NCBI GenBank assembly: GCA_964016885.1
Contig: OZ024745.1
Span: forward strand, 17,732,001-17,796,000
Length of the DNA: 64,000 bases
Direction of reading: 5' to 3'
Source of the DNA: Eledone cirrhosa
Lineage: Eukaryota
Positions 1 through 64,000 of the stretch are shown piece after piece. Made by a program: the position numbers and the translations under genes. Numbering within the stretch: the first letter of the stretch is position 1; each line of letters starts with the position of its first letter. The notes below the pieces were generated by a model, which was not told where the DNA came from, made no database searches, and worked only from the letters and a program-made list of their open reading frames with translations.

Positions 1-1193
1 AAACAGCAATCACACATACATATATATAGATTGATAGATAGAGAAAGAGAAAGAAAGAGAGGGAATATTGTGTGTGGGTGTTTACTTTTTTGCAGTGTTA
101 CTTGGTATGTTGTATAATCATGCTATATTCCAAATGTTAATTTAAAATTCTATTTTATTTTAATCATTTTTCATAATACCCAGGGAATTTAAGCTAACGT
201 TCATATAATAATTTTATATAAATAAGCGTTAATCGAAATCTATTTTCAGATACTGAGCTGTTCGTGTAGCTATAAATTTGTGATGTCGAGTATGTGATCT
301 AGGTTACAACTCATGAATAATATTGATAATATTATAAGAAAATAAAGCTACTAATATTATATGACGGGGTATTCATTTCCGATGAGACAGAGATTGTATA
401 GTGTTTTTTTTTTTCTTTTTTTAGTAATGTACTAATATTTAGAGAACATTTTTTTCAAAATTTTACCAGAGCAATCGGGAATCTTCGGCCTATAATAGTT
501 ATTATCTATTTTTGAATTATGTTTTGTACAACTGTATACATTTTTTACAGAAGAATGATATGTGAATAGTGAATGTGTTAGAGCTGAATGTGCTTAGGTT
601 GTCTTATACTGATGAGAGGATACGCTGGAGCGATCCACTTTATAAAAGCATTGTACATACTCCGTGTGTATGTCTGTTATGGCATTTAAATCCTACAGGT
701 GTTTCGTTGGCTTCGCTTGAGGTTGTATCTCATGAGTTGCTGCTTGTTTCTTTAAAGATAGGTTTCCCCGTCATATCTTACTATGTGGGTCGTCATTATG
801 GTGAATGAAAGCGACATCGGTAAATATAAGAAAAGTATCATTTATTCAAAGGCATATACTTTTAGTTGTAACAATAAGCATGCCATAAGCTAGTATGAGA
901 AAATGAAACTTGTTTGTATTACTTTTAATTACATATGTGTCTGATGCAGCCGTATCATTGTACACGACACCAGAGGGGAATTATGAGAATCAAAATATCT
1001 GAGAGAATGTATTGATACATTCAAACATTTTGAATGCTTTTAACGCAATAAATGGATAGGTTATTCTATTTGTTTATTGTTCCATCCAGATGAAATGCTA
1101 ATACATTAATATCATATTCAATATACGTATCAAAGTTATATCACTGACAAAATATTTTTAAAATTATAAACAACTTACATTACCTAGTGAAAA

Positions 1194-1305
1194 CGCGTGG
1201 CTTATTAGTTAGAGAATTGTATTCGCAATCGTGTGGTTGTGAGTTCGATTCCGGGACCGAGAAGCGCGTTATGTCCTTGAGGAAGACATATTATTTCACG
1301 TTACA
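1194..1305 (+). mobile_element. tRNA-derived SINE fragment (old family)
   Basis: A-box-like GTGGCTTATTAGTTAG and B-box-like GAGTTCGATTCC, followed by a ...TGTCCTTGAGGAAGACA... core typical of mollusc SINEs; diverged. Confidence 0.5.
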
Positions 1306-1821
1306 CTTTCTGCCAGGATTTGCGACCAGTAGATAGTATCGGCTGTGGAAAGACCAATGGAAACATTGTTTTCTTTGCTCCGATTTGACGAATTCCACCC
1401 CACTTGGTAGCTCATGAGGTCTGGAATCTTGCCAGTCGATTCAATAAGCATCGTACATTACCTATATGAATAGAATATTTTTTGATTAGGCCATTACCAT
1501 AGCAATATCTGATCCTGAAGCAGATTCCCCTGGAATGATACAAATTATAATATAACTGCACCTGCATAATACGGAGATATGATGAGATGATTTTATGAGA
1601 AACAATATATTCTTTTATCATACAACGTTTTATTTGTTGCTTATTGGGGAGTTCATTATCTCATCAAGCCTGTATTGTTCGAGCCACAGGATCATGCCGA
1701 ATCTGTTCAGTATGCATTCAATATCACTTGCGTGTTAAATAAACCTGGTATAACATATATCTTTGTAATTAAACATGCCAAAATACTTCTCTGTAATGTA
1801 AGTACACATACACAGAGGCAC

Positions 1822-2039
<218 letters not shown>

Positions 2040-2226
2040 ATTAAGTGACCAATCTTACCGAATAGCATGGACACAAATAAAAATAGATAGATCAGTTTTA
2101 TAACGGTTTTAACCATAATTCAGAAGATTACTTGAGACTTGGGACAGTAGTACAGAAGCACAGTAGAGAGTCAGATCTTGATGGCTGAGCAAATGCCGTT
2201 TCAGCAGCAAATTCCTTAGGTGTTTT

Positions 2227-2288
<62 letters not shown>

Positions 2289-2732
2289 AGATACTCCGTG
2301 TGTATGTCTGTTAAATCCTAGAGGTCTTTAAATCCAACAGGTTTTCGTTAGCCTCCCATGAGGTTGTATCTCATGACTTGTTTCTTGTTACTTTAAAGAT
2401 AGGCTTCCCCGTCATATCTTACTATGTCGGTTTATTACTAAATTATTACTAAATTCGCTGTACATGGCCAATACAATAAATGTAATCTGAGTTTTTCGAA
2501 TATTAATAATAATATTCGATTCGTTTCCAATTATGAAAACACACCTCATTTTTAAAGCCATGTCAGTAGAATGAGCCCTCATTCTTGCTCTTGTGTTTGG
2601 CATGTAAACAGAACTGCAGGCACTAATATTTCTGGGTATTACCTCTCATGGGTACAGTTCACTGTTCACCTGCCAACTGTCAGAGCTAGTGAAAATATAT
2701 GATATTTTCTAAAATACACATTGACTAGAGTA

Positions 2733-2828
<96 letters not shown>

Positions 2829-2830
2829 AA

Positions 2831-3057
2831 ATTAGAATTGGTGCTCTGAAATAGCGATATATATATATGAATGTATATATATAGTGTATTTTGCAATACA
2901 CTGTATACTTAATTAAAAGCATTTCTGTCAGGTTTATCTCCCCTGTTTGCTGAAAATTAAAGTAAGTGAGACTGTCATACTCTAAAACTATAGCGTAAGA
3001 TCTTAGAAATGCTTTTCATTAAGCATACAGTGTATTGCAAAATACACAATATATACA

Positions 3058-3061
<4 letters not shown>
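2831..3061. mobile_element. Short fold-back remnant related to the 310-bp HHR repeat family (family B)
   Basis: Starts ATTAGAATTGGTGCTCTGAAATAGCGATATATAT, like 57661 onward; imperfect inverted arms ~2868-2926 and ~3005-3061; (TA)n on both sides. Confidence 0.7.
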
Positions 3062-3095
<34 letters not shown>

Positions 3096-3169
3096 CTCTT
3101 TTACTCTTTTACCTGTTTCAGCCATCTGGCTGAGGCCATGCTGGGGCACCGCCCTTGTTGTTACACATT

Positions 3170-3766
3170 TTATCTCCAGCCTGTATAGGTTGGCCACTGG
3201 TGTAAGAGGGAGTTTGTTGCTGCTGCCCTTAGGTTTCCCTCGTATCTTGCTGTGGGCTCATCCGGGATCCTGGATAACAAGGTGTCGGGATGTTTCTTAA
3301 AGACATCCACCTCCACGTCATGCAAGTCTCTCAGATGCCTCGGCAGCCTGTTGAAGAGTTGAGGGCCCTTGAATCCCAGGCTATTGCAATACCTGCTCCG
3401 TATTCTAGATGTGGAAGACGGGACCTTTAGCACCACACAGTGACGTCCTGTTCGACGGTTGGTCCAGCTTCCAATGCCAAATTTTGTTGCTAGTCCCTCC
3501 AGGATTTTCCACATGTAGATCACTGCGTATCTCTCCTGTCTTCGCTCCAAGGAGTAGAGGTTCAGTTCCTTTAGCCTCTCCCAGTAGCTTGTCTCCCTCA
3601 TCTTGGCAATCCTCTTGGTGTAGCTTCGCTGGATTGCCTCAAGCTCCGTGGTTAGTTTGACACTATGGGGTGACCACACCTGGGAGCAGTAGTCCAGGCG
3701 GCTTAGGACAAAAGTCCTCCACAGTGTCAACATGGTGTCTCGATCTCTTGTCCGGAAAGTCCTCAA
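3170..3766 (-). pseudogene. LINE ORF2 C-terminal region
   Basis: SRLDYCSQVWSP and YWERLKELNLYSLERRQERY motifs typical of CR1-group ORF2; separated from the RT by a frameshift and a stop. Confidence 0.88.
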
Positions 3767-3868
3767 GATCTAGCCAGCGAGTCGTCTGCACGTTGTCGCC
3801 ACTTTCATGATGTGTGAAGAAAAAGATGCATCATCGCTCATGTCTATGCCCAGGTCTCGTATCGATTT

Positions 3869-4864
3869 TTACACGGGGATATCGGTCCCTCCTGGTCCTG
3901 TGTAGCTGTGTTCCACTATATTTGTGTTTGCAGGTTTGTATTGTAGGGCTTGGAATTTGCCAGCATTAAACTGCATGTTGTTTTCTTCCGCCCATCTGTA
4001 TATGGCATCCAGATCCTGCTGTAAAAGGGCAGCGTCAGCCGGGTTTTTGATTGCCTGTGCTACCTTAGTGTCATCAGCATAGCTAGTGAGGGATGTTGTT
4101 GCATGCACCACAGAGGGCATGTCCGAGAGAGCCACCAAAAACAGTAGTGGTCCCAGGACTGTCCCCTGGGGCACCCCACTTGTTATCGGTGTTTCCCTCG
4201 AGAGGGCCCCATTTGCTGCGACTGCCTGGCTTCTGTCCCTTAGGAAGCCATGCAGCCACTCACATACTTTTCCAGTTATGCCGAGTCCGTGTAGTTTGTG
4301 ACATATTATTCCGTGGTCGACCTTGTCAAAGGCCTTCGCAAAGTCAAGATATATCACGTCAACATGTGAGCTGTCTAGTAGTTGTCTCAGTACCCAGTCG
4401 CAGTGATGTAGCAGCTGTGTAAGGCAGCTTCTTCCTGGGCGGAAGCCATGTTGCGTGCTAGTCAGGCGGTCATTTTCTTCGAGTAAAGTGATTAGTTTCT
4501 TTCTGACGACTCGCTCCATGACCTTACTGATATGCGACGTCAGGGAGACTGGCCTATAGTTCTTGGCCTCCGCTCTACTACCTCCTTTATGGATAGGACA
4601 TATTGTGCCTTCTTTCAGCTCCCTGGGTAGTACACCGCTAGCCAAGGAGCTTCTGAAGAGCATCTTCAGTGGAGTTGCTAAGGCCCGCTTACATATTTTT
4701 AAGAGAACTGCTGGGAATCCATCAGGTCCAGCAGCCGAGTCTGTTCTAATTTCATCAATGGCGTACACCACATCCTCCTCCGTTATGTCTATGTGGTTGA
4801 TGGTTGCTATTTCTTGATGTAGCGTTGTGACATCAAAGGACTCCTCTGGCTTCGTTATTTGCAT
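3869..4864 (-). pseudogene. LINE reverse transcriptase domain
   Basis: AAGPDG, NYRPVSLTS, QHGFRPGRSC, LDFAKAFDKV, GVPQGTVLGPLLF, YADD. Confidence 0.95.
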
Positions 4865-4913
4865 GTGCCTCAGTGGACATGTGAAGACACTTTTGTACTG
4901 TTCGTTCAGTATT

Positions 4914-6278
4914 TCACATATCTCTTGGGGGGTTTTCGGTTAATGAACCGTCCGTATGGAAGAGTGGCCCAATCTTGCAGTATACTGAGGCAGTTTCTTT
5001 TGCAAATTTAAAGAAGGCCTTAGGGTTTGTTTTAATGTTCTCTATGGCCCTGTTCTCTTTCTTTGCCCTCTCATTCTCATGTGAAAGTTTGAGTGCAATC
5101 TCGGTGTCAAGTAGTGCACGTTTCAAATAGGATTCCTTCTTGTTTTTGTTTTGTTGACTATTCAACTGGTTTGAGAGTTTAGTTCTACGTCTCATAAGGA
5201 TTTTCCTATCTCTGGGAATAAGATTTTTGTGTCTGTTTGCCTCTTTCTCCGGGACAAACTTTTTGCATATGGTGTGTATCGTTGTCATGAAGTGTTGAAA
5301 TTGTGTGTTAGTGTCTTTTGTGGCGGTGTTTTCACTCCATGTTTGCTTCCGGATTTCACTCTTAATCTTTTTCCAGTTAGCCTTGTAGAAGTTAAGGCTG
5401 GATAGTGTCCCGGAGCTTCTTTGTAGTTTTGTCTCTGTTGGTTCTCTTGGACCACATATCATTAGCTCTACTAAGTTATGATCCGAGAGAATTGTTGGTG
5501 TCACCTTTACATTGTGGATGAGCACTTCGTTGTTTGTAAAACAGAGGTCCAGGACACTTTCGCCTCTTGTTAGGAGGAGTATTGCTTGCTCCATGAACAG
5601 CCTGTGTGTGAGGGCCAGCAGGGATTCCGTCTGTCTCTGTTCTATTGACATCATTCCAGGGAGGAGGTGGCCCTCAGGCCATTTGTCCTTTGGTAGGTTG
5701 AAGTCTCCCAGCAGTAGGATGTTGAGACCCTGGTCCAGTTTGTCAAGGATCTCTTCTATCCTACTTAGGCTATCCTCAAATTTAACCTCATGACTGGGGG
5801 CATCGGGCGGCCGATATGTGACACATATTACTGTCTGTAGTTGCTTCATATGTATTATCAGTGTGTCACAGACTGAGTTTGAATGTGTCAACAGTACAAT
5901 TGGAGTGACATCTTCACGGATATACAGAACAACCCCACCATGAGTTCTCTCCATCCTGTCCGAACGAAATACAGTATATTTCGGTATATGTATTTCTGCA
6001 TCTGCTATACTGCTTGTCAGGTGCGTTTCGGTTAGTGCCATGCATAGTGCTTGATTGCTTATGGCTAAGTCTCCCAGGTAGGAAATTTTACTCATGTTAC
6101 TGAGTTTCACCAGGCCTCTGACATTCAGCAGCAGCACTGGTGTGACTTTTGGGGTGCCAGTAATGGCTGTCGGTAAGACACCTGGTCTGGTGTCAGCGGC
6201 GGCCACTCTGGGTCCCTTAACTGTGGTGGTCTCGAGTGCTGGTGTGGATGACCCTGGCTCTGGAGACGATGCAGCCAA
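4914..6278 (-). pseudogene. LINE apurinic-like (APE/EEP) endonuclease domain
   Basis: NVRGL, LTETHL, HGGV, YRPP, GDFN, LDLCF, SDH motifs; frameshift near 4925 before the RT. Confidence 0.93.
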
Positions 6279-6544
6279 GTCAGCTGTCCCACAATCTTCT
6301 CTGCCATCACTAAAAAGTTTTTCTGATCTGCTGCTGCCATCTGTATCTCGTCAGCATGTGCGTGCCTTCTCCTTGTTGGTGCGGCACGCGCGACATCAGC
6401 ATACTTCTGGAGCGGCTTATTTCGGTTGGGGCATGTTGCGCGAGTATGATGGGCATAGTTCGTTTGAGACCTAGGGTGGGCGAATCTGCATCCCATCCCT
6501 GTCTCTCCATGCCAGCATGTCCCGTTCTTGAAAAACTTGCACAT
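6125..6544 (-). pseudogene. LINE ORF1 C-terminal remnant with CCCH zinc finger
   Basis: CKFFKNGTCWHGETGMGCRFAH (C-x7-C-x8-C-x3-H) immediately upstream of and overlapping ORF2. Confidence 0.65.
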
Positions 6545-6850
6545 TACTTGGGGTTTTTTGCTCCCAGTGTCTCGGTGCTTTCTGTTCTTCCTTTGAACAG
6601 TTGTCCACTGGTCCCTCTGCGCTTGTTTCTCATATATTTTTTTTTAAATAGAGGTGTGACACACGAGTTGTGATATATTAGTAAAAAGGAAAAGAAAATG
6701 CTGACAAATTTTTCCCAGTGAAAATAGTAAACTTGGAATAAGTATGAATTAGTATAACGTATTAGTTAGTATTCAGTTTTAGTTTTAAATGTTTACCGGT
6801 TGCACATTTCTTATGCTTTTCAAAATAATTTTGAGATAGAGTGCCCGTGA

Positions 6851-7030
6851 ATAACAGATTAAAGTTTAGGCAAAGAATCGCTGTTTTTCACCCTTAACGG
6901 GATCTTCTGAAGCTAAAAAACAATCTGTGAACGCAGAAATATTTCGAAAAACGCTGCAACCGAAGGAAAACAGGAAGACGATACTTTGGTTCGTGAAGAC
7001 ATTCCCGGGCAGTAAACGAAATATATCTAT
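6851..7030 (-). mobile_element. Family C HHR element fragment (diverged)
   Basis: Matches 27043 onward (ATAACAGATTAAAGTTTA.GCAAAGAATCGCTG...); decayed HHR at 6863-6914. Confidence 0.75.
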
Positions 7031-8522
7031 ATCAAATAATTTAAGTGTAGGCAGTATATTGTATTGATTCGAAACATTGTCCATTTATTGTTAATGTACT
7101 TTGCATTAGCTTTTACATATGTATTTGAAATAAAATAAGCAGAAATATTTCTTTACCTTGTATTTGTAATCGAAAATTTTATTTGAAGGTTAAAGAGGTG
7201 ATTATACTCATATTTATCGGTAAACACTTAAGCCGTTTTCTTCGAAAATTAAACTGACTGAAAGTAGGTTATTTGCTTTGTTGTCATTTTAAAATGCGAT
7301 AAATATGGAATAATTGCCTAAGATATGGGTGATATGTATTTTTTAAATGTTACAATACAATGGCGCTAATGTTAACACTGGAAATTTGATAAAATATGAC
7401 AGTTATACAACAATTATTGAAATCAAATATGTGCTTAATACGTGGATTTATAAATGCACCTACTGACAGAATCCAACTACAATTCAATAAAACTGGTCAT
7501 AAAGCAACACATTATTGTGATAGAGTCATAGAGTCAGATAGAACGCTTTGTACTATTAATTCCAGCTCTTTTCTCCTGGGAGATTCGCACCGAGGTCAAA
7601 TTTGCCTTTCATTAATTGTTGTTCGATAAAATATAACAGTACTAAATTATTGAGGTTAGTATAACTAAATTCCCTCCCCACAAACAATTGTTGTTGTTTG
7701 CCCAAATTAGAAAAAACTATATCGGGATGTTTAAAATGCTCTGCTGTTGTTATTAATGGTATTGGTGGTGATTGTGGTGGTGTTGGTGTTGTTGCTGCTC
7801 TTTGTGTTGCTATTTTGTTTGGTGTCGTTGTTGGTGTTGGTGATGCAGCCTCGGGTGTTGTTGCGTCTCTGGTTGATGTTGATATTGCTGCTACTACCAT
7901 ATTTGGTGCCACTGTTGATATAAGTATCGTTAGTGATGTATTTGTTACTGACGCCTTGCTGTTCTCAGAAATGGTGGCCTTTGGTTCCCTGTCTGATGCT
8001 CAGGACAAAACGTTCACAAGCCGTTAAACTCCATAAACAGAGTGCAGCGAGGCGTTTACCCTCGCCTATGGCATGTATTTCCACCCAACCCAAAATGTAA
8101 TTGCGGAATGAATTCTTGTTCAAACTTTCTGTAGTGATGTGGAGGAGCACTTTGGAATTGGTCACAGACTTTCCCACTGCGATCCTTTTACTGCTAGGGG
8201 GCTTTCTGTAACCTCCGGGACAATGCTGGCCGCATTCTTCCATATATGGAACACTAGTGTGTTTTCATAGATCTTGTTGTTTCGACAGCAGAGCACTGAA
8301 TGTTGTACATTTGAAGAAAACTGACATTCCTCCAAACAACTAGGATTTTGGTATATGATGGATATTTGGCATTGTGTCTTCTGTGCTCTCTCTACCTCCA
8401 TAGTTGGCGCTATTATCAGCCAAATGCATAGGCAGAGACTGCTGCCAAAACGTTGTGCGGGGCTGCTACCTTGGTTGAAAAGATTGCAGCTTGAGCAAGT
8501 CAAGATTATTTCCTAATATGTC

Positions 8523-8710
8523 GGGCGGTGGATTGGCAGTATCGGTAGAGGGTCGGACGCAATGCTTTCCAGCATAGTTACGTCCCTTTACGATCTGAGT
8601 TCAAATCTCGCCGAGGTTGACTTTGCTTTTCATCCTTACGGGGTCGATAGAATAAAGTACCAGTAATGCACTGGATAATTGCTGGCCTTGTGCCTAAAGT
8701 AGAAACAATG
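8523..8710 (+). mobile_element. OK-like tRNA-derived SINE, full length, with 15-bp TSD
   Basis: A box TGGCAGTATCGG, B box GAGTTCAAAT, tail GGCCTTGTGCCTAAAGTAGAAACAAT; TSD ATTTCCTAATATGTC at 8508-8522 and 8711-8725. Confidence 0.9.
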
Positions 8711-9479
8711 ATTTCCTAATATGTCCATATTGAACAGCAATCGTGTTTTTAGCCATGCTGTACATTTATTTCATGATGTTTTGGGGATTAGCATTGTTAT
8801 TGTTCTTATCAAATAATCGTTTTATAAATCTTAATGAATTTTTTCATCTTGAAAATTTATTGAAAGCAAAATGTTGAACATATTTTAAACAGCGTTCAAT
8901 TTCTAACACTACATATGGTGTGAATATGGAATTATTAATATATTACATATAATAGTAGGATTTTGATTTATTGACAATAGTGATATATATATAACAGTAA
9001 CGTCATAAATAAGAATCCCAAGTTTAATATACTAATGCTTCATTGCTGAGAATCGGTCCGCAGCAATTTGCTGTAACATAGGTTAGAAATGGTTTCATAT
9101 GAATTCATGTTAAAATAATGTTTCGAAATATAAATATATAACATTAACATTTGATGTTGGAAGAAAGCATTGTTGGTGAAATTTGGATATGTTTTCGATG
9201 GGGAGTGGCTGCCTTAGATTTATAAATCAGTTCGTAGTTTCATCGTGATTCATTCAATATGTCAATACAGCGAATTTTATTCATAAGTGAACTGACTTTG
9301 TTAAACGTTCTATAGTTAGACTAGATGGTGGTGGCGATATTAGTATGAATACCATATAAAAACATGCAATTACATAGAATTCCCATCGATTGAAATTTAT
9401 TGAAGAAATGTTATCCTCCTACGTTCAAACACACCCACACACATGGACACACACATATATATATAAGCGTATGTGTGTG

Positions 9480-9554
<75 letters not shown>

Positions 9555-10245
9555 TTCTCTTTGTGTCTAGTTATTGATGCTTCACCCACACCTCAACCGA
9601 CGTATGGGTAGGTTATTTAAGTCGTATTTTTCTGGAGACATTCGAAAGAGAAGAAAACAGTAAAAAATCATTGAAAAGTACCAGGCCTTTGGAATCAATA
9701 TTCGGTGAATTCTGAAAGAGACATTGGGATATACTTATAAACGAATGACTTTCACGGAAACAAGCTTATAACTTTCGATTTTTTTATTTTTTATTTCTTA
9801 TTTACTTGACGAAAATTCGATAGTCTATTCATTGTAGAAAGTAAGATACAATGAATATATACAAATGAGGAATATGACAAATGATTTATTCAATATTACA
9901 GGCAGGTGAGCGTTGTGAAACAAGATTTACGTTTGTTTCTCGTTTCGATTTCTCTCTCGAACGTAATGTTAAAAATATGTAGCTTGGATACAAATAATGA
10001 AAACTATATTTGTAACATGAATGTTATGGACTTTGAAAGAAAATTGATTTTTGTTTTACAAGTTCCTTAGTCTGAAAAGTTGACGAATATTCTCATATCA
10101 ATTACAGGCAGATTTATATTGATGATGTCAAGCATGATAATATAGGTAGGCGATAACATTTGTGTAGCAGTAATGAAATTATGCCGTAATTCTACACGTA
10201 TTGTATGGCTTTAATGACCTGAATACCAGTATAGTTTCACTCTCT

Positions 10246-10332
<87 letters not shown>

Positions 10333-11161
10333 ATATATATATATAGGTGTGTGTGTGCGTGTGTGTGTAAAATGTAAACATCAATAACATATCAAACGAC
10401 ACAGTACAATCATGAAATATGTGTGTACGTGTGTGTGTGTGTGTGTGTGCGTGTGTATGTGTATGTATGTGTGTGTGTGTGTGCGTGTGGATGTGTGTGT
10501 GCGCGTGGGTGAGTATGTGTACTTATCCCTATATAAATGTAAATAAATACGTATCACTCGAGATCGTCTAGCGTGATAAGTATTTCATTACGTCACGGAG
10601 GATTTCTTCTTCGGTAACAAAAACCTTGATCTTCATCACACTTGAACCGGCCTTATACGCTGCGAAGCATTTCTCACTTCTCCTTCATATGCGAGATTCT
10701 CTTCTACGCTATTGTTCCTAAGATTATTGCAAAATATAAGTCTGCTTTGTTCATTCATCTTGTGAACGAAAAAGTACGCGTGTAAATGTTTGTCTTATTT
10801 TATTCTGAGAGGTAAATAAATTAATCATAGCTGTATATGTTACTGTATATATTTAATTAACTATATTTCAGCAGTCACAATTACTCTGGATCTGTGCCTC
10901 ACCATTGCAAAGTTCTACTTTATAAGATAATTATGTTACATTGTAGTACAAAACGGAAGGCATTTAGATAATAAACGTTTCAGTCAAACTTATATAAAGA
11001 TGTAACGTTTAAAATATATACAGCATTTAAATCATAGAATGAAAAATAAAGCAAAATATTCAGTGCAATAGGTAAAACTAATGTTATATATTTATATATC
11101 TGTGTATATATATATATATATGGAGGAGGTTATAGTTCACTTGAAGCATTGTGTAATGAGG

Positions 11162-11538
11162 TATAAACGTTAGAATATGTGTAATAAGGCCAAGACAATG
11201 CAGATATGGACATAGAAAAAAGAATGCAATAGTGAGAGATATTGATGAGAATTCGTCTTTCACCTTGAATTTATTTAAATGTCCTTAATTTTCGAGATAA
11301 TATCTCTTCTTCGGAGGGAAGTAAAAGTCTCAGACCAGCGTCTTAAATTTCCAATGAAGCCACGCTTTAAGACTTTTACTTCCCTCCGAAGAAGAGATAT
11401 TATCTCGAAAATTAAGGACATTTAAATAAATTCAAGGTGAAAGACGAATTCTCATCAATATCTCTCACTATTGCATTCTTTTTTCTATGTCCATATCTGC
11501 ATTGTCTTGGCCTTATTACACATATTCTAACGTTTATA
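11162..11538. repeat. 169-bp inverted repeat (fold-back PLE-type insertion) carrying an HHR-like motif
   Basis: Arms 11162-11330 and 11370-11538 are reverse complements; the right end runs into (TA)n; CCGAAGA-A-GAGAT/ATCTC-GAAA at 11386-11410. Confidence 0.85.
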
Positions 11539-11832
11539 TATATATATATATGAATACGCAAATGATGTGTGTACAATTTAAGCGTCTGCAATTTGTGCGT
11601 GTGCAATCTGAGCATGAGTATGTCAGTGTGATATAAGAAACACTATGCTAAAAGGTTAGTGTAACATGAAAGATATAGAGAGATGTGCAGTCCTAATTTT
11701 ACAGTAAATAATAAAATATTTTACGATAGTTGGCGGCAAAAAGTTGTTGCACAATAAATGAAAAGGCAGCTGAACTCTCCTGAAATCGTGACAATACACA
11801 GATGCTGATAAACAGCGCCCCCCTCCACACAC

Positions 11833-11890
<58 letters not shown>

Positions 11891-11893
11891 TGA

Positions 11894-11930
<37 letters not shown>

Positions 11931-11994
11931 AATATGTGTGTATATAATTATATATATATTTAAATATATATGTATATGTATATATATGTCTATA

Positions 11995-12078
<84 letters not shown>

Positions 12079-12200
12079 GGAGGTGAGTTTTATTGTAGTA
12101 CAATAAAGCAAGGCAGATATCGGATAAGAAGCACTCTACAATTTGTAGGACTGGAGTATACATAATATATAAGATCAAAAGATGGTTAAAGGAGTTCCAT

Positions 12201-12271
12201 GTATTTTATTATGCGCATTTTAAAAACAAACATCATCATGCAATAATATTTGTGTTTTCATCAGATAAAAC
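12201..12271 (-). ncRNA. Hammerhead ribozyme, inverted pLTR copy (GAAA mutated to AAAA)
   Basis: Reverse complement TTTTAT-CTGATGA-stem II-AAAA-TGCGCA-TA-ATAAAA. Confidence 0.65.
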
Positions 12272-12815
12272 AGGAGGACATGATATGAAGGCTAAAAAAC
12301 ACTTGTGGATAGTGCAGTTTTAAATCAACATATGAGAAGTAGTTTTAGATTGATGTGTGATATTGGGAAAAATATTTTATTTAGAGAGGGGGGGTGGAAA
12401 GGATGAAAAAAAGGGGAGGACATGGGAGTGAAGGTGGAGAGGGAGAGATGGGTGATAGAGAGAAAGAGATAGTTTTTATAACTGAGAAAAGATATATTGT
12501 TTTACATAGAGAGGTTGAAAACCGTTGGAAGATAATGTATAAATTAAAAGAATTTGAAAATTGACGAAGGGAAAAATATGTACGAGGAAGGAGAGGGAGT
12601 TAATATGTATTGAGATTAAAAAGTTTGATGATAGAGAGAATAGAATAATGAATTGCAGATGAATATTCTAACGTCAAAAAAATGTGTGTATGTTTACAAG
12701 TATTATGGAAATTTGAAAATTAACGAAGAGAAAAAATGATTAAGGTTTGTGTATTGAAGGATTTGAGAAAAATAATGTGAAGTTAAGGTTTGTATATTGA
12801 AGGAATTGATAATAT

Positions 12816-14627
12816 GTGCGAAGAACTGAACTACCTGTTAGATTAATCGCCCCCTCTAAATCTGATCTGGGGGTTGTTAGTAAAGCCATCTTGGATAGAA
12901 TTATCCAACAGGTTCGTTCTAATTGCTCTTCTTTGAACCTAAATGTATGGTTTGGTACTTCTGAAGTGATTGGCTGGTTCAATAAATTGGATAATAAAAA
13001 CAAACTAAAATGTATTCAATTTGATTTTGCCAGCTACTATTCCTCCATTTCGCCTTCACTTCTCAATAATGCTCTATCTTTCGCACTTAAATATTCTGAC
13101 ATCACCACAGATGAACTTCACATCATCCTCACCGCACGTAAAACCATCCTAGAGTTCAACAACGAATATTGGACCAGAGCCGATACCTCTAACAACTTCG
13201 ACATCACAATGGGAGCATCCGATTCATCCCAATTGACTGATTTAATTGGTATCTTTATTTTGAACTCTTTGAGTCGGAAAATTCCTCAATTTCGCGGTGG
13301 AATTTATCGTGACGATGGACTCTATACTATCTTAAATTGCAATATAGTTAACCTCAATATTAAGAACAATATACGTAATCTCTTTAACCAACATAACCTA
13401 AAAATTGAATTTGATAACAGTATCAAACTAGCTAATTTCTTGGATGTATCTCTTAATCTTGACACTGGCCTATATTACCCTTACCATAAAAACAATGAGA
13501 ACCTAAATTATGTTAACTTTAAATCTAACCATCCTACCAATATCAAGAATGCTATAGTTAGTAATATTGGAAAAAGAATATCTAACATATCTTCTAATAA
13601 AAACATCTTTGATGCTAACGCCAATTACTATAATAACGCACTTTCTAAAGCCGGCTATCCTGATAAAATCAAATATAGTAAAGAAACAAATTCTAGAAAA
13701 ACTTACAGTAGAATAATTAATCATGATCATTCCAATAACTTTAATAAAAGACCTAGATACAAAAACATAATCTGATATAATGGTCCTTTCTCCATCTCTA
13801 TTAATAACAATATTCCTAAATTATTCTTTAGTGCTTTAAATAAATGCTTCCCTCCCTCACATATCTATAGTAAAATATTTAACAAACACACCATAAAATT
13901 TTCTTATTTTACATCCTCCAATATTTCCAACATTATCTCTAAACACAACAATAAAATACTAAATACTAAATCTCTTCCTTCCAACACTGAATTTCATAAT
14001 AACAGTAATAGTACTCCCGACGTCATTGTAAACCCTAGGCTAATTTCTGTAAACCCAAATACAACGTCAAACACAACTTCGCTAAATGTTCATAATCCAA
14101 CTCTAAATCAAGAAACTATTATTCCCATCGCAAACAACTTCTCCAATCCAATTCCTTCTATAGATAACACTAGGTCACTCATTAATAATCTCTCTAATTG
14201 CAACTGCCCTATTAAAAATAAATGTTCTCTCAACAACCATTGTCTTGATAAAAACTTAATTTATGAATGTAAAGTTATAACTAACACCAATTCCTTCACC
14301 TATTTTGGCTCCACTTCCACCTCTTTTAAAGCTCGTCTCTATAATCATCATTCATCTTTTAAATACAAACTTAAAAGAACCAACACGGCTCTCTCAGAAC
14401 TCATATGGTCCTTGAAAGACAAAAACATTACATATACTATCTTTTGGATGAAGGTTTCTTCTGCGTCTTCATACTTGAACAGCTCTCTATCTAAAATCTG
14501 TAATCTCTGCCTAAATGAAAAATTTACCATTATCTCTAATCTAGATTCTATAATAAATAGACAAACAGATTTGTTTTCTATCTGCTTGCATAAGTTCCAT
14601 AAGACATTTCACAAAGTATACAGCTAA
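12816..14627 (+). pseudogene. PLE reverse transcriptase + GIY-YIG endonuclease (one in-frame stop at 13773-13775)
   Basis: RLIAPSKS, FDITMGASDS, GIYRDDG, NFLDVSLNL, SNHP; after the TGA the same frame continues through CNCPIKNKC..C, LIYEC, YFGST, RLYNH, CNLCLNEK, CLH. Confidence 0.92.
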
Positions 14628-15440
14628 TATTCAATTCTTTATCAATTTAGAGTCTATTCTCAAAGGCACATATACATACACCTCTTTTAAAATATACCCA
14701 TCTTCCTACCTTACTTCAAAGGGTATTATACACTCTATAATACTTGTTTACTCATTACCCTTACTCTATCTTCACCTTATAAAATCCTTCGTAACATATA
14801 CATTTGTTTTGACGCCAGATTATTCATCCTTAATTTATTATTTTTTTCTCCCCATCATCTAACTCATTCTTAATACATATTAACTCTTCCTTCGCACATA
14901 TTATCAATTCCTTCAATATACAAACCTTAATTTCACATTATTTTTCTCAAATCCTTCAATACACAAACCTTAATCATTTTTTCTCTTCGTTAATTTTCAA
15001 ATTTCCATAATACTTGTAAACATACACACATTTTTTTGACGTTAGAATATTCATCCGCAATTCATTATTCTATTCTCTCTATCATCAAACTTTTTAATCT
15101 CAATGCATATTAACTCCCTCTCCTTCTTCGTACATATTTTTCCCTTCGTCAATTTTCAAATTCTTTTAATTTATACATTATCTTCCAACGGTTTTCAACC
15201 ACTCTATGTAAAACAATATATCTTTTCTCAGTTATAAAAACTATCTCTTTCTCTCTATCACCCATCTCTCCCTCTCCACCTTCACTCTCATCTCCTCCCC
15301 CTTTTTTCATCCTTTCCACCCCCCTCTCTAAATAAAATATTTTTCCCAATATCACACATCAATCTAAAACTACTTCTCATATGTTGATTTAAAACTGCAC
15401 TATCCACAAGTGTTTTTTAGCCTTCATATCATGTCCTCCT

Positions 15441-15510
15441 GTTTTATCTGATGAAAACACAAATATTATTGCATGATGATGTTTGTTTTTGAAATGCGCA
15501 TAAAAAAATA
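15441..15510 (+). ncRNA. Type I hammerhead ribozyme in PLE pLTR
   Basis: TTTTAT-CTGATGA-AAACACAAATATTAT..ATGATGTTTGTTTTT-GAAA-TGCGCA(palindrome)-TA-AAAAAA. Confidence 0.8.
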
Positions 15511-15538
15511 CATGGAACTCCTTTAACCATCTTTTGAT

Positions 15539-15613
<75 letters not shown>

Positions 15614-15615
<2 letters not shown>

Positions 15616-15673
15616 CAAGGGCGGTGCCCCAGCATGGCCTCAGCCGGTTGGCTGAAACAGGTAAATGAGTAAA
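15614..15673 (+). mobile_element. 60-bp 3' tail of the CR1-group LINE family
   Basis: Near-identical to the reverse complement of ~3100-3159 (AACAAGGGCGGTGCCCCAGCATGGCCTCAGCC...GCTGAAACAGGTAAA). Confidence 0.85.
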
Positions 15674-15741
15674 TATATGTCCCAAGGCTCTGATACCATC
15701 AACACTATAAACACAGAGCTGGCATATCTAAGAACTGACTA

Positions 15742-15797
15742 ACTGCCTGATGAGGTCATAGCCATTCAATGGGTATCATCGAAATATATATAGCAGT
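15742..15797 (+). ncRNA. Type I hammerhead ribozyme (solo pLTR remnant)
   Basis: ACTGC-CTGATGA-G..ATAGCCATTCAATGGGTAT..-GAAA-TATATA-TA-GCAGT; stem I ACTGC/GCAGT perfect. Confidence 0.8.
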
Positions 15798-17632
15798 AAA
15801 TAAAGGATTATGAGTTCATGCAATTGACTTATGTTTCGTCACTATATATATATATGTGTGTGTATGTACTTGTATGTATATATATATATATATATGGGGG
15901 GGGGGGTTGCGCGCGTTTCCTGTCTGTGTACGCTTCCTCATAAGCGGACAGAAAATATTGTTTATATGTATTTTGGGGTTTACGTAAGTGTGCAAATTGA
16001 TTTGTGGTATAATCTTGCCATCTTAAATAAGTTAATTTAAAATTATATTTCATTTTAATTGTTTTCTGGGGAATTACGGTGCTGTGTATTGGCGGTAATA
16101 CAATCTTAATACCCGTTAGACAAACTCTATTTACAGATGCCGATATTCTCACGTGTTGTTTTGAATGTGTGCTTTAAGTTATAAGTGATAAGGATTATGA
16201 TGAATGTATAACATTAATAGAATTATAATCAGATAATGCCGCACTTATTTTGTGACGGATATTGGATTTTCCAGGACAAATGCAATTTTCTATAGCTTTG
16301 TTTGACCAACGACCTAATATTTGAGACAAATAAAATATTTCAAAATGTTTATCAGATCAACAAATAATATGCAATCAAATAACATGAGTGATGTTTGCAT
16401 TTCAAATATATTGTTTACATATGTACAATGTTTGCTCTGCATCCTTTGTGTCCTTGATAAAAGTCGTGACGCATTGTTTGTGTAGACGCCATTCTCTAGT
16501 ATTCAAACGTATTGAATATGGAATTGCAATATTCATAATAATAATACATGGTTTGTGTAATGTTATTGGGGTGCATATATATGACGTCTGTGAATAGAGT
16601 GTGAAGAACTATGATAAGGAATGGGGCGATACGTAAATAGAAAAAAGAAATGTATATATTGTTCATTACAAAATTTAAATTACTATATTGTTTATTGATA
16701 TAGAATTTGAATTATTATAGAATAATTCTAGAATCTTCGGAATGTCATTGATATTTGAACGTCTGTCATCTGTATCTCTATCGTTATGCAATATATTGAA
16801 GGGTGCCGATAAAAAATCATCCAATACATGAGAGAAAATACGAATCCGCTAATAGTCTAAATTGCATTAGAGTTGCAAGCATTTGGAGTCCTTACAGTTG
16901 CAAGCCTTTAGGAAATATTTTATTATTAAATTACAATATTCAGATAACGTCTTAGGAGGCTCTTGGGATAGACACAATCAAAGATATACACTTATGCCAA
17001 GGCTGAATCTATGATTTTGCCGATGTTCTCAACATCAAAATGAAACATTATGTGTGTCGTTATATGTGGAATTATAGAAAGCATAATACTGATAATTAAG
17101 AAGGGAAGAATACAAGAAATCCACATGATTTAGATTCAGGCAAAGGTGTATACAGATATGTATAGTAATTTCCTATTTCTAAAGAAACACGGTATGTTTA
17201 TAGATAGACATTTAGAAAGCCGTAGCTATGTAAGAAACACCGGGTCTAACGACCTCTGGTGGTGTCCAGCAGAAGCAAGGGGGACATCGTTGATGCATTT
17301 TAAACTTAACTGGTCCTCATCAGGACGATTCCACCCATACTTGCGACCGCTGGACTTGAAAACTGTCGAGAATATATAGTTTTCTCGTCTGTGTAAATGA
17401 GGTGATTAATCTCATTTGCATATGTCAATTGTAGAGTTTGTTGTAATTGTAGAGACAAAATAACCTAACGCATTTGATATTACAGACGATTCTGTTGTAG
17501 AAAACAGACTTAGAATTGTATATTAACAACAAAGGTATATATAGTCAGAGAAAGGATGCCTTCGTAGGCAGGTGATAAAGATATTGAGAACGCTTCAATA
17601 TTTGTTGGTACAGTTTGTTCAATATTATAAAC

Positions 17633-17820
17633 AGTGAATTGGCAGTATCGGCAGAGGGTCGGACGCCATGCTTTGACGCATAGAGTTACGGCCCTTGCCA
17701 TTCTGAGTTCAAATCCCGCCGAGGTTAACTTTGCCTTTCATCCTTACAGGGTCGATAGAATAAAGTACCAGTAATACACTGGGTAATTGCTGGCCTTGTG
17801 CCAACAGTAGAAACAATTAG
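17633..17820 (+). mobile_element. OK-like SINE
   Basis: Colinear with 8523-8710. Confidence 0.88.
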
Positions 17821-18264
17821 AAACAATTCAGAATCTATATTACTCTTTGTTGGCACACTTACCTAGAAACACAATTCTAAGTTGCACAAAGCCAAAACAT
17901 ACTCTTGTGGATCAGATGGTAGTACAGATCCTGTTTTAGACTGTGAATTTAAGAACTTAATGAACACAGATTTTGCACAATTAATGGAGGAAAGAGGAGT
18001 TTGAAAATACATCCTTCAAAATTCATTGTTTTAATAACGTTATTCTTAACGTTAATGAACCGGGGCAGTAAATACGTTTCACTCTACATGTATCATTTAT
18101 GAACAGAGGGAAACTGATTATGGCAAGCTTTTCGTTGTATGTTTCCAAACAGTGTATATAAAAAAGCACTTTAAATTAGATATTATTGTAATTATATGTT
18201 TATTATAGTCTATTCTAAACTCTATTTTATATGTGTCTGAAACATTTCATTTGCAATATAATAA

Positions 18265-18355
18265 CTGTTTCTTCTTTTGGCACACAAGGCCAGCAATTAC
18301 CCCAGTGCGTTACTGTTACTTTATTTTATCGACACCGTATGGATGAACGGCAATG
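18265..18355 (-). mobile_element. OK-like SINE 3' fragment
   Basis: Reverse complement of the SINE 3' half. Confidence 0.75.
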
Positions 18356-20049
18356 TTATTGCAATATAATAACGTTAGGTTAACGTGGTATTGGTACAAA
18401 CGTGTGATAATATCTTGGAGATAAATATAGGATATACTTATTGTATTGGAAATTGAGTATGTGGGTTTTATTCTAAAGTATTCCCTTTGAGACGCAATTA
18501 AAACATCCTCATTAGCACAGAAGCCAATTATTTCATTTGCAAAATGCCAGAATCAAATTTTGTCAAGTTCAGATAACATTATCATGCCGACCATGGACAA
18601 CTAAATTCTCGTGGAATTCCCTCTACAAAGAACTGCAATTTAGACACCTGATACGTAAATAAAATTAATCCTAATGTAATTTTACCTTAATCTTTTGATT
18701 GGTTGCTCTTCAGATATGAAAATATAAATAATTGATAGTATATGATTATTGTTATAATAGGGTGTAGGAGTTATAGCAATCATCTCCAAACAGTCTAAAG
18801 TTGTGAATAATTCACTAATTCTGAAGGAAGATAGAAATTTCTAAGCAAGTTGAAATCGAAATTCAGTACGTATAAAAAACATATTGATGGAGGAATAATC
18901 TGATCAAGTGAGCAAGCAATGTTGAGGCATAAAACATGAGTGTAGATGTCAAGAAAGAGAAAAACATTAGGGGATATCAGAGCCAGAGAAAAGAGTCATA
19001 GTAGTAACGAAAAATATAGGCTTATATAGATAAGTTCTTGAAAGTATTTCTGTCTAATACCGACAAATCTGTTTGCTTAATTAACAATCAAACTCTCTCT
19101 TAATGCATCTCTCTATGTAGCTAGTTATATAGCTACCACCATATCAATTTATCTACTTAACTATCTATCTATTTCTCTATATACGTACATGTCTACATGC
19201 TACCTCATTAACTATTTGTCTCACTGCCTCACTGCAAACTATATTTACCTATCTATGTATATTTACCATTTATCTACAGTTGAACAAGAATAGCACTAAC
19301 ATAACAATAGTAATTTGAAGATAGGGACAGAGACATGGGGGACATTCAGAAACACAGGTTGACATATAGGAAGAAAACTGTTATCATATTTCTGTGTACT
19401 TGTGTTTGAGAACGATTAAAGAAAATATGGGGGGAAATAATTGTAATCGATTTAAATCAATGAGCGATAATATGCGGTGATTGCCGAATTCCCAAGGGAG
19501 AGAATAAGCTGTATATAATGCAAGATATAATGATACCATTAATAAATATCACACTCAGCAATAGACAACAGAATTACCTAACCAACTAAAGGCTTACAAA
19601 ACATGCATGTCGTACCCATGTAATTTATGCAATTATGAACCAGACAAATTACTCATCACGTTTACAACCACCTCATATAAAAACATCAACGAAATTCTAA
19701 CACATGGAAGATATATTATACAAGTTTGCTCGAATGTAAATGACTATAGATCCTAATACAGATTCAAAGATTTGTGAGTGGAGACGTTAGCAAAACTCCA
19801 GATTATAAAGATGTTAAAGGAAAACGAACCCCACTGACAAACATCAATTGTATCTAATAACAAGGATTTACCATCCTCGAATGACAATCAAATTCTAAGC
19901 ATGACAAACGATGAAATAGTTTTGAAAAAAATTAAGTCAGATGTATTTCGGATTTGCTATCGAAGTATTAGAAACGGAATTCTCTATAAACGTGTCAACA
20001 TTAGTATACTGAATTACTGAGTATAAGGGCTTTACTGGTTTTAACATGC

Positions 20050-20129
<80 letters not shown>

Positions 20130-20316
20130 TCTGTATATACATATATATATGTATGTGTATGTGTATGTATGTATGTATGTGTGTGTGTGTGTTGTATACA
20201 TGTAGGTGTATGCTACGTATGTATGTATATATCTATATTGAATCTATATGGGTATACATGCGTGTGTGTATAAGCGTATATATGTGAGTAGAACAGTCTA
20301 TATATGCATGTATATG

Positions 20317-20394
<78 letters not shown>

Positions 20395-20396
<2 letters not shown>

Positions 20397-22035
20397 GGAA
20401 AAATTTGAACAGGAACAAAACAGAGAGGCAGTACAACGAATGTTTATTAATTTCACGCTCTGGAGAGTGAGTGGTGGTGGGGAACGACGTTTCGGGCATA
20501 AGCCCCTCCTCAGGTGAGAAGTGTGTGGGAACAGAGTTCAAAGGGTATGTAGGGGAGTGGTGGAGAGACATATAGCGAAAGGAAACGGTGCGAATGAAAT
20601 TATAAATAAAAATAAAAATAAAGCATGATCAAAATACAAGGAATGAAATAAAATGAAATATAAAAGCATGATCAAAATAAACTGAAATTAAAAAGGGGTA
20701 AAACAGGTGGTGGAAGGGTGTGGGGTGTGTAGGGGTGGTGGCGGGTGACGGGGCGAGGGAGACGGGGTGTCCGAGCGGGGAGGGCTGAAGGTGGTGTGTG
20801 TGTGTGTGTGTGTATGTGAAAGTAAGGGTTGGGGGAAGAACCGAGTTGCTGTTCAGGAAGAGGTGTGTGTGGGGGGGGCTGTAGGTTGGAGTGTCTGTGC
20901 GTGTGTGGATAGAGGGGTGGGGGGAGAGGAATCAGGAGGGTGAGGGTGTAAATATGTGGTGGAAAGCACGTGTGTGTGGGGTTTAAGCGTGTTGTGGGTG
21001 TAGGTGGCGTGTGGAGAAAAAAATTTGTTTGGGTGTGTGTGTGGGTGAGGTATATAGGTGATTTCGTAAGCGGATGGTTGAAAAGTTGGTAAATTCCTAT
21101 GATCTTTAGTGGATTCCGTGGTGGTCAAGTTCCACATACGAGTATTCCATGAAGAGATGGTCAGAAGAGGAGAGATGTGGGGTGCGAGCGCAACAGGAAG
21201 TGGTCAAGCAGTGGGAGTGCTGTGTGTCTGTTTGTGCTGGGAGGTGGTCAGAGGGCATAGCAGCAGTCGGTGGAATGGTAAAGGGGCGAGGATGGGTAGG
21301 TGTGAAAGTTGGAGTGAGGAGGGTGTGTGTGTGTATTAGTAGAGGTGTTAGTGGGATGAGTGAGTGTGGAGCGAGGGTGTGGGTGGAGCGGGGAGAGAAG
21401 GGTGTGTGTAGTTCTATGGAGGGAGTGTGGTGCACTGGTGTGTGTGTAGTTTGATGAAGGGGGTGTTAGTGGGTGTTAGTATACGGGAGGTGGGGAAGGG
21501 TTGAATGCATGTGTGAGTGGGGGTTAGTGGTGGTAGGGTGTGTAGAGTTGGTGGTGTACGAGGGTGTGTGGGTACGTGTGTGTGGGTTGGGGGGTGTTAG
21601 TGATGTTAGTTGCGTGTGGGGTGGGTGGTGTAAGTGGGTGCGTGTGTTCGTGTGCTTGGGGTCAGGGGGTGTTAGTGAGGTTAGTTGCGGGGTGGTAGGA
21701 TGGAGGTGTGGGGGCGAGGGTTAGTGGTGGTAGTAGGGTGTGTGTTTTTAGTGTGAGCGCGTGTATATATGTGCCGGTGGGTGTGTGCGTGTGATAAGGA
21801 GGGGGGAGGAGGAGAAGAAGGGAGGGATGTTAGTATGTTAGTTGGGGAAGGGTGGTCGGATGAGGGGTGGAGTGGAGGTGTTAGTATTGTTAGATGTGGG
21901 GTGGGCGGTGAAAAGGAGGGGTGTGTTAGTGGTGTTAGTGGGAGATAAGTGTGTGGGGGGGGGGCGGTCGAAGGCTAAAGGAATAAGGGTGGGGAGTTCA
22001 TGCCGGGGGAGTGTGGGTCTGTAAGATGAAAATAG
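20395..22035 (-). mobile_element. Probable PLE 3' remnant with long G/T-skewed low-complexity body
   Basis: Begins at (TA)n; HHR core on the minus strand at 20481-20518 (CTGAGGA-G-GGGC/TTAT/GCCC-GAAA-CG-TC); strong strand skew. Confidence 0.5.
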
Positions 22036-22044
22036 TTCTTATAT

Positions 22045-22830
22045 ATATATTTATTAAAATAACAGATTAAAGTTTAAGCAAAGAATCGCTGCTTTCACCC
22101 TTAACGGGATCTTCTTAAACTAACAAAGTCAATCTGTAAATGCAGAACTGGATATTTCCATAAACGTTGCAACCGGAGGAAGACAGGAAAACGATACTTT
22201 GGTTCGTGGAAACTTTCGGTGGCTAAGAACGGGAAAAAACGAATATAATACGTCATTAATAGGAGCGGTGTAAAAAGATTACGCGCAAAGACAGAACCAC
22301 GTGTATGGTATAAAAGAGGTCGTAGACTAATGTTCTCTTAGGTGGTGCATAGAGACGTTCTCTGGCAATGAACGAAAAAAACGAAGATAGTACGTCATAT
22401 GTGGTGCGTGGAGAACAATAGCACGCAAAGACAAAACCACGTAAATGGTATAGCAGAAGTCGTAGACTAAATTCTAACTAGGAGACCGAATGAATCTCGC
22501 TACAGAGTTAAGAACAAAGTAAATAAATACAATACAGAAGTATAGAAATAAATAAATACATACACGCAAACAAATACGTACATACACAAGCATACGCAAA
22601 AACTTACCATAGGTAAACAAAACCACGCACATATAAATATGTGTGTGTGTGTAAGCGTGTATACGTCTCCGAACATTCGTGTATTTACATGTAGGTATGT
22701 GTGTGCGCTTGTTATATACGTATTTATTTATTTATATACGTTTATATAATTATTTATTTATTTGTATACACGCTTACACACACACACATATTTATATGTG
22801 CGTGGTTTTGTTTACCTATGGTAAGTTTTG
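22045..22830 (-). mobile_element. Family C HHR element with internal inversion
   Basis: 22045-22660 colinear with 27035-27650; 22665-22830 is the reverse complement of ~27585-27750; HHR at 22071-22121 with core mutated to AAGAAGA. Confidence 0.8.
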
Positions 22831-23243
22831 GATTAGATTGATTCAATATCAGAGCTATATTATACATCATAAAGAAAGAAGAAACATTAGATATAAATAA
22901 AAAGATATAATAAACTTAAATTCCTTCATTATCCACGACTACGTAGTTTCGTGGCTATTATGCAAAAACATTATATCATAGAGATGCAGTATTTTTGTGA
23001 GGTTTGCCGACTTATCAAGAGGGTACCCCATTTAGAGTTTCAAAACACGTCCGTAGGACGCGATCTAGAATCCCGAAAGGCGGAGGAGGAACTTATCACA
23101 TGATACAGCGGTCAAGAAACAGAGCTAAGCCTTTTACAACCAAGAGAAAAATACCACAAAAGGCGGAGGGGGTATTTATGTCAAGGCCGTAGAAGAGTTG
23201 CCTAGGAGTGCGAGAAGCGTGATTAGTGTGAGCTTAACAGCAG

Positions 23244-23318
<75 letters not shown>

Positions 23319-23528
23319 ACATATAAATATATATGTCTGTGTGAGTGTTTGTGTGTGTGTGTATATATATATATATACACACAGACAAACACACACACAC
23401 ACACATAGATAAACGTAATGAAGGCTTAACAAAACGTCCTTGGATTGTTATATTATTAAATTACATTCTGTCTAGCTCTACACCTCGCCACTGACGTGAA
23501 CCTACAGTAATTTCACGTTACACTCCCT

Positions 23529-23574
<46 letters not shown>

Positions 23575-23637
23575 GAAGTATTTCCGGAGGAAAGGTACAG
23601 GAAATGAGAGGGATCTATGTAGGCTACAGAGCATATT

Positions 23638-23802
23638 AGTTATGTAATAAACAACATAAGATAAATATTTCATTCACCAGTGCTTTCTTGAAGCCAGATA
23701 TTTATATCTGTCTTCTGACGACTGGAGACAGATATAAATATCGGCCTCCAAGAAACCACTGGTAAATGAAATAATGATATTGTGTTGTTTATTACATAAC
23801 TA
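23638..23802. repeat. Imperfect fold-back with HHR core in the right arm
   Basis: Arms ~23638-23713 and ~23726-23802; CTGACGA-TGGAG..CTCCA-GAAA-CCACTGG-TA at 23715-23764. Confidence 0.65.
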
Positions 23803-23926
23803 TATATAATAATAATGATACTATTTATAGTTATGCATGTACTATAAACAACTACAAAAAGGAAAGGTCAGTAATATATTACTACCTTATTACCAAGAGG
23901 TTAATTATATGTACAAACATTGGTAA

Positions 23927-23973
23927 TGCTCCGATGACACCAAACAGAAGTTTGTAATAAACGATTGTCAGCA
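23927..23973 (+). ncRNA. Degenerate hammerhead ribozyme
   Basis: TGCT-CCGATGA-..CAAAC/AGAA/GTTTG..-TAAA-CGATTG-TC-AGCA; stems retained, core mutated. Confidence 0.5.
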
Positions 23974-24017
23974 ATAAAATGATTGGAACATAACTTTGAT
24001 AATTGTGTAATATGTAC

Positions 24018-24145
<128 letters not shown>

Positions 24146-24165
24146 TTATTAAAATAACAGATTAA

Positions 24166-24216
24166 AGTTTAAGCAAAGAATCGCTGCTTTCACCCTTAAC
24201 GGGATCTTCTGTAACT
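24166..24216 (-). ncRNA. Family C hammerhead ribozyme (CAGAAGA core)
   Basis: Reverse complement AGTTA-CAGAAGA-TCCC/GTTAA/GGGT-GAAA-GCA..TGC-TT-AAACT. Confidence 0.65.
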
Positions 24217-24310
24217 CAAATAAATATTTGCTCTACGGTTCTTATATATTTGATATATATTTTTCCTTATCGAGCCCTCTTTGGATTTTAGTCTTCAAAT
24301 TTATTATTAT

Positions 24311-24362
<52 letters not shown>

Positions 24363-24412
24363 CGTAAAATAAGAAAATTTTTAAAAAACTAACTTACTTA
24401 CTTAAATTTTCA

Positions 24413-24492
24413 CTCCAACTAATTAGTTTCTGCAATGGGATAAAGACAGTTATGTAATGAACTGTTGAGAATTTCATTGCGTCATCAGGGAG
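24413..24492 (-). ncRNA. Family A hammerhead ribozyme
   Basis: Reverse complement of the 25610-25689 motif. Confidence 0.8.
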
Positions 24493-24964
24493 ATCTATTC
24501 TCAGCCAAGTCTCCAGGCAATGCGCGGACACTGGGGACTCATATAAAAATAATAATAATTCGGTAAATGGAACAGCTATCGAGGACTGGGTTCCAGGCAC
24601 TGAAAATTCTCACTGCCACTGGTCATATGGCCGATTCTAAAGAATCAATCACGTGACACAGAGGCTAGTCAGTAGGAATGGGATGGTAAAATGACAGACG
24701 CCTACTAAAACCCCCAAAAAATTTAGAAGTGGTTTTAGCAGGTTTGCTCGACAAGTCAGTGATTTGGAGATAAATATAGATAATTTAATATATCTACTAA
24801 CATAAGCGCACAGATGTACGCTAATGCCAGCAAATACACAGGTTATGTCATAGTACCTAGGTGGTTCAATGCAGGAGGATGCAGAACAATAATATAAAAG
24901 ACGTAAAATAAGAAAATAAAAAAAAAAAATTAAAAAGAAATTAACTTACTTACTTAAACTTTCA

Positions 24965-25044
24965 CTCCAACTAATTAGTTTCTGCAATGGGATAAAGACA
25001 GTTACGTAATGAACTGTTGAGAATTTCATTGCGTCATCAGGGAG
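24965..25044 (-). ncRNA. Family A hammerhead ribozyme
   Basis: Reverse complement of the 25610-25689 motif. Confidence 0.8.
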
Positions 25045-25609
25045 ATCTATTCTCAACCAAGTCTCCAGGCAATGCGCGGACACTGGGGACTCATATAAAA
25101 ATAATAATAATTCGGTAAATGGAACAGCTATCGAGGACTGGGTTCCAGGCACTGAAAATTCTCACTGCCACTGGTCATATGGCCGATTCTAAAGAATCAA
25201 TCACGTGACACAGAGGCTAGTCAGTAGGAATGGGATGGTAAGATGACAGACGCCTACTAACACGCCTAAAAAATTTAGAAGTGGTTTTGGCAGGTTTGCT
25301 CGACAAATCAGTGATTTGGAGATAAATATAGATAATTTAATATATTTACTAACATAAGCGCACAGATGTACGCTAATGCCAGCAAATACACAGGTTATGT
25401 CATAGTACCTAGGTGGTTCAATGCAGGAGGATGCAGAACAATAATATAAAAGACGTAAAATAAGAAAAATTTAAAATGACCAGTGGCAGTGAGAATTTTC
25501 AGTGCCTGGAACCCAGTCCTCGATAGCTGTTCCATTTACCGAATTATTATTATTTTTATATGAGTCCCCAGTATCCGCGCATTGCCTGGAGACTTGGCTG
25601 AGAATAGAT

Positions 25610-25689
25610 CTCCCTGATGACGCAATGAAATTCTCAACAGTTCATTACGTAACTGTCTTTATCCCATTGCAGAAACTAATTAGTTGGAG
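25610..25689 (+). ncRNA. Family A hammerhead ribozyme (type I, large loop II)
   Basis: CTCC-CTGATGA-C-GCAATG..(37 nt)..CATTGC-A-GAAA-CTAATTAG-TT-GGAG. Confidence 0.82.
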
Positions 25690-26161
25690 TGAAAGTTTAA
25701 GTAAGTAAGTTAATTGTTTTTTTATTTTTTTTTTTTATTTTCTTATTTTACGTCTTTTATATTATTGTTCTGCATCCTCCTGCATTGAACCACCTAGGTA
25801 CTATGACATAACCTGTGTATTTGCTGGCATTAGCGTACATCTGTGCGCTTATGTTAGTAGATATTTTAAATTATCTATATTTATCTCCAAATCACTGATT
25901 TGTCGAGCAAACCTGCCAAAACCACTTCTAAATTTTTTGGGGGTGTTAGTAGGCGTCTGTCATCTTACCATCCCATTCCTACTGACTAGCCTCTGTGTCA
26001 CGTGATTGATTCTTTAGAATCGGCCATATGACCAGTGGCAGTGAGAATTTTCAGTGCCTGGAACCCAGTCCTCGATAGCTGTACCATTTACCGAATTATT
26101 ATTATTTTAATATGAGTCCCCAGTGTCCGCGCATTGCCTGGAGACTTGGCTAAGAATAGAT

Positions 26162-26241
26162 CTCCCTGATGACGCAATGAAATTCTCAACAGTTCATTAC
26201 GTAACTGTCTTTATCCCATTGCAGAAACTAATTAGTTGGAG
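26162..26241 (+). ncRNA. Family A hammerhead ribozyme
   Basis: Same motif, 552 bp downstream. Confidence 0.82.
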
Positions 26242-26709
26242 TGAAAGTTTAAGTAAGTTAATTTTTTTTTTATTTTTTTTTTAAATTTTCTTATTTTACG
26301 TCTTTTATATTATTGTTCTGCAACCTCCTGCATTGAACCACCTAGGTACTATGACATAACCTGTGTATTTGCTGGCATTAGCGTACATCTGTGCGCTTAT
26401 GTTAGTAGATATATTAAATTATCTATATTTATCTCCAAATCACTGACTTGTCGAGCAAACCTGCCAAAACCACTTCTAAATTGTTTGGGGGTGTTAGTAG
26501 GCGTCTGTCATCTTACCATCCCATTCCTACTGACTAGCCTCTGTGTCACGTGATTGATTCTTTAGAATCGGCCATATGACCAGTGGCAGTGAGAATTTTC
26601 AGTGCCTGGAACCCAGTCCTCGATAGCTGTTCCATTTACCGAATTATTATTATTTTTATATGAGTCCCCAGTGTCTGCGCATTGCCTGGAGACTTGGCTG
26701 AGAATAGAT

Positions 26710-26789
26710 CTCCCTGATGACGCAATGAAATTCTCAACAGTTCATTACGTAACTGTCTTTATCCCATTGCAGAAACTAATTAGTTGGAG
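26710..26789 (+). ncRNA. Family A hammerhead ribozyme
   Basis: Same motif, 548 bp downstream. Confidence 0.82.
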
Positions 26790-26996
26790 TGAAAATTTAA
26801 GTAAGTAAGTTATTTTTTTTTTTATTTTTTTTTTAAATTTTCTTATTTTACGTCTTTTATATTATTGTTCTGCATCCTCCTGCATTGAACCACCTAGGTA
26901 CTATGACATAACCTGTGTATTTGCTGGCATTAGCGTACATATGTGCGCTTATGTTAGTAGATATATTAAATTATCTATATATATATATATATATAT

Positions 26997-27034
<38 letters not shown>

Positions 27035-27036
<2 letters not shown>

Positions 27037-28010
27037 TTATTAAAATAACAGATTAAAGTTTAAGCAAAGAATCGCTGCTTTCACCCTTAACGGGATCTTC
27101 TGAAACTAACAAAGTCAATCCGTAAACGCAGAACTGGATATTTCAAAAAACGTTGCAACCGGAGGAAGACAGGAAGACGATACTTTGGTTCGTGGTAACG
27201 TTCGCTGGCAAAGAACGGGTAAAAATGAATAATACGTCATTAATAAGAGCGGTGAAAAACAATTACGCGCAAAGACAAAACCACGTTTATGGTATAAAAG
27301 AGTTCTTAGACTAATGTTCTCTTAAGTGGTACATAGAGACGTTCTCTGGCAATGAACGAAAAAACGACGATAATAAGTCATATTTGGAACGTGGAGAACA
27401 ATAGCACGCAAAGACAAAACCACGTAAATGGTATAGCAGAAATCGTAGAGTAAAATTCTAACTAGGAGACCAAATGAATCTCCGCTACAGAGTTAAGAAC
27501 AAAGTAAATAAATACAATACAGAAGTAATAGAAACAAATAAATACATACACGCAAACAGATACGTACATACACAAGCATACGCAAAACCTTACCATGGGT
27601 ATACAAAACCACGCACATATAAATATGTGTGTGTGTGTATGCTTGTGTACAATTAAATAAATAATTATATAAACGTATATAAGTAAATAAATACGTATAT
27701 AACAAGCGCACACGCATACCTACATATAAATACACGAATGTTCGGAGACGTAAGTCAACTAAAACAAGAAGTACACATATACACACACCCACCATACGTA
27801 CGAACCTGCACACTGACGCGGACGCAAAACTCCCGTATACACATAACCAAACCCTAAATACCAGGATATGTAAAAATTATACGCTATAACAGTCAAATAT
27901 ACGTACGAGAAGGTATACATACCTTCACAAAACATACAGGTAATATATACTTACCTATGCAAATAAGTAAAGGAATAAACAAAACATATACTTAGCTCCC
28001 ACATCAAGAC
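27035..28010 (-). mobile_element. Family C HHR element, longest copy in the window
   Basis: Shared terminus ATTTATTAAAATAACAGATTAAAG at (TA)n; homologous to 22045-22830; right boundary approximate. Confidence 0.75.
27057..27107 (-). ncRNA. Family C hammerhead ribozyme (CAGAAGA core)
   Basis: Reverse complement AGTTT-CAGAAGA-T-CCC/GTTAA/GGG-T-GAAA-GCA/GCGATTCTT/TGC-TT-AAACT; all three stems pair. Confidence 0.72.
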
Positions 28011-28156
28011 GTAAAATATCCACGTATAGATCGTGCTATCCGTTAGGGTATAACGTGGGGCTGTAATACAGGAAAGTTTTGTGCAATTTATGTTTACAAG
28101 CCGAAATTGCCTCAGATTTTTTGTTTAAGATGTGGTCTGTAGCGTAGAGTATATGT

Positions 28157-29030
28157 GGTTTTCATTCTTTCTAACATCGGATTCACTAGCGAAAGGTCTG
28201 TTTTCTGACTCGCTCATATATTCACACAGCTTATGCTGAAAGAATAACTATGTTGCTTGTGTTTATTTCCATCTTCGGTTAGCTTCCCCCCTGTGTTGTT
28301 TACTTGTCTCACTCGCTTTACGCGTTTCTATTGTCCTAATAACTTATTTTAGTTATTATCGCTCCAACGTGAGGTATATGATTTTTAATGCGATGAAATA
28401 CCCATGATCGTTTGGTATATCACTGATGAGGGACTCATTTTATAACATGTTATCCATGTGAAACCACCAGTTTTCTTCTCACCCATATTTTCATATATTT
28501 ACCCAAACTGCAATTCTCTGTTTCTCTCTTTCTCTCTTACTGCTCCCTCGTTCTCTCTGTTTCTCTTACTTTCTTTCGTCCCCTCTGCCATGTCAGTTAA
28601 CTCTTTCTCTCTACTGACCTCTTCCTCGCACTCCCACTCACTCAGTCCCTGTTTCTCCCCTTCTTTCTTCCTCCCGTTCGCTGGGAAAACGGTTTTCATT
28701 CTTTCTAACACCGGATTCACTAGCGAAAGGTCTGTTTTCTGACTCTCTCATATATTCACACAGCTTATGCTGAAAGAATAACTATGTTGCTTGTGTTTAT
28801 TTCCATCTTCGGTTAGCTTCCCCCTGTGTTGTTTACTTGTCTCACTCGCTTTACGCATTTCTATTGTCCTAATAACTTATTTTAGTTATTATCGCTCCAA
28901 CGTGAGGTATATGATGTTTAATGCGATGAAATACCCATGATCGTTTGGTAAATCACTGATGAGGGACTCATTTTATAACATGTTACCCATGTGCAGCCAG
29001 CAGTTTTCTTCTCACCCATATTTTCATATA
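28157..29030 (+). repeat. Partial tandem duplication, 534-bp period (~1.6 units), ending in (TA)n
   Basis: GGTTTTCATTCTTTCTAACA..GGATTCACTAGCG at 28157 and 28691. Confidence 0.85.
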
Positions 29031-31952
29031 TACATATATATATATATACATATATATATGCATTTGTGTGCGAGCAGGTATGGGTGTCCGTGTGCTTATA
29101 TATGAGGGTTAAAAGGAATCTAAATGAAATTCTTTAGTTGATTGACGAACTGGAATATTATTTTCCTGAAATAATAATCATTACAGTTTACCGAATCTAT
29201 TTCAAATTTTCTATTCAAAGATGGTAAACATTTACCTCTACATGAATGCACACTAATAATTAATAAAACAAAAATATTAATCGATATTATTCGTGCTTCT
29301 CAGTTAATTACAATGAAGCTGTAGTGAAAATATAGCCACAAATATATACCATTTATCAATTAACCACTACTACAGAAATTGAAGCAAATATCAAAATCAC
29401 TGATTTCTTAAAACCACAGTTAAATGAAACACATCGAATTTTACTGTATCCCTAAATCAATGGTTATCAAACTGCGAGCTGTGTTGTGATCCTATTATAT
29501 TAGAGGGACTTAATTGATTATTCACTATAGTTAATTATCACGGGGGGCTCAGGAAATTGTGAGCAAGTGGAAAGACAAATATTTCTCTCACAAATTACTC
29601 TCAACAAACCTTAATTCTTTGAAATTCAAAGTATCTAGAATGACACATGCAATTCCCAAATTTCAATTCAAAATTAATTAAACTTTAAAAAAAAAACATG
29701 TGATACTATTTCTAAAACGAATATAAAATTATTCATCATGTTTCTTATACAAATGCATGTATCCAATTATATTACATTTTGCTGAACTAAACGCAAGCAA
29801 TTATTACTTACTTTTGTTTTAATTCTTTGATTTTCATTCGTGCTTTGATTTAATCAATTTGTCACATGTGCTGAGGGGGAAATATTCGTAATTGAAAAGA
29901 GTTTCATGTAAGATATAACAAATATTCAATAACTTACAAATTGATGTTGTATTTTCTTCAAATACTTTCTGTACATACACGTTACATAAAAAAAACAATA
30001 AAATAATTGCATTTTCAATAATCAGTTTAAAGGATGTTCAATGAATATAAGAAAAATTCCAATTTAATGCAATTAAATCTAAAATCATAAATAATTTCAA
30101 ATATCTTGAAAAATATATTAAAATCTAATGCTGAATTGTATTAAGCAGGAATCGGATAATATTTTACGAGATTCTTTCAGTCGACTGTAGCTATATTGTG
30201 ACACTTTCCTTACATATACATTGGATTATATCGTCAACGTCCGTTATCGAACAGCTCCTATTTGTATCGATCGTATGATGAACGGAAAATAAACCTAGGT
30301 GTCATTTAAATTTAGTATGTAAAGAAGTATACACAAATACTGATTTATCGTTTCTATCACGGGTATTTTACAGATTAAAACATTTATATTTGGAAACATT
30401 TGTGTATGCTTCAGCTATCACAATTTTCGAGAAGATTTGTGGATTCACAAAACAGAAATTAACTGTTAGAAATAAAGGCGCATTTATTATATCAATTTCT
30501 TAAGTTGTTATTTTCTGAAATGTTGACAGGTTTTTGTGCAATAATGAGCTTCAGAATACTTGCAAATATACTTATGAGTGAAGTAAATATGTATATTTGT
30601 ACAAACCTAGATAAAACTACTAAAATTGTACGCCATATAAACCTGCATGCAGAAAAACAGTCATTATTAATTGGTGATTCAATGTGAATAGGTTTTCTTA
30701 ATTATATAATATTAAACGCACCATTGGTTCAACGGCAATAGCAGTACTATCTTCTAAGATGGAATATGCCTGACCGAATTTGATGACGTTTGTAAATTTC
30801 ATATATCTATTTATATGTTAACGTATGCATATCAGGCGATTTCTATTATACATACAAATTTCTAAAGCATCGATTCTTGTTAATAATGTTTCGATAGAGG
30901 GAAACCATTGCGCTTCGTCCTGAACACATTTGAGGATGCTCTATATAATTAATTATAGTTGATTGTAAAAAGACTCAGAACATTTATGACTATGATTTCA
31001 CCACTGATTCGATTCATTACTGATGGAATAAAATTATATTCTTTGATTATTTGACAGCCAACATATCATAAACAATATTAAATATTGAATGATATTTCTT
31101 CAGCAAAATCAGAAAGCGTAAATTAGATTCTAGATTTAAGATTGCATACTCGTCTCGATCCATTAAATTTATTTAACAACCACTAATGTATATACTGCTT
31201 CAAATTAACGTTCATTATGGCGAGTATTAATTCAATACTAAACATTTATGTGGCATACATATTAATAAATGTTTCGAAATGATTTACCACTTTACCACTC
31301 AGTAAGGTGAAATTAGATTTCTGCAAATGTACCTTCCAAACCCTTATTAGTCATATTGGGGACACTGCAGTCCGCTTCAGAGAGTAAAATTAATTGAAAT
31401 GGTCTTACTGATAAACTGAAATATTTAATGGGAGATTATAAATATGATAAAAGAAGGAGTGACGAGCGCATATATCGGGGCTACATTGATACACAGATTC
31501 CTTCATATGAGTAGAAGACAGACCAGATTAGGAGCATTCTAGATTCATTTAATGATGTGGTAATAATAAAATGCGTTTTTTGGCACTGTACCAAATACTG
31601 TAGCTAAAGTGCTATTTACTTCCTTTTAAGTTAACTATTGAAGCCTCACATGTTTCCCATAGCAGAAGACCTATCTCGTCATTTATAACGCTATTATAGC
31701 TATAATGTATGACCGCAATGTAGAATACGTAGATGGCATTACCTATAAATAGTACGAGTATGCCCTAAATATAGATAGCGGAATGAGAACAATCTGGCTT
31801 CACGCGTTCAATAAGTGTTCGATTTCGAAAATCCGAGAAGTTTGCTGAATATGACAAACATTTAAAGCAGACAATTAACTACCACAACTAAACTGATATT
31901 ACCGTAGCAATCGGGAAAATGATCTTAGTTCGAATATATGCATGTATAATAA

Positions 31953-32135
31953 CTGTTTCTACTTTTGGCACAAGGCCAGCAATTATTCCAGTGCATTACT
32001 AGTACTTTATTGTATGGACCCCGTAACGATGAAAGGCAAAGTTAACCTCGGCGGGATTTGAACTCAGATCATAAAGGGAGATAACTCTATTCTTCAAAGC
32101 ATGGTGTCCGACCCTCTACCGATACTGCCAATCCG
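31953..32135 (-). mobile_element. OK-like SINE
   Basis: Reverse complement of 8523-8710. Confidence 0.88.
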
Positions 32136-32235
32136 AGAAATTTAGAGAAAACCTTCCTTATAGGGTAACGCAGATTTCGTGAGTTTGTATGAGAGTTGAT
32201 CATATAGATATTTGAAATTCTATCAACATATATTT

Positions 32236-32370
32236 AAGGCAGTGGATTGCTCGTTAGATCGTCACATAGAATGTTTGCGCTATTTGTACCGGCTCTCTGT
32301 TGTGTGAGTTCAAATATCTCCACGGTTAACTTTCCCATTCATCGATTCGAGATCGATAAAAAATACTAAT
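32236..32370 (+). mobile_element. Older, diverged OK-like SINE
   Basis: AAGGCAGTGGATTG...GAGTTCAAAT...GGTTAACTTTCCCATTCATC...ATCGATAAAA. Confidence 0.55.
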
Positions 32371-33412
32371 CATGTACTGATGTTGATTCTAGCAATACCT
32401 CTCTTTCTTACATTCTCTTATTCTCTCAGTTTCTCTGGACGAAATCTGCTGTTTTCTTATCTGGAGAGGTGCTCCACCAGCGTTACAAATGACCTAGATA
32501 TGCCATATATCAATACGATGCCCCTACCACTCACTCAGGTGTTACATTCATGCATAACACATTTTTGTTTCATGTTAGTAATACGAAACGTGTGAATGCC
32601 GCATAATACATTTCTTGTCGCAACTTGTGAAGGGGAAATAAATATTCCGAATGAAGTTGGGAGATATATCATCTTACGATGAGATAATATCTAGTGAAAT
32701 ATATAACTTAAAATTTCTTCCAAGACAAACATTAGAATGTAGTGATCTTGTAACACTTTTCCATTTAGAGACTATAAGAACTTATTCAAAACTTTGTTTT
32801 ATTATTCACACTGCCTTATTCCCATTGGCAGATAAAGTTTACAATTACTTCAGTTCTCTTTATGCGTGCAGGAAGAAAATACTCATGAGAAAGTAAAATG
32901 TAAAAGCTGTACAATAGTCTCAACTGATTTCAACATTTCTTCATGACAACGAGTATATAGTAACTATAGATATATCACAATTTATTTTCTCCCAATGAAG
33001 TCAGCTTTAAAGAACTGAAAATCTATTTATTTTCTTGTTGTTAACTACAATGAGCATCCGTGTAAAACATAGTGCTACAGAAAACATCTATTAAGTATTA
33101 CTTCTCGGTTATATCAACTCGACATAAATAAAAGTTACCATGAAGGAGATTGGAATATTTCCCACCGGATTTCTTCAAAATTCAGCAGTATTCACGTGCA
33201 TCTACTTATACTGAGATAAGCTGAAATTTCCAATATGTATGTAACATCAATTGCATTCTAGCCTTTATTTCGTAAAAGGAACTCGCACTGTTCAATAGCA
33301 ATTTCCAAATATTCACGAGAACACCAAGTAAATATACCTGTGTTTGTATATAAATGTGTATGTGTTTTATGTACATCGTATGTATTTATGTATGTAAGCA
33401 GAAACACACACA

Positions 33413-33471
<59 letters not shown>

Positions 33472-35605
33472 TGGCTGCCAACTCGTTTTCGAGTACGGCC
33501 ACTACTTTATATCTATGTAGGAGAACCCCTACCGATGGGCTGAACAAGTGTGACATTTTAGTCCACCCAGGGACTTGAAAACTCTGGTACAAACACTACA
33601 CTTGTGACAATTATTGACTCATAGTGCTGGGCCCATGGTACCATGTGACGACAAGTGCAGAGAGATCTCCAGATATAAAACAATGCCTGTGCCATGAAGC
33701 TTTTATAGGGAGCAAAGGCACTGCACAAAGCCAGTGCCACTCTCTTAACCAAGATAATATTTACCAAAAAGAACAAGTCAACATCATTGGATACCATCAG
33801 GGTTGCTGGTGCTATATCAGAGTTTTCCTTCTCCTATAATTCTGCCTTGACAAAGGCTAAGGGGTCATCTCTCCCGGTGATTTTGGATGGCCATTGATTC
33901 TTAAGAGCTCCTTTGAATCTATACGTGTATCTATGTGAGCATATATGTATATGTGTGTGTGTGCGAATATGGGAATATATATGCACGTGTTATACATACT
34001 CTTACACCTCATTATAAGAATTTATTGTTGCAAAATAATGTGGCATGGTTTGAAATGGGTTTAAATGAAGAAATAAATTCCACATGGCGATCTATTGGAA
34101 GGTCGCAGTATTTAGTCTTTAATACCACATTTACTCTTTCTCCTGTTTCGAATTGCTATTGTATGAATTTATTCGACGGTAATTTCTATATTATAGCATC
34201 ATGGAGACTAGTTCAGACTTATCTTAGACACTGATATTATTATATTCCACAATAGAGATTAAATAAAATCACAAAATGAGATAGAATGAATGAAATTCAT
34301 TTTTATATACTTTGTTAGTGGGAATATATTTCCGATTTTTAGGCAAACGTAAAAGTAAGATCATGTATAAAAGAGTTGTAATCTCGCGTTTTACCGAAAT
34401 CTTATAAATGTTTATTGTTAGTTCTATAAAAAATGAAACTTCGATTTATTTCGATTGTCTATCTAAAATGTATAAAATGTGTTAGTAGACACGGCATGAA
34501 CAAATGATTAAGAGGTTCGATTTGCTATCATTAAGTCCACTGCTTGGTACATTAGGAAATTATCATTGAACATACCCCACGTTCGATCCATTCCTTGTGA
34601 TTGAAACTTTGTAGACAGAAACTATTTCGAAGCCCAAAGGCGAGACAGTACCTCCAGGCCAGAATTCTCATGGTCTGCTTTCATTGAGATGTTATGACGA
34701 AAACTAAATGGGATTAATATATATCAATATTTTTATTTGTACATGATATGCGTAGAGATTAGAGATGGAAGGCTAATGTGAAATGATAGAATCCAGAATC
34801 ATCATAGAGTCTTTCGGAAGATATGGCTTGCGGTCTTTAATTCGTGCTTAGTTTTAATCCTGCCTTGGTGATCTATCATACTTAGCCCATTATCCGATTT
34901 ACCGCCAATGGATAATTGATGGATTCCTCTGTTGCAAAAATTTCAGATCCTGCAGTTACCCCTTTCTCCTGATATGAAGATAGAAAAACACTGACATATA
35001 AACGGAGGCAACAAATGAAGAAATCTCCCCACCAAACATTGCTTTAAATTCCTGCATGGAAATAAGTACGAGACTCTCAACATATAAACCTATTGGCGTA
35101 GAAACAAGTATATTATATGCTATGAAAACAACCATCATTCCAATAACAAGGATTATTCGGAATAATATTGATAGGCCTAAAATATTGATGTTATGCAACC
35201 ATACTCAAGTTTGCAACATAACTAGTTAAACTATGCATATCACTTAGATATACAAGAAAAATTATACACAGTTTTATTCATTAGTTGAAGTCACCATATA
35301 TGCACTATTGAATCTCAATATTATACACAACTATAATACCAAAAAAGAATACGAACTAACTTAAATCGACACGTGTTTTATACAATCATATTCCAATAAT
35401 TGTATATACACTACACAAAATGTAAGAGAAGACAATAAATCAAACATTAGAATAAAAAATGCATGCGAAAATTAGAAAATGCCATATGTTTCAATAACAG
35501 ATAGCCATATGTGAAGTTTCCAAACAAAAAAAAAACTCTATTTTTATATTTTCATATCATTCAAGCATTGTGGTTATTCATACTAACCTTATTCTTATCA
35601 TTAAG

Positions 35606-36195
35606 TGTTTCTACTTTTGGCACAAGGCCAGCAATTATTCCAGTGTATTACTGGCTTTTTATTTTATCGACCCCGTAGGGGTGAAAAGCAAACTTAACCT
35701 CGGCGGGAATTGAACTCAGAATGGCAAGGGCCGTAACTCTATGCGTCAAAGCATGGCGTCTGACCCTCTACCGATACTGCAAATCCACCGCTGATAATAA
35801 TAATAATTGTTTCTACTTTTGGCACAAGGCCAGCAATTATCCCAGTGTATTACTGGTACTTTATTTTATCGACCCCGTAAAGATGAAAGGCAAAGTTAAC
35901 CTCGGCGGGATTTGAACTCAGAATGGAAAGGGCCGTAACTCTATGCGTCAAAGCATGGCGTCTGACCCTCTACCGATACTGCAAATCCACCGCTGATAAT
36001 AATAATAATTGTTTCTACTTTTGGCACAAGGCCAGCAATTATCCCAGTGTATTACTGGTACTTTATTTTATCGACCCCGTAAGGATGAAAGGCAAAGTTA
36101 ACCTCGGCGGGATTTGAAATCAGAATGGAAAGGGCCGTAACTCTATGCGTCAAAGCATGGCGTCTGACCCTCTACCGATACTGCCATCCACCGCC
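35606..36195 (-). mobile_element. Head-to-tail trimer of OK-like SINE (202-bp period)
   Basis: Three consecutive copies; a single TATCATTAA duplication flanks the whole array (35596-35604 and 36196-36204). Confidence 0.9.
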
Positions 36196-37129
36196 TATCA
36201 TTAATGTACGTATTTTCTCTCGAAATACGTAGGATTATACTTAAATCTGTCAATAGCTAAAATATGGCGTTATATTTGCTGTGCATTTGTTACATATAAT
36301 CAATCAAATGTAGACAAAACAATATATTGTTGGCGCCCATTCTTATACTGAAATATATTACGTATAAAATTTGAAGTACTTTGACATTTCACTATTATTT
36401 TAAATTCAATATTTCATTCAATTCAAATTCAGGTTATTCATGAAAACAGATGACATTATAACAGAGTTGTGCATCATTCGGCCAAAATAAAGAAATATAC
36501 ACACTACTAGAAGCATATATGACAATAAATGTTCATACGCCAATTATAGACGAATTTTAATATTTCCAATTACGATGTCATATTTGTATAGGGATGTTGT
36601 TAGTTTAAGGAGATATTTTGTTTAGATATGTACTTCCATTATTTTAAAATATATATGTATATATATAATAACTAGAAATTGATTAACATATAAATAAACA
36701 TGAATAATCACAGATAGCTAGGTAGGTAACTAAATAAAGTTAACCAGAACTTCAAAAATAGATACCTTATAATATGATTATTCTTCCCTGTATATATTCC
36801 ATTAAAGAAATATATTTCACCAATTAATCAAATGGTAAACCATGGAGGCCGGTACTTGGATTTTCAACAAGGAAGAAGTTCAGCGATCTATGTTTACACT
36901 TCAAGTTCAAATCAGCGACTGGCCAGCAACACGTGCTGTATCTACTAGAAATACACACATTATACCAGCTTCGTCACATGTTTATTCATGTTTATTTATA
37001 TGTTTATCAATTTCTAGTTATTATAAAATGCTCGGACCTATTCGTTAGAATCTTAGAGCTTATTTTGCGGGTGATATTGCGCATGTCTTTCTGGCATGGC
37101 ACCCATAACTTTGATTAACTTAATTTTGG

Positions 37130-37665
<536 letters not shown>

Positions 37666-37744
37666 AACTAATATTAACATGTGTACTACCTCTTCGATTC
37701 CAAGTTGTTTTCTTTTGTTTTCTGTTTACTGTCTCAACTTTAAG

Positions 37745-37840
<96 letters not shown>

Positions 37841-38277
37841 GTGTGTGTGTGTGTGCGTGTGTGTGTGCGTGTGTGTGTGTGTGTGTGCGTGTGTGTGTGC
37901 GTGTGTGTGTGTGTGTGTGCGTGAATAAAATGTCTATGCGCTATCATTAGAAACCTAATGGTATAAAGTTGGTCTCACATATAATTTAAATGTCGAAATA
38001 TGGCAATGATATTGAAAAGATTGCAATATATAATATAAAAAGATTTCTAGCATTACTCACAACATATGGTTTGGAAGATTCTATCTATGTCATCTGGCTT
38101 TTGACAGTTGCATTACATTCTTTCTCAGTAAATAACATTTAACTACATGAAAACCTTCATGTGGCCAAATTTCAAAAATATATATTATGAATGTTTTTGG
38201 TTATTTAATTAATGATAGATGGAATTTCTTGGACTACTTCTCATATAGACAGCAAACCTATTGACCAAATTTCAATA

Positions 38278-38506
38278 CATGTAGACGCACGTTCAAATGT
38301 TGAATTTTTAAACACCCGATTCGTTAAACTTTGTTAGTAAAAATGTGTAATCGTCGCTCTTAGGTCGCATACCCTCTGGGATTTGACCGACCGCAATTTA
38401 AAACGGCTAAATCGACGATAACATACTTCTAACAAAGTTTATGGAAGCCTAAATTAACGAATCGGGTGTTTGACAATACAACAACATTTGGAAGTGCGTC
38501 TACATG
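38278..38506. mobile_element. MITE-like imperfect palindrome (~230 bp)
   Basis: Terminal CATGTAGACGCAC / GTGCGTCTACATG plus internal inverted blocks AAACACCCGATTCGTTAA / TTAACGAATCGGGTGTTT and AAACTTTGTTAG / CTAACAAAGTTT. Confidence 0.65.
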
Positions 38507-38753
38507 TGAGAACACATATCTGAGGAGTTCCCGATTCAAGAGTCAGGGTCAAACATTATTCGATAGTTCCTCGAGCTGATCGGCACTGAAACATATGTAA
38601 TATCTAATTAAATATGTATTATATGTATTTGTTCCCGTTTATTATTATTATTGATACTTGGCTGACCAACAGCATCGATGGCCAATCTTGGCAAACCGCC
38701 TGTGATCGCAATTCAATTACACATATGCTATATATATATATATATATATATAT

Positions 38754-38975
38754 ATTAGTATTGGTGCTATAAAATAGCGATGTATACATAAATGTATGTT
38801 TAATATACAGTATTTGTCAATATAGCGTATGTTTAATTAAAAATATTTAGAAGACCATTCACTATCATTTTAAAAGTAGTGACTATGTCACTTACTTATA
38901 TTTTCTGCAAAGGCTGGGAGAGTGGGTGACAGCTGTTTCTCGCTACTTGGCGTTTATCAAAGCCACGCACTCACC

Positions 38976-38978
<3 letters not shown>
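38754..38978 (-). mobile_element. Diverged family B relative with degenerate HHR
   Basis: Start resembles 2831 and 57661; minus strand GTGGCT-TTGATAA-..CGC..GCG..-GAAA-CAGCTG-TC-ACCCAC; flanked by (TA)n. Confidence 0.6.
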
Positions 38979-39036
<58 letters not shown>

Positions 39037-39189
39037 ACCTGTTATTTTTATCTAAAGACATTTTCTCTAATCCAAACCCGCCCGTTCCTTCAATCTATTT
39101 TATTTTTCATTCTTTCTTCTGATGAAGAAACCGATAACCTAATATATTTCCATATACTGTACCGAATATGTTGTTATTTCTCTTTACCT

Positions 39190-39262
<73 letters not shown>

Positions 39263-39267
<5 letters not shown>

Positions 39268-39812
39268 TATGTATACAGACGTACAGTAGTATGTATATAT
39301 ATATATATACATACATGCACACATATATATATATATGTACGCATGGATTCACCGTACATTTATTATAATGCTCGGTGTGTTTGTAAACAAACATCCCGTA
39401 TTAAGCCGTAGTGTCTAGCAACCAGCGTTACTCATTTGTTTAACATTGACAAAGGAACACTGTACTAGTTTCAACCTTATTAGATATCGTCAGCAACGTA
39501 TACCTTCCTGCCAGATGATTGAACGTCTGAAAGTATATACTTTCCTTATGCATATTAACGGCTGAGCAGCCCAATTTGCATATCGAGTGAGTTAATCAGC
39601 CGGGTACCGAAAACGATAAACGGAAAAGATGAAACGAAATTTCATTTCTCACTCTTACTACGCCTGTTACTTAAATATAAGTATGTATACGTACATACAT
39701 ATATGTATACAGACGTACAGTAGTATGTATATATATATACACATCAAGCATTATAATAAATGTTCGGTGAATCCATACGTACATATATATATGTGTGCAT
39801 GTATGTATGTAT
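39263..39812 (-). mobile_element. Family D HHR element (~434-bp unit, ~1.1 units) with short inverted arm
   Basis: GTATACAGACGTACAGTAGT at 39271 and 39705; ~39748-39812 is the inverse of ~39305-39370; homologous to 49280-49630 and 41325-41435. Confidence 0.75.
39457..39499 (-). ncRNA. Family D minimal hammerhead ribozyme
   Basis: Reverse complement ACGTTG-CTGACGA-T-ATCT/AATA/AGGT-T-GAAA-CTAG-TA-CAGTGT; all stems pair with G-U allowed. Confidence 0.8.
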
Positions 39813-40448
39813 AGAAAAAAGTATGACGCCGAAATAGAGTTGGAAATAGGAAAAAGTATGACCCCAGAAATAGCCGTTGAAACGGCTTGAGCTCTGCCTT
39901 CGGGTCATACTTTTTCCTATTTATATATATATACATTTATATTTGTTTTCTTCTTTAACATGGTGAAACATATTTTCTGAAAGATAGAATAGAACCCAAC
40001 GAATACATATAAAGTACCTTTTTCCCTTTGCATTGTTCTGGATATATTCTATGGATCATATCTATGTTTTTTTATGAGCGTATGTAAAGATATAAAAACA
40101 ATAAACTACTCAGAAGATATGTGTTTTGTTATATGTTTTACTTAGTTTCTCTATATATTCGCATAGATTTTTTTTCCCGAGATATAGAAATTTACTTCCA
40201 TTATAGACGTTTAAGATATAAAGAAAAAAAAAGGATACGTTGTTAAGGTCACTTGCACTTTCCATTTTGTGTCCTTTTTTATTTTCCGAATATTTCCACC
40301 CACTAGAAAGATGTAAATGTGGCTTAATATATAAATATATAACTGTGTAGGGAGGACACATATGTGTGTGTTTGTGTGTATGCACAGACATACACACATA
40401 TATATATATATATTTATGCATATGTGTGTGTATGCACACGCACACACG

Positions 40449-40630
<182 letters not shown>

Positions 40631-40898
40631 CAATATTAAATAAATGGAAAACTATATTTATAAAACCATATTTATTTCATTATATATATTTCGGGGATAT
40701 CATATTAACAATATGCTATGCTATATTGTTAATATGATATCCCCGAAATATATATAATGAAATAAATATGGTTTTATAAATATAGTTTTCCATTTATTTA
40801 ATATTGTAAATATACTCCAAGTATTTGTCGAGTGCTTTTATATCAGTTATAAATATTTACTAGTTGTAACCCAACAATTTTAAATATAACTTTACATG
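40631..40898. mobile_element. Ultra-short fold-back insertion of the second Naiad element's pLTR
   Basis: ~40721-40898 matches the reverse complement of 53486-53660; 40631-40720 is its inverted copy; (TA)n on both sides. Confidence 0.88.
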
Positions 40899-40953
<55 letters not shown>

Positions 40954-40954
40954 T

Positions 40955-40987
<33 letters not shown>

Positions 40988-41443
40988 ACATGTATGCACT
41001 ATACAGGATTAAGAACATCTCACCAAATTGTCAGTGGTCGAAAATTGATTGTTTATAAAGAATAAGGTTTTATGTTACTAAATCATTTAAGCCAGTCTTC
41101 GGGCCTAATTATACATATTGAATGCAGATCAATATGACGACCCACCAATAATGTACAAAAATTTAATCTAGACAAAGAATGATGAAGAATTTGTTTTTCA
41201 TTCCTCGTTGAAAAGAATGTTAACATATGTAGGTGACGGAACGCATGGTAGCATTCTCACACATGAGACTGCTAATATCAGTAATTATAGAGTATAGAGA
41301 ACCGAGAGAATGTATGTATATATATATACTACTGTACGTCTGTATACATGTATGTATGTACGTGTACATACTTATATTTAAGTAACAGCCGTACTAAGAG
41401 TGGGAAATGAAATTTCGTTTCATTTTTTCCGTTTATATATATA

Positions 41444-41527
<84 letters not shown>

Positions 41528-41529
41528 TG

Positions 41530-41561
<32 letters not shown>

Positions 41562-41568
41562 TTATATT

Positions 41569-41688
<120 letters not shown>

Positions 41689-42831
41689 TCGTGTGCTAGT
41701 TAGTTGCATGTATGGGTGTATACTAGTTTTAAAGTGTTACTGGTTGAAAACAGTATCTTCTGTATGGGCCCCTACACAGAGAAGTGGCAGTAGAATTTAT
41801 ACCGTGTGTACTGTCAATACGCCTATGTCTTTTTACACCATGCAGTACATCTACATTATCACCGAAACGCGCCAAATTGAACTATATCTGCATCACAAAG
41901 AGTATCTAGGTGATCCAATACGTCACGGAGTATGTAGGTGACCGAATATATAACACGTATCGATGACCTACCCGTCTATTTATAACATTATCAAGAAGTA
42001 ATTTGAATTGATTGGTCGTGAATTTTTTATTTGTAATCCATATTTCTAATCCCAATATATGTTATCGGTGAGTATAGAGTATATCTTGCAGTTCCAGTAA
42101 AGAAGAGACAGCTGAAAGGTTCATAGGCTAACAAATATACTCTCACAGAATGAACAAATGAGCTTGATCTTTCAACATAGGCCCTAATAACAAACAATGC
42201 AGTTATTAATAAGAAGTGTTGAAATTATTGCATGTATGATTTCACCACTCTCTCATCACTCCATCATAGTCACCCTATGAACCTTTCAGACTACGCTCGT
42301 ATATCAAAGTTTATAGTTGGCAATTGACAGCGCCGTATTGAAATAAATGTATACTATTGATGAGAATAACGCTTTTATATACGTTTGTATTAAATCCAGT
42401 GTAATTTATTTTGAATATTGATAGGGATTTTTATCGATGCTCTCTCTATCGGTGCTTTAGAATTCAAGAATCTCCGGCAATCTTGTGAGAGTTCTTGCGT
42501 ATGATCTATGAAGCAGTTTTTTTTTGTTTGTTTTTTAACATATAGTTCATTTAAAGCATTTGACGTTGCAGAGATCTTTGTATTTATATTCCGGATACGT
42601 TGCTTATTTTACTATATATAAAGAATATTTCACGCATTATATATTTTGTTTTATATTCCGAAGTTTCAAAATAATTCTGAATTTATTTTTCCGAAGTGGA
42701 GTTCTAGCCGAGCGTCTAGTTTTATTATTGTTCCGTATAGAATGAAAATATTGGGGTCTGGTGGGCAATGTGCTGAAACTCTCCTTTCAGTGGGTTCTCT
42801 CAGAAGCAATCGTCTCCAATTGATTCAGCTG

Positions 42832-43160
42832 GTTTCTTATTGAAACACAAGGCCAACAATTTTGTGGAGGAGGGAAATGAATTAAAGCGGCACCAGTGTA
42901 TCAACCCGTTAGAATAAAAAGCAAAGCTAGCCTCGGCGGGATTTGAACTTAAAATGTAAAAGGCTGGAACTATATTGAGAATAATAATGATTTCTGATTT
43001 AGGCACATGGCCAGAAAGTTTTTGTTTGCGGGTGGGGGTGGGGGGCATCGATTAAATCGAACTCATTATGTTAGTGGTGCTTTATTTTTTCGACCCCATA
43101 AGAATGATAATTGCAACTTGCTTTGGCAGGATTTGAACTTAGAACGTATGAGGCCGTAAC
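42832..43160 (-). mobile_element. Two diverged OK-like SINE fragments
   Basis: CACAAGGCCAACAATTTTG...CCTCGGCGGGATTTGAACT and AGGCACATGGCCAGAAAGTTT...GGCAGGATTTGAACTTAGAAC. Confidence 0.7.
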
Positions 43161-44300
43161 TCTATTGAAAGTAATAATAAAAAAAACAATTATGTTAGAA
43201 ATAAGAAAGTGTGTTGAGGAAAGTAATATAAACAAAACATAAACTTATAGAGTAATAAATACACAACTAGAATTATCTAGGTTATTAAATGAATCCTTTT
43301 CGTGAATTCTATCAGTAAATGATGAATCTAAATTGATTTTATTTCGGTTGCTGACACGCTAAAGGTTAAATATGGTGTTAATGTAAATTCATTTGTTTAT
43401 TTCTTTTGAAAATATCGACAGGAAATAATTACGATTTAAGTCTCCGCTTTATCAATGTTGAATTAATTTTCAATTCTTTCCAATGAAATTACTTCTAGTA
43501 AATTATTCAAATATTATCTCTGTTGTCAGACACTTTGGTCCGTATCTCAAATGCGAATCAACAGAATTCTTAAGCCTTTTATAATAACAAAGTCTGAATT
43601 ATCCATTAATATGATTTTCTTTATACAGATTACAATCTTGATGAAAACAATGATAAATCTGTTTATGGATATTAAATGAAGGTATAGTAAATATGTCCCA
43701 ACAACTGTTTATGATAAAATTAGTCGTTGATTACTATCAAAATTATTCGTCTGCATTGGAATATCCGCCATGAAATTGAGAATATGTGGTTTTGCTAAGT
43801 TGAAATGATATATGTTTGATGGAGACATACAATTACAACCATTAATTGAGCCAAAACGTTTAAACTTGGATACTCAACCTGTTGGAAAGATTTTCTGAAA
43901 GAATCGCCGAAATAATTATACAATCAATCTAATTCAATTTATAATACTTACACATATAATTGCCAGGAATGTGTGCAGAATACTCTTACTGTCAATGTCA
44001 TCTACATCTCAATCTATCAGCACCTTATAAAACCTGATTTTATATATCACGGTAAATCGACAGTTAGATATTATTATATGAATTTATGGATACCGATACT
44101 GCCAATTCACTGCCCTTTATGGATATAAAGAATTGTTTCTACTTTAGGCACAAGGCCAGCAATTAACCAGTGCATTACTGGTACTTTATTTTATATACCA
44201 AAACTCATATACATACATAAATACACAATCACACAGACACACACACGCATATATATTTACATATATATATATATATATATATAGTTTTAATATAGATGAG

Positions 44301-44347
44301 ATTCTACAGGACTAGAACTGTTTCATTCATTAGAAATCATCAGGAAT
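44301..44347 (-). ncRNA. Type I hammerhead ribozyme at the end of a probable PLE 3' remnant (~44283-44830)
   Basis: Reverse complement ATTC-CTGATGA-T-TTC/TAAT/GAA-T-GAAA-CAG/TTCTAGTC/CTG-TA-GAAT; ~20 bp from (TA)n. Confidence 0.8.
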
Positions 44348-44859
44348 ATGGGTATCAAAAAATAAATATGGTATTTATAGGTCTCTACAAGTGGTAGGAG
44401 AGGGTGGGGAGTGGGATGGGTGCAGGTCATTGGTTGATAGAAAAGGGAATTCATTAAAAGCTAATTCTACAAAGCTATAGTTTATTTTTATTTATTTATG
44501 TTTTTAGAGTAACAAGGGTGGACAGAATTCTATAAACAGGTTCCGGATGGCATACCATTCCTTGTCATTAAGTTTCTCTTAAGCTAACAGATGTCTATAA
44601 AATCAGTGGGGGGTCAGTCATGGTCGATAGAATTAAAGAAAAGGGAGATTCTTTAAAAGCTAAAATCATTAAGGTTCTACTAAGTGACAAAGGTCTAGAG
44701 AATTCTGCAGACAGATTCAAAATACTGAGTGCATATCTTACTATTATCTTCGAACTTCTCTTAAACTAATCAACTATATGCCAAAAATCAACAGACACAT
44801 TCACAAAAAAACAAAAAAACACATACTCACTCACACACTTACGCGCAACCATAAACACA

Positions 44860-45526
<667 letters not shown>

Positions 45527-46232
45527 ATTCCACATCTCACAATGCTTCAATTTTTCATATTAACTACAGTAATATATATCAAATATAGATTGATATTTTG
45601 TATATCGACAGTCTAATGATGAAAAATGAAGTGAAACACTGGAATATAAAGTTAAAAAATAGAGGCCAGACCTTATACCAACGCCAAATCCCTAACCCGG
45701 TTGCAACCTTGTCACTGTACACATACGTATGAATCTATTATATATTTAAAATTGATGCGTTCTGTAACACACAACACGCAATGTACGTAAGCCAACGTTT
45801 TGTTAATATGTGTATCATAATTAAATTTTGGATTGATAATGTTATACTGATTTCAATTTTAAAACAGATAATCTATATTAAAACTGTTTCTCTAGTAAAC
45901 GTATTTCTCGAAATACTTTATAAAAAAATAAATACTCCATGAAAGAAATCGGTTTGATAAAATCTGTTCCATAGGTCGTTTCTATAAACAGTTCTTTCAA
46001 AAAGAAACCGTTTCGATGGAAATATCTACCACGGGATATTTCCTATTATAGTATATTCCGAAATGTTCCTAAACCATAACTATTGTTTTCATACGTAATG
46101 TTGAGAGAGAAATACAATGAGAAAGAGATTGTGGGGGAAATAAAGATACATATAGCGATAGTAACTAACCTCACAGAAAGTGACGCTTTCTCAGCCGTTG
46201 TTGCCAGCTTGCGTGGTCGTTTCTCAATACAC

Positions 46233-46317
46233 CATTCGTGAACCGAGCATTCGTAAAAAAATGTTTGTTAACTGATTTGTTCGTGATGAGACGCGTTCGT
46301 GAACCGAGGTTCCAGTG
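46233..46317. mobile_element. Tigger/pogo-like (Tc1-mariner) terminal inverted repeat remnant
   Basis: Reverse complement TA-CACTGGAACCTCGGTTCACGAAC with repeated TTCGTGAACCGAG subterminal motifs; only one end seen. Confidence 0.5.
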
Positions 46318-46482
46318 TATAGATATACATTACAGCGCCTCGTCATTTTTATTTACAGTTCATTTTGCAATAATATCCAGATAACTTACTTCATCAAAGT
46401 ACTGGTTTCAAGATATTACTTTCCCTCTTCGTTCTATTCAACTCTCTGACGGCCAACTCCACAACGCAAATCTATGTAATAT

Positions 46483-46551
<69 letters not shown>

Positions 46552-46859
46552 GAGACATCAATTTCTCCTTTCCTTCGAAGTGAATACGATGAAGTGCCAT
46601 TCGCTCGATTATAAATTCTCTAAAACTACTTACCACTCCCATTCTTCTGAAGAGAATTTAATTGATCCAATAAATCAGTTGTCAATGACAGTTATATATA
46701 TCAAGCTTCTACTTACTTCATGAATAGACTCTATGAACTTCCAAATATATAATTCACATCAGGGATTGTTAGTATTGTAACAGATATATTTACGGATGTC
46801 ACGTTAATACATCGCATACTACAGGCACAATGCATAATTCTAAATTACGTATAACAAAG

Positions 46860-48662
46860 AAACTGGGTGTCGGCGTGTCCGGTGGCTGTGAGGGAGCCTC
46901 TCATGCAATCAGGCAGTTCTTCAGCAGCTGCCCATCAGTACCGGTATCCAGGGACTCCAGGCACCTGATTGTCAAGCTTGACATGAGGAATGCCTTTAGC
47001 TCTTTACGTCGGGATCATCTGCTCGAGGCCTGCCTCAACCGAGCCCCCTCTTCCTACCCGCTGGCCTACCTGTCATATGGAGCCCCGAGCATGCTCTTAG
47101 CTGCTGATACGGTCATACAGGGCGACCCTTTGGTACCCCTCCTGTTCGCTCTTGGTATTGACCACATCGCCCGGAGTATCACGGCCCCTCTCAACGTTTG
47201 ATATCTGGATGATGCTACGTTGGGCGGGCCCTTACGGACGGTCTGCCAAGACCTTCAATCGGTGATTCCTGCCATGGCGGGAATCGGCCTCCACGTCAAC
47301 TCGGCCAAGTCGGAGGTGGTGAACGTCAGCCTCGATGCAGTGAGCTTTGCAGCACCCGTCTTGGACGCGCGGTCCATTCTCCGCCAGGTTCAGGTGACCC
47401 GCAAAGAGGATGTCCACATCCTCGGGTCACCGATCCACCCGCCGGCCATCCGCTCCACCATCAGGTCCAGGCTTGAACAGCTGCAGACTCTCACGAGCCG
47501 ACTGGGCTTGATTGACGGCCACCCAGCTCTCTTTCTGCTGAGGAACTGCTTCGCCATGCCGAAGCCCCTCTATACACTCCGCAGCGCTCCATGCTACACC
47601 CAGACATCTCTCCTCGCTGACCTCGATACTTGTATCCGAGCAGCAGCCGAGGGGATATGCAACGACAAGTTTAACGATATAGGGTGGCAACAGGCCACTT
47701 TACCGGTCAGGTATGGCGGCCTAGGCCTCCGGTCCCCGATCTCACTAGCTTTGCCGGCGTATCTTTCGTCGGTAACCTCGTTCCGCATCCTCGTCAGCAG
47801 GGTTCTTCAAAACACAACAGAACCCTCTGTGTTCAGAGAACGTGAAGCCGCCTGTGAGACGTGGTACCGGCTGGGACTTGGCCCATTAGACGTCCCTCAT
47901 CCTTCTCCCTATGTTGACGTCAAGTCCCACCAACGCACTTGGGATGACCTCCAGTGCAGCCTGGCCTCAGGCAGGCTCACGCGCCAGTTCGACCAGCACC
48001 GCCTTGCTTGCTTTCGTGCGGCCTCCAAACCCCACAGTAGTGCCTGGCTCCATGCTCTGCCCACCTTCTCCACTGGTACGCAGTTAGACAACCATAGCCT
48101 GCGAATCGGCGTTTCCCTGAGGCTCGGCCTTCGGATCTGCCAGCCACACCAATGTCGCTGCGGTTCCACCGTGGACTCTTTCGGCATCCACACGCTTTCC
48201 TGTCGACACAGTGCCGGCCGCATTCCACGCCATACTGCCCTCTACGATGTCATTAAGCATGGCTTGGACGCTGCAGGCTTCCCTTCCCTGCTCGAGCCGG
48301 TGGGGCTTTATCGAGGGGATGGCAAAAGACCAGATGGCATGACCATCTTCCCGTTCCGCGGTGGAAATCCCCTCGTCTGGGATGCCACTTGCACCGAACT
48401 TTCTGCAGCCGCAACCTGGTGCAGTCTGCGACTGACACAGTTTCTGCTGCACATCGGGCTGAGGGGGCCAAACTCTTCAAATACCGGTCGCTCTCCGACA
48501 GGTTTGCGGTCGTTCCCCTGGCAGTGGAAACTTCTGTTGTCCTCGGCCCAGGGCTACCTCCTTACTCACCACTATAGGCGCTGAGCTTTTCCAGCGCGTC
48601 TCCCTTGCCGTCTTCCGGGGAAACGCCTTCTCCATTCTGTCCGCCGGTGCAGTGGATGGGCC
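46860..48662 (+). mobile_element. CRE-like non-LTR retrotransposon fragment (RT + restriction-like endonuclease), decayed
   Basis: LGVGVSGGCE, KLDMRNAF, QGDPLVPLLF, (W>stop)YLDD, LPVRYGGLGLR, CRC..H..SC zinc knuckle, RH, KRPDG, WDAT; sharp GC-rich block. Confidence 0.9.
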
Positions 48663-49033
48663 CAATTGCGTACCATTACATTAGTTAAATACCATTCTTT
48701 CATCCCAGTAGAGTTCATCAAACATGTTTGTGGGTCTACGACTTCTTTTATACCATAAACGTGGTTTTGTCTTTGCGTGTAATTGTTTTTAAGATACAAT
48801 TGTGGTATACATAAATTAACCCATTTTCATACTCCCGAATATCATATATTGTTAGAGAGCAATAACACGTATTGGGAATATCACAACATTAGTTTATATT
48901 GACTCATTTCTGATGGAATTTTCTACCTGCGTGTTCGATTCATCATATTGTCATTGATAGAGTGACCAGGAATTCCTACATGTACTGATTAAAGATTATC
49001 GAGTTCCTAATCCCCCAAATTTTATATATATAT

Positions 49034-49116
<83 letters not shown>

Positions 49117-49187
49117 CGTGTGTGTACGTGTGTGTGTATAATCATATGCAAGATAATATGTATATATTATATATATATATAGAAATA

Positions 49188-49908
49188 TATTTATTAAAAT
49201 AACAGATTAAAGTTTAAGCAAAGAATTGCTGCTTTCACTCTTAACGTGATCTTCTGAAACTCAGTTTCGTACTAAGTAAGTGCCGTCATAAGAGTGAGAA
49301 ATGAAATTTCGTTTCATTCTATTCCATTTATTGTTTTCGGTGTGCCCGGCCGACTGAACTCACTCGATATGCAAATTAGGCTGCTCAGCCGTTAATATGC
49401 ATAAGGAAAGTATATACTTTCAGACGTTCAACCATCTGGCAGGACGGCATACGATGCTGGCGATAGCTCATAAGCTTGAAACTAGTACATCGTTCCTGTG
49501 TCAGTGTTGAACAAAAAGGTGACGTGGTTGCCTAAACACTGTACGGCGTCATTCGGGCTGTTTGTTTGTTTACATATACGTTCATACATATATATATGCA
49601 GGTATCGGTTTACCGAACATTTATTATAAAGCTCGGTTTGTTTGTTTACAAAAAAACAAACCGGTGACGTGGTTTATTTGTTTACAAAAAAAAACAAACC
49701 GGTGACGTGGTTTATTTTTTTACAAAAAAATAAAAAGGTGACGTGGTTGCCTAAACACTGTACGGCGTAATTCGGGCTGTTTGTTTGTTTACATATATGT
49801 TCATACATATATATATGCACGTATCGGTTTACAAAAAAACGGCTAGTTCTGGTCTCCAGAAATAGCCGTCGAAACGGCTTGACCTCTGCTGTCGGGGTCA
49901 TACTTTTT

Positions 49909-49911
<3 letters not shown>
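49188..49911. mobile_element. Chimeric insertion: family C end (minus) joined to family D body (plus)
   Basis: 49188-49261 matches 27035-27107; 49280-49630 is the inverse of 39340-39665; local duplications at 49630-49830; (TA)-rich on both sides. Confidence 0.75.
49451..49493 (+). ncRNA. Family D hammerhead ribozyme (core CTGGCGA, one substitution)
   Basis: ACGATG-CTGGCGA-T-AGCT/CATA/AGCT-T-GAAA-CTAG-TA-CATCGT; stem I perfect. Confidence 0.72.
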
Positions 49912-49986
<75 letters not shown>

Positions 49987-50609
49987 ACAAATACCTAAGT
50001 CTCTCTAAAGAGTTACCTCCCTCACACCCTACATAATCCTTTTTCTTAAATAAATTAAATATCATCCAGCATGAATTACCTCCCCCTGCATATTAACTCT
50101 CTAAAAGGGGAAATCTTATCAAACCTCAGTCCACCACTTGCCTCCATCGTCGATCGACTAAGCACTCTTGCTATATAAACACATTTTGATCTACTTTTCT
50201 TCAAGAACTATGCCTGTAAATAACATTATTTTTTCTTTCACATTGACTTATTATACTCCACATTACGTTCCTTTTTTTATTTTATTTTTTATTTTCACTT
50301 CATAAACCTTGTTTGTAAATAACATTATTATTTCTGCACCATTACTCTTAACATGTCCAACACCGCCATTCTACACCAATACATATTATTACCATTTGAT
50401 AATGCGTAAAAATGGTGAAACGGGTATTAGACAATTATTAAATATATAAATAAATAAATGCCATTGTTAATTAATAAACAAATCAACTAATACCTTAACA
50501 TTTTCACACAAAGTAAAATATTTCGTTTCAATCATTTCCTAACCCAACCCAGAAAAAAGAGAGAAATAAATAAAAAGGAAAATGTTTCTCCCTGTTTTCA
50601 TATATATAA

Positions 50610-50692
<83 letters not shown>

Positions 50693-50694
50693 TA

Positions 50695-52409
50695 TATAGA
50701 TAATTTAATATATCAACTAACATAAGCGCACAGATGCACGCCCATGCCAGCAAATACACAGGTTATGTCATAGTACCTAGGTGGTTCAATGCAGGAGAAT
50801 GCAGAACAATAATATAAAGGACGTAAAATAAAAAAAAATATTTTTTTAAAAAAAATTTTAAAAAAATTTTTTTCTTACTTAAATTTTCACTCCAACTAAT
50901 TAGTTTCTGCAATGGGATAAAGACAGTTACGTAATTCAACTGTCGAGAATTCATTGCGTCATCAGGAAGTCTATTCTCAGTTAAGTCTCCAGGCAATGCG
51001 CGGACACTGGCGGCTCATATAAAAATAATAATAATTCGGTAGATCGAACAGCTTGCGAGGACTGAATTCTATGTACCGAAATTCTCACTGCTTCAAGTCA
51101 AATGGCCGATTCTAAAGAATCAATCACGTGACACAGAGGCTAGTTAGAAGGAATTACGTAACTGTCTTTATCCCATTGCAGAAACTAATTAGTTGGAGTG
51201 AAAATTTAAGTAAGAAAAAAATTTTTTTTAAATTTTTTTTAAAAAAATATTTTTTTTTTATTTTACGTCCTTTATATTATTGTTCTGCATTCTCCTGCAT
51301 TGAACCACCTAGGTACTATGACATAACCTGTGTATTTGCTGGCATGGGCGTGCATCTGTGCGCTTATGTTAGTTGATATATTAAATTATCTATATTTATC
51401 TCCAAATCACTGATTTGTCGAGCAAACTTGTCAGAACCACTTCTAAAAAAATTTTTTTTTTGGGGTGTTAGTAGGCGTCAGTCATCTTACCATCCCATTC
51501 CTTCTAACTAGCCTCTGTGTCACGTGATTGATTCTTTAGAATCGGCCATTTGACTTGAAGCAGTGAGAATTTCGGTACATAGAATTCAGTCCTCGCAAGC
51601 TGTTCGATCTACCGAATTATTATTATTTTTATATGAGCCGCCAGTGTCCGCGCATTGCCTGGAGACTTAACTGAGAATAGACTTCCTGATGACGCAATGA
51701 ATTCTCGACAGTTGAATTACGTAACTGTCTTTATCCCATTGCAGAAACTAATTAGTTGGAGTGAAAATTTAAGTAAGAAAAAAATTTTTTTTAAATTTTT
51801 TTTAAAAAAATATTTTTTTTTTTATTTTACGTCCTTTATATTATTGTTCTGCATTCTCCTGCATTGAACCACCTAGGTACTATGACATAACCTGTGTATT
51901 TGCTGGCATGGGCGTGCATCTGTGCGCTTATGTTAGTTGATATATTAAATTATCTATATTTATCTCCAAATCACTGATTTGTCGAGCAAACTTGTCAGAA
52001 CCACTTCTAAAAAAATTTTTTTTTTTTTTGGGGTGTTAGTAGGCGTCAGTCATCTTACCATCCCATTCCTTCTAACTAGCCTCTGTGTCACGTGATTGAT
52101 TCTTTAGAATCGGCCATTTGACTTGAAGCAGTGAGAATTTCGGTACATAGAATTCAGTCCTCGCAAGCTGTTCGATCTACCGAATTATTATTATTTTTAT
52201 ATGAGCCGCCAGTGTCCGCGCATTGCCTGGAGACTTAACTGAGAATAGACTTCCTGATGACGCAATGAATTCTCGACAGTTGAATTACGTAACTGTCTTT
52301 ATCCCATTGCAGAAACTAATTAGTTGGAGTGAAAATTTAAGTAAGAAAAAAATTTTTTTTAAATTTTTTTTAAAAAAATATTTTTTTTTTTTATTTTACG
52401 TCCTTTATA
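50695..52409. mobile_element. Family A retrozyme-like array, variant 2 (568-bp period; ~0.8 unit minus + ~2.2 units plus)
   Basis: HHRs at 50890-50969 (-), 51682-51761 (+), 52250-52329 (+); junction at 51151-51154 with GAAT microhomology; (TA)n flanks. Confidence 0.9.
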
Positions 52410-52436
52410 AATAAATATATATATATAATATATATA

Positions 52437-52480
<44 letters not shown>

Positions 52481-52483
<3 letters not shown>

Positions 52484-53438
52484 AATTAATATATCTACCG
52501 ACATATGTATACAGATGCATACCTACGCTAACAGATATATATGTTTTGTCTTAGTAACTTTGTAGTTCTATGACTTAATAGCAGCCCCAGTCCAAGCTGG
52601 TTAACCTCAGTGTCACGTGATTAATTCTTTTGAATTTGCCACTTGACCAAGGAGGCAGCGAATTGTTCAGTGCTTAGAATCTAGCCCCGCTCGATTTTTT
52701 CGATTTTTTCCATCCACTGAATTATTGTTATATAAGCTTCCAGTGTCCTCTCATTGCCTGGTGGCTTAGCTGAGAATAGACTCCCTGATGACGTAAGGCT
52801 TCTCTACAGGTATTACATAACTGCATTTATCCCCTTACAGAAATTAATTAGTTGGAGTGAAATTTTAGTAAGTAAGTCAATTTTCATAACTTTCTTATTT
52901 ACGTCTTTCATATAATTGTTCTGCATTCCCCTGCATAGAACTACAAAGTTACTAAGACAAAACATATATATCTGCTAGCGTAGGTATGCATCTGTATACA
53001 TATGTCGGTAGATATATTAATTCTTTATATACTACTCCAAATTATTTGTTGAGCAAAATTTGCCAAATTACTACTGTAAATGATAGTAGTAGCTAGCCTC
53101 TGTCTTAATAGCACCCCCACTCCAAGCTGGTTAACATCAGTGTCACGTGATTAATTCTTTTGAATTTACCACTTGACCAAGGAGGCAGCGAATTTTCAGT
53201 CAGTGCTTAGAATCTAGCCCCGCTCGATTTTTTCGCTTTTTTCCATCCACTGAATTATTGTTATATAAGCTTCCAGTGTCCTCTCATTGCCTGGTGGCTT
53301 AGCTGAGAATAGTCTCCCTGATGACGTAAGGCTTCTCTACAGGTATTACATAACTGTATTTATCCCCTTACAGAAACTAATTAGTTGGAGTCAAATTTTA
53401 GTAAGTAAGTCAATTTTCATAACTTTCTTATTTACGTC

Positions 53439-53443
<5 letters not shown>
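52481..53443. mobile_element. Family A retrozyme-like array, diverged variant 3 (533-bp period)
   Basis: Inverted arm 52481-52571, then ~1.6 plus-strand units; HHRs at 52781-52857 and 53314-53390. Confidence 0.88.
53314..53390 (+). ncRNA. Family A variant 3 hammerhead ribozyme
   Basis: CTCC-CTGATGA-C-GTAAGG..CCTTAC-A-GAAA-CTAATTAG-TT-GGAG. Confidence 0.83.
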
Positions 53444-53488
<45 letters not shown>

Positions 53489-53619
53489 GGAAAGTTATAT
53501 TTAAATTGTTGGGTTACAACTAGTAAATATTTATAACTGATATAAAAGCACTCGACAAGTATTTGGAGTATATTTACAATATTAAATAAATGGAAACTAT
53601 ATTTATAAAACCATATTTA

Positions 53620-53681
53620 TTTCATTATATATATTTCAGGGATATCATATTAACAATATGCTATGCCTTCCTCAGACAAAA
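53620..53681 (-). ncRNA. Hammerhead ribozyme in PLE pLTR
   Basis: Reverse complement TTTTGT-CTGAGGA-AGG..CATATT/GTT/AATATG..CCT-GAAA-TATATA-TA-ATGAAA. Confidence 0.78.
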
Positions 53682-55045
53682 TACAATATAAACAGTTTTA
53701 TAGATAAATAGATTTGACATACCGTAACAACATCGACTTGTATTTGAAAAGTTGAATTGGCAGTGAAAAAATTGTACACAGAGAGAAAGAAAGAGAGAAA
53801 AAAGGAAAGAAAGACAGAAAACGAAGAAAAAGAAGAAAAAAAGAAGAAATGCATGGAACAAAATAGAGAGATGGAAAGATAGATAAAGAGAAGAACTTCA
53901 TGTAAAGAAACAGAGAGATATATATATATATAGAGAGAGAGGAAATAGAGATAGATATATATATATAGAAAACTAGGTAGTGGGACGTCCGTTGAGTAAA
54001 CGTATCAATGATACATTTATTTATTTATTTATTTATTTAGCTCTAGTATTAATGTAAGGGAGATATATGTGGTTAGGAGAGAAACCAGCTGTTATATAGA
54101 GAGAAAAATTAAAAATTAAAAATAACCAGACATAGGCGAGGCATAAAAACCCTATGTTTTAATGTAGAGGTATTAGTATGTATAAAAACCAGCCACTATA
54201 TTGTAAATATCAGTATTCCTGAATGAGACATGTATCCATAATGTGTGAAAAGTAATGATCTTATGTTTAGTTTAAAAAAAAAAAAAAAAAATTCATATGT
54301 TTATGTGATAACTATAAACATCTATGTGAATTTACATGATCAACTCTGCAAACCCTAAGTTCACGGAAAACATTCTCATTGTGCTATAAATATTTAAGTA
54401 TACATATATGTGTATATATATACACACAAATATATATAGAGTCAATATTACTACTATTCCTGTCTTTACTCTACAAGATTATCTATCAAGCAGAAATAGA
54501 GAGCAGATTTCAATATACTAATAAAAATATATATCAGAAACAAAACCAAAAACAACAATAATAATAATAATAAGTAATAATAAAATAGAAAACTAAAAAA
54601 TATTACGAAAGAATATTACATATTAAAAATATTACATATTAAAAATATTAAAAATAAAAATATTAGAAAATACTACAATAATAAAAATAAACTACAAAGA
54701 TCAACCCTTCAAAATTAATTGACAATATATTGCCAAGTTCATTATAAGCATCAGAGTCGAAAAACAGATAAAGCTAAAAATTATTTATCAAATCGCATCT
54801 AGCAAAGATCATTTCAAAAAGTTTAGGATGCCCATTTGGTCTACATGTGTTCTTATATTTAATATAGAAGTTTATCTAGTGTAACGTTTATTCGAAATAT
54901 TTGGAGCATCAACTTTTAGGGTAGCTTAATTTTTCATGAAGAATGTTTAAATAAAAATAAAAATAAAAAATAAAAAAAATAAAAAGAAGAAATCGAAAGA
55001 TTTATCGGCTAGTTTCCCATATAATTATAAATCAAACTAAATATA

Positions 55046-56590
55046 CTACATTTTAAATTTAAATTTATATTTAAGCGTTGAGTTTAATCTATGTTTGCAG
55101 CAACTGAATAAATTTGTCCGTAGATTAAGGGAATTTTTAGATTTTAGTATAAAGAATATCTCCTCTGCGCAGAGGTCACATGTCTCAGAGGATGAATTAA
55201 AAGGAATCCCTCTTGACACTATATTCCAAGCCGTCGAATATCTAACGTTATCTAGCTTAAGTTGCCAGAGTACGCCTGATAGTGCCGTTGAAGATTTTTT
55301 GCTTGGATCTGTGAAAGAATTATTGTGGTTATTATAGCGAAGTTTAAATTCCGTCGATGTGGAACCGACGTAGTTAAAAGAATTAGAGTCAGTTTTAACA
55401 TTACAATTGTATACTATATTTTTAACTAAGCAGTTGTTATTTAACGGACATTTAGATCTATCTCTACAGTTACATTTGTTAACTTGTATATTATTTATGC
55501 TATTATCACTAGGTTTTAAGTTCCTATTATTTATTCTATTAATATTTTGTGCTAAATTTTTGGTGGATGAGTAGGTTAATTTTATAGTATGTCTATTGAA
55601 AATTGAGTGATACCTATGTGTTCTAGGGAAGCGATTATCAAGAGCTTTAAAAAATAGTTTAGCGATGTGGGTTTTAATGTTTAGTGAGAAAGGGGGGGAA
55701 AACCAAATTATGTTCCTAGTTCTATTTCTTTTTTGGCCTTTGGAATTATTGTAATGCTTTCTATTATAGTTGTTAAGGTTGTTGCCGTAATTAAAATAGT
55801 TGTTATTTTGTTTAGTTTGTCTATCATTATCTATGTACATAATGTTATCAGCATATCCTGCTCTAGCTAATGCTTCATTGTAGTATTGGGCTTTTTCGTC
55901 GAAAATCTTTCTATTCGACGAGATCCTAGAGATACGCTTTTGAACAGAGTTTCCTATAGTGTTTTTGACAGATCTGGGGTGGTTAGAATTAAAGTTGACA
56001 TAGTTTAAGTTTTCATTCAACTTGTGAAAAGGATAGTGAAGACATGTGTTGAGATTTAATGTTATATCTAGGAAATTGACTATTCTATGGTTGTTCTCAA
56101 TTTCTATTTTAAGATTAAAGTAATTAAAAAATTGTGTAATTTGTTTACATTTTCTATTTAGTTCAGAGTTATTATTATCAATAAGTAAAAGCATGTCATC
56201 TCTATATAAACCTCCGGTAGTACCAGGTATTTTCCTATGTAGCGAATTGATTAAATATAAGCCCACAAGGTCAGTTACCTGAGCTGAGTCGGATGATCCC
56301 ATAGTAATGTCAAAATTGCTATCTCTATCTGCTCTGGTCCATAGTAGGTCATTAAATTCTATCAAAGTTTTCCTAGCCGATAATATAATATGCATTTCAT
56401 TGCTAGTTAGGTCAGTATGTTTGAATGCGTAATTTAGTGCCTTATTTAGTAGATTAGGGGTAATAGAAGAATAATAGTTAGCAATATCAAGTTGAATAAA
56501 CTTATTATTATTGTTATATTTAATTTGCTTAAACCACTCAACAACCTCTCCAGTTCCCTTCCACAAGCTCAGGTTAGATAAACAATCCAA
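55046..56590 (-). CDS. PLE RT + GIY-YIG endonuclease, uninterrupted 514-aa frame lacking its N-terminus
   Basis: LDIANYY, FDITMGSSDSAQ, GLYRDD, NFLDITLNL, SNHP, IIWFSPPFS, CNCR..CPL..C, IVY..YVGST, RYNNH, CDLCAEE, CKHR. Confidence 0.9.
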   Translation of the reverse strand: MDCLSNLSLWKGTGEVVEWFKQIKYNNNNKFIQLDIANYYSSITPNLLNKALNYAFKHTDLTSNEMHIILSARKTLIEFNDLLWTRADRDSNFDITMGSSDSAQVTDLVGLYLINSLHRKIPGTTGGLYRDDMLLLIDNNNSELNRKCKQITQFFNYFNLKIEIENNHRIVNFLDITLNLNTCLHYPFHKLNENLNYVNFNSNHPRSVKNTIGNSVQKRISRISSNRKIFDEKAQYYNEALARAGYADNIMYIDNDRQTKQNNNYFNYGNNLNNYNRKHYNNSKGQKRNRTRNIIWFSPPFSLNIKTHIAKLFFKALDNRFPRTHRYHSIFNRHTIKLTYSSTKNLAQNINRINNRNLKPSDNSINNIQVNKCNCRDRSKCPLNNNCLVKNIVYNCNVKTDSNSFNYVGSTSTEFKLRYNNHNNSFTDPSKKSSTALSGVLWQLKLDNVRYSTAWNIVSRGIPFNSSSETCDLCAEEIFFILKSKNSLNLRTNLFSCCKHRLNSTLKYKFKFKM

Positions 56591-56645
56591 GTTCTTAATT
56601 TGCGGTATGTCAAATCTATTTATCTATAAAACTGTTTATATTGTA

Positions 56646-56707
56646 TTTTGTCTGAGGAAGGCATAGCATATTGTTAATATGATATCCCTGAAATATATAT
56701 AATGAAA
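56646..56707 (+). ncRNA. Hammerhead ribozyme in inverted pLTR copy
   Basis: Same motif as 53620-53681 on the opposite strand. Confidence 0.78.
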
Positions 56708-56746
56708 CAAATATGGTTTTATAAATATAGTTTCCATTTATTTAAT

Positions 56747-56790
<44 letters not shown>

Positions 56791-56974
56791 GTTCAAGAGA
56801 GAGATGGAGATAGGAGAGGATATAGAAGAGGAGAGATTGGTGAATTAGTTAGAAGCCAAAGCGTAAAGGCATGTGCTCAATGTGCAATATGCAGTGGAAA
56901 GCAAATAGGTGGGTGGGTTCATGCAGAAGTTAGGCGCGCAGAGCTGGAAATAGTCATTAGTTAAGCAAAATATG

Positions 56975-57137
56975 GAGTAGCGAAACAATTGCAAACGGAC
57001 ATTATTACGTCCCTTTACAGTCTGAGTTCAAATCCCGCCGCGATTGACTGTGCCTTTCATCCTTACGGGGTCGATAAAATAAAGTACCAGTAATGCACTG
57101 GGTTATTGCTGGCCTTGTGCCTAAAGTAGAAACAATT
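56975..57137 (+). mobile_element. OK-like SINE (5' part degraded)
   Basis: CTGAGTTCAAATCCCGCCG...GGCCTTGTGCCTAAAGTAGAAACAAT. Confidence 0.85.
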
Positions 57138-58190
57138 ATTTTTTATCTTTTACGCTCTTTCCTACGTTCTTCTACACACTATACATCTCATTCTATATTC
57201 ACTTACATATCTCTCTTCACCACCGGATCTTGTTACCCGGAGAATTACCCATCTGCCTTGTTGAGGCTTCCAAAACGACCTAAAGAAAATATATCTTATT
57301 ATCCAACAATGCTTCAAGCAAACTTCCATACTCATTTATATATATATATATATAGAAATTGGAATAAATGCTCTGAAATAGCGATATATATGTGAATATA
57401 GACATAGAATATTCGAAAATATTCTGTATGTTTATAATAAACATTTTGAAGACCTAATCGCTATAGAATAGAATACGTCACGTATTATAATTAGATTCTC
57501 GATAAAAGCAAGGGAAGTAATCTACGCGTTTCATTCTTATTAGAAATCTTCAGGACCACATATCCAGTGCTTTTATCGAGAATGACACAGCTAGAGACTT
57601 ATAGAATACTTAGCTGTGTACAGGAACTGGTTTGAAAGAGCGGTTGCCGGTCCGGCAGAAATTAGAAATTGGAATAAATGCTCTGAAATAGCGATATATA
57701 TGTGAATATAGACATAGAATATTCGAAAATATTCTGTATGTTTATAATAAACATTTTGAAGACCTAATCGCTATAGAATAGAATACGTCACGTATTACAA
57801 TTAGATTCTCGATAAAAGCAAGGGAAGTAATCTACGCGTTTCATTCTTATTAGAAATCTTCAGGACCACATATCCAGTGCTTTTATCGAGAATGACACAA
57901 TAAGAATGAAACGCGTAGATTACTTCCCTTGCTTTTATCGAGAATCTAATTGTAATACGTGACGTATTCTATTCTATAGCGATTAGGTCTTCAAAATGTT
58001 TATTATAAACATACAGAATATTTTCGAATATTCTATGTCTATATTCACATATATATCGCTATTTCAGAGCATTTATTCCAATTTCTAATTTCTGCCGGAC
58101 CGGCAACCGCTCTTTCAAACCAGTTCCTGTACACAGCTAAGTATTCTATAAGTCTCTAGCTGTGTCATTCTCGATAAAAGCACTGGATAT

Positions 58191-58233
58191 GTGGTCCTGA
58201 AGATTTCTAATAAGAATGAAACGCGTAGATTAC
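58191..58233 (+). ncRNA. Family B minimal type I hammerhead ribozyme
   Basis: GTGGTC-CTGAAGA-T-TTCT/AATA/AGAA-T-GAAA-CGCG-TA-GATTAC; enclosed by the 16-bp helix ATTCTCGATAAAAGCA/TGCTTTTATCGAGAAT. Confidence 0.88.
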
Positions 58234-58500
58234 TTCCCTTGCTTTTATCGAGAATCTAATTGTAATACGTGACGTATTCTATTCTATAGCGATTAGGTCT
58301 TCAAAATGTTTATTATAAACATACAGAATATTTTCGAATATTCTATGTCTATATTCACATATATATCGCTATTTCAGAGCATTTATTCCAATTTCTAATT
58401 TCTGCCGGACCGGCAACCGCTCTTTCAAACCAGTTCCTGTACACAGCTAAGTATTCTATAAGTCTCTAGCTGTGTCATTCTCGATAAAAGCACTGGATAT

Positions 58501-58543
58501 GTGGTCCTGAAGATTTCTAATAAGAATGAAACGCGTAGATTAC
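58501..58543 (+). ncRNA. Family B minimal type I hammerhead ribozyme
   Basis: Identical motif 310 bp downstream. Confidence 0.88.
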
Positions 58544-58665
58544 TTCCCTTGCTTTTATCGAGAATCTAATTGTAATACGTGACGTATTCTATTCTATAGC
58601 GATTAGGTCTTCAAAATGTTTATTATAAACATACAGAATATTTTCGAATATTCTATGTCTATATT

Positions 58666-58708
<43 letters not shown>

Positions 58709-61700
58709 AAGTGTGATTGCATGTGAGTGTGTGTTTGTGCATGATATATAGATCTGTATAATATAGACAGTAAATATATACTGAAGGATTTACAATGATG
58801 GTCTTCAATTCTTAAAACAATTTGTGCCTGGTACTAATAATTATATTGTTTTTAATGTTCTATTAATATTAGAAATGCGTGCATATATGAGACATATTAG
58901 TTGTATTATGATTATTTATATTGAATATTATTTGCGAATTTATGAGTAATACAAATCGCTATAGTGTAGCAATATCTATATATTTAAAGGAATATGTGTA
59001 GAGGTATATTTTTCTTTTATGTCTTCACATATTTGATTTAATGAACATCGTTAAAAATTGATTCTCTATTCATTTTACTAATTGAAAGTGATTCTTTGTT
59101 GCGTGTATCTCTAAATTGATATATTGAATATTGCTATCTAATAGCCACTAATTAATTTCCATTGTGTTATGTCTAGTATTTCTTATTCCCAAAATTTTTT
59201 AGAATTTTGATTTCTTATTCATTAGATTTTAATTTGTGCTTCTTACACGTATGTCTAAATTGATTTTTTTTAAATAATTATAGATTTCTATCTGATATTT
59301 GTTTATTGAATGTTTCCTAACAAGAGCGATTTGGTTCTTTCTTTTCTCTTGCCAGTATATATATCTTACTTTTTCCAATAGTTTATATCAAGTTTTGTTT
59401 CATTGTAGATCAACATATGCAACATTATCCCTACCTGATTCAGATGAATTGGAGACTGTTTAGAATTGGTTGTGGGTGTCTAGTCATTTGATTATTAAAA
59501 GTGTTACCGAATTGAAAACGTCCATGTCCTCAATACAATTTGAGGGTAAAGACATGGAAAAGATTTCCGTCGAAAAATTCCCTGATGTCATATTACTTTA
59601 TGGTGGACACATTCCAGTGGGTGACATATGAGTGTAGGCCTCCACAGATGTAAAAAGCCCAACTGAATTCCAATAAAGAGTGATGTATCACACTCTAGTT
59701 GTTCGAGAATGGTGTTTTTAACTGTTCTCGACAAAGCCTCGGTTATTCTGGAAATGAGAACCTTAGGGAGATATTTTCCAGAGTTAGAAATGTTATCATT
59801 CTTTGACATGACAATGATTTTACATAGTGGAAAGGAAAGAACACATTAAAGAATTCCTACAGTAAGGAGTGAGATAGAACTACGATGAGGACAGTAAAAA
59901 CCCCGTTAAAATTTAAAGCAATATTATATCGATCATATTTCTCTCTCTGCCTTTTAAGATAAAACATGTTCATTATTGTTAATAAAACGTCTGCTCATTG
60001 CGGTTTTAAATTCCATTGATTAAACATCATTTTCGGCTCACTACACTAAGTGTCGCAGTCCTCACTTAACCATATATCATTAATTAATTATTATATTTTT
60101 GCGAGTGTGTTTGTGCAGCCGAGTACAGTTTTTATCACTTGTTAAATATCACTGGCTCCAAATAACTCATTTATCAAGCAAGAATATCTAAAAGTAATCA
60201 AATTCTCATTAGCATTGCTGATGATATGAAAGATTTCCAAATTGCCTTCGATTTCGATTTTAAAGAGACCTTTCATCATATTTGACTTGACTGAATTTCG
60301 GTAATATTTCATATATAGCTACCAACATTTCTATCATGTAGACTTGTTTAACGTCGCGATTCTTTGAAAGTAGCCATGATTCTATTATATGATTGAACTA
60401 TCCTAACTTTGATAATTTCGTGATAAATTACTTCTTTGTTTTTGTTTAATGCTTGCTATCTCAATTCCACACTTAAGTTAATTGTATCAGAAAGGTAAGT
60501 AATAATTTACTCTGAAGGATCTACTAGTGCATTGCAGTACACAAATGAACAGTTTATGTATTTGTATGCCAAAGGATGCAGATGCCTGCATTATATTGAT
60601 ATAGCAATGTATGAAATTATAGTATTATTAAGAAGTTGCCTGGTTGAATTTTATCCCTTTATTTAGCATTCCACTAATTAGTTATACCACAAAGAGATAT
60701 AGGTGATAAGCCGGACATCGACAAAGAACGGAAATACGGATGATTGATAATCGAGGTTTACAATGATGCTGAACCTTTGCGTAAAACGTTACATCAGGAA
60801 CTGCTCTACCCTGCTTTCGTAGACAGCTCTTTGCCAAACATTCTGTCATGCTGCTGTTGTTTGAGGTCTTTGCCAGCAACTGAATCCGCAGTGTAAATGG
60901 AATTAATCTGATTCTTCCAAGAGCAACATGTTAGATCGCCTATGCTTGGCAAGCGGGAGTTGACAACACGGATTGAATTATCAATTTAAAATGTGCTTTA
61001 TGAACATTGATGTGTAAACGCATTGGCTTGTGTAAACCTGAAAATATCTGTTTCAGAGATTTTATCCTTCCAAATATTTCCAAAGATATGAGAGCGTCAG
61101 CAAAGTTAGAAGGTTTCTAATATTCTGGTTTACTTCCTATAGGTCTTCCACGCTTTCCACCCATGTAAAATCAATGTGTCAGAAGGTAAAAAAACCATAG
61201 GTTTTCCTTGCTTGGTAACACTTAGGAAAAGGCGGGAAGAAATAGAATGTGATTAGCTGTGCTCTCTTTGAGCTACGTAATAGACTTGTCACAGGCAATC
61301 ACGATATTCTGTGTCACATCTCTAAGCCCCATTTAACTGTTTTCTTAAAGTATTGCATCGCTTTCAGGATGGAATACAAAACGTTAATGATAAACATGAA
61401 TATATTTGCCGATTTTCTTTATAGTAGCTAGTTCTTTACAGTACCAAAATATATGGTAACGATCGAATATGTATACGATATTGCTTAGAAGGGGATCTTT
61501 TTAAATTAGGTAGGTTTTCTGCCAGCTCTAAATTTTAGTTCTTGCAAATTTATCAGGTGTGAGATATATATTCCGGTAATGTACCCAATGATGAAGTTAA
61601 TGGAAGCAAAGAACTGAAGGCGCAGATTATTAACGAATGTTTTAATTTGCTTTGGCGCCTTGGAAGGTAAGGCTCTCGATCAAGATTTGGTGAAATAATT

Positions 61701-63828
61701 TATATATAATGTCTTGGAAATGGAATATATATTAGCATGTTTCGGAGAATGCATCCTAAATTTATACAATTTACTATACTAGATATATATACCAATTAAT
61801 ACTCTAGAGAACAACAGCTGTTTAGAAAGCGCTACCCAATAATCTTTTTCTTAACAGATGATCAACTGTTGATATCAAAGATATATCATATAACCCTCAT
61901 TATGTATGGTCTTCTCTGGTCATTATTATCGCAGGTCAATAACTATCTATCTAGTATAAGATACATACATATCTTTAAATTACTACCGTTCTCTATTCCT
62001 CTGGAATAAATTATGTATATCTCGGAGTGTTTTTACTTCTAATGCAACTATGTACGATTCACCTAAGTCCATGCTGCATCTAAATACTTAATATTAACTT
62101 GTCTTTTCTATTTATTATGATCCACAAATAGACAATGTCCATTATAAATGCATCAATGTGATTTTGAATGTTCTCTATATGCAAATTGACCTATTTTCAT
62201 GGTCTATCATACGATCTATTACGTATATTAGGTTTAACTTTCTAGAACTTAGTAGATTACTATTTTGTCTAATTCATGGAACACGTGTTATCAAAGAAAT
62301 ATAATAAAATGATATAATAAACATATTATGTATGGTAAAAATGACACTTTATGGAATAAGTAATTCTTTAGTTTTAATAAAAGTGATAGGAACGTATTTC
62401 ATTATTGTCCGACGAAATGTTGAGAAGCTTTTACTGACAAAATGTTAAAGGTTCGAGTCGGAATATCCTTGACAACATCTACGTTCGATATCATATACTT
62501 CTTTACCAGTGCTGTCAACATCGAGCCTCAATGCAATATATCATACTATAATCTTAATATGTTACATAAACCTGCATAGCTCTACAACAACGATTTGAAC
62601 AAATGCACAGAACAATCGTAAATATCACTTATTTTAGCAATACGTTTTAAACAGCTGAAATGCATAAAACAGTAAAATTTCTAGAATTTATTATCATAGA
62701 GTTATAGAAAGAAGAAGGACTACAGGAAAGACGTAGACTGTTACATTAACAAACTGTTGTGAAGATATGACATAAAGATACGAAAGCAGATGAGAGGAAC
62801 TGATCAAGACGCGGCCGAGAACGAATTAAATCGATTTCTTTTTTAAAGTAAGCGTCTCTGTCAGAGACAAAGTTTCATGAATACCTAATATAAAAAGTTA
62901 TATAGAAAGTTATATGAAGTTGGAAGTTGAGAAATCATAAAGAGCATCATTTGATCTTCTAGGGATAATATATCACTGAAATAATACACTTTCTTTGTGA
63001 TGCTCCAGCACATTCTATTAACGAATCTATCACGTGTATGAGTATCAGTGTTGCCGGAAGGATTTCACAAACTTGAATGTAAATCTAAATGAATATTGGT
63101 GAAAGTCCAACTACTAGCATTGCAACGAAATGTGTTTCCTATTAAACGTTACTATATTATCTATGGTAATGAGAAAATAACAAATATCTATTTACATCCC
63201 TATATTATACACGAATGTAACATCTCTTCATCAAATGTGTGAGAGAGGATATATTTGTCTAGATATATAAGGTATAACGCTTCCAGTAAAATAGGATCAA
63301 TATCTAGTAAGTATCCATTCGTGTTATCCATTCGTGTTGTTACAATTTTTGCGTGTCTGAAATCTTAACAGTCATTATTATATATCATATTTAACAGAGG
63401 ATTTACTCTGTCATTTTATAGTAACAGGTATAACTTGATATAAAATACATTATTGGTTCGGGGGGGAAATATTTTAACCAATTGAATGTATCATCCGTTG
63501 TACAATTAGATTTGTGTATCTAAAAAAATGTGTAAATTGTGTTGATGAACAGAGAGACAGTGTAAGGGATAGAGTCGTGTAACCTAAATTTAAACTAAGT
63601 CAGTACAATGGTGGTTCTATTCAACCTATTGTCTTCCGTACAAATTAAGTGTTGACAATTATAATCTAAAATATGGCTCAACACGAATTTATCATGAATG
63701 GTACTAACAATGTTGACTAACTATTAAAATGAATCAACCTGAAACTTTGAGATAATTAGTCAAAACTAATTACCCAATAGGCTTTAAATTAACTCAATTC
63801 CTTACGCATTGGGATCTTTCTAGTGTTA

Positions 63829-64000
63829 TCTTCTTCTTCTTCTTCTTCTTCTTCTTCTTCTTCTTTCCAGAAAGGGTTGTGGGCACAGAGTCGCCAAACC
63901 CCCCCGCCAGCGGGTCCTGCCAGAAGCAACCGTCTCCAAATGTTACAGCTGGATCCACTACCAAGACAAGCCGACCTCATGGATGTTATCCAAACATCTT
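63829..64000 (-). mobile_element. 3' end of an RTE-type LINE with (GAA)n tail (continues beyond the window)
   Basis: Minus-strand frame ...HLETVASGRTRWRGGLATLC... resembles the RTE C-terminal A.DR..WR motif, followed by (GAA)n. Confidence 0.7.

Follow-up and report, generated by a model that had tools for sequence, protein, structure and literature searches.

Metazoan non-LTR retrozymes are tandem, non-coding units of low GC content, each with one type I hammerhead, and are present in thousands of copies (PMC7229834, PMC7761336, bioRxiv 10.64898/2026.07.22.740005). In coral, mussel and axolotl their circular RNAs occur in abundance, and two of these papers propose, as a step not yet demonstrated, that Penelope-like elements (PLEs) act as helpers and reverse-transcribe the circles into tandem cDNA (PMC7229834, PMC7761336). 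A PLE origin of retrozymes has been argued from their distribution and from terminal-repeat trees (bioRxiv 10.64898/2026.07.22.740005), and Li et al. 2026 also propose that the terminal repeat of a PLE may be amplified locally at the DNA level. In the portions of these publications available to us, the passage from circle to multimer is a hypothesis, and inverted arms, fixed starts or a tail are not described.

EN+ PLEs, those of the Hydra clade notably, insert with a head-to-head inverted, 5′-truncated copy and a 30–40-bp tail that often lies at a single end; several clades (Hydra, Naiad, Neptune) target (TA)n, and EN+ PLEs also have a hammerhead in their repeat and form partial tandems (PMC8557442, PMC3846280). 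A tail confined to one end has already been described verbally (PMC8557442), and fold-back self-priming has been proposed for PLE palindromes (PMC3846280). The purified enzyme PAc (Poseidon; Frangieh et al. 2024, PMC11167929), a predicted dimer, cuts and extends both DNA strands, and two internal RNA starts bound its tail. In that study the starts did not differ between the strands, no homology was seen at the start, hammerhead cleavage did not appear to be needed, and the main substrate in vitro was uncut RNA (PMC11167929).

We analysed a window of 64,000 nt from Eledone cirrhosa (contig OZ024745.1, assembly GCA_964016885.1) and the repeat family to which one of its arrays belongs. Judged by its sequence, the element appears to be a variant of the non-LTR retrozymes, and its family would provide genomic evidence for the mobilisation route proposed for them. 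We consider it probable that the array is one insertion of such a family, copied by a PLE from both ends of the broken DNA, likely off a circular monomer RNA. In the literature searched, which comprised open papers without their supplements, we found no inverted multimeric retrozyme insertions, no rule pairing one of each end, and no allele evidence for a monomer template.

Architecture of the array

The array spans 24353–26980 and consists of two head-to-head arms of a 552-nt unit, flanked by (TA)n runs. Units were numbered from window position 25686, just 3′ of a predicted ribozyme cut, and the complete monomer from predicted cut to predicted cut (25686–26237, plus strand, 552 nt, 37% GC) served as the numbering reference. 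The left arm (24353–25476, about 1,124 nt, 2.04 units) has its sense strand on minus; it adjoins a (TA)22 run at 24314–24357, the insertion target, and its outer (3′) end lies at unit position 77, its inner end near position 53. The right arm (25476–26980, about 1,505 nt, 2.73 units, with full turns of 552 and 548 nt) has its sense strand on plus, an outer (3′) end at unit position ~195 (BLAST maps it to 199) and an inner end at 343. A second (TA)n run follows at 26961–27033. At the junction, position 25476, the arms overlap by 1 nt, and a symmetric fold-back is absent. The arms are 96–98% identical, and the outer ends of both enter (TA)n through TATAT microhomology.

These measurements bear out the arms of about 2.0 and 2.7 units, the non-coding monomer of about 550 bp and the single hammerhead per unit that an earlier note on this DNA had described. 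The only ATG-initiated ORF of at least 40 aa in the array is a 46-aa frame that spans the junction. The unit is thus non-coding and, at 37% GC, falls under the 50% typical of retrozymes. Its length exceeds the ~170–400 nt of one survey (PMC7229834), as the note had claimed, and lies within the 51–972 bp of another (bioRxiv 10.64898/2026.07.22.740005). The 552-nt monomer folds better than its shuffles (z −3.4).

A predicted hammerhead in every unit

A hammerhead core occurs once per unit, at 25040 and 24488 on the minus strand and at 25614, 26166 and 26714 on the plus strand. A motif search placed a type I hammerhead around each of the five. The plus-strand predictions are at 25610–25689 (GUU cut after 25685, exactly where the earlier note had put it), 26162–26241 (cut after 26237) and 26710–26789 (cut after 26785), and those of the left arm are at 24965–25044 and 24413–24492 on minus. 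The one at 25610–25689 has a 4-bp stem I, the core, a 6-bp stem II with a long loop and a 3-bp stem III with a palindromic loop.

Rfam models gave no hits at the gathering score and no relevant match at E ≤ 5. Because Rfam misses the motif, our case for the ribozyme consists of the motif itself and of covariation. Among 10 variants hand-picked across subfamilies, 121 of 125 cells of the predicted structure pair, with 8 double changes; the covariation lies in stems I and II, and one stem II position shows four pair types. None of 500 shuffles did as well, a count that does not equal a probability for related sequences. When folded freely, the 101-nt region around the motif did no better than shuffles. 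The base of stem II carries a C-A mismatch and the cleavage triplet is GUU; by the rules for hammerheads, cleavage may presumably be slow on both counts.

The family in the assembly

Exact copies of a 29-nt stretch of the hammerhead core number 4,189 in the assembly, and its reversed control has none. We mapped arms at 150 places first (37 best matches to the window unit, 59 taken consecutively on contig C1, 52 obtained with a second pattern and with a multimer search, and 2 in the window) and at 41 later. Every sample requires at least one exact or strong match and is therefore biased towards longer, younger copies. Head-to-head inverted insertions numbered 134 (107 + 27). In 18 of the first 107 (6/39 in the C1 sample) and in 6 of the later 27, each arm is longer than one unit. 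The window's array is a large yet ordinary member in this respect.

The family also contains head-to-tail tandem units, from dimers to large multimers, and single arms, 7/44 of which retain a very short inverted remnant with the opposite type of end. A second insertion of the same family lies in the window at 50690–52409; it is 88% alike and pairs a 0.84-unit arm with a 2.28-unit arm. At L043 and L053 a plus arm is followed by a minus arm within 60 nt; these are neighbouring insertions of different subfamilies that share a TA run. Repeat maps of the array and the family contained no LTR-like structure, and any target-site duplication would be masked by the flanking (TA)n runs.

Two fixed start sites

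Outer arm ends fall at two unit positions, 77 (site A) and ~195 (site B), and at each of them they meet the target through TATAT microhomology. Before counting, we set aside 22/107 and 7/27 inverted insertions in which an end matched neither site or coincided with the edge of the locus. Of the 85 remaining in the first set, 84 combine one A with one B end (P ~2e-24 against an even split); the exception pairs an A end with an A-like end that has no TA run, and two B ends never occur together. The later 27 contributed another 20/20, for 104 of 105 classifiable insertions. These 20, like 31/31 from the third of the sets that make up the first 85, were retrieved after the rule had been noticed. 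The second insertion in the window ends at B in its shorter arm and at A in its longer one. A TA or TC run adjoins both outer ends in 80/84 A/B pairs.

The two sites enclose a tail of about 118 nt that contains a long stable hairpin (25817–25864, plus strand; z −5.3). A small hairpin, bulged by 2 nt in the 3′ half of its stem, lies 4 nt 3′ of each site, at 25767–25790 for A (one per unit; z −1.0) and at 25885–25907 for B, both on the plus strand. These predicted folds have only a slight stability advantage over shuffles (z −1.0 to −2.0), and we regard the hairpins as candidate positioning elements.

Arm B extends past site A in 73/84 A/B pairs, and therefore one stretch of RNA was copied twice. 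In L1 twin priming, two target ends prime on one RNA, which gives head-to-head arms with a microhomology joint; those arms do not overlap. The retrozyme arms, in contrast, do overlap, and just 4/84 and 1/84 pairs have an inner end close to where the other arm begins. Overlap had been read earlier as fitting circular or long multimeric RNA, an argument that does not suffice to show a circle, since arms of the protein-coding PLE overlap too. We dropped one apparent pattern, B arms that complete whole turns and end where they began, which was seen in 6/56 of the first sets and 0/35 of the next.

The fixed and complementary nature of the two ends was missed in the earlier note. Its proposal of two primers at a (TA)n break is well supported by the finding that 104 of 105 inverted insertions have one of each end, from a co-resident PLE that follows the same rule, and from the PLE enzyme that extends both strands from two RNA sites (PMC11167929). 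Fixed A and B ends on inverted arms are the PLE tail signature.

Penelope-like elements as candidate helpers

The window contains PLE ORFs, one of them from a young family rich in open 745-aa frames. This 5′-truncated, protein-coding PLE (53483–56758, minus strand) has an inverted arm and a tail at one of its two ends, and it is a candidate for the kind of helper involved. The candidate helper (locus L199 and window 55046–56623) has, in the 745-aa frame, DKT, RWK-like (RWR for RWK), CxCX5C, CxxC and CxH motifs, and the element also shows a C-terminal endonuclease, (TA)n and a hammerhead. It likely belongs to the Hydra clade, an assignment made by eye from the motifs described in PMC8557442; Pfam gave no match.

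This PLE family has its own two ends, at 720 and 806 in L199, and a tail of about 90 nt. With the short end as anchor, 30 loci showed 14 partner ends, every one of them the long end, and a second short end was never found; two of the partner ends lie 400–860 nt from the mapped anchor arm. The hairpin at site B and the one beside the PLE short end have 8 + 8 letters in common, a match put at ~5e-8 by a rough, post hoc composition estimate.

BLAST of the unit against the 30 PLE loci and one window PLE recovered only a U-rich tract, and no helper with extended homology emerged. The U-rich tract and the 16-letter hairpin motif are all that the retrozyme and the co-resident PLE's terminal repeat have in common. 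PLE protein matches lie near 31/151 loci, none of them demonstrated as part of the retrozyme. The unit lacks an ORF with reverse transcriptase and GIY-YIG domains, such as an autonomous PLE would have.

Compared with EN+ PLEs, then, the retrozyme has no ORF, and its whole element is the repeat, so that both arms can be multimers; its tail is also longer (~118 nt against the 30–40 nt reported in PMC8557442 and PMC3846280). Unlike PAc, its insertions use one of each site, with TATAT microhomology at both starts, and its template is bounded like a hammerhead-cut monomer. Taking the end rule and these parallels together, we have strong confidence in two-primer insertion driven by a PLE.

Alleles point to a monomer template

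Substitution counts excluded the U/A tract (unit positions 14–64) and arm edges, and allele counts excluded copies below 80–84% identity. The two arms of an insertion mismatched at 22/1256 and 8/434 polymorphic columns (1.8%), against 15.5% and 40.6% when partners were shuffled within subfamily groups. These shuffles replaced an initial control, the distance to the nearest other insertion, which was skewed by short copies. In columns covered by at least three turns, 158 insertions held 146 rare or private alleles present in every turn (106 in both arms, 40 where a single arm covers), 32 in a subset of turns (12 of them from L006) and 266 in one turn.

We searched for eight of the fixed alleles genome-wide, and three proved private to one insertion while filling both of its arms. 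One is 379C of the window array, found in 5/5 covering turns (25512, 26064 and 26612 on plus; 24590 and 25142 on minus) and nowhere else in the assembly, where the other allele has 154 matches. The others are 466C (8/8 turns) and 351G (3/3 turns). The non-unique alleles 10G, 116T, 124A, 375G and 312A are lineage-wide or recurrent.

One clean parent-daughter pair was found among 199 insertions scanned. Alleles 133C and 396A occur together in a single turn at C2:59.30 Mb, and at C4:303.90 Mb they occur in every covering turn, 133C in both arms. Genome-wide, 133C has 5 matches, 396A has 6 and the ancestral state 29. Three full turns at C4:303.90 Mb are identical; they lie 2 letters from that one turn at C2:59.30 Mb and 8–11 letters from its other full turns. 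We infer from the greater decay of C2:59.30 Mb that it is probably the parent. A second candidate pair, L331-332 and L320, proved to be local duplication, and four further hits all hinged on one unstable run boundary.

One unit of an older array thus fills the daughter without the variants of that unit's neighbours, and for this reason we hold with good confidence that a monomer was read repeatedly. Given such re-reading, a circle seems the likeliest form of the template. The earlier note had allowed for circular or long multimeric RNA; the family-level alleles favour the circle, and the window array is less decisive. There, 10G stands in 3/5 turns and 214C in 2/4, in register across the arms, which fits either a multimeric template or later conversion. 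Taken by itself, this array would be explained as well by a circle with later conversion as by a short homogeneous multimer, and the case for the circle appears at the level of the family. We rejected the idea that 10G is a modified base read variably per turn: it has 27 matches in five places and several lineages, the C4 pattern recurs in blocks, and one mutation plus duplication is enough.

Long arrays and linear read-through

Two primers might instead have worked on a long, uncut, linear read-through transcript of an array, with arm length limited by the source. Suitable sources exist: about 155 units stand at C2:312.58 Mb and more than 100 at C12:24.46 Mb, an array that was read in part. 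Uncut RNA is the main substrate of a PLE in vitro (PMC11167929), and the in-register 10G and 214C of the window array would be expected of such a template. A third carrier of 396A, at C10:39.65 Mb and without 133C, fits read-through as well as it fits a circle that predates 133C.

The units of the long arrays argue otherwise. Neighbouring units diverge by 1.9% and 2.9% there, more than the 1.2% between dispersed turns, and of 196 long dispersed turns just 2 resemble an array unit as closely as they resemble some other dispersed turn. Alleles internal to the arrays are nearly missing from dispersed copies. For the parts read, then, the long arrays are unsupported as masters, though further arrays may exist. 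Linked, unit-specific variants were not passed between insertions beyond chance (1 pair, 0.52 expected), and the U/A tract retains no memory of register (8.00 against 7.92 edits, n = 30), since turns of the two arms that are in register resemble each other no more than those out of register. At C4:303.90 Mb, variants of the parent's neighbouring units are absent, and the inner partial turn again fits the one parent turn. It does not fit that turn's upstream neighbour, which copying of a linear transcript would have brought in. We therefore judge read-through unlikely.

Circle or cut linear monomer

A monomer could also be re-read in linear form, by jumping from the 5′ to the 3′ end of a cut molecule, or by giving each primer a separate monomer transcribed from one source unit. 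Either would account equally well for the monomer bottleneck, and a few insertions (L013, L016, L071) do have arm-specific alleles. Arms of the inverted set cross the predicted cut about 250 times, and length is kept in 289/292 cut-site passages. Reverse transcriptases that jump usually add or lose letters. Inner ends at first seemed to pile up at the cut in 10 cases, reduced to 5/214 within 4 nt after overhang mapping, with ~1.9 expected; this small excess is what a linear monomer could leave.

If separate molecules had been drawn from the many loci that are transcribed, their haplotypes should frequently disagree, and the observed mismatch between arms is at background. Related retrozymes also accumulate mostly as circles (PMC7229834). 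We find a linear monomer quite unlikely, and a ligated circle would be the simplest account of scar-free passage through the cut. A covalent circle, shared as one molecule by both arms, appears reasonably likely.

Fold-back and DNA-level duplication

Arms of several units could in principle arise after insertion, if a short copy were inverted by fold-back self-priming and both arms then grew stepwise by duplication at the DNA level. Nine of the 107 junctions show symmetry to within 2 nt, as fold-back would leave them; the other 98 are asymmetric, and most junctions have 0–4 nt of overlap or a short insert. Fold-back cannot account for the second end always being the other site, and duplication of a unit requires an arm that is already longer than one.

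Comparing units within and between arms had been suggested in the earlier note, and substitutions speak against stepwise growth: distance is 1.37% within arms and 1.16% between them (n = 47), and most variants in the window array are restricted to a single turn. The U/A tract, by contrast, is closer within arms (6.3 edits) than between (7.9), which could stem from the use of two templates, from duplication of the DNA or from assembly errors with a strand bias.

Duplication did occur in L006, in L331-332, in the satellites and at C4:68.37 Mb. At this last locus the A and B ends are the proper ones, and neighbouring units of the 15-turn arm are only 0.15% apart. Stepwise duplication, which the earlier note had named as evidence against its own reading, is thus real in a minority of copies and does not hold as the general pattern. 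Fold-back with duplication is largely refuted as a general route, and very unlikely for the array. In a minority of cases copies gain units later by DNA-level duplication, and a few of these become satellites of more than 100 units; the local amplification proposed by Li et al. 2026 would correspond to this minority route. An assembly or chimeric-read artefact is scarcely credible: contigs of four sequencing runs (short, and from other samples) fail to span the junction, but the arms differ by ~1.5% and stop at two distinct fixed sites, and 104 of 105 cases repeat the pattern, each locus with private alleles of its own.

Proposed mechanism

Copying by a PLE from both DNA ends off a circular monomer could proceed as follows. 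A PLE reverse transcriptase-endonuclease would cut the (TA)n run. Transcripts of the family would be cut at successive hammerheads and ligated into a circle, to which a dimeric PLE complex may bind beside both bulged hairpins, presenting one site to each DNA end. Each polymerase would then displace its own and the other's cDNA, for up to several turns, before the cDNA ends are joined through 0–4 nt of microhomology or a short insert. After insertion, some copies would gain units by duplication of the DNA. Cutting of two strands and use of two start sites are published biochemistry of another PLE, which is likewise a predicted dimer (PMC11167929).

We give an even chance to a more specific form, in which one insertion represents one PLE dimer on one circular RNA with both polymerases rolling simultaneously. 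The alleles shared by the arms would then be that molecule's own, the bulged hairpins would be a loading signal common with Hydra elements, and priming at two sites, not fold-back, would lie behind one-tailed PLEs generally. If one dimer does load one circle, private alleles in both arms are changes of one RNA molecule.

Implications

The family bears on which enzyme moves animal retrozymes and on whether the circle is really copied, as well as on the origin of the inverted, one-tailed insertions of PLEs. It offers thousands of natural records of single events, with a strict rule of one start of each kind, a traceable parent unit, and a candidate loading hairpin common to a young co-resident PLE family with open frames. 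It also shows how a multimer inserted by reverse transcription can grow into a satellite with more than 100 units. With a defined RNA, enzyme and target for reconstitution, the mobilisation route proposed for retrozymes would become directly testable.

Variation between unit copies

At many loci of the 552-nt retrozyme family, successive turns (unit copies within an arm) differ in their run boundaries. At unit positions 14-64 and 250-258, counted from just 3' of the predicted hammerhead cut, the boundaries of T/A and T/G runs move from turn to turn, even when the rest of the turn is identical. Total length stays constant. These shifts could reflect reverse-transcription slippage on each pass, change at the DNA level or assembly error.

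Across the 158 dispersed insertions that we compared, T>C and A>G changes made up 20 of the 58 alleles fixed in all turns, versus 44 of the 280 confined to a single turn (P = 0.002, on counts that include some double counting). RNA editing or selection preserving structure might account for this excess among fixed alleles, which we regard only as a lead.

Distribution and genomic setting of the 552-nt unit

Both flanks of the array of head-to-head arms (window 24353-26980) consist of repeats that end at TA runs; the window stretches concerned are 24140-24313, 22040-22830, 27026-27752, 6850-7011 and 49185-49261. The same 70-nt start was found on its left and right, and its left flank recurs next to the putative parent insertion at 59.30 Mb on contig C2 of the Eledone cirrhosa assembly (G000). 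Insertions therefore nest in one another's TA runs.

The unit has also expanded to satellite scale at G000:C2:312577955-312666754, at G000:C4:68366180-68374691 and from G000:C12:24461532 to beyond 24525000, with the head-to-head junction still visible in the C2 and C4 arrays. In the window, a diverged subfamily (approximately 71% alike) with a short inverted arm lies at 52475-53447 and carries compensatory changes in hammerhead stem II. Two contigs of a second organism (run X5, from one study) carry the unit at 95-99% identity and follow its order when compared with window 25250-25700.

Other elements in the window

A PLE-like (Penelope-like element) ORF with one stop (12813-14627) lies within an element at 12157-15556, where it is flanked by 668-nt inverted repeats; one end of the element has an extra ~80 nt containing a similar hairpin motif. 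Broken LINE-like frames, resembling endonuclease and reverse transcriptase by eye, occur at 3170-6643 (minus strand) and 47202-48584 (plus strand) and have no relation to the retrozyme finding. A dispersed repeat of ~190 bp forms 2.9 tandem copies at 35602-36194, with further copies at 8524, 17623, 31946 and 57005.

A 533-bp tandem pair at 28157-29031, with hammerhead-like cores at 28423 and 28956 and a TA run at its end, is likely a further retrozyme family. At 57353-58676 we observed a second family, unrelated to the 552-nt unit but of the same build: an inverted arm of ~1.8 units and a direct arm of 2.5 units, each 310-bp unit with a hammerhead-like core, near-identity between units and (TA)n at the end. 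This family provides an independent case for the tests applied to the 552-nt family.

Follow-up and report, generated by a model that had tools for sequence, protein, structure and literature searches.

A composite of three high-copy repeat families between TA-rich tracts in Eledone cirrhosa, possibly built up stepwise

The window, a 64-kb (64,000-nt) stretch of Eledone cirrhosa DNA, is AT-rich animal DNA with 91 merged (TA)n tracts and repeats that resemble those of octopods. Positions 49188-49911 are occupied by a composite made of scraps of three distinct high-copy non-coding repeat families, here called C, D and E, in at least six segments. The composite is bounded by two TA-rich tracts onto which the 3′ ends of C and E face outward, C adjoining TA at 49188 and E at 49910; on the left, this TA sequence is short and has interruptions, and the (TA)n flanks would hide a target-site duplication. 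The composite locus contains no ORF of at least 110 aa. Its features, with those of its borders, are as follows.

49160..49187, TA-rich flank on the 3′ side of the C arm, short and interrupted, read from the sequence with approximate boundaries
49188..49261, minus strand, 74-bp 3′ arm of family C, the inner end of which is the first base of hammerhead stem I
49211..49261, minus strand, type I hammerhead-like motif of family C, with core CAGAAGA (A at core position 4) and a 5-bp stem I
49262..49272, 11-nt junction filler between C and D
49273..49571, plus strand, body of family D, 5′ truncated relative to the family
49451..49493, plus strand, type I hammerhead-like motif of family D, with the core at 49457-49463 and core A6 changed to G here
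49572..49652, minus strand, inverted D segment in a locus-specific order, matching D39 at 58/70 positions
49653..49728, locus-specific duplications of D-derived pieces of 36-38 bp
49729..49832, plus strand, repeat of 49510-49613 that spans the D inversion point, the core of which is identical at 98/101 positions
49839..49854, minus strand, the E 5′ end copied in inverted form over 15 nt, with a 1-nt centre at 49854
49855..49910, plus strand, 56 bp of family E, the true right-hand end of the composite
49911..49978, (TA)34 tract

The preliminary description of this DNA had presented the locus as a fold-back with arms from two families, the left arm being the minus-strand 3′ end of family C, halting at its hammerhead, and the right arm being family D on the plus strand, joined to C without (TA)n. 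The left arm was borne out at 49188-49261, as was the direct join, where (TA)n is absent and only the 11-nt filler separates C from D. The assignment to D holds for 49273-49567, which includes a hammerhead-like motif; beyond it the sequence is inverted and duplicated, and the end belongs to family E. The composite is not a two-arm fold-back, as neither end is an inverted copy of the other. Self-derived inverted sequence at the 5′ ends amounts only to stubs of 6 nt for C and 15 nt for E, and the long partner is another family.

Among public data, seven runs share part of the stretch, none of them as much as half, the best containing 39% of the sampled words; no RNA run shares it. Four runs were aligned at 85% likeness, namely, two contig sets of one sample and two RAD read sets, and depth in the RAD sets is library biased. 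C, D and E are all high copy in these reads. Depth fell from approximately 5,000 reads at 49247 to 12 and 7 reads at 49262, and contig depth fell to 0.3-0.5%. This drop, which leaves 0.1-0.5% of the 49247 depth at 49262, rules out both an amplified C-D chimeric family and a subfamily of C carrying one more C at 49262. Among the records listed for the four runs, no contig or read bridged the C-D join, and depth was near zero at 49686-49710, within the unique part of the composite. The loose ends at positions 49308-49309, together with the read ends at 49305 and at 49374-49377, lie on AATT and were treated as artefacts of a reduced-representation library, the enzyme of which presumably cuts at AATT. 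The composite's copies differ from the read majority at 3/74 sites (C), at least 15/295 sites (D) and 2/56 sites (E), divergences that are compatible with one age within wide intervals. Exact-pattern scans returned nothing for family C in metagenome, viral or genome contigs, nothing for E in metagenome contigs and nothing for D in genome or viral contigs.

Family C has five copies in the window, and the copy at 49188-49261 (C49) matches the other four at 89-96%. The hammerhead-like motif of the family has the stems, GAAA and CUU, and its core position 4 is A in every one of the five copies; stem II is weakened in C49, and the C22 copy additionally lacks C3. The A at core position 4 (minus strand; 27062-27102, 24211, 49256, 22116 and 6909) may be a natural variant, and the motif is a candidate ribozyme. 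A hammerhead descriptor gave 12 matches with a score of 10 or more in the window and none in five shuffles. The C49 motif scored 9, a score at which shuffles averaged 0.4 matches, and was accepted because it is homologous to the C27 motif, which scored 10. Rfam reported no hammerhead at the gathering threshold (0 matches in the whole window), none among the 38 rows obtained for the composite stretch at E-values of up to 10, and none among the best 150 of 195 matches in the E-value scans, which gave only hairpin and microsatellite chance matches. Minimum free energy folds of C arms were no better than those of shuffles (z = 0.31, −0.28 for C49, and 0.04). Neither a tandem arrangement of C over approximately 700 bp nor a complete C/C fold-back among the five window copies was found.

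A hammerhead is a frequent inner end in the window, where the arm end lies −5 to +31 nt from the core in 8/19 arms and 6/12 loci, in a count for which the arms were chosen by the analyst and paired arms are not independent. Because the hammerhead is a favoured inner end, the inner end of C probably reflects an RT stop and not a randomly placed deletion break, and such a stop would fit stepwise and single-event origins of the composite alike. Separately, a 57-bp piece at 48734-48790, 230 bp to the left of the TA tract that flanks the composite, matches an internal C segment at 87-93% in the opposite orientation.

Families D and E also lie side by side at a second place in the window.

39265..39812, same-family two-arm D locus, taken as reference, with a long minus arm and an intact hammerhead core at 39493
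39813..39917, second locus of family E, beside D, with short minus pieces and a 54-bp plus arm

The D body at 49273-49567 (D49) is 86% identical to 39385-39673. The hammerhead core of the family is canonical in the 39493 copy, which has the type I layout (CUGANGA, GAAA, NUH and stems I-III), and 99% of reads carry the canonical A at 49460. The D49 motif gave a minimum free energy fold with z = −1.98. D39 consists of one unit of approximately 424 nt with terminal redundancy and one hammerhead motif, and no D copy with two hammerheads was found in the window. Upstream of 49273, D in the reads runs on into one TA-rich sequence (25,902 and 22,689 reads, with 97-98% agreement), and D49 is therefore truncated at that point; it also lacks an inverted partner arm of its own on the left. 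Moreover, the internal order of D49 is locus specific because reads link 49515 instead to 49652, on opposite strands (2689 and 2924 reads). A read joint from 49824 to 49273 was disregarded; one side is 22 nt long, and the match is probably due to low complexity.

The E segment at 49855-49910 matches 39864-39917 at 91%, and no hammerhead was found in the family. Its upstream side is heterogeneous in the public data (128 contigs, agreement of 0.42), which rules out E as the usual 3′ end of D. Contigs aligned across the E hairpin centre at 49854 numbered 67 and 70, or 2.7-3.1% of E depth. E and C were joined tail to tail through (TA)4 in 112 reads from 3 start sites, in 92 reads from 2 start sites and in 1 contig. 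As E and C are thus tail-to-tail neighbours at other loci, we conclude that pile-up of these families occurs. E could represent either a short retro-arm whose 5′ end is fixed or the end of a MITE. In a comparison with TA-target MITEs, 39845-39921 is an imperfect palindrome flanked by TA, 49839-49910 lacks an outer left end, and no transposase was linked to family E. Both E copies in the window (39813-39917 and 49839-49910) adjoin family D sequence.

The filler between C and D is ordered. It consists of one C followed by a 6-nt inverted copy of the C end (49263-49268), the background chance of which is 0.0014 within 0-3 nt. The last letters of the filler and the first four bases of D form a 9-mer that matches the family-D majority 16 nt downstream; for this match, the chance of a given 5-mer is 0.0004 per position, before allowing for many acceptable matches. 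The 9-mer recurs at 41390 and is carried by 98% of reads at 49287-49288, and it is absent from D49 itself, which has two changed bases at the matching position. Because the filler shows the majority state of D, the join would have formed while D was young or with D RNA or cDNA at hand. Each broken end thus has matching sequence in the filler. Such templated sequence is a typical product of synthesis-dependent end joining, an established pathway of the polymerase-theta type. The inner ends of C and E are built alike, each with a 1-nt centre and a short inverted self-copy (6 nt and 15 nt, respectively).

Other family C copies bear on how such joins arise, and three further features are relevant here.

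24145..24216, minus strand, second arm of family C, ending on the nucleotide at which C49 ends
24217..24313, 97 bp of DNA after the second C arm, beginning with a 14-nt palindrome and ending at (TA)22
27035..29026, candidate two-family join, a long C minus arm and then a T-rich plus-strand segment, with no (TA)n between

The preliminary description had offered 24145-24313 as a second case of C joined to an unrelated sequence. The shared C end held, whereas the 97-bp partner yielded no convincing match to the rest of the window (one AT-rich match, 66% identity, E = 0.002) and no hammerhead motif, and its standing as a second family is not supported. That the partner ends near (TA)n is weak evidence, because a random point has a 6-10% chance of lying within 100 bp upstream of (TA)10 or longer and a 28-45% chance of lying within 650 bp. 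The 14-nt palindrome of this second junction (24217) lies on the partner side. At 27035-29026, the plus-strand segment contains a partial tandem of 534 bp, in which a CTGATGA core lies at 28424 and again at 28958, and the boundary near 28035 was placed from strand composition only. All four TA-anchored C copies (22051, 24145, 27035 and 49188) lack TA at the inner junction, and none of the four has a C plus arm reaching a TA tract; the 13 hand-picked loci of other families are two armed. One TA-anchored C copy has a 168-nt inverted stub (22662-22829). Three minor observations concern such junctions: a C copy at 22051-23247 is joined to foreign sequence without TA; at 24217 and at 49262, each short C arm is followed by a C that is absent from the family at that position; and the E hairpin centres hold C or G, which, with the extra C of the C arms, could speculatively be an untemplated or cap-copied base.

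Same-family loci indicate how many templates an insertion generally uses. Thirteen same-family two-arm loci were chosen from a self-comparison of the window. For the loci having a second locus to compare (n = 7), arms were 95-100% alike within a locus and 72-97% alike between loci, and the within-locus value was always the higher (7/7). Families B (552-564 bp) and H (310 bp) have a tandem structure, and monomers across both arms differ at only one column in locus B50 and at one in H57. In locus B24, two shared non-homopolymer variants occur in matching monomers of the left and right arms, in register, and no variant is specific to one arm, two further shared columns in a T/A run having been set aside. 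The lack of arm-specific variants in the three tandem loci is weak evidence, as conversion between arms could mimic it. Because arms are matched within loci, we conclude that one template per event is the rule. Free capture of two RNAs is not the usual route, since matched arms would be rare if each strand drew freely on many families and variants.

One arm runs 37-123 nt further at its 3′ end in 9/13 two-arm loci (for example, 53486-56750, 40631-40898, 24358-26975 and 50690-52409). The offset is family specific, being 91 and 92 nt in one family and 118 and 123 nt in another, and it is longer than the 30-40-bp tail described for Penelope elements. The one-sided extension otherwise matches the one-sided tail and two RT start sites treated in the available text of PMC8557442 and PMC11167929. 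Two loci, 57355-58668 and 50690-52409, are very young tandem fold-backs, as expected from rolling copying of one RNA circle. At 38756-38981 and 44284-44909, left arms related to family H (with a hammerhead motif at 44343, minus strand) are followed by unrelated right-hand sequence, making these candidate mixed or solo loci.

A candidate for the machinery that moves these families is present in the window.

55046..56623, minus strand, Penelope-like ORF (RT/GIY-YIG) within an inverted-arm insertion flanked by (TA)n, candidate driver type
12813..14627, plus strand, second Penelope-like ORF, interrupted and 50% identical to the first

Both ORFs lie inside inverted-arm insertions with (TA)n flanks. 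They are of the C-terminal-endonuclease type and were identified by motifs and by Atlas feature neighbours at 0.95-0.98, several of which carry GIY-YIG, RVT_1 or HTH_animal members; Pfam missed both ORFs, and a PDB search gave 0 matches. The earlier suggestion that the families share one RT machinery is plausible in that all families insert 3′ end first in (TA)n both Penelope-like ORFs have the same flanks and a Penelope protein acts on both target strands in vitro (PMC11167929). Families C, D and E match neither of the window's two Penelope-like elements and have no terminus in common with them; under a shared Penelope-type machinery, they would presumably be mobilised in trans.

Related systems are known. 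In the accessible parts of PMC8557442, PMC3846280 and PMC11167929, EN+ Penelope units have, as here, 3′ ends at AT-rich or (TA)n sequence, a hammerhead near the 3′ end, head-to-head inverted 5′-truncated arms, a tail on one arm, 5′ palindromes and microhomology 5′ joins. They differ in that published inverted copies are of the same element, whereas here different non-coding families are joined, and in that each family relies on its own terminal structures in the portions of Arkhipova 2013 (PMC3846280) at hand, whereas here families are mixed. For Penelope of Adineta, the same source reads 5′ palindromes as self-priming and describes microhomology 5′ joins without target duplication, as well as microhomology deletions. 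Metazoan non-LTR retrozymes, proposed in available text to be Penelope derivatives (PMC7229834; 10.64898/2026.07.22.740005), are likewise non-coding type I hammerhead repeats proposed to be moved by Penelope-like elements, and the terminally redundant D unit and the tandem families B and H resemble them; they differ from the families here in that D copies in the window never have two hammerheads, C lacks a tandem arrangement and E yielded no hammerhead. No report of two-family head-to-head Penelope or retrozyme joins was found in the literature searched, mostly open-access main texts. The words "inverted," "microsatellite" and "target site" do not occur in the main text of PMC7229834, and "hammerhead" and "chimer" are absent from the available part of a 2026 octopus repeat annotation (PMC13282606).

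At a probability of about 0.5, we favour an origin of the composite by stepwise pile-up of single-arm Penelope-type insertions in a TA hotspot, sealed by end joining. The following series is our inference as to which enzyme drives insertion, how it primes, where the RT stops, how the ends are repaired and in what order the steps occurred. A Penelope-like endonuclease/RT would nick (TA)n and prime on a non-autonomous RNA. On C RNA, the RT would halt at the hammerhead, and the cDNA end would briefly fold back. Synthesis-dependent end joining of the polymerase-theta type would then seal the C cDNA to a neighbouring D copy, with loss of the remaining TA and of the TA-rich 5′ part of D. E would have arrived likewise on the other side. 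Stepwise pile-up is favoured because the composite holds three families in at least six segments, the order within D is locus specific and E has no fixed upstream partner. The reading also rests on the likeness of arms within loci (7/7) and on the tail-to-tail E and C neighbours, as well as on hammerhead inner ends, the TA-rich sequence upstream of 49273 and the 5′ joins of Adineta, as far as PMC3846280 is available. Against it stand the one-armed state of all four TA-anchored C copies, a filler equal to the D majority, the similar divergences of C, D and E, the lack of a left partner arm for D49 and the fact that no intermediate allele was seen.

Several of those same points favour a single event that used two RNAs, a tentative alternative that we place behind stepwise pile-up. 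Here a Penelope dimer would have primed both ends of one cut (TA)n, or two tracts close together whose intervening DNA was lost; C would have been copied on the left and D, or E and then D by template jumps, on the right, the cDNA ends joined and D rearranged later. Consistent with such an event, the Penelope protein PAc cleaves and extends both target strands in vitro and is a predicted dimer, according to the available text of PMC11167929. Moreover, the C end is a likely RT-type stop common to two copies, none of the four TA-anchored C copies has inner TA or a full partner arm of its own, and 27035-29026 is a second likely two-family join. The filler equals the majority sequence of D, and C, D and E have similar divergences. 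In tumours, head-to-head 5′-truncated L1 pairs from synchronous events have been reported (10.1101/2024.08.27.596794, in the parts available). The L1 cases share two primed target ends, 5′-truncated head-to-head pieces and sometimes two RNAs with the arrangement here; L1 twin priming differs in using one RNA and leaving non-overlapping arms (same source), and the two-RNA L1 cases are tied to chromosomal rearrangements and were established by comparing alleles, whereas here the sequence of one allele stands alone. Against a single event, same-family arms carry the same variant in 7/7 loci, which independent draws would rarely produce, and the TA-anchored right end is E, not D. The 104-bp duplication includes a locus-specific inversion, and thus extra steps are needed anyway, and the partner at 24217-24313 has no convincing window match or hammerhead. 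The proposal in the preliminary description that two templates were used in one event thus gains some support from the C-copy pattern and the filler, and it is opposed by the presence of three families in at least six segments and by the one-template habit of same-family loci. How Penelope-like elements produce their inverted insertions, and whether one RNA or two are used, is itself stated to be open in the accessible text of PMC8557442 and PMC11167929.

A stronger form of the two-RNA idea, in which a Penelope dimer regularly primes both (TA)n ends on different RNAs and C is a one-armed passenger completed by the arm of another family, seems to us rather unlikely. If it were true, two-family head-to-head insertions would be a regular product. 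Such joins would naturally mark a two-template route, and the link between retrozyme-like RNAs and Penelope enzymes would then be mechanistic rather than a matter of co-occurrence. Under stepwise pile-up, the composite is an ordinary pile-up scar, and a single locus cannot decide between one template and two.

It is improbable that complete C/C, D/D and E/E fold-backs once lay adjacent and that later deletions left the 6-nt and 15-nt stubs. Palindrome breakage usually removes the centre, and both hairpin centres are retained. At least two independent deletions would also be needed, and none of the five C copies is part of a complete C/C fold-back. In favour of deletion, contigs do cross the E hairpin centre (at the 2.7-3.1% of E depth given above), runs of adjacent insertions fill 24145-29026 and 50690-56750, and microhomology deletions are reported for Penelope copies in the available text of PMC3846280. 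Finally, an assembly artefact between repeat copies would agree with the lack of a join-bridging record among those listed for the four runs, the essentially uncovered positions 49686-49710 and the 39% of sampled words in the best run, but it is very improbable, as the filler is ordered, templated and part of neither family consensus, a second C copy stops at the same base, and the runs may come from other individuals or related species, such that a coverage hole proves nothing.

Other repeats in the window were recorded alongside these families. Two decayed non-LTR retrotransposons lie at 46773-48660 and 3100-6640, one of the APE/RT type (RVT_1 match) and one with a C-terminus whose motif is of the restriction-like endonuclease type. 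A 202-bp unit at 35602-36194, tandemly repeated 2.9 times, has at least eight relatives dispersed through the window and resembles a SINE. At 37316-37630, three repeats of a 35-bp unit are set between (TA)n/(TG)n tracts, and the unit also occurs in inverted form at 36628-36657.
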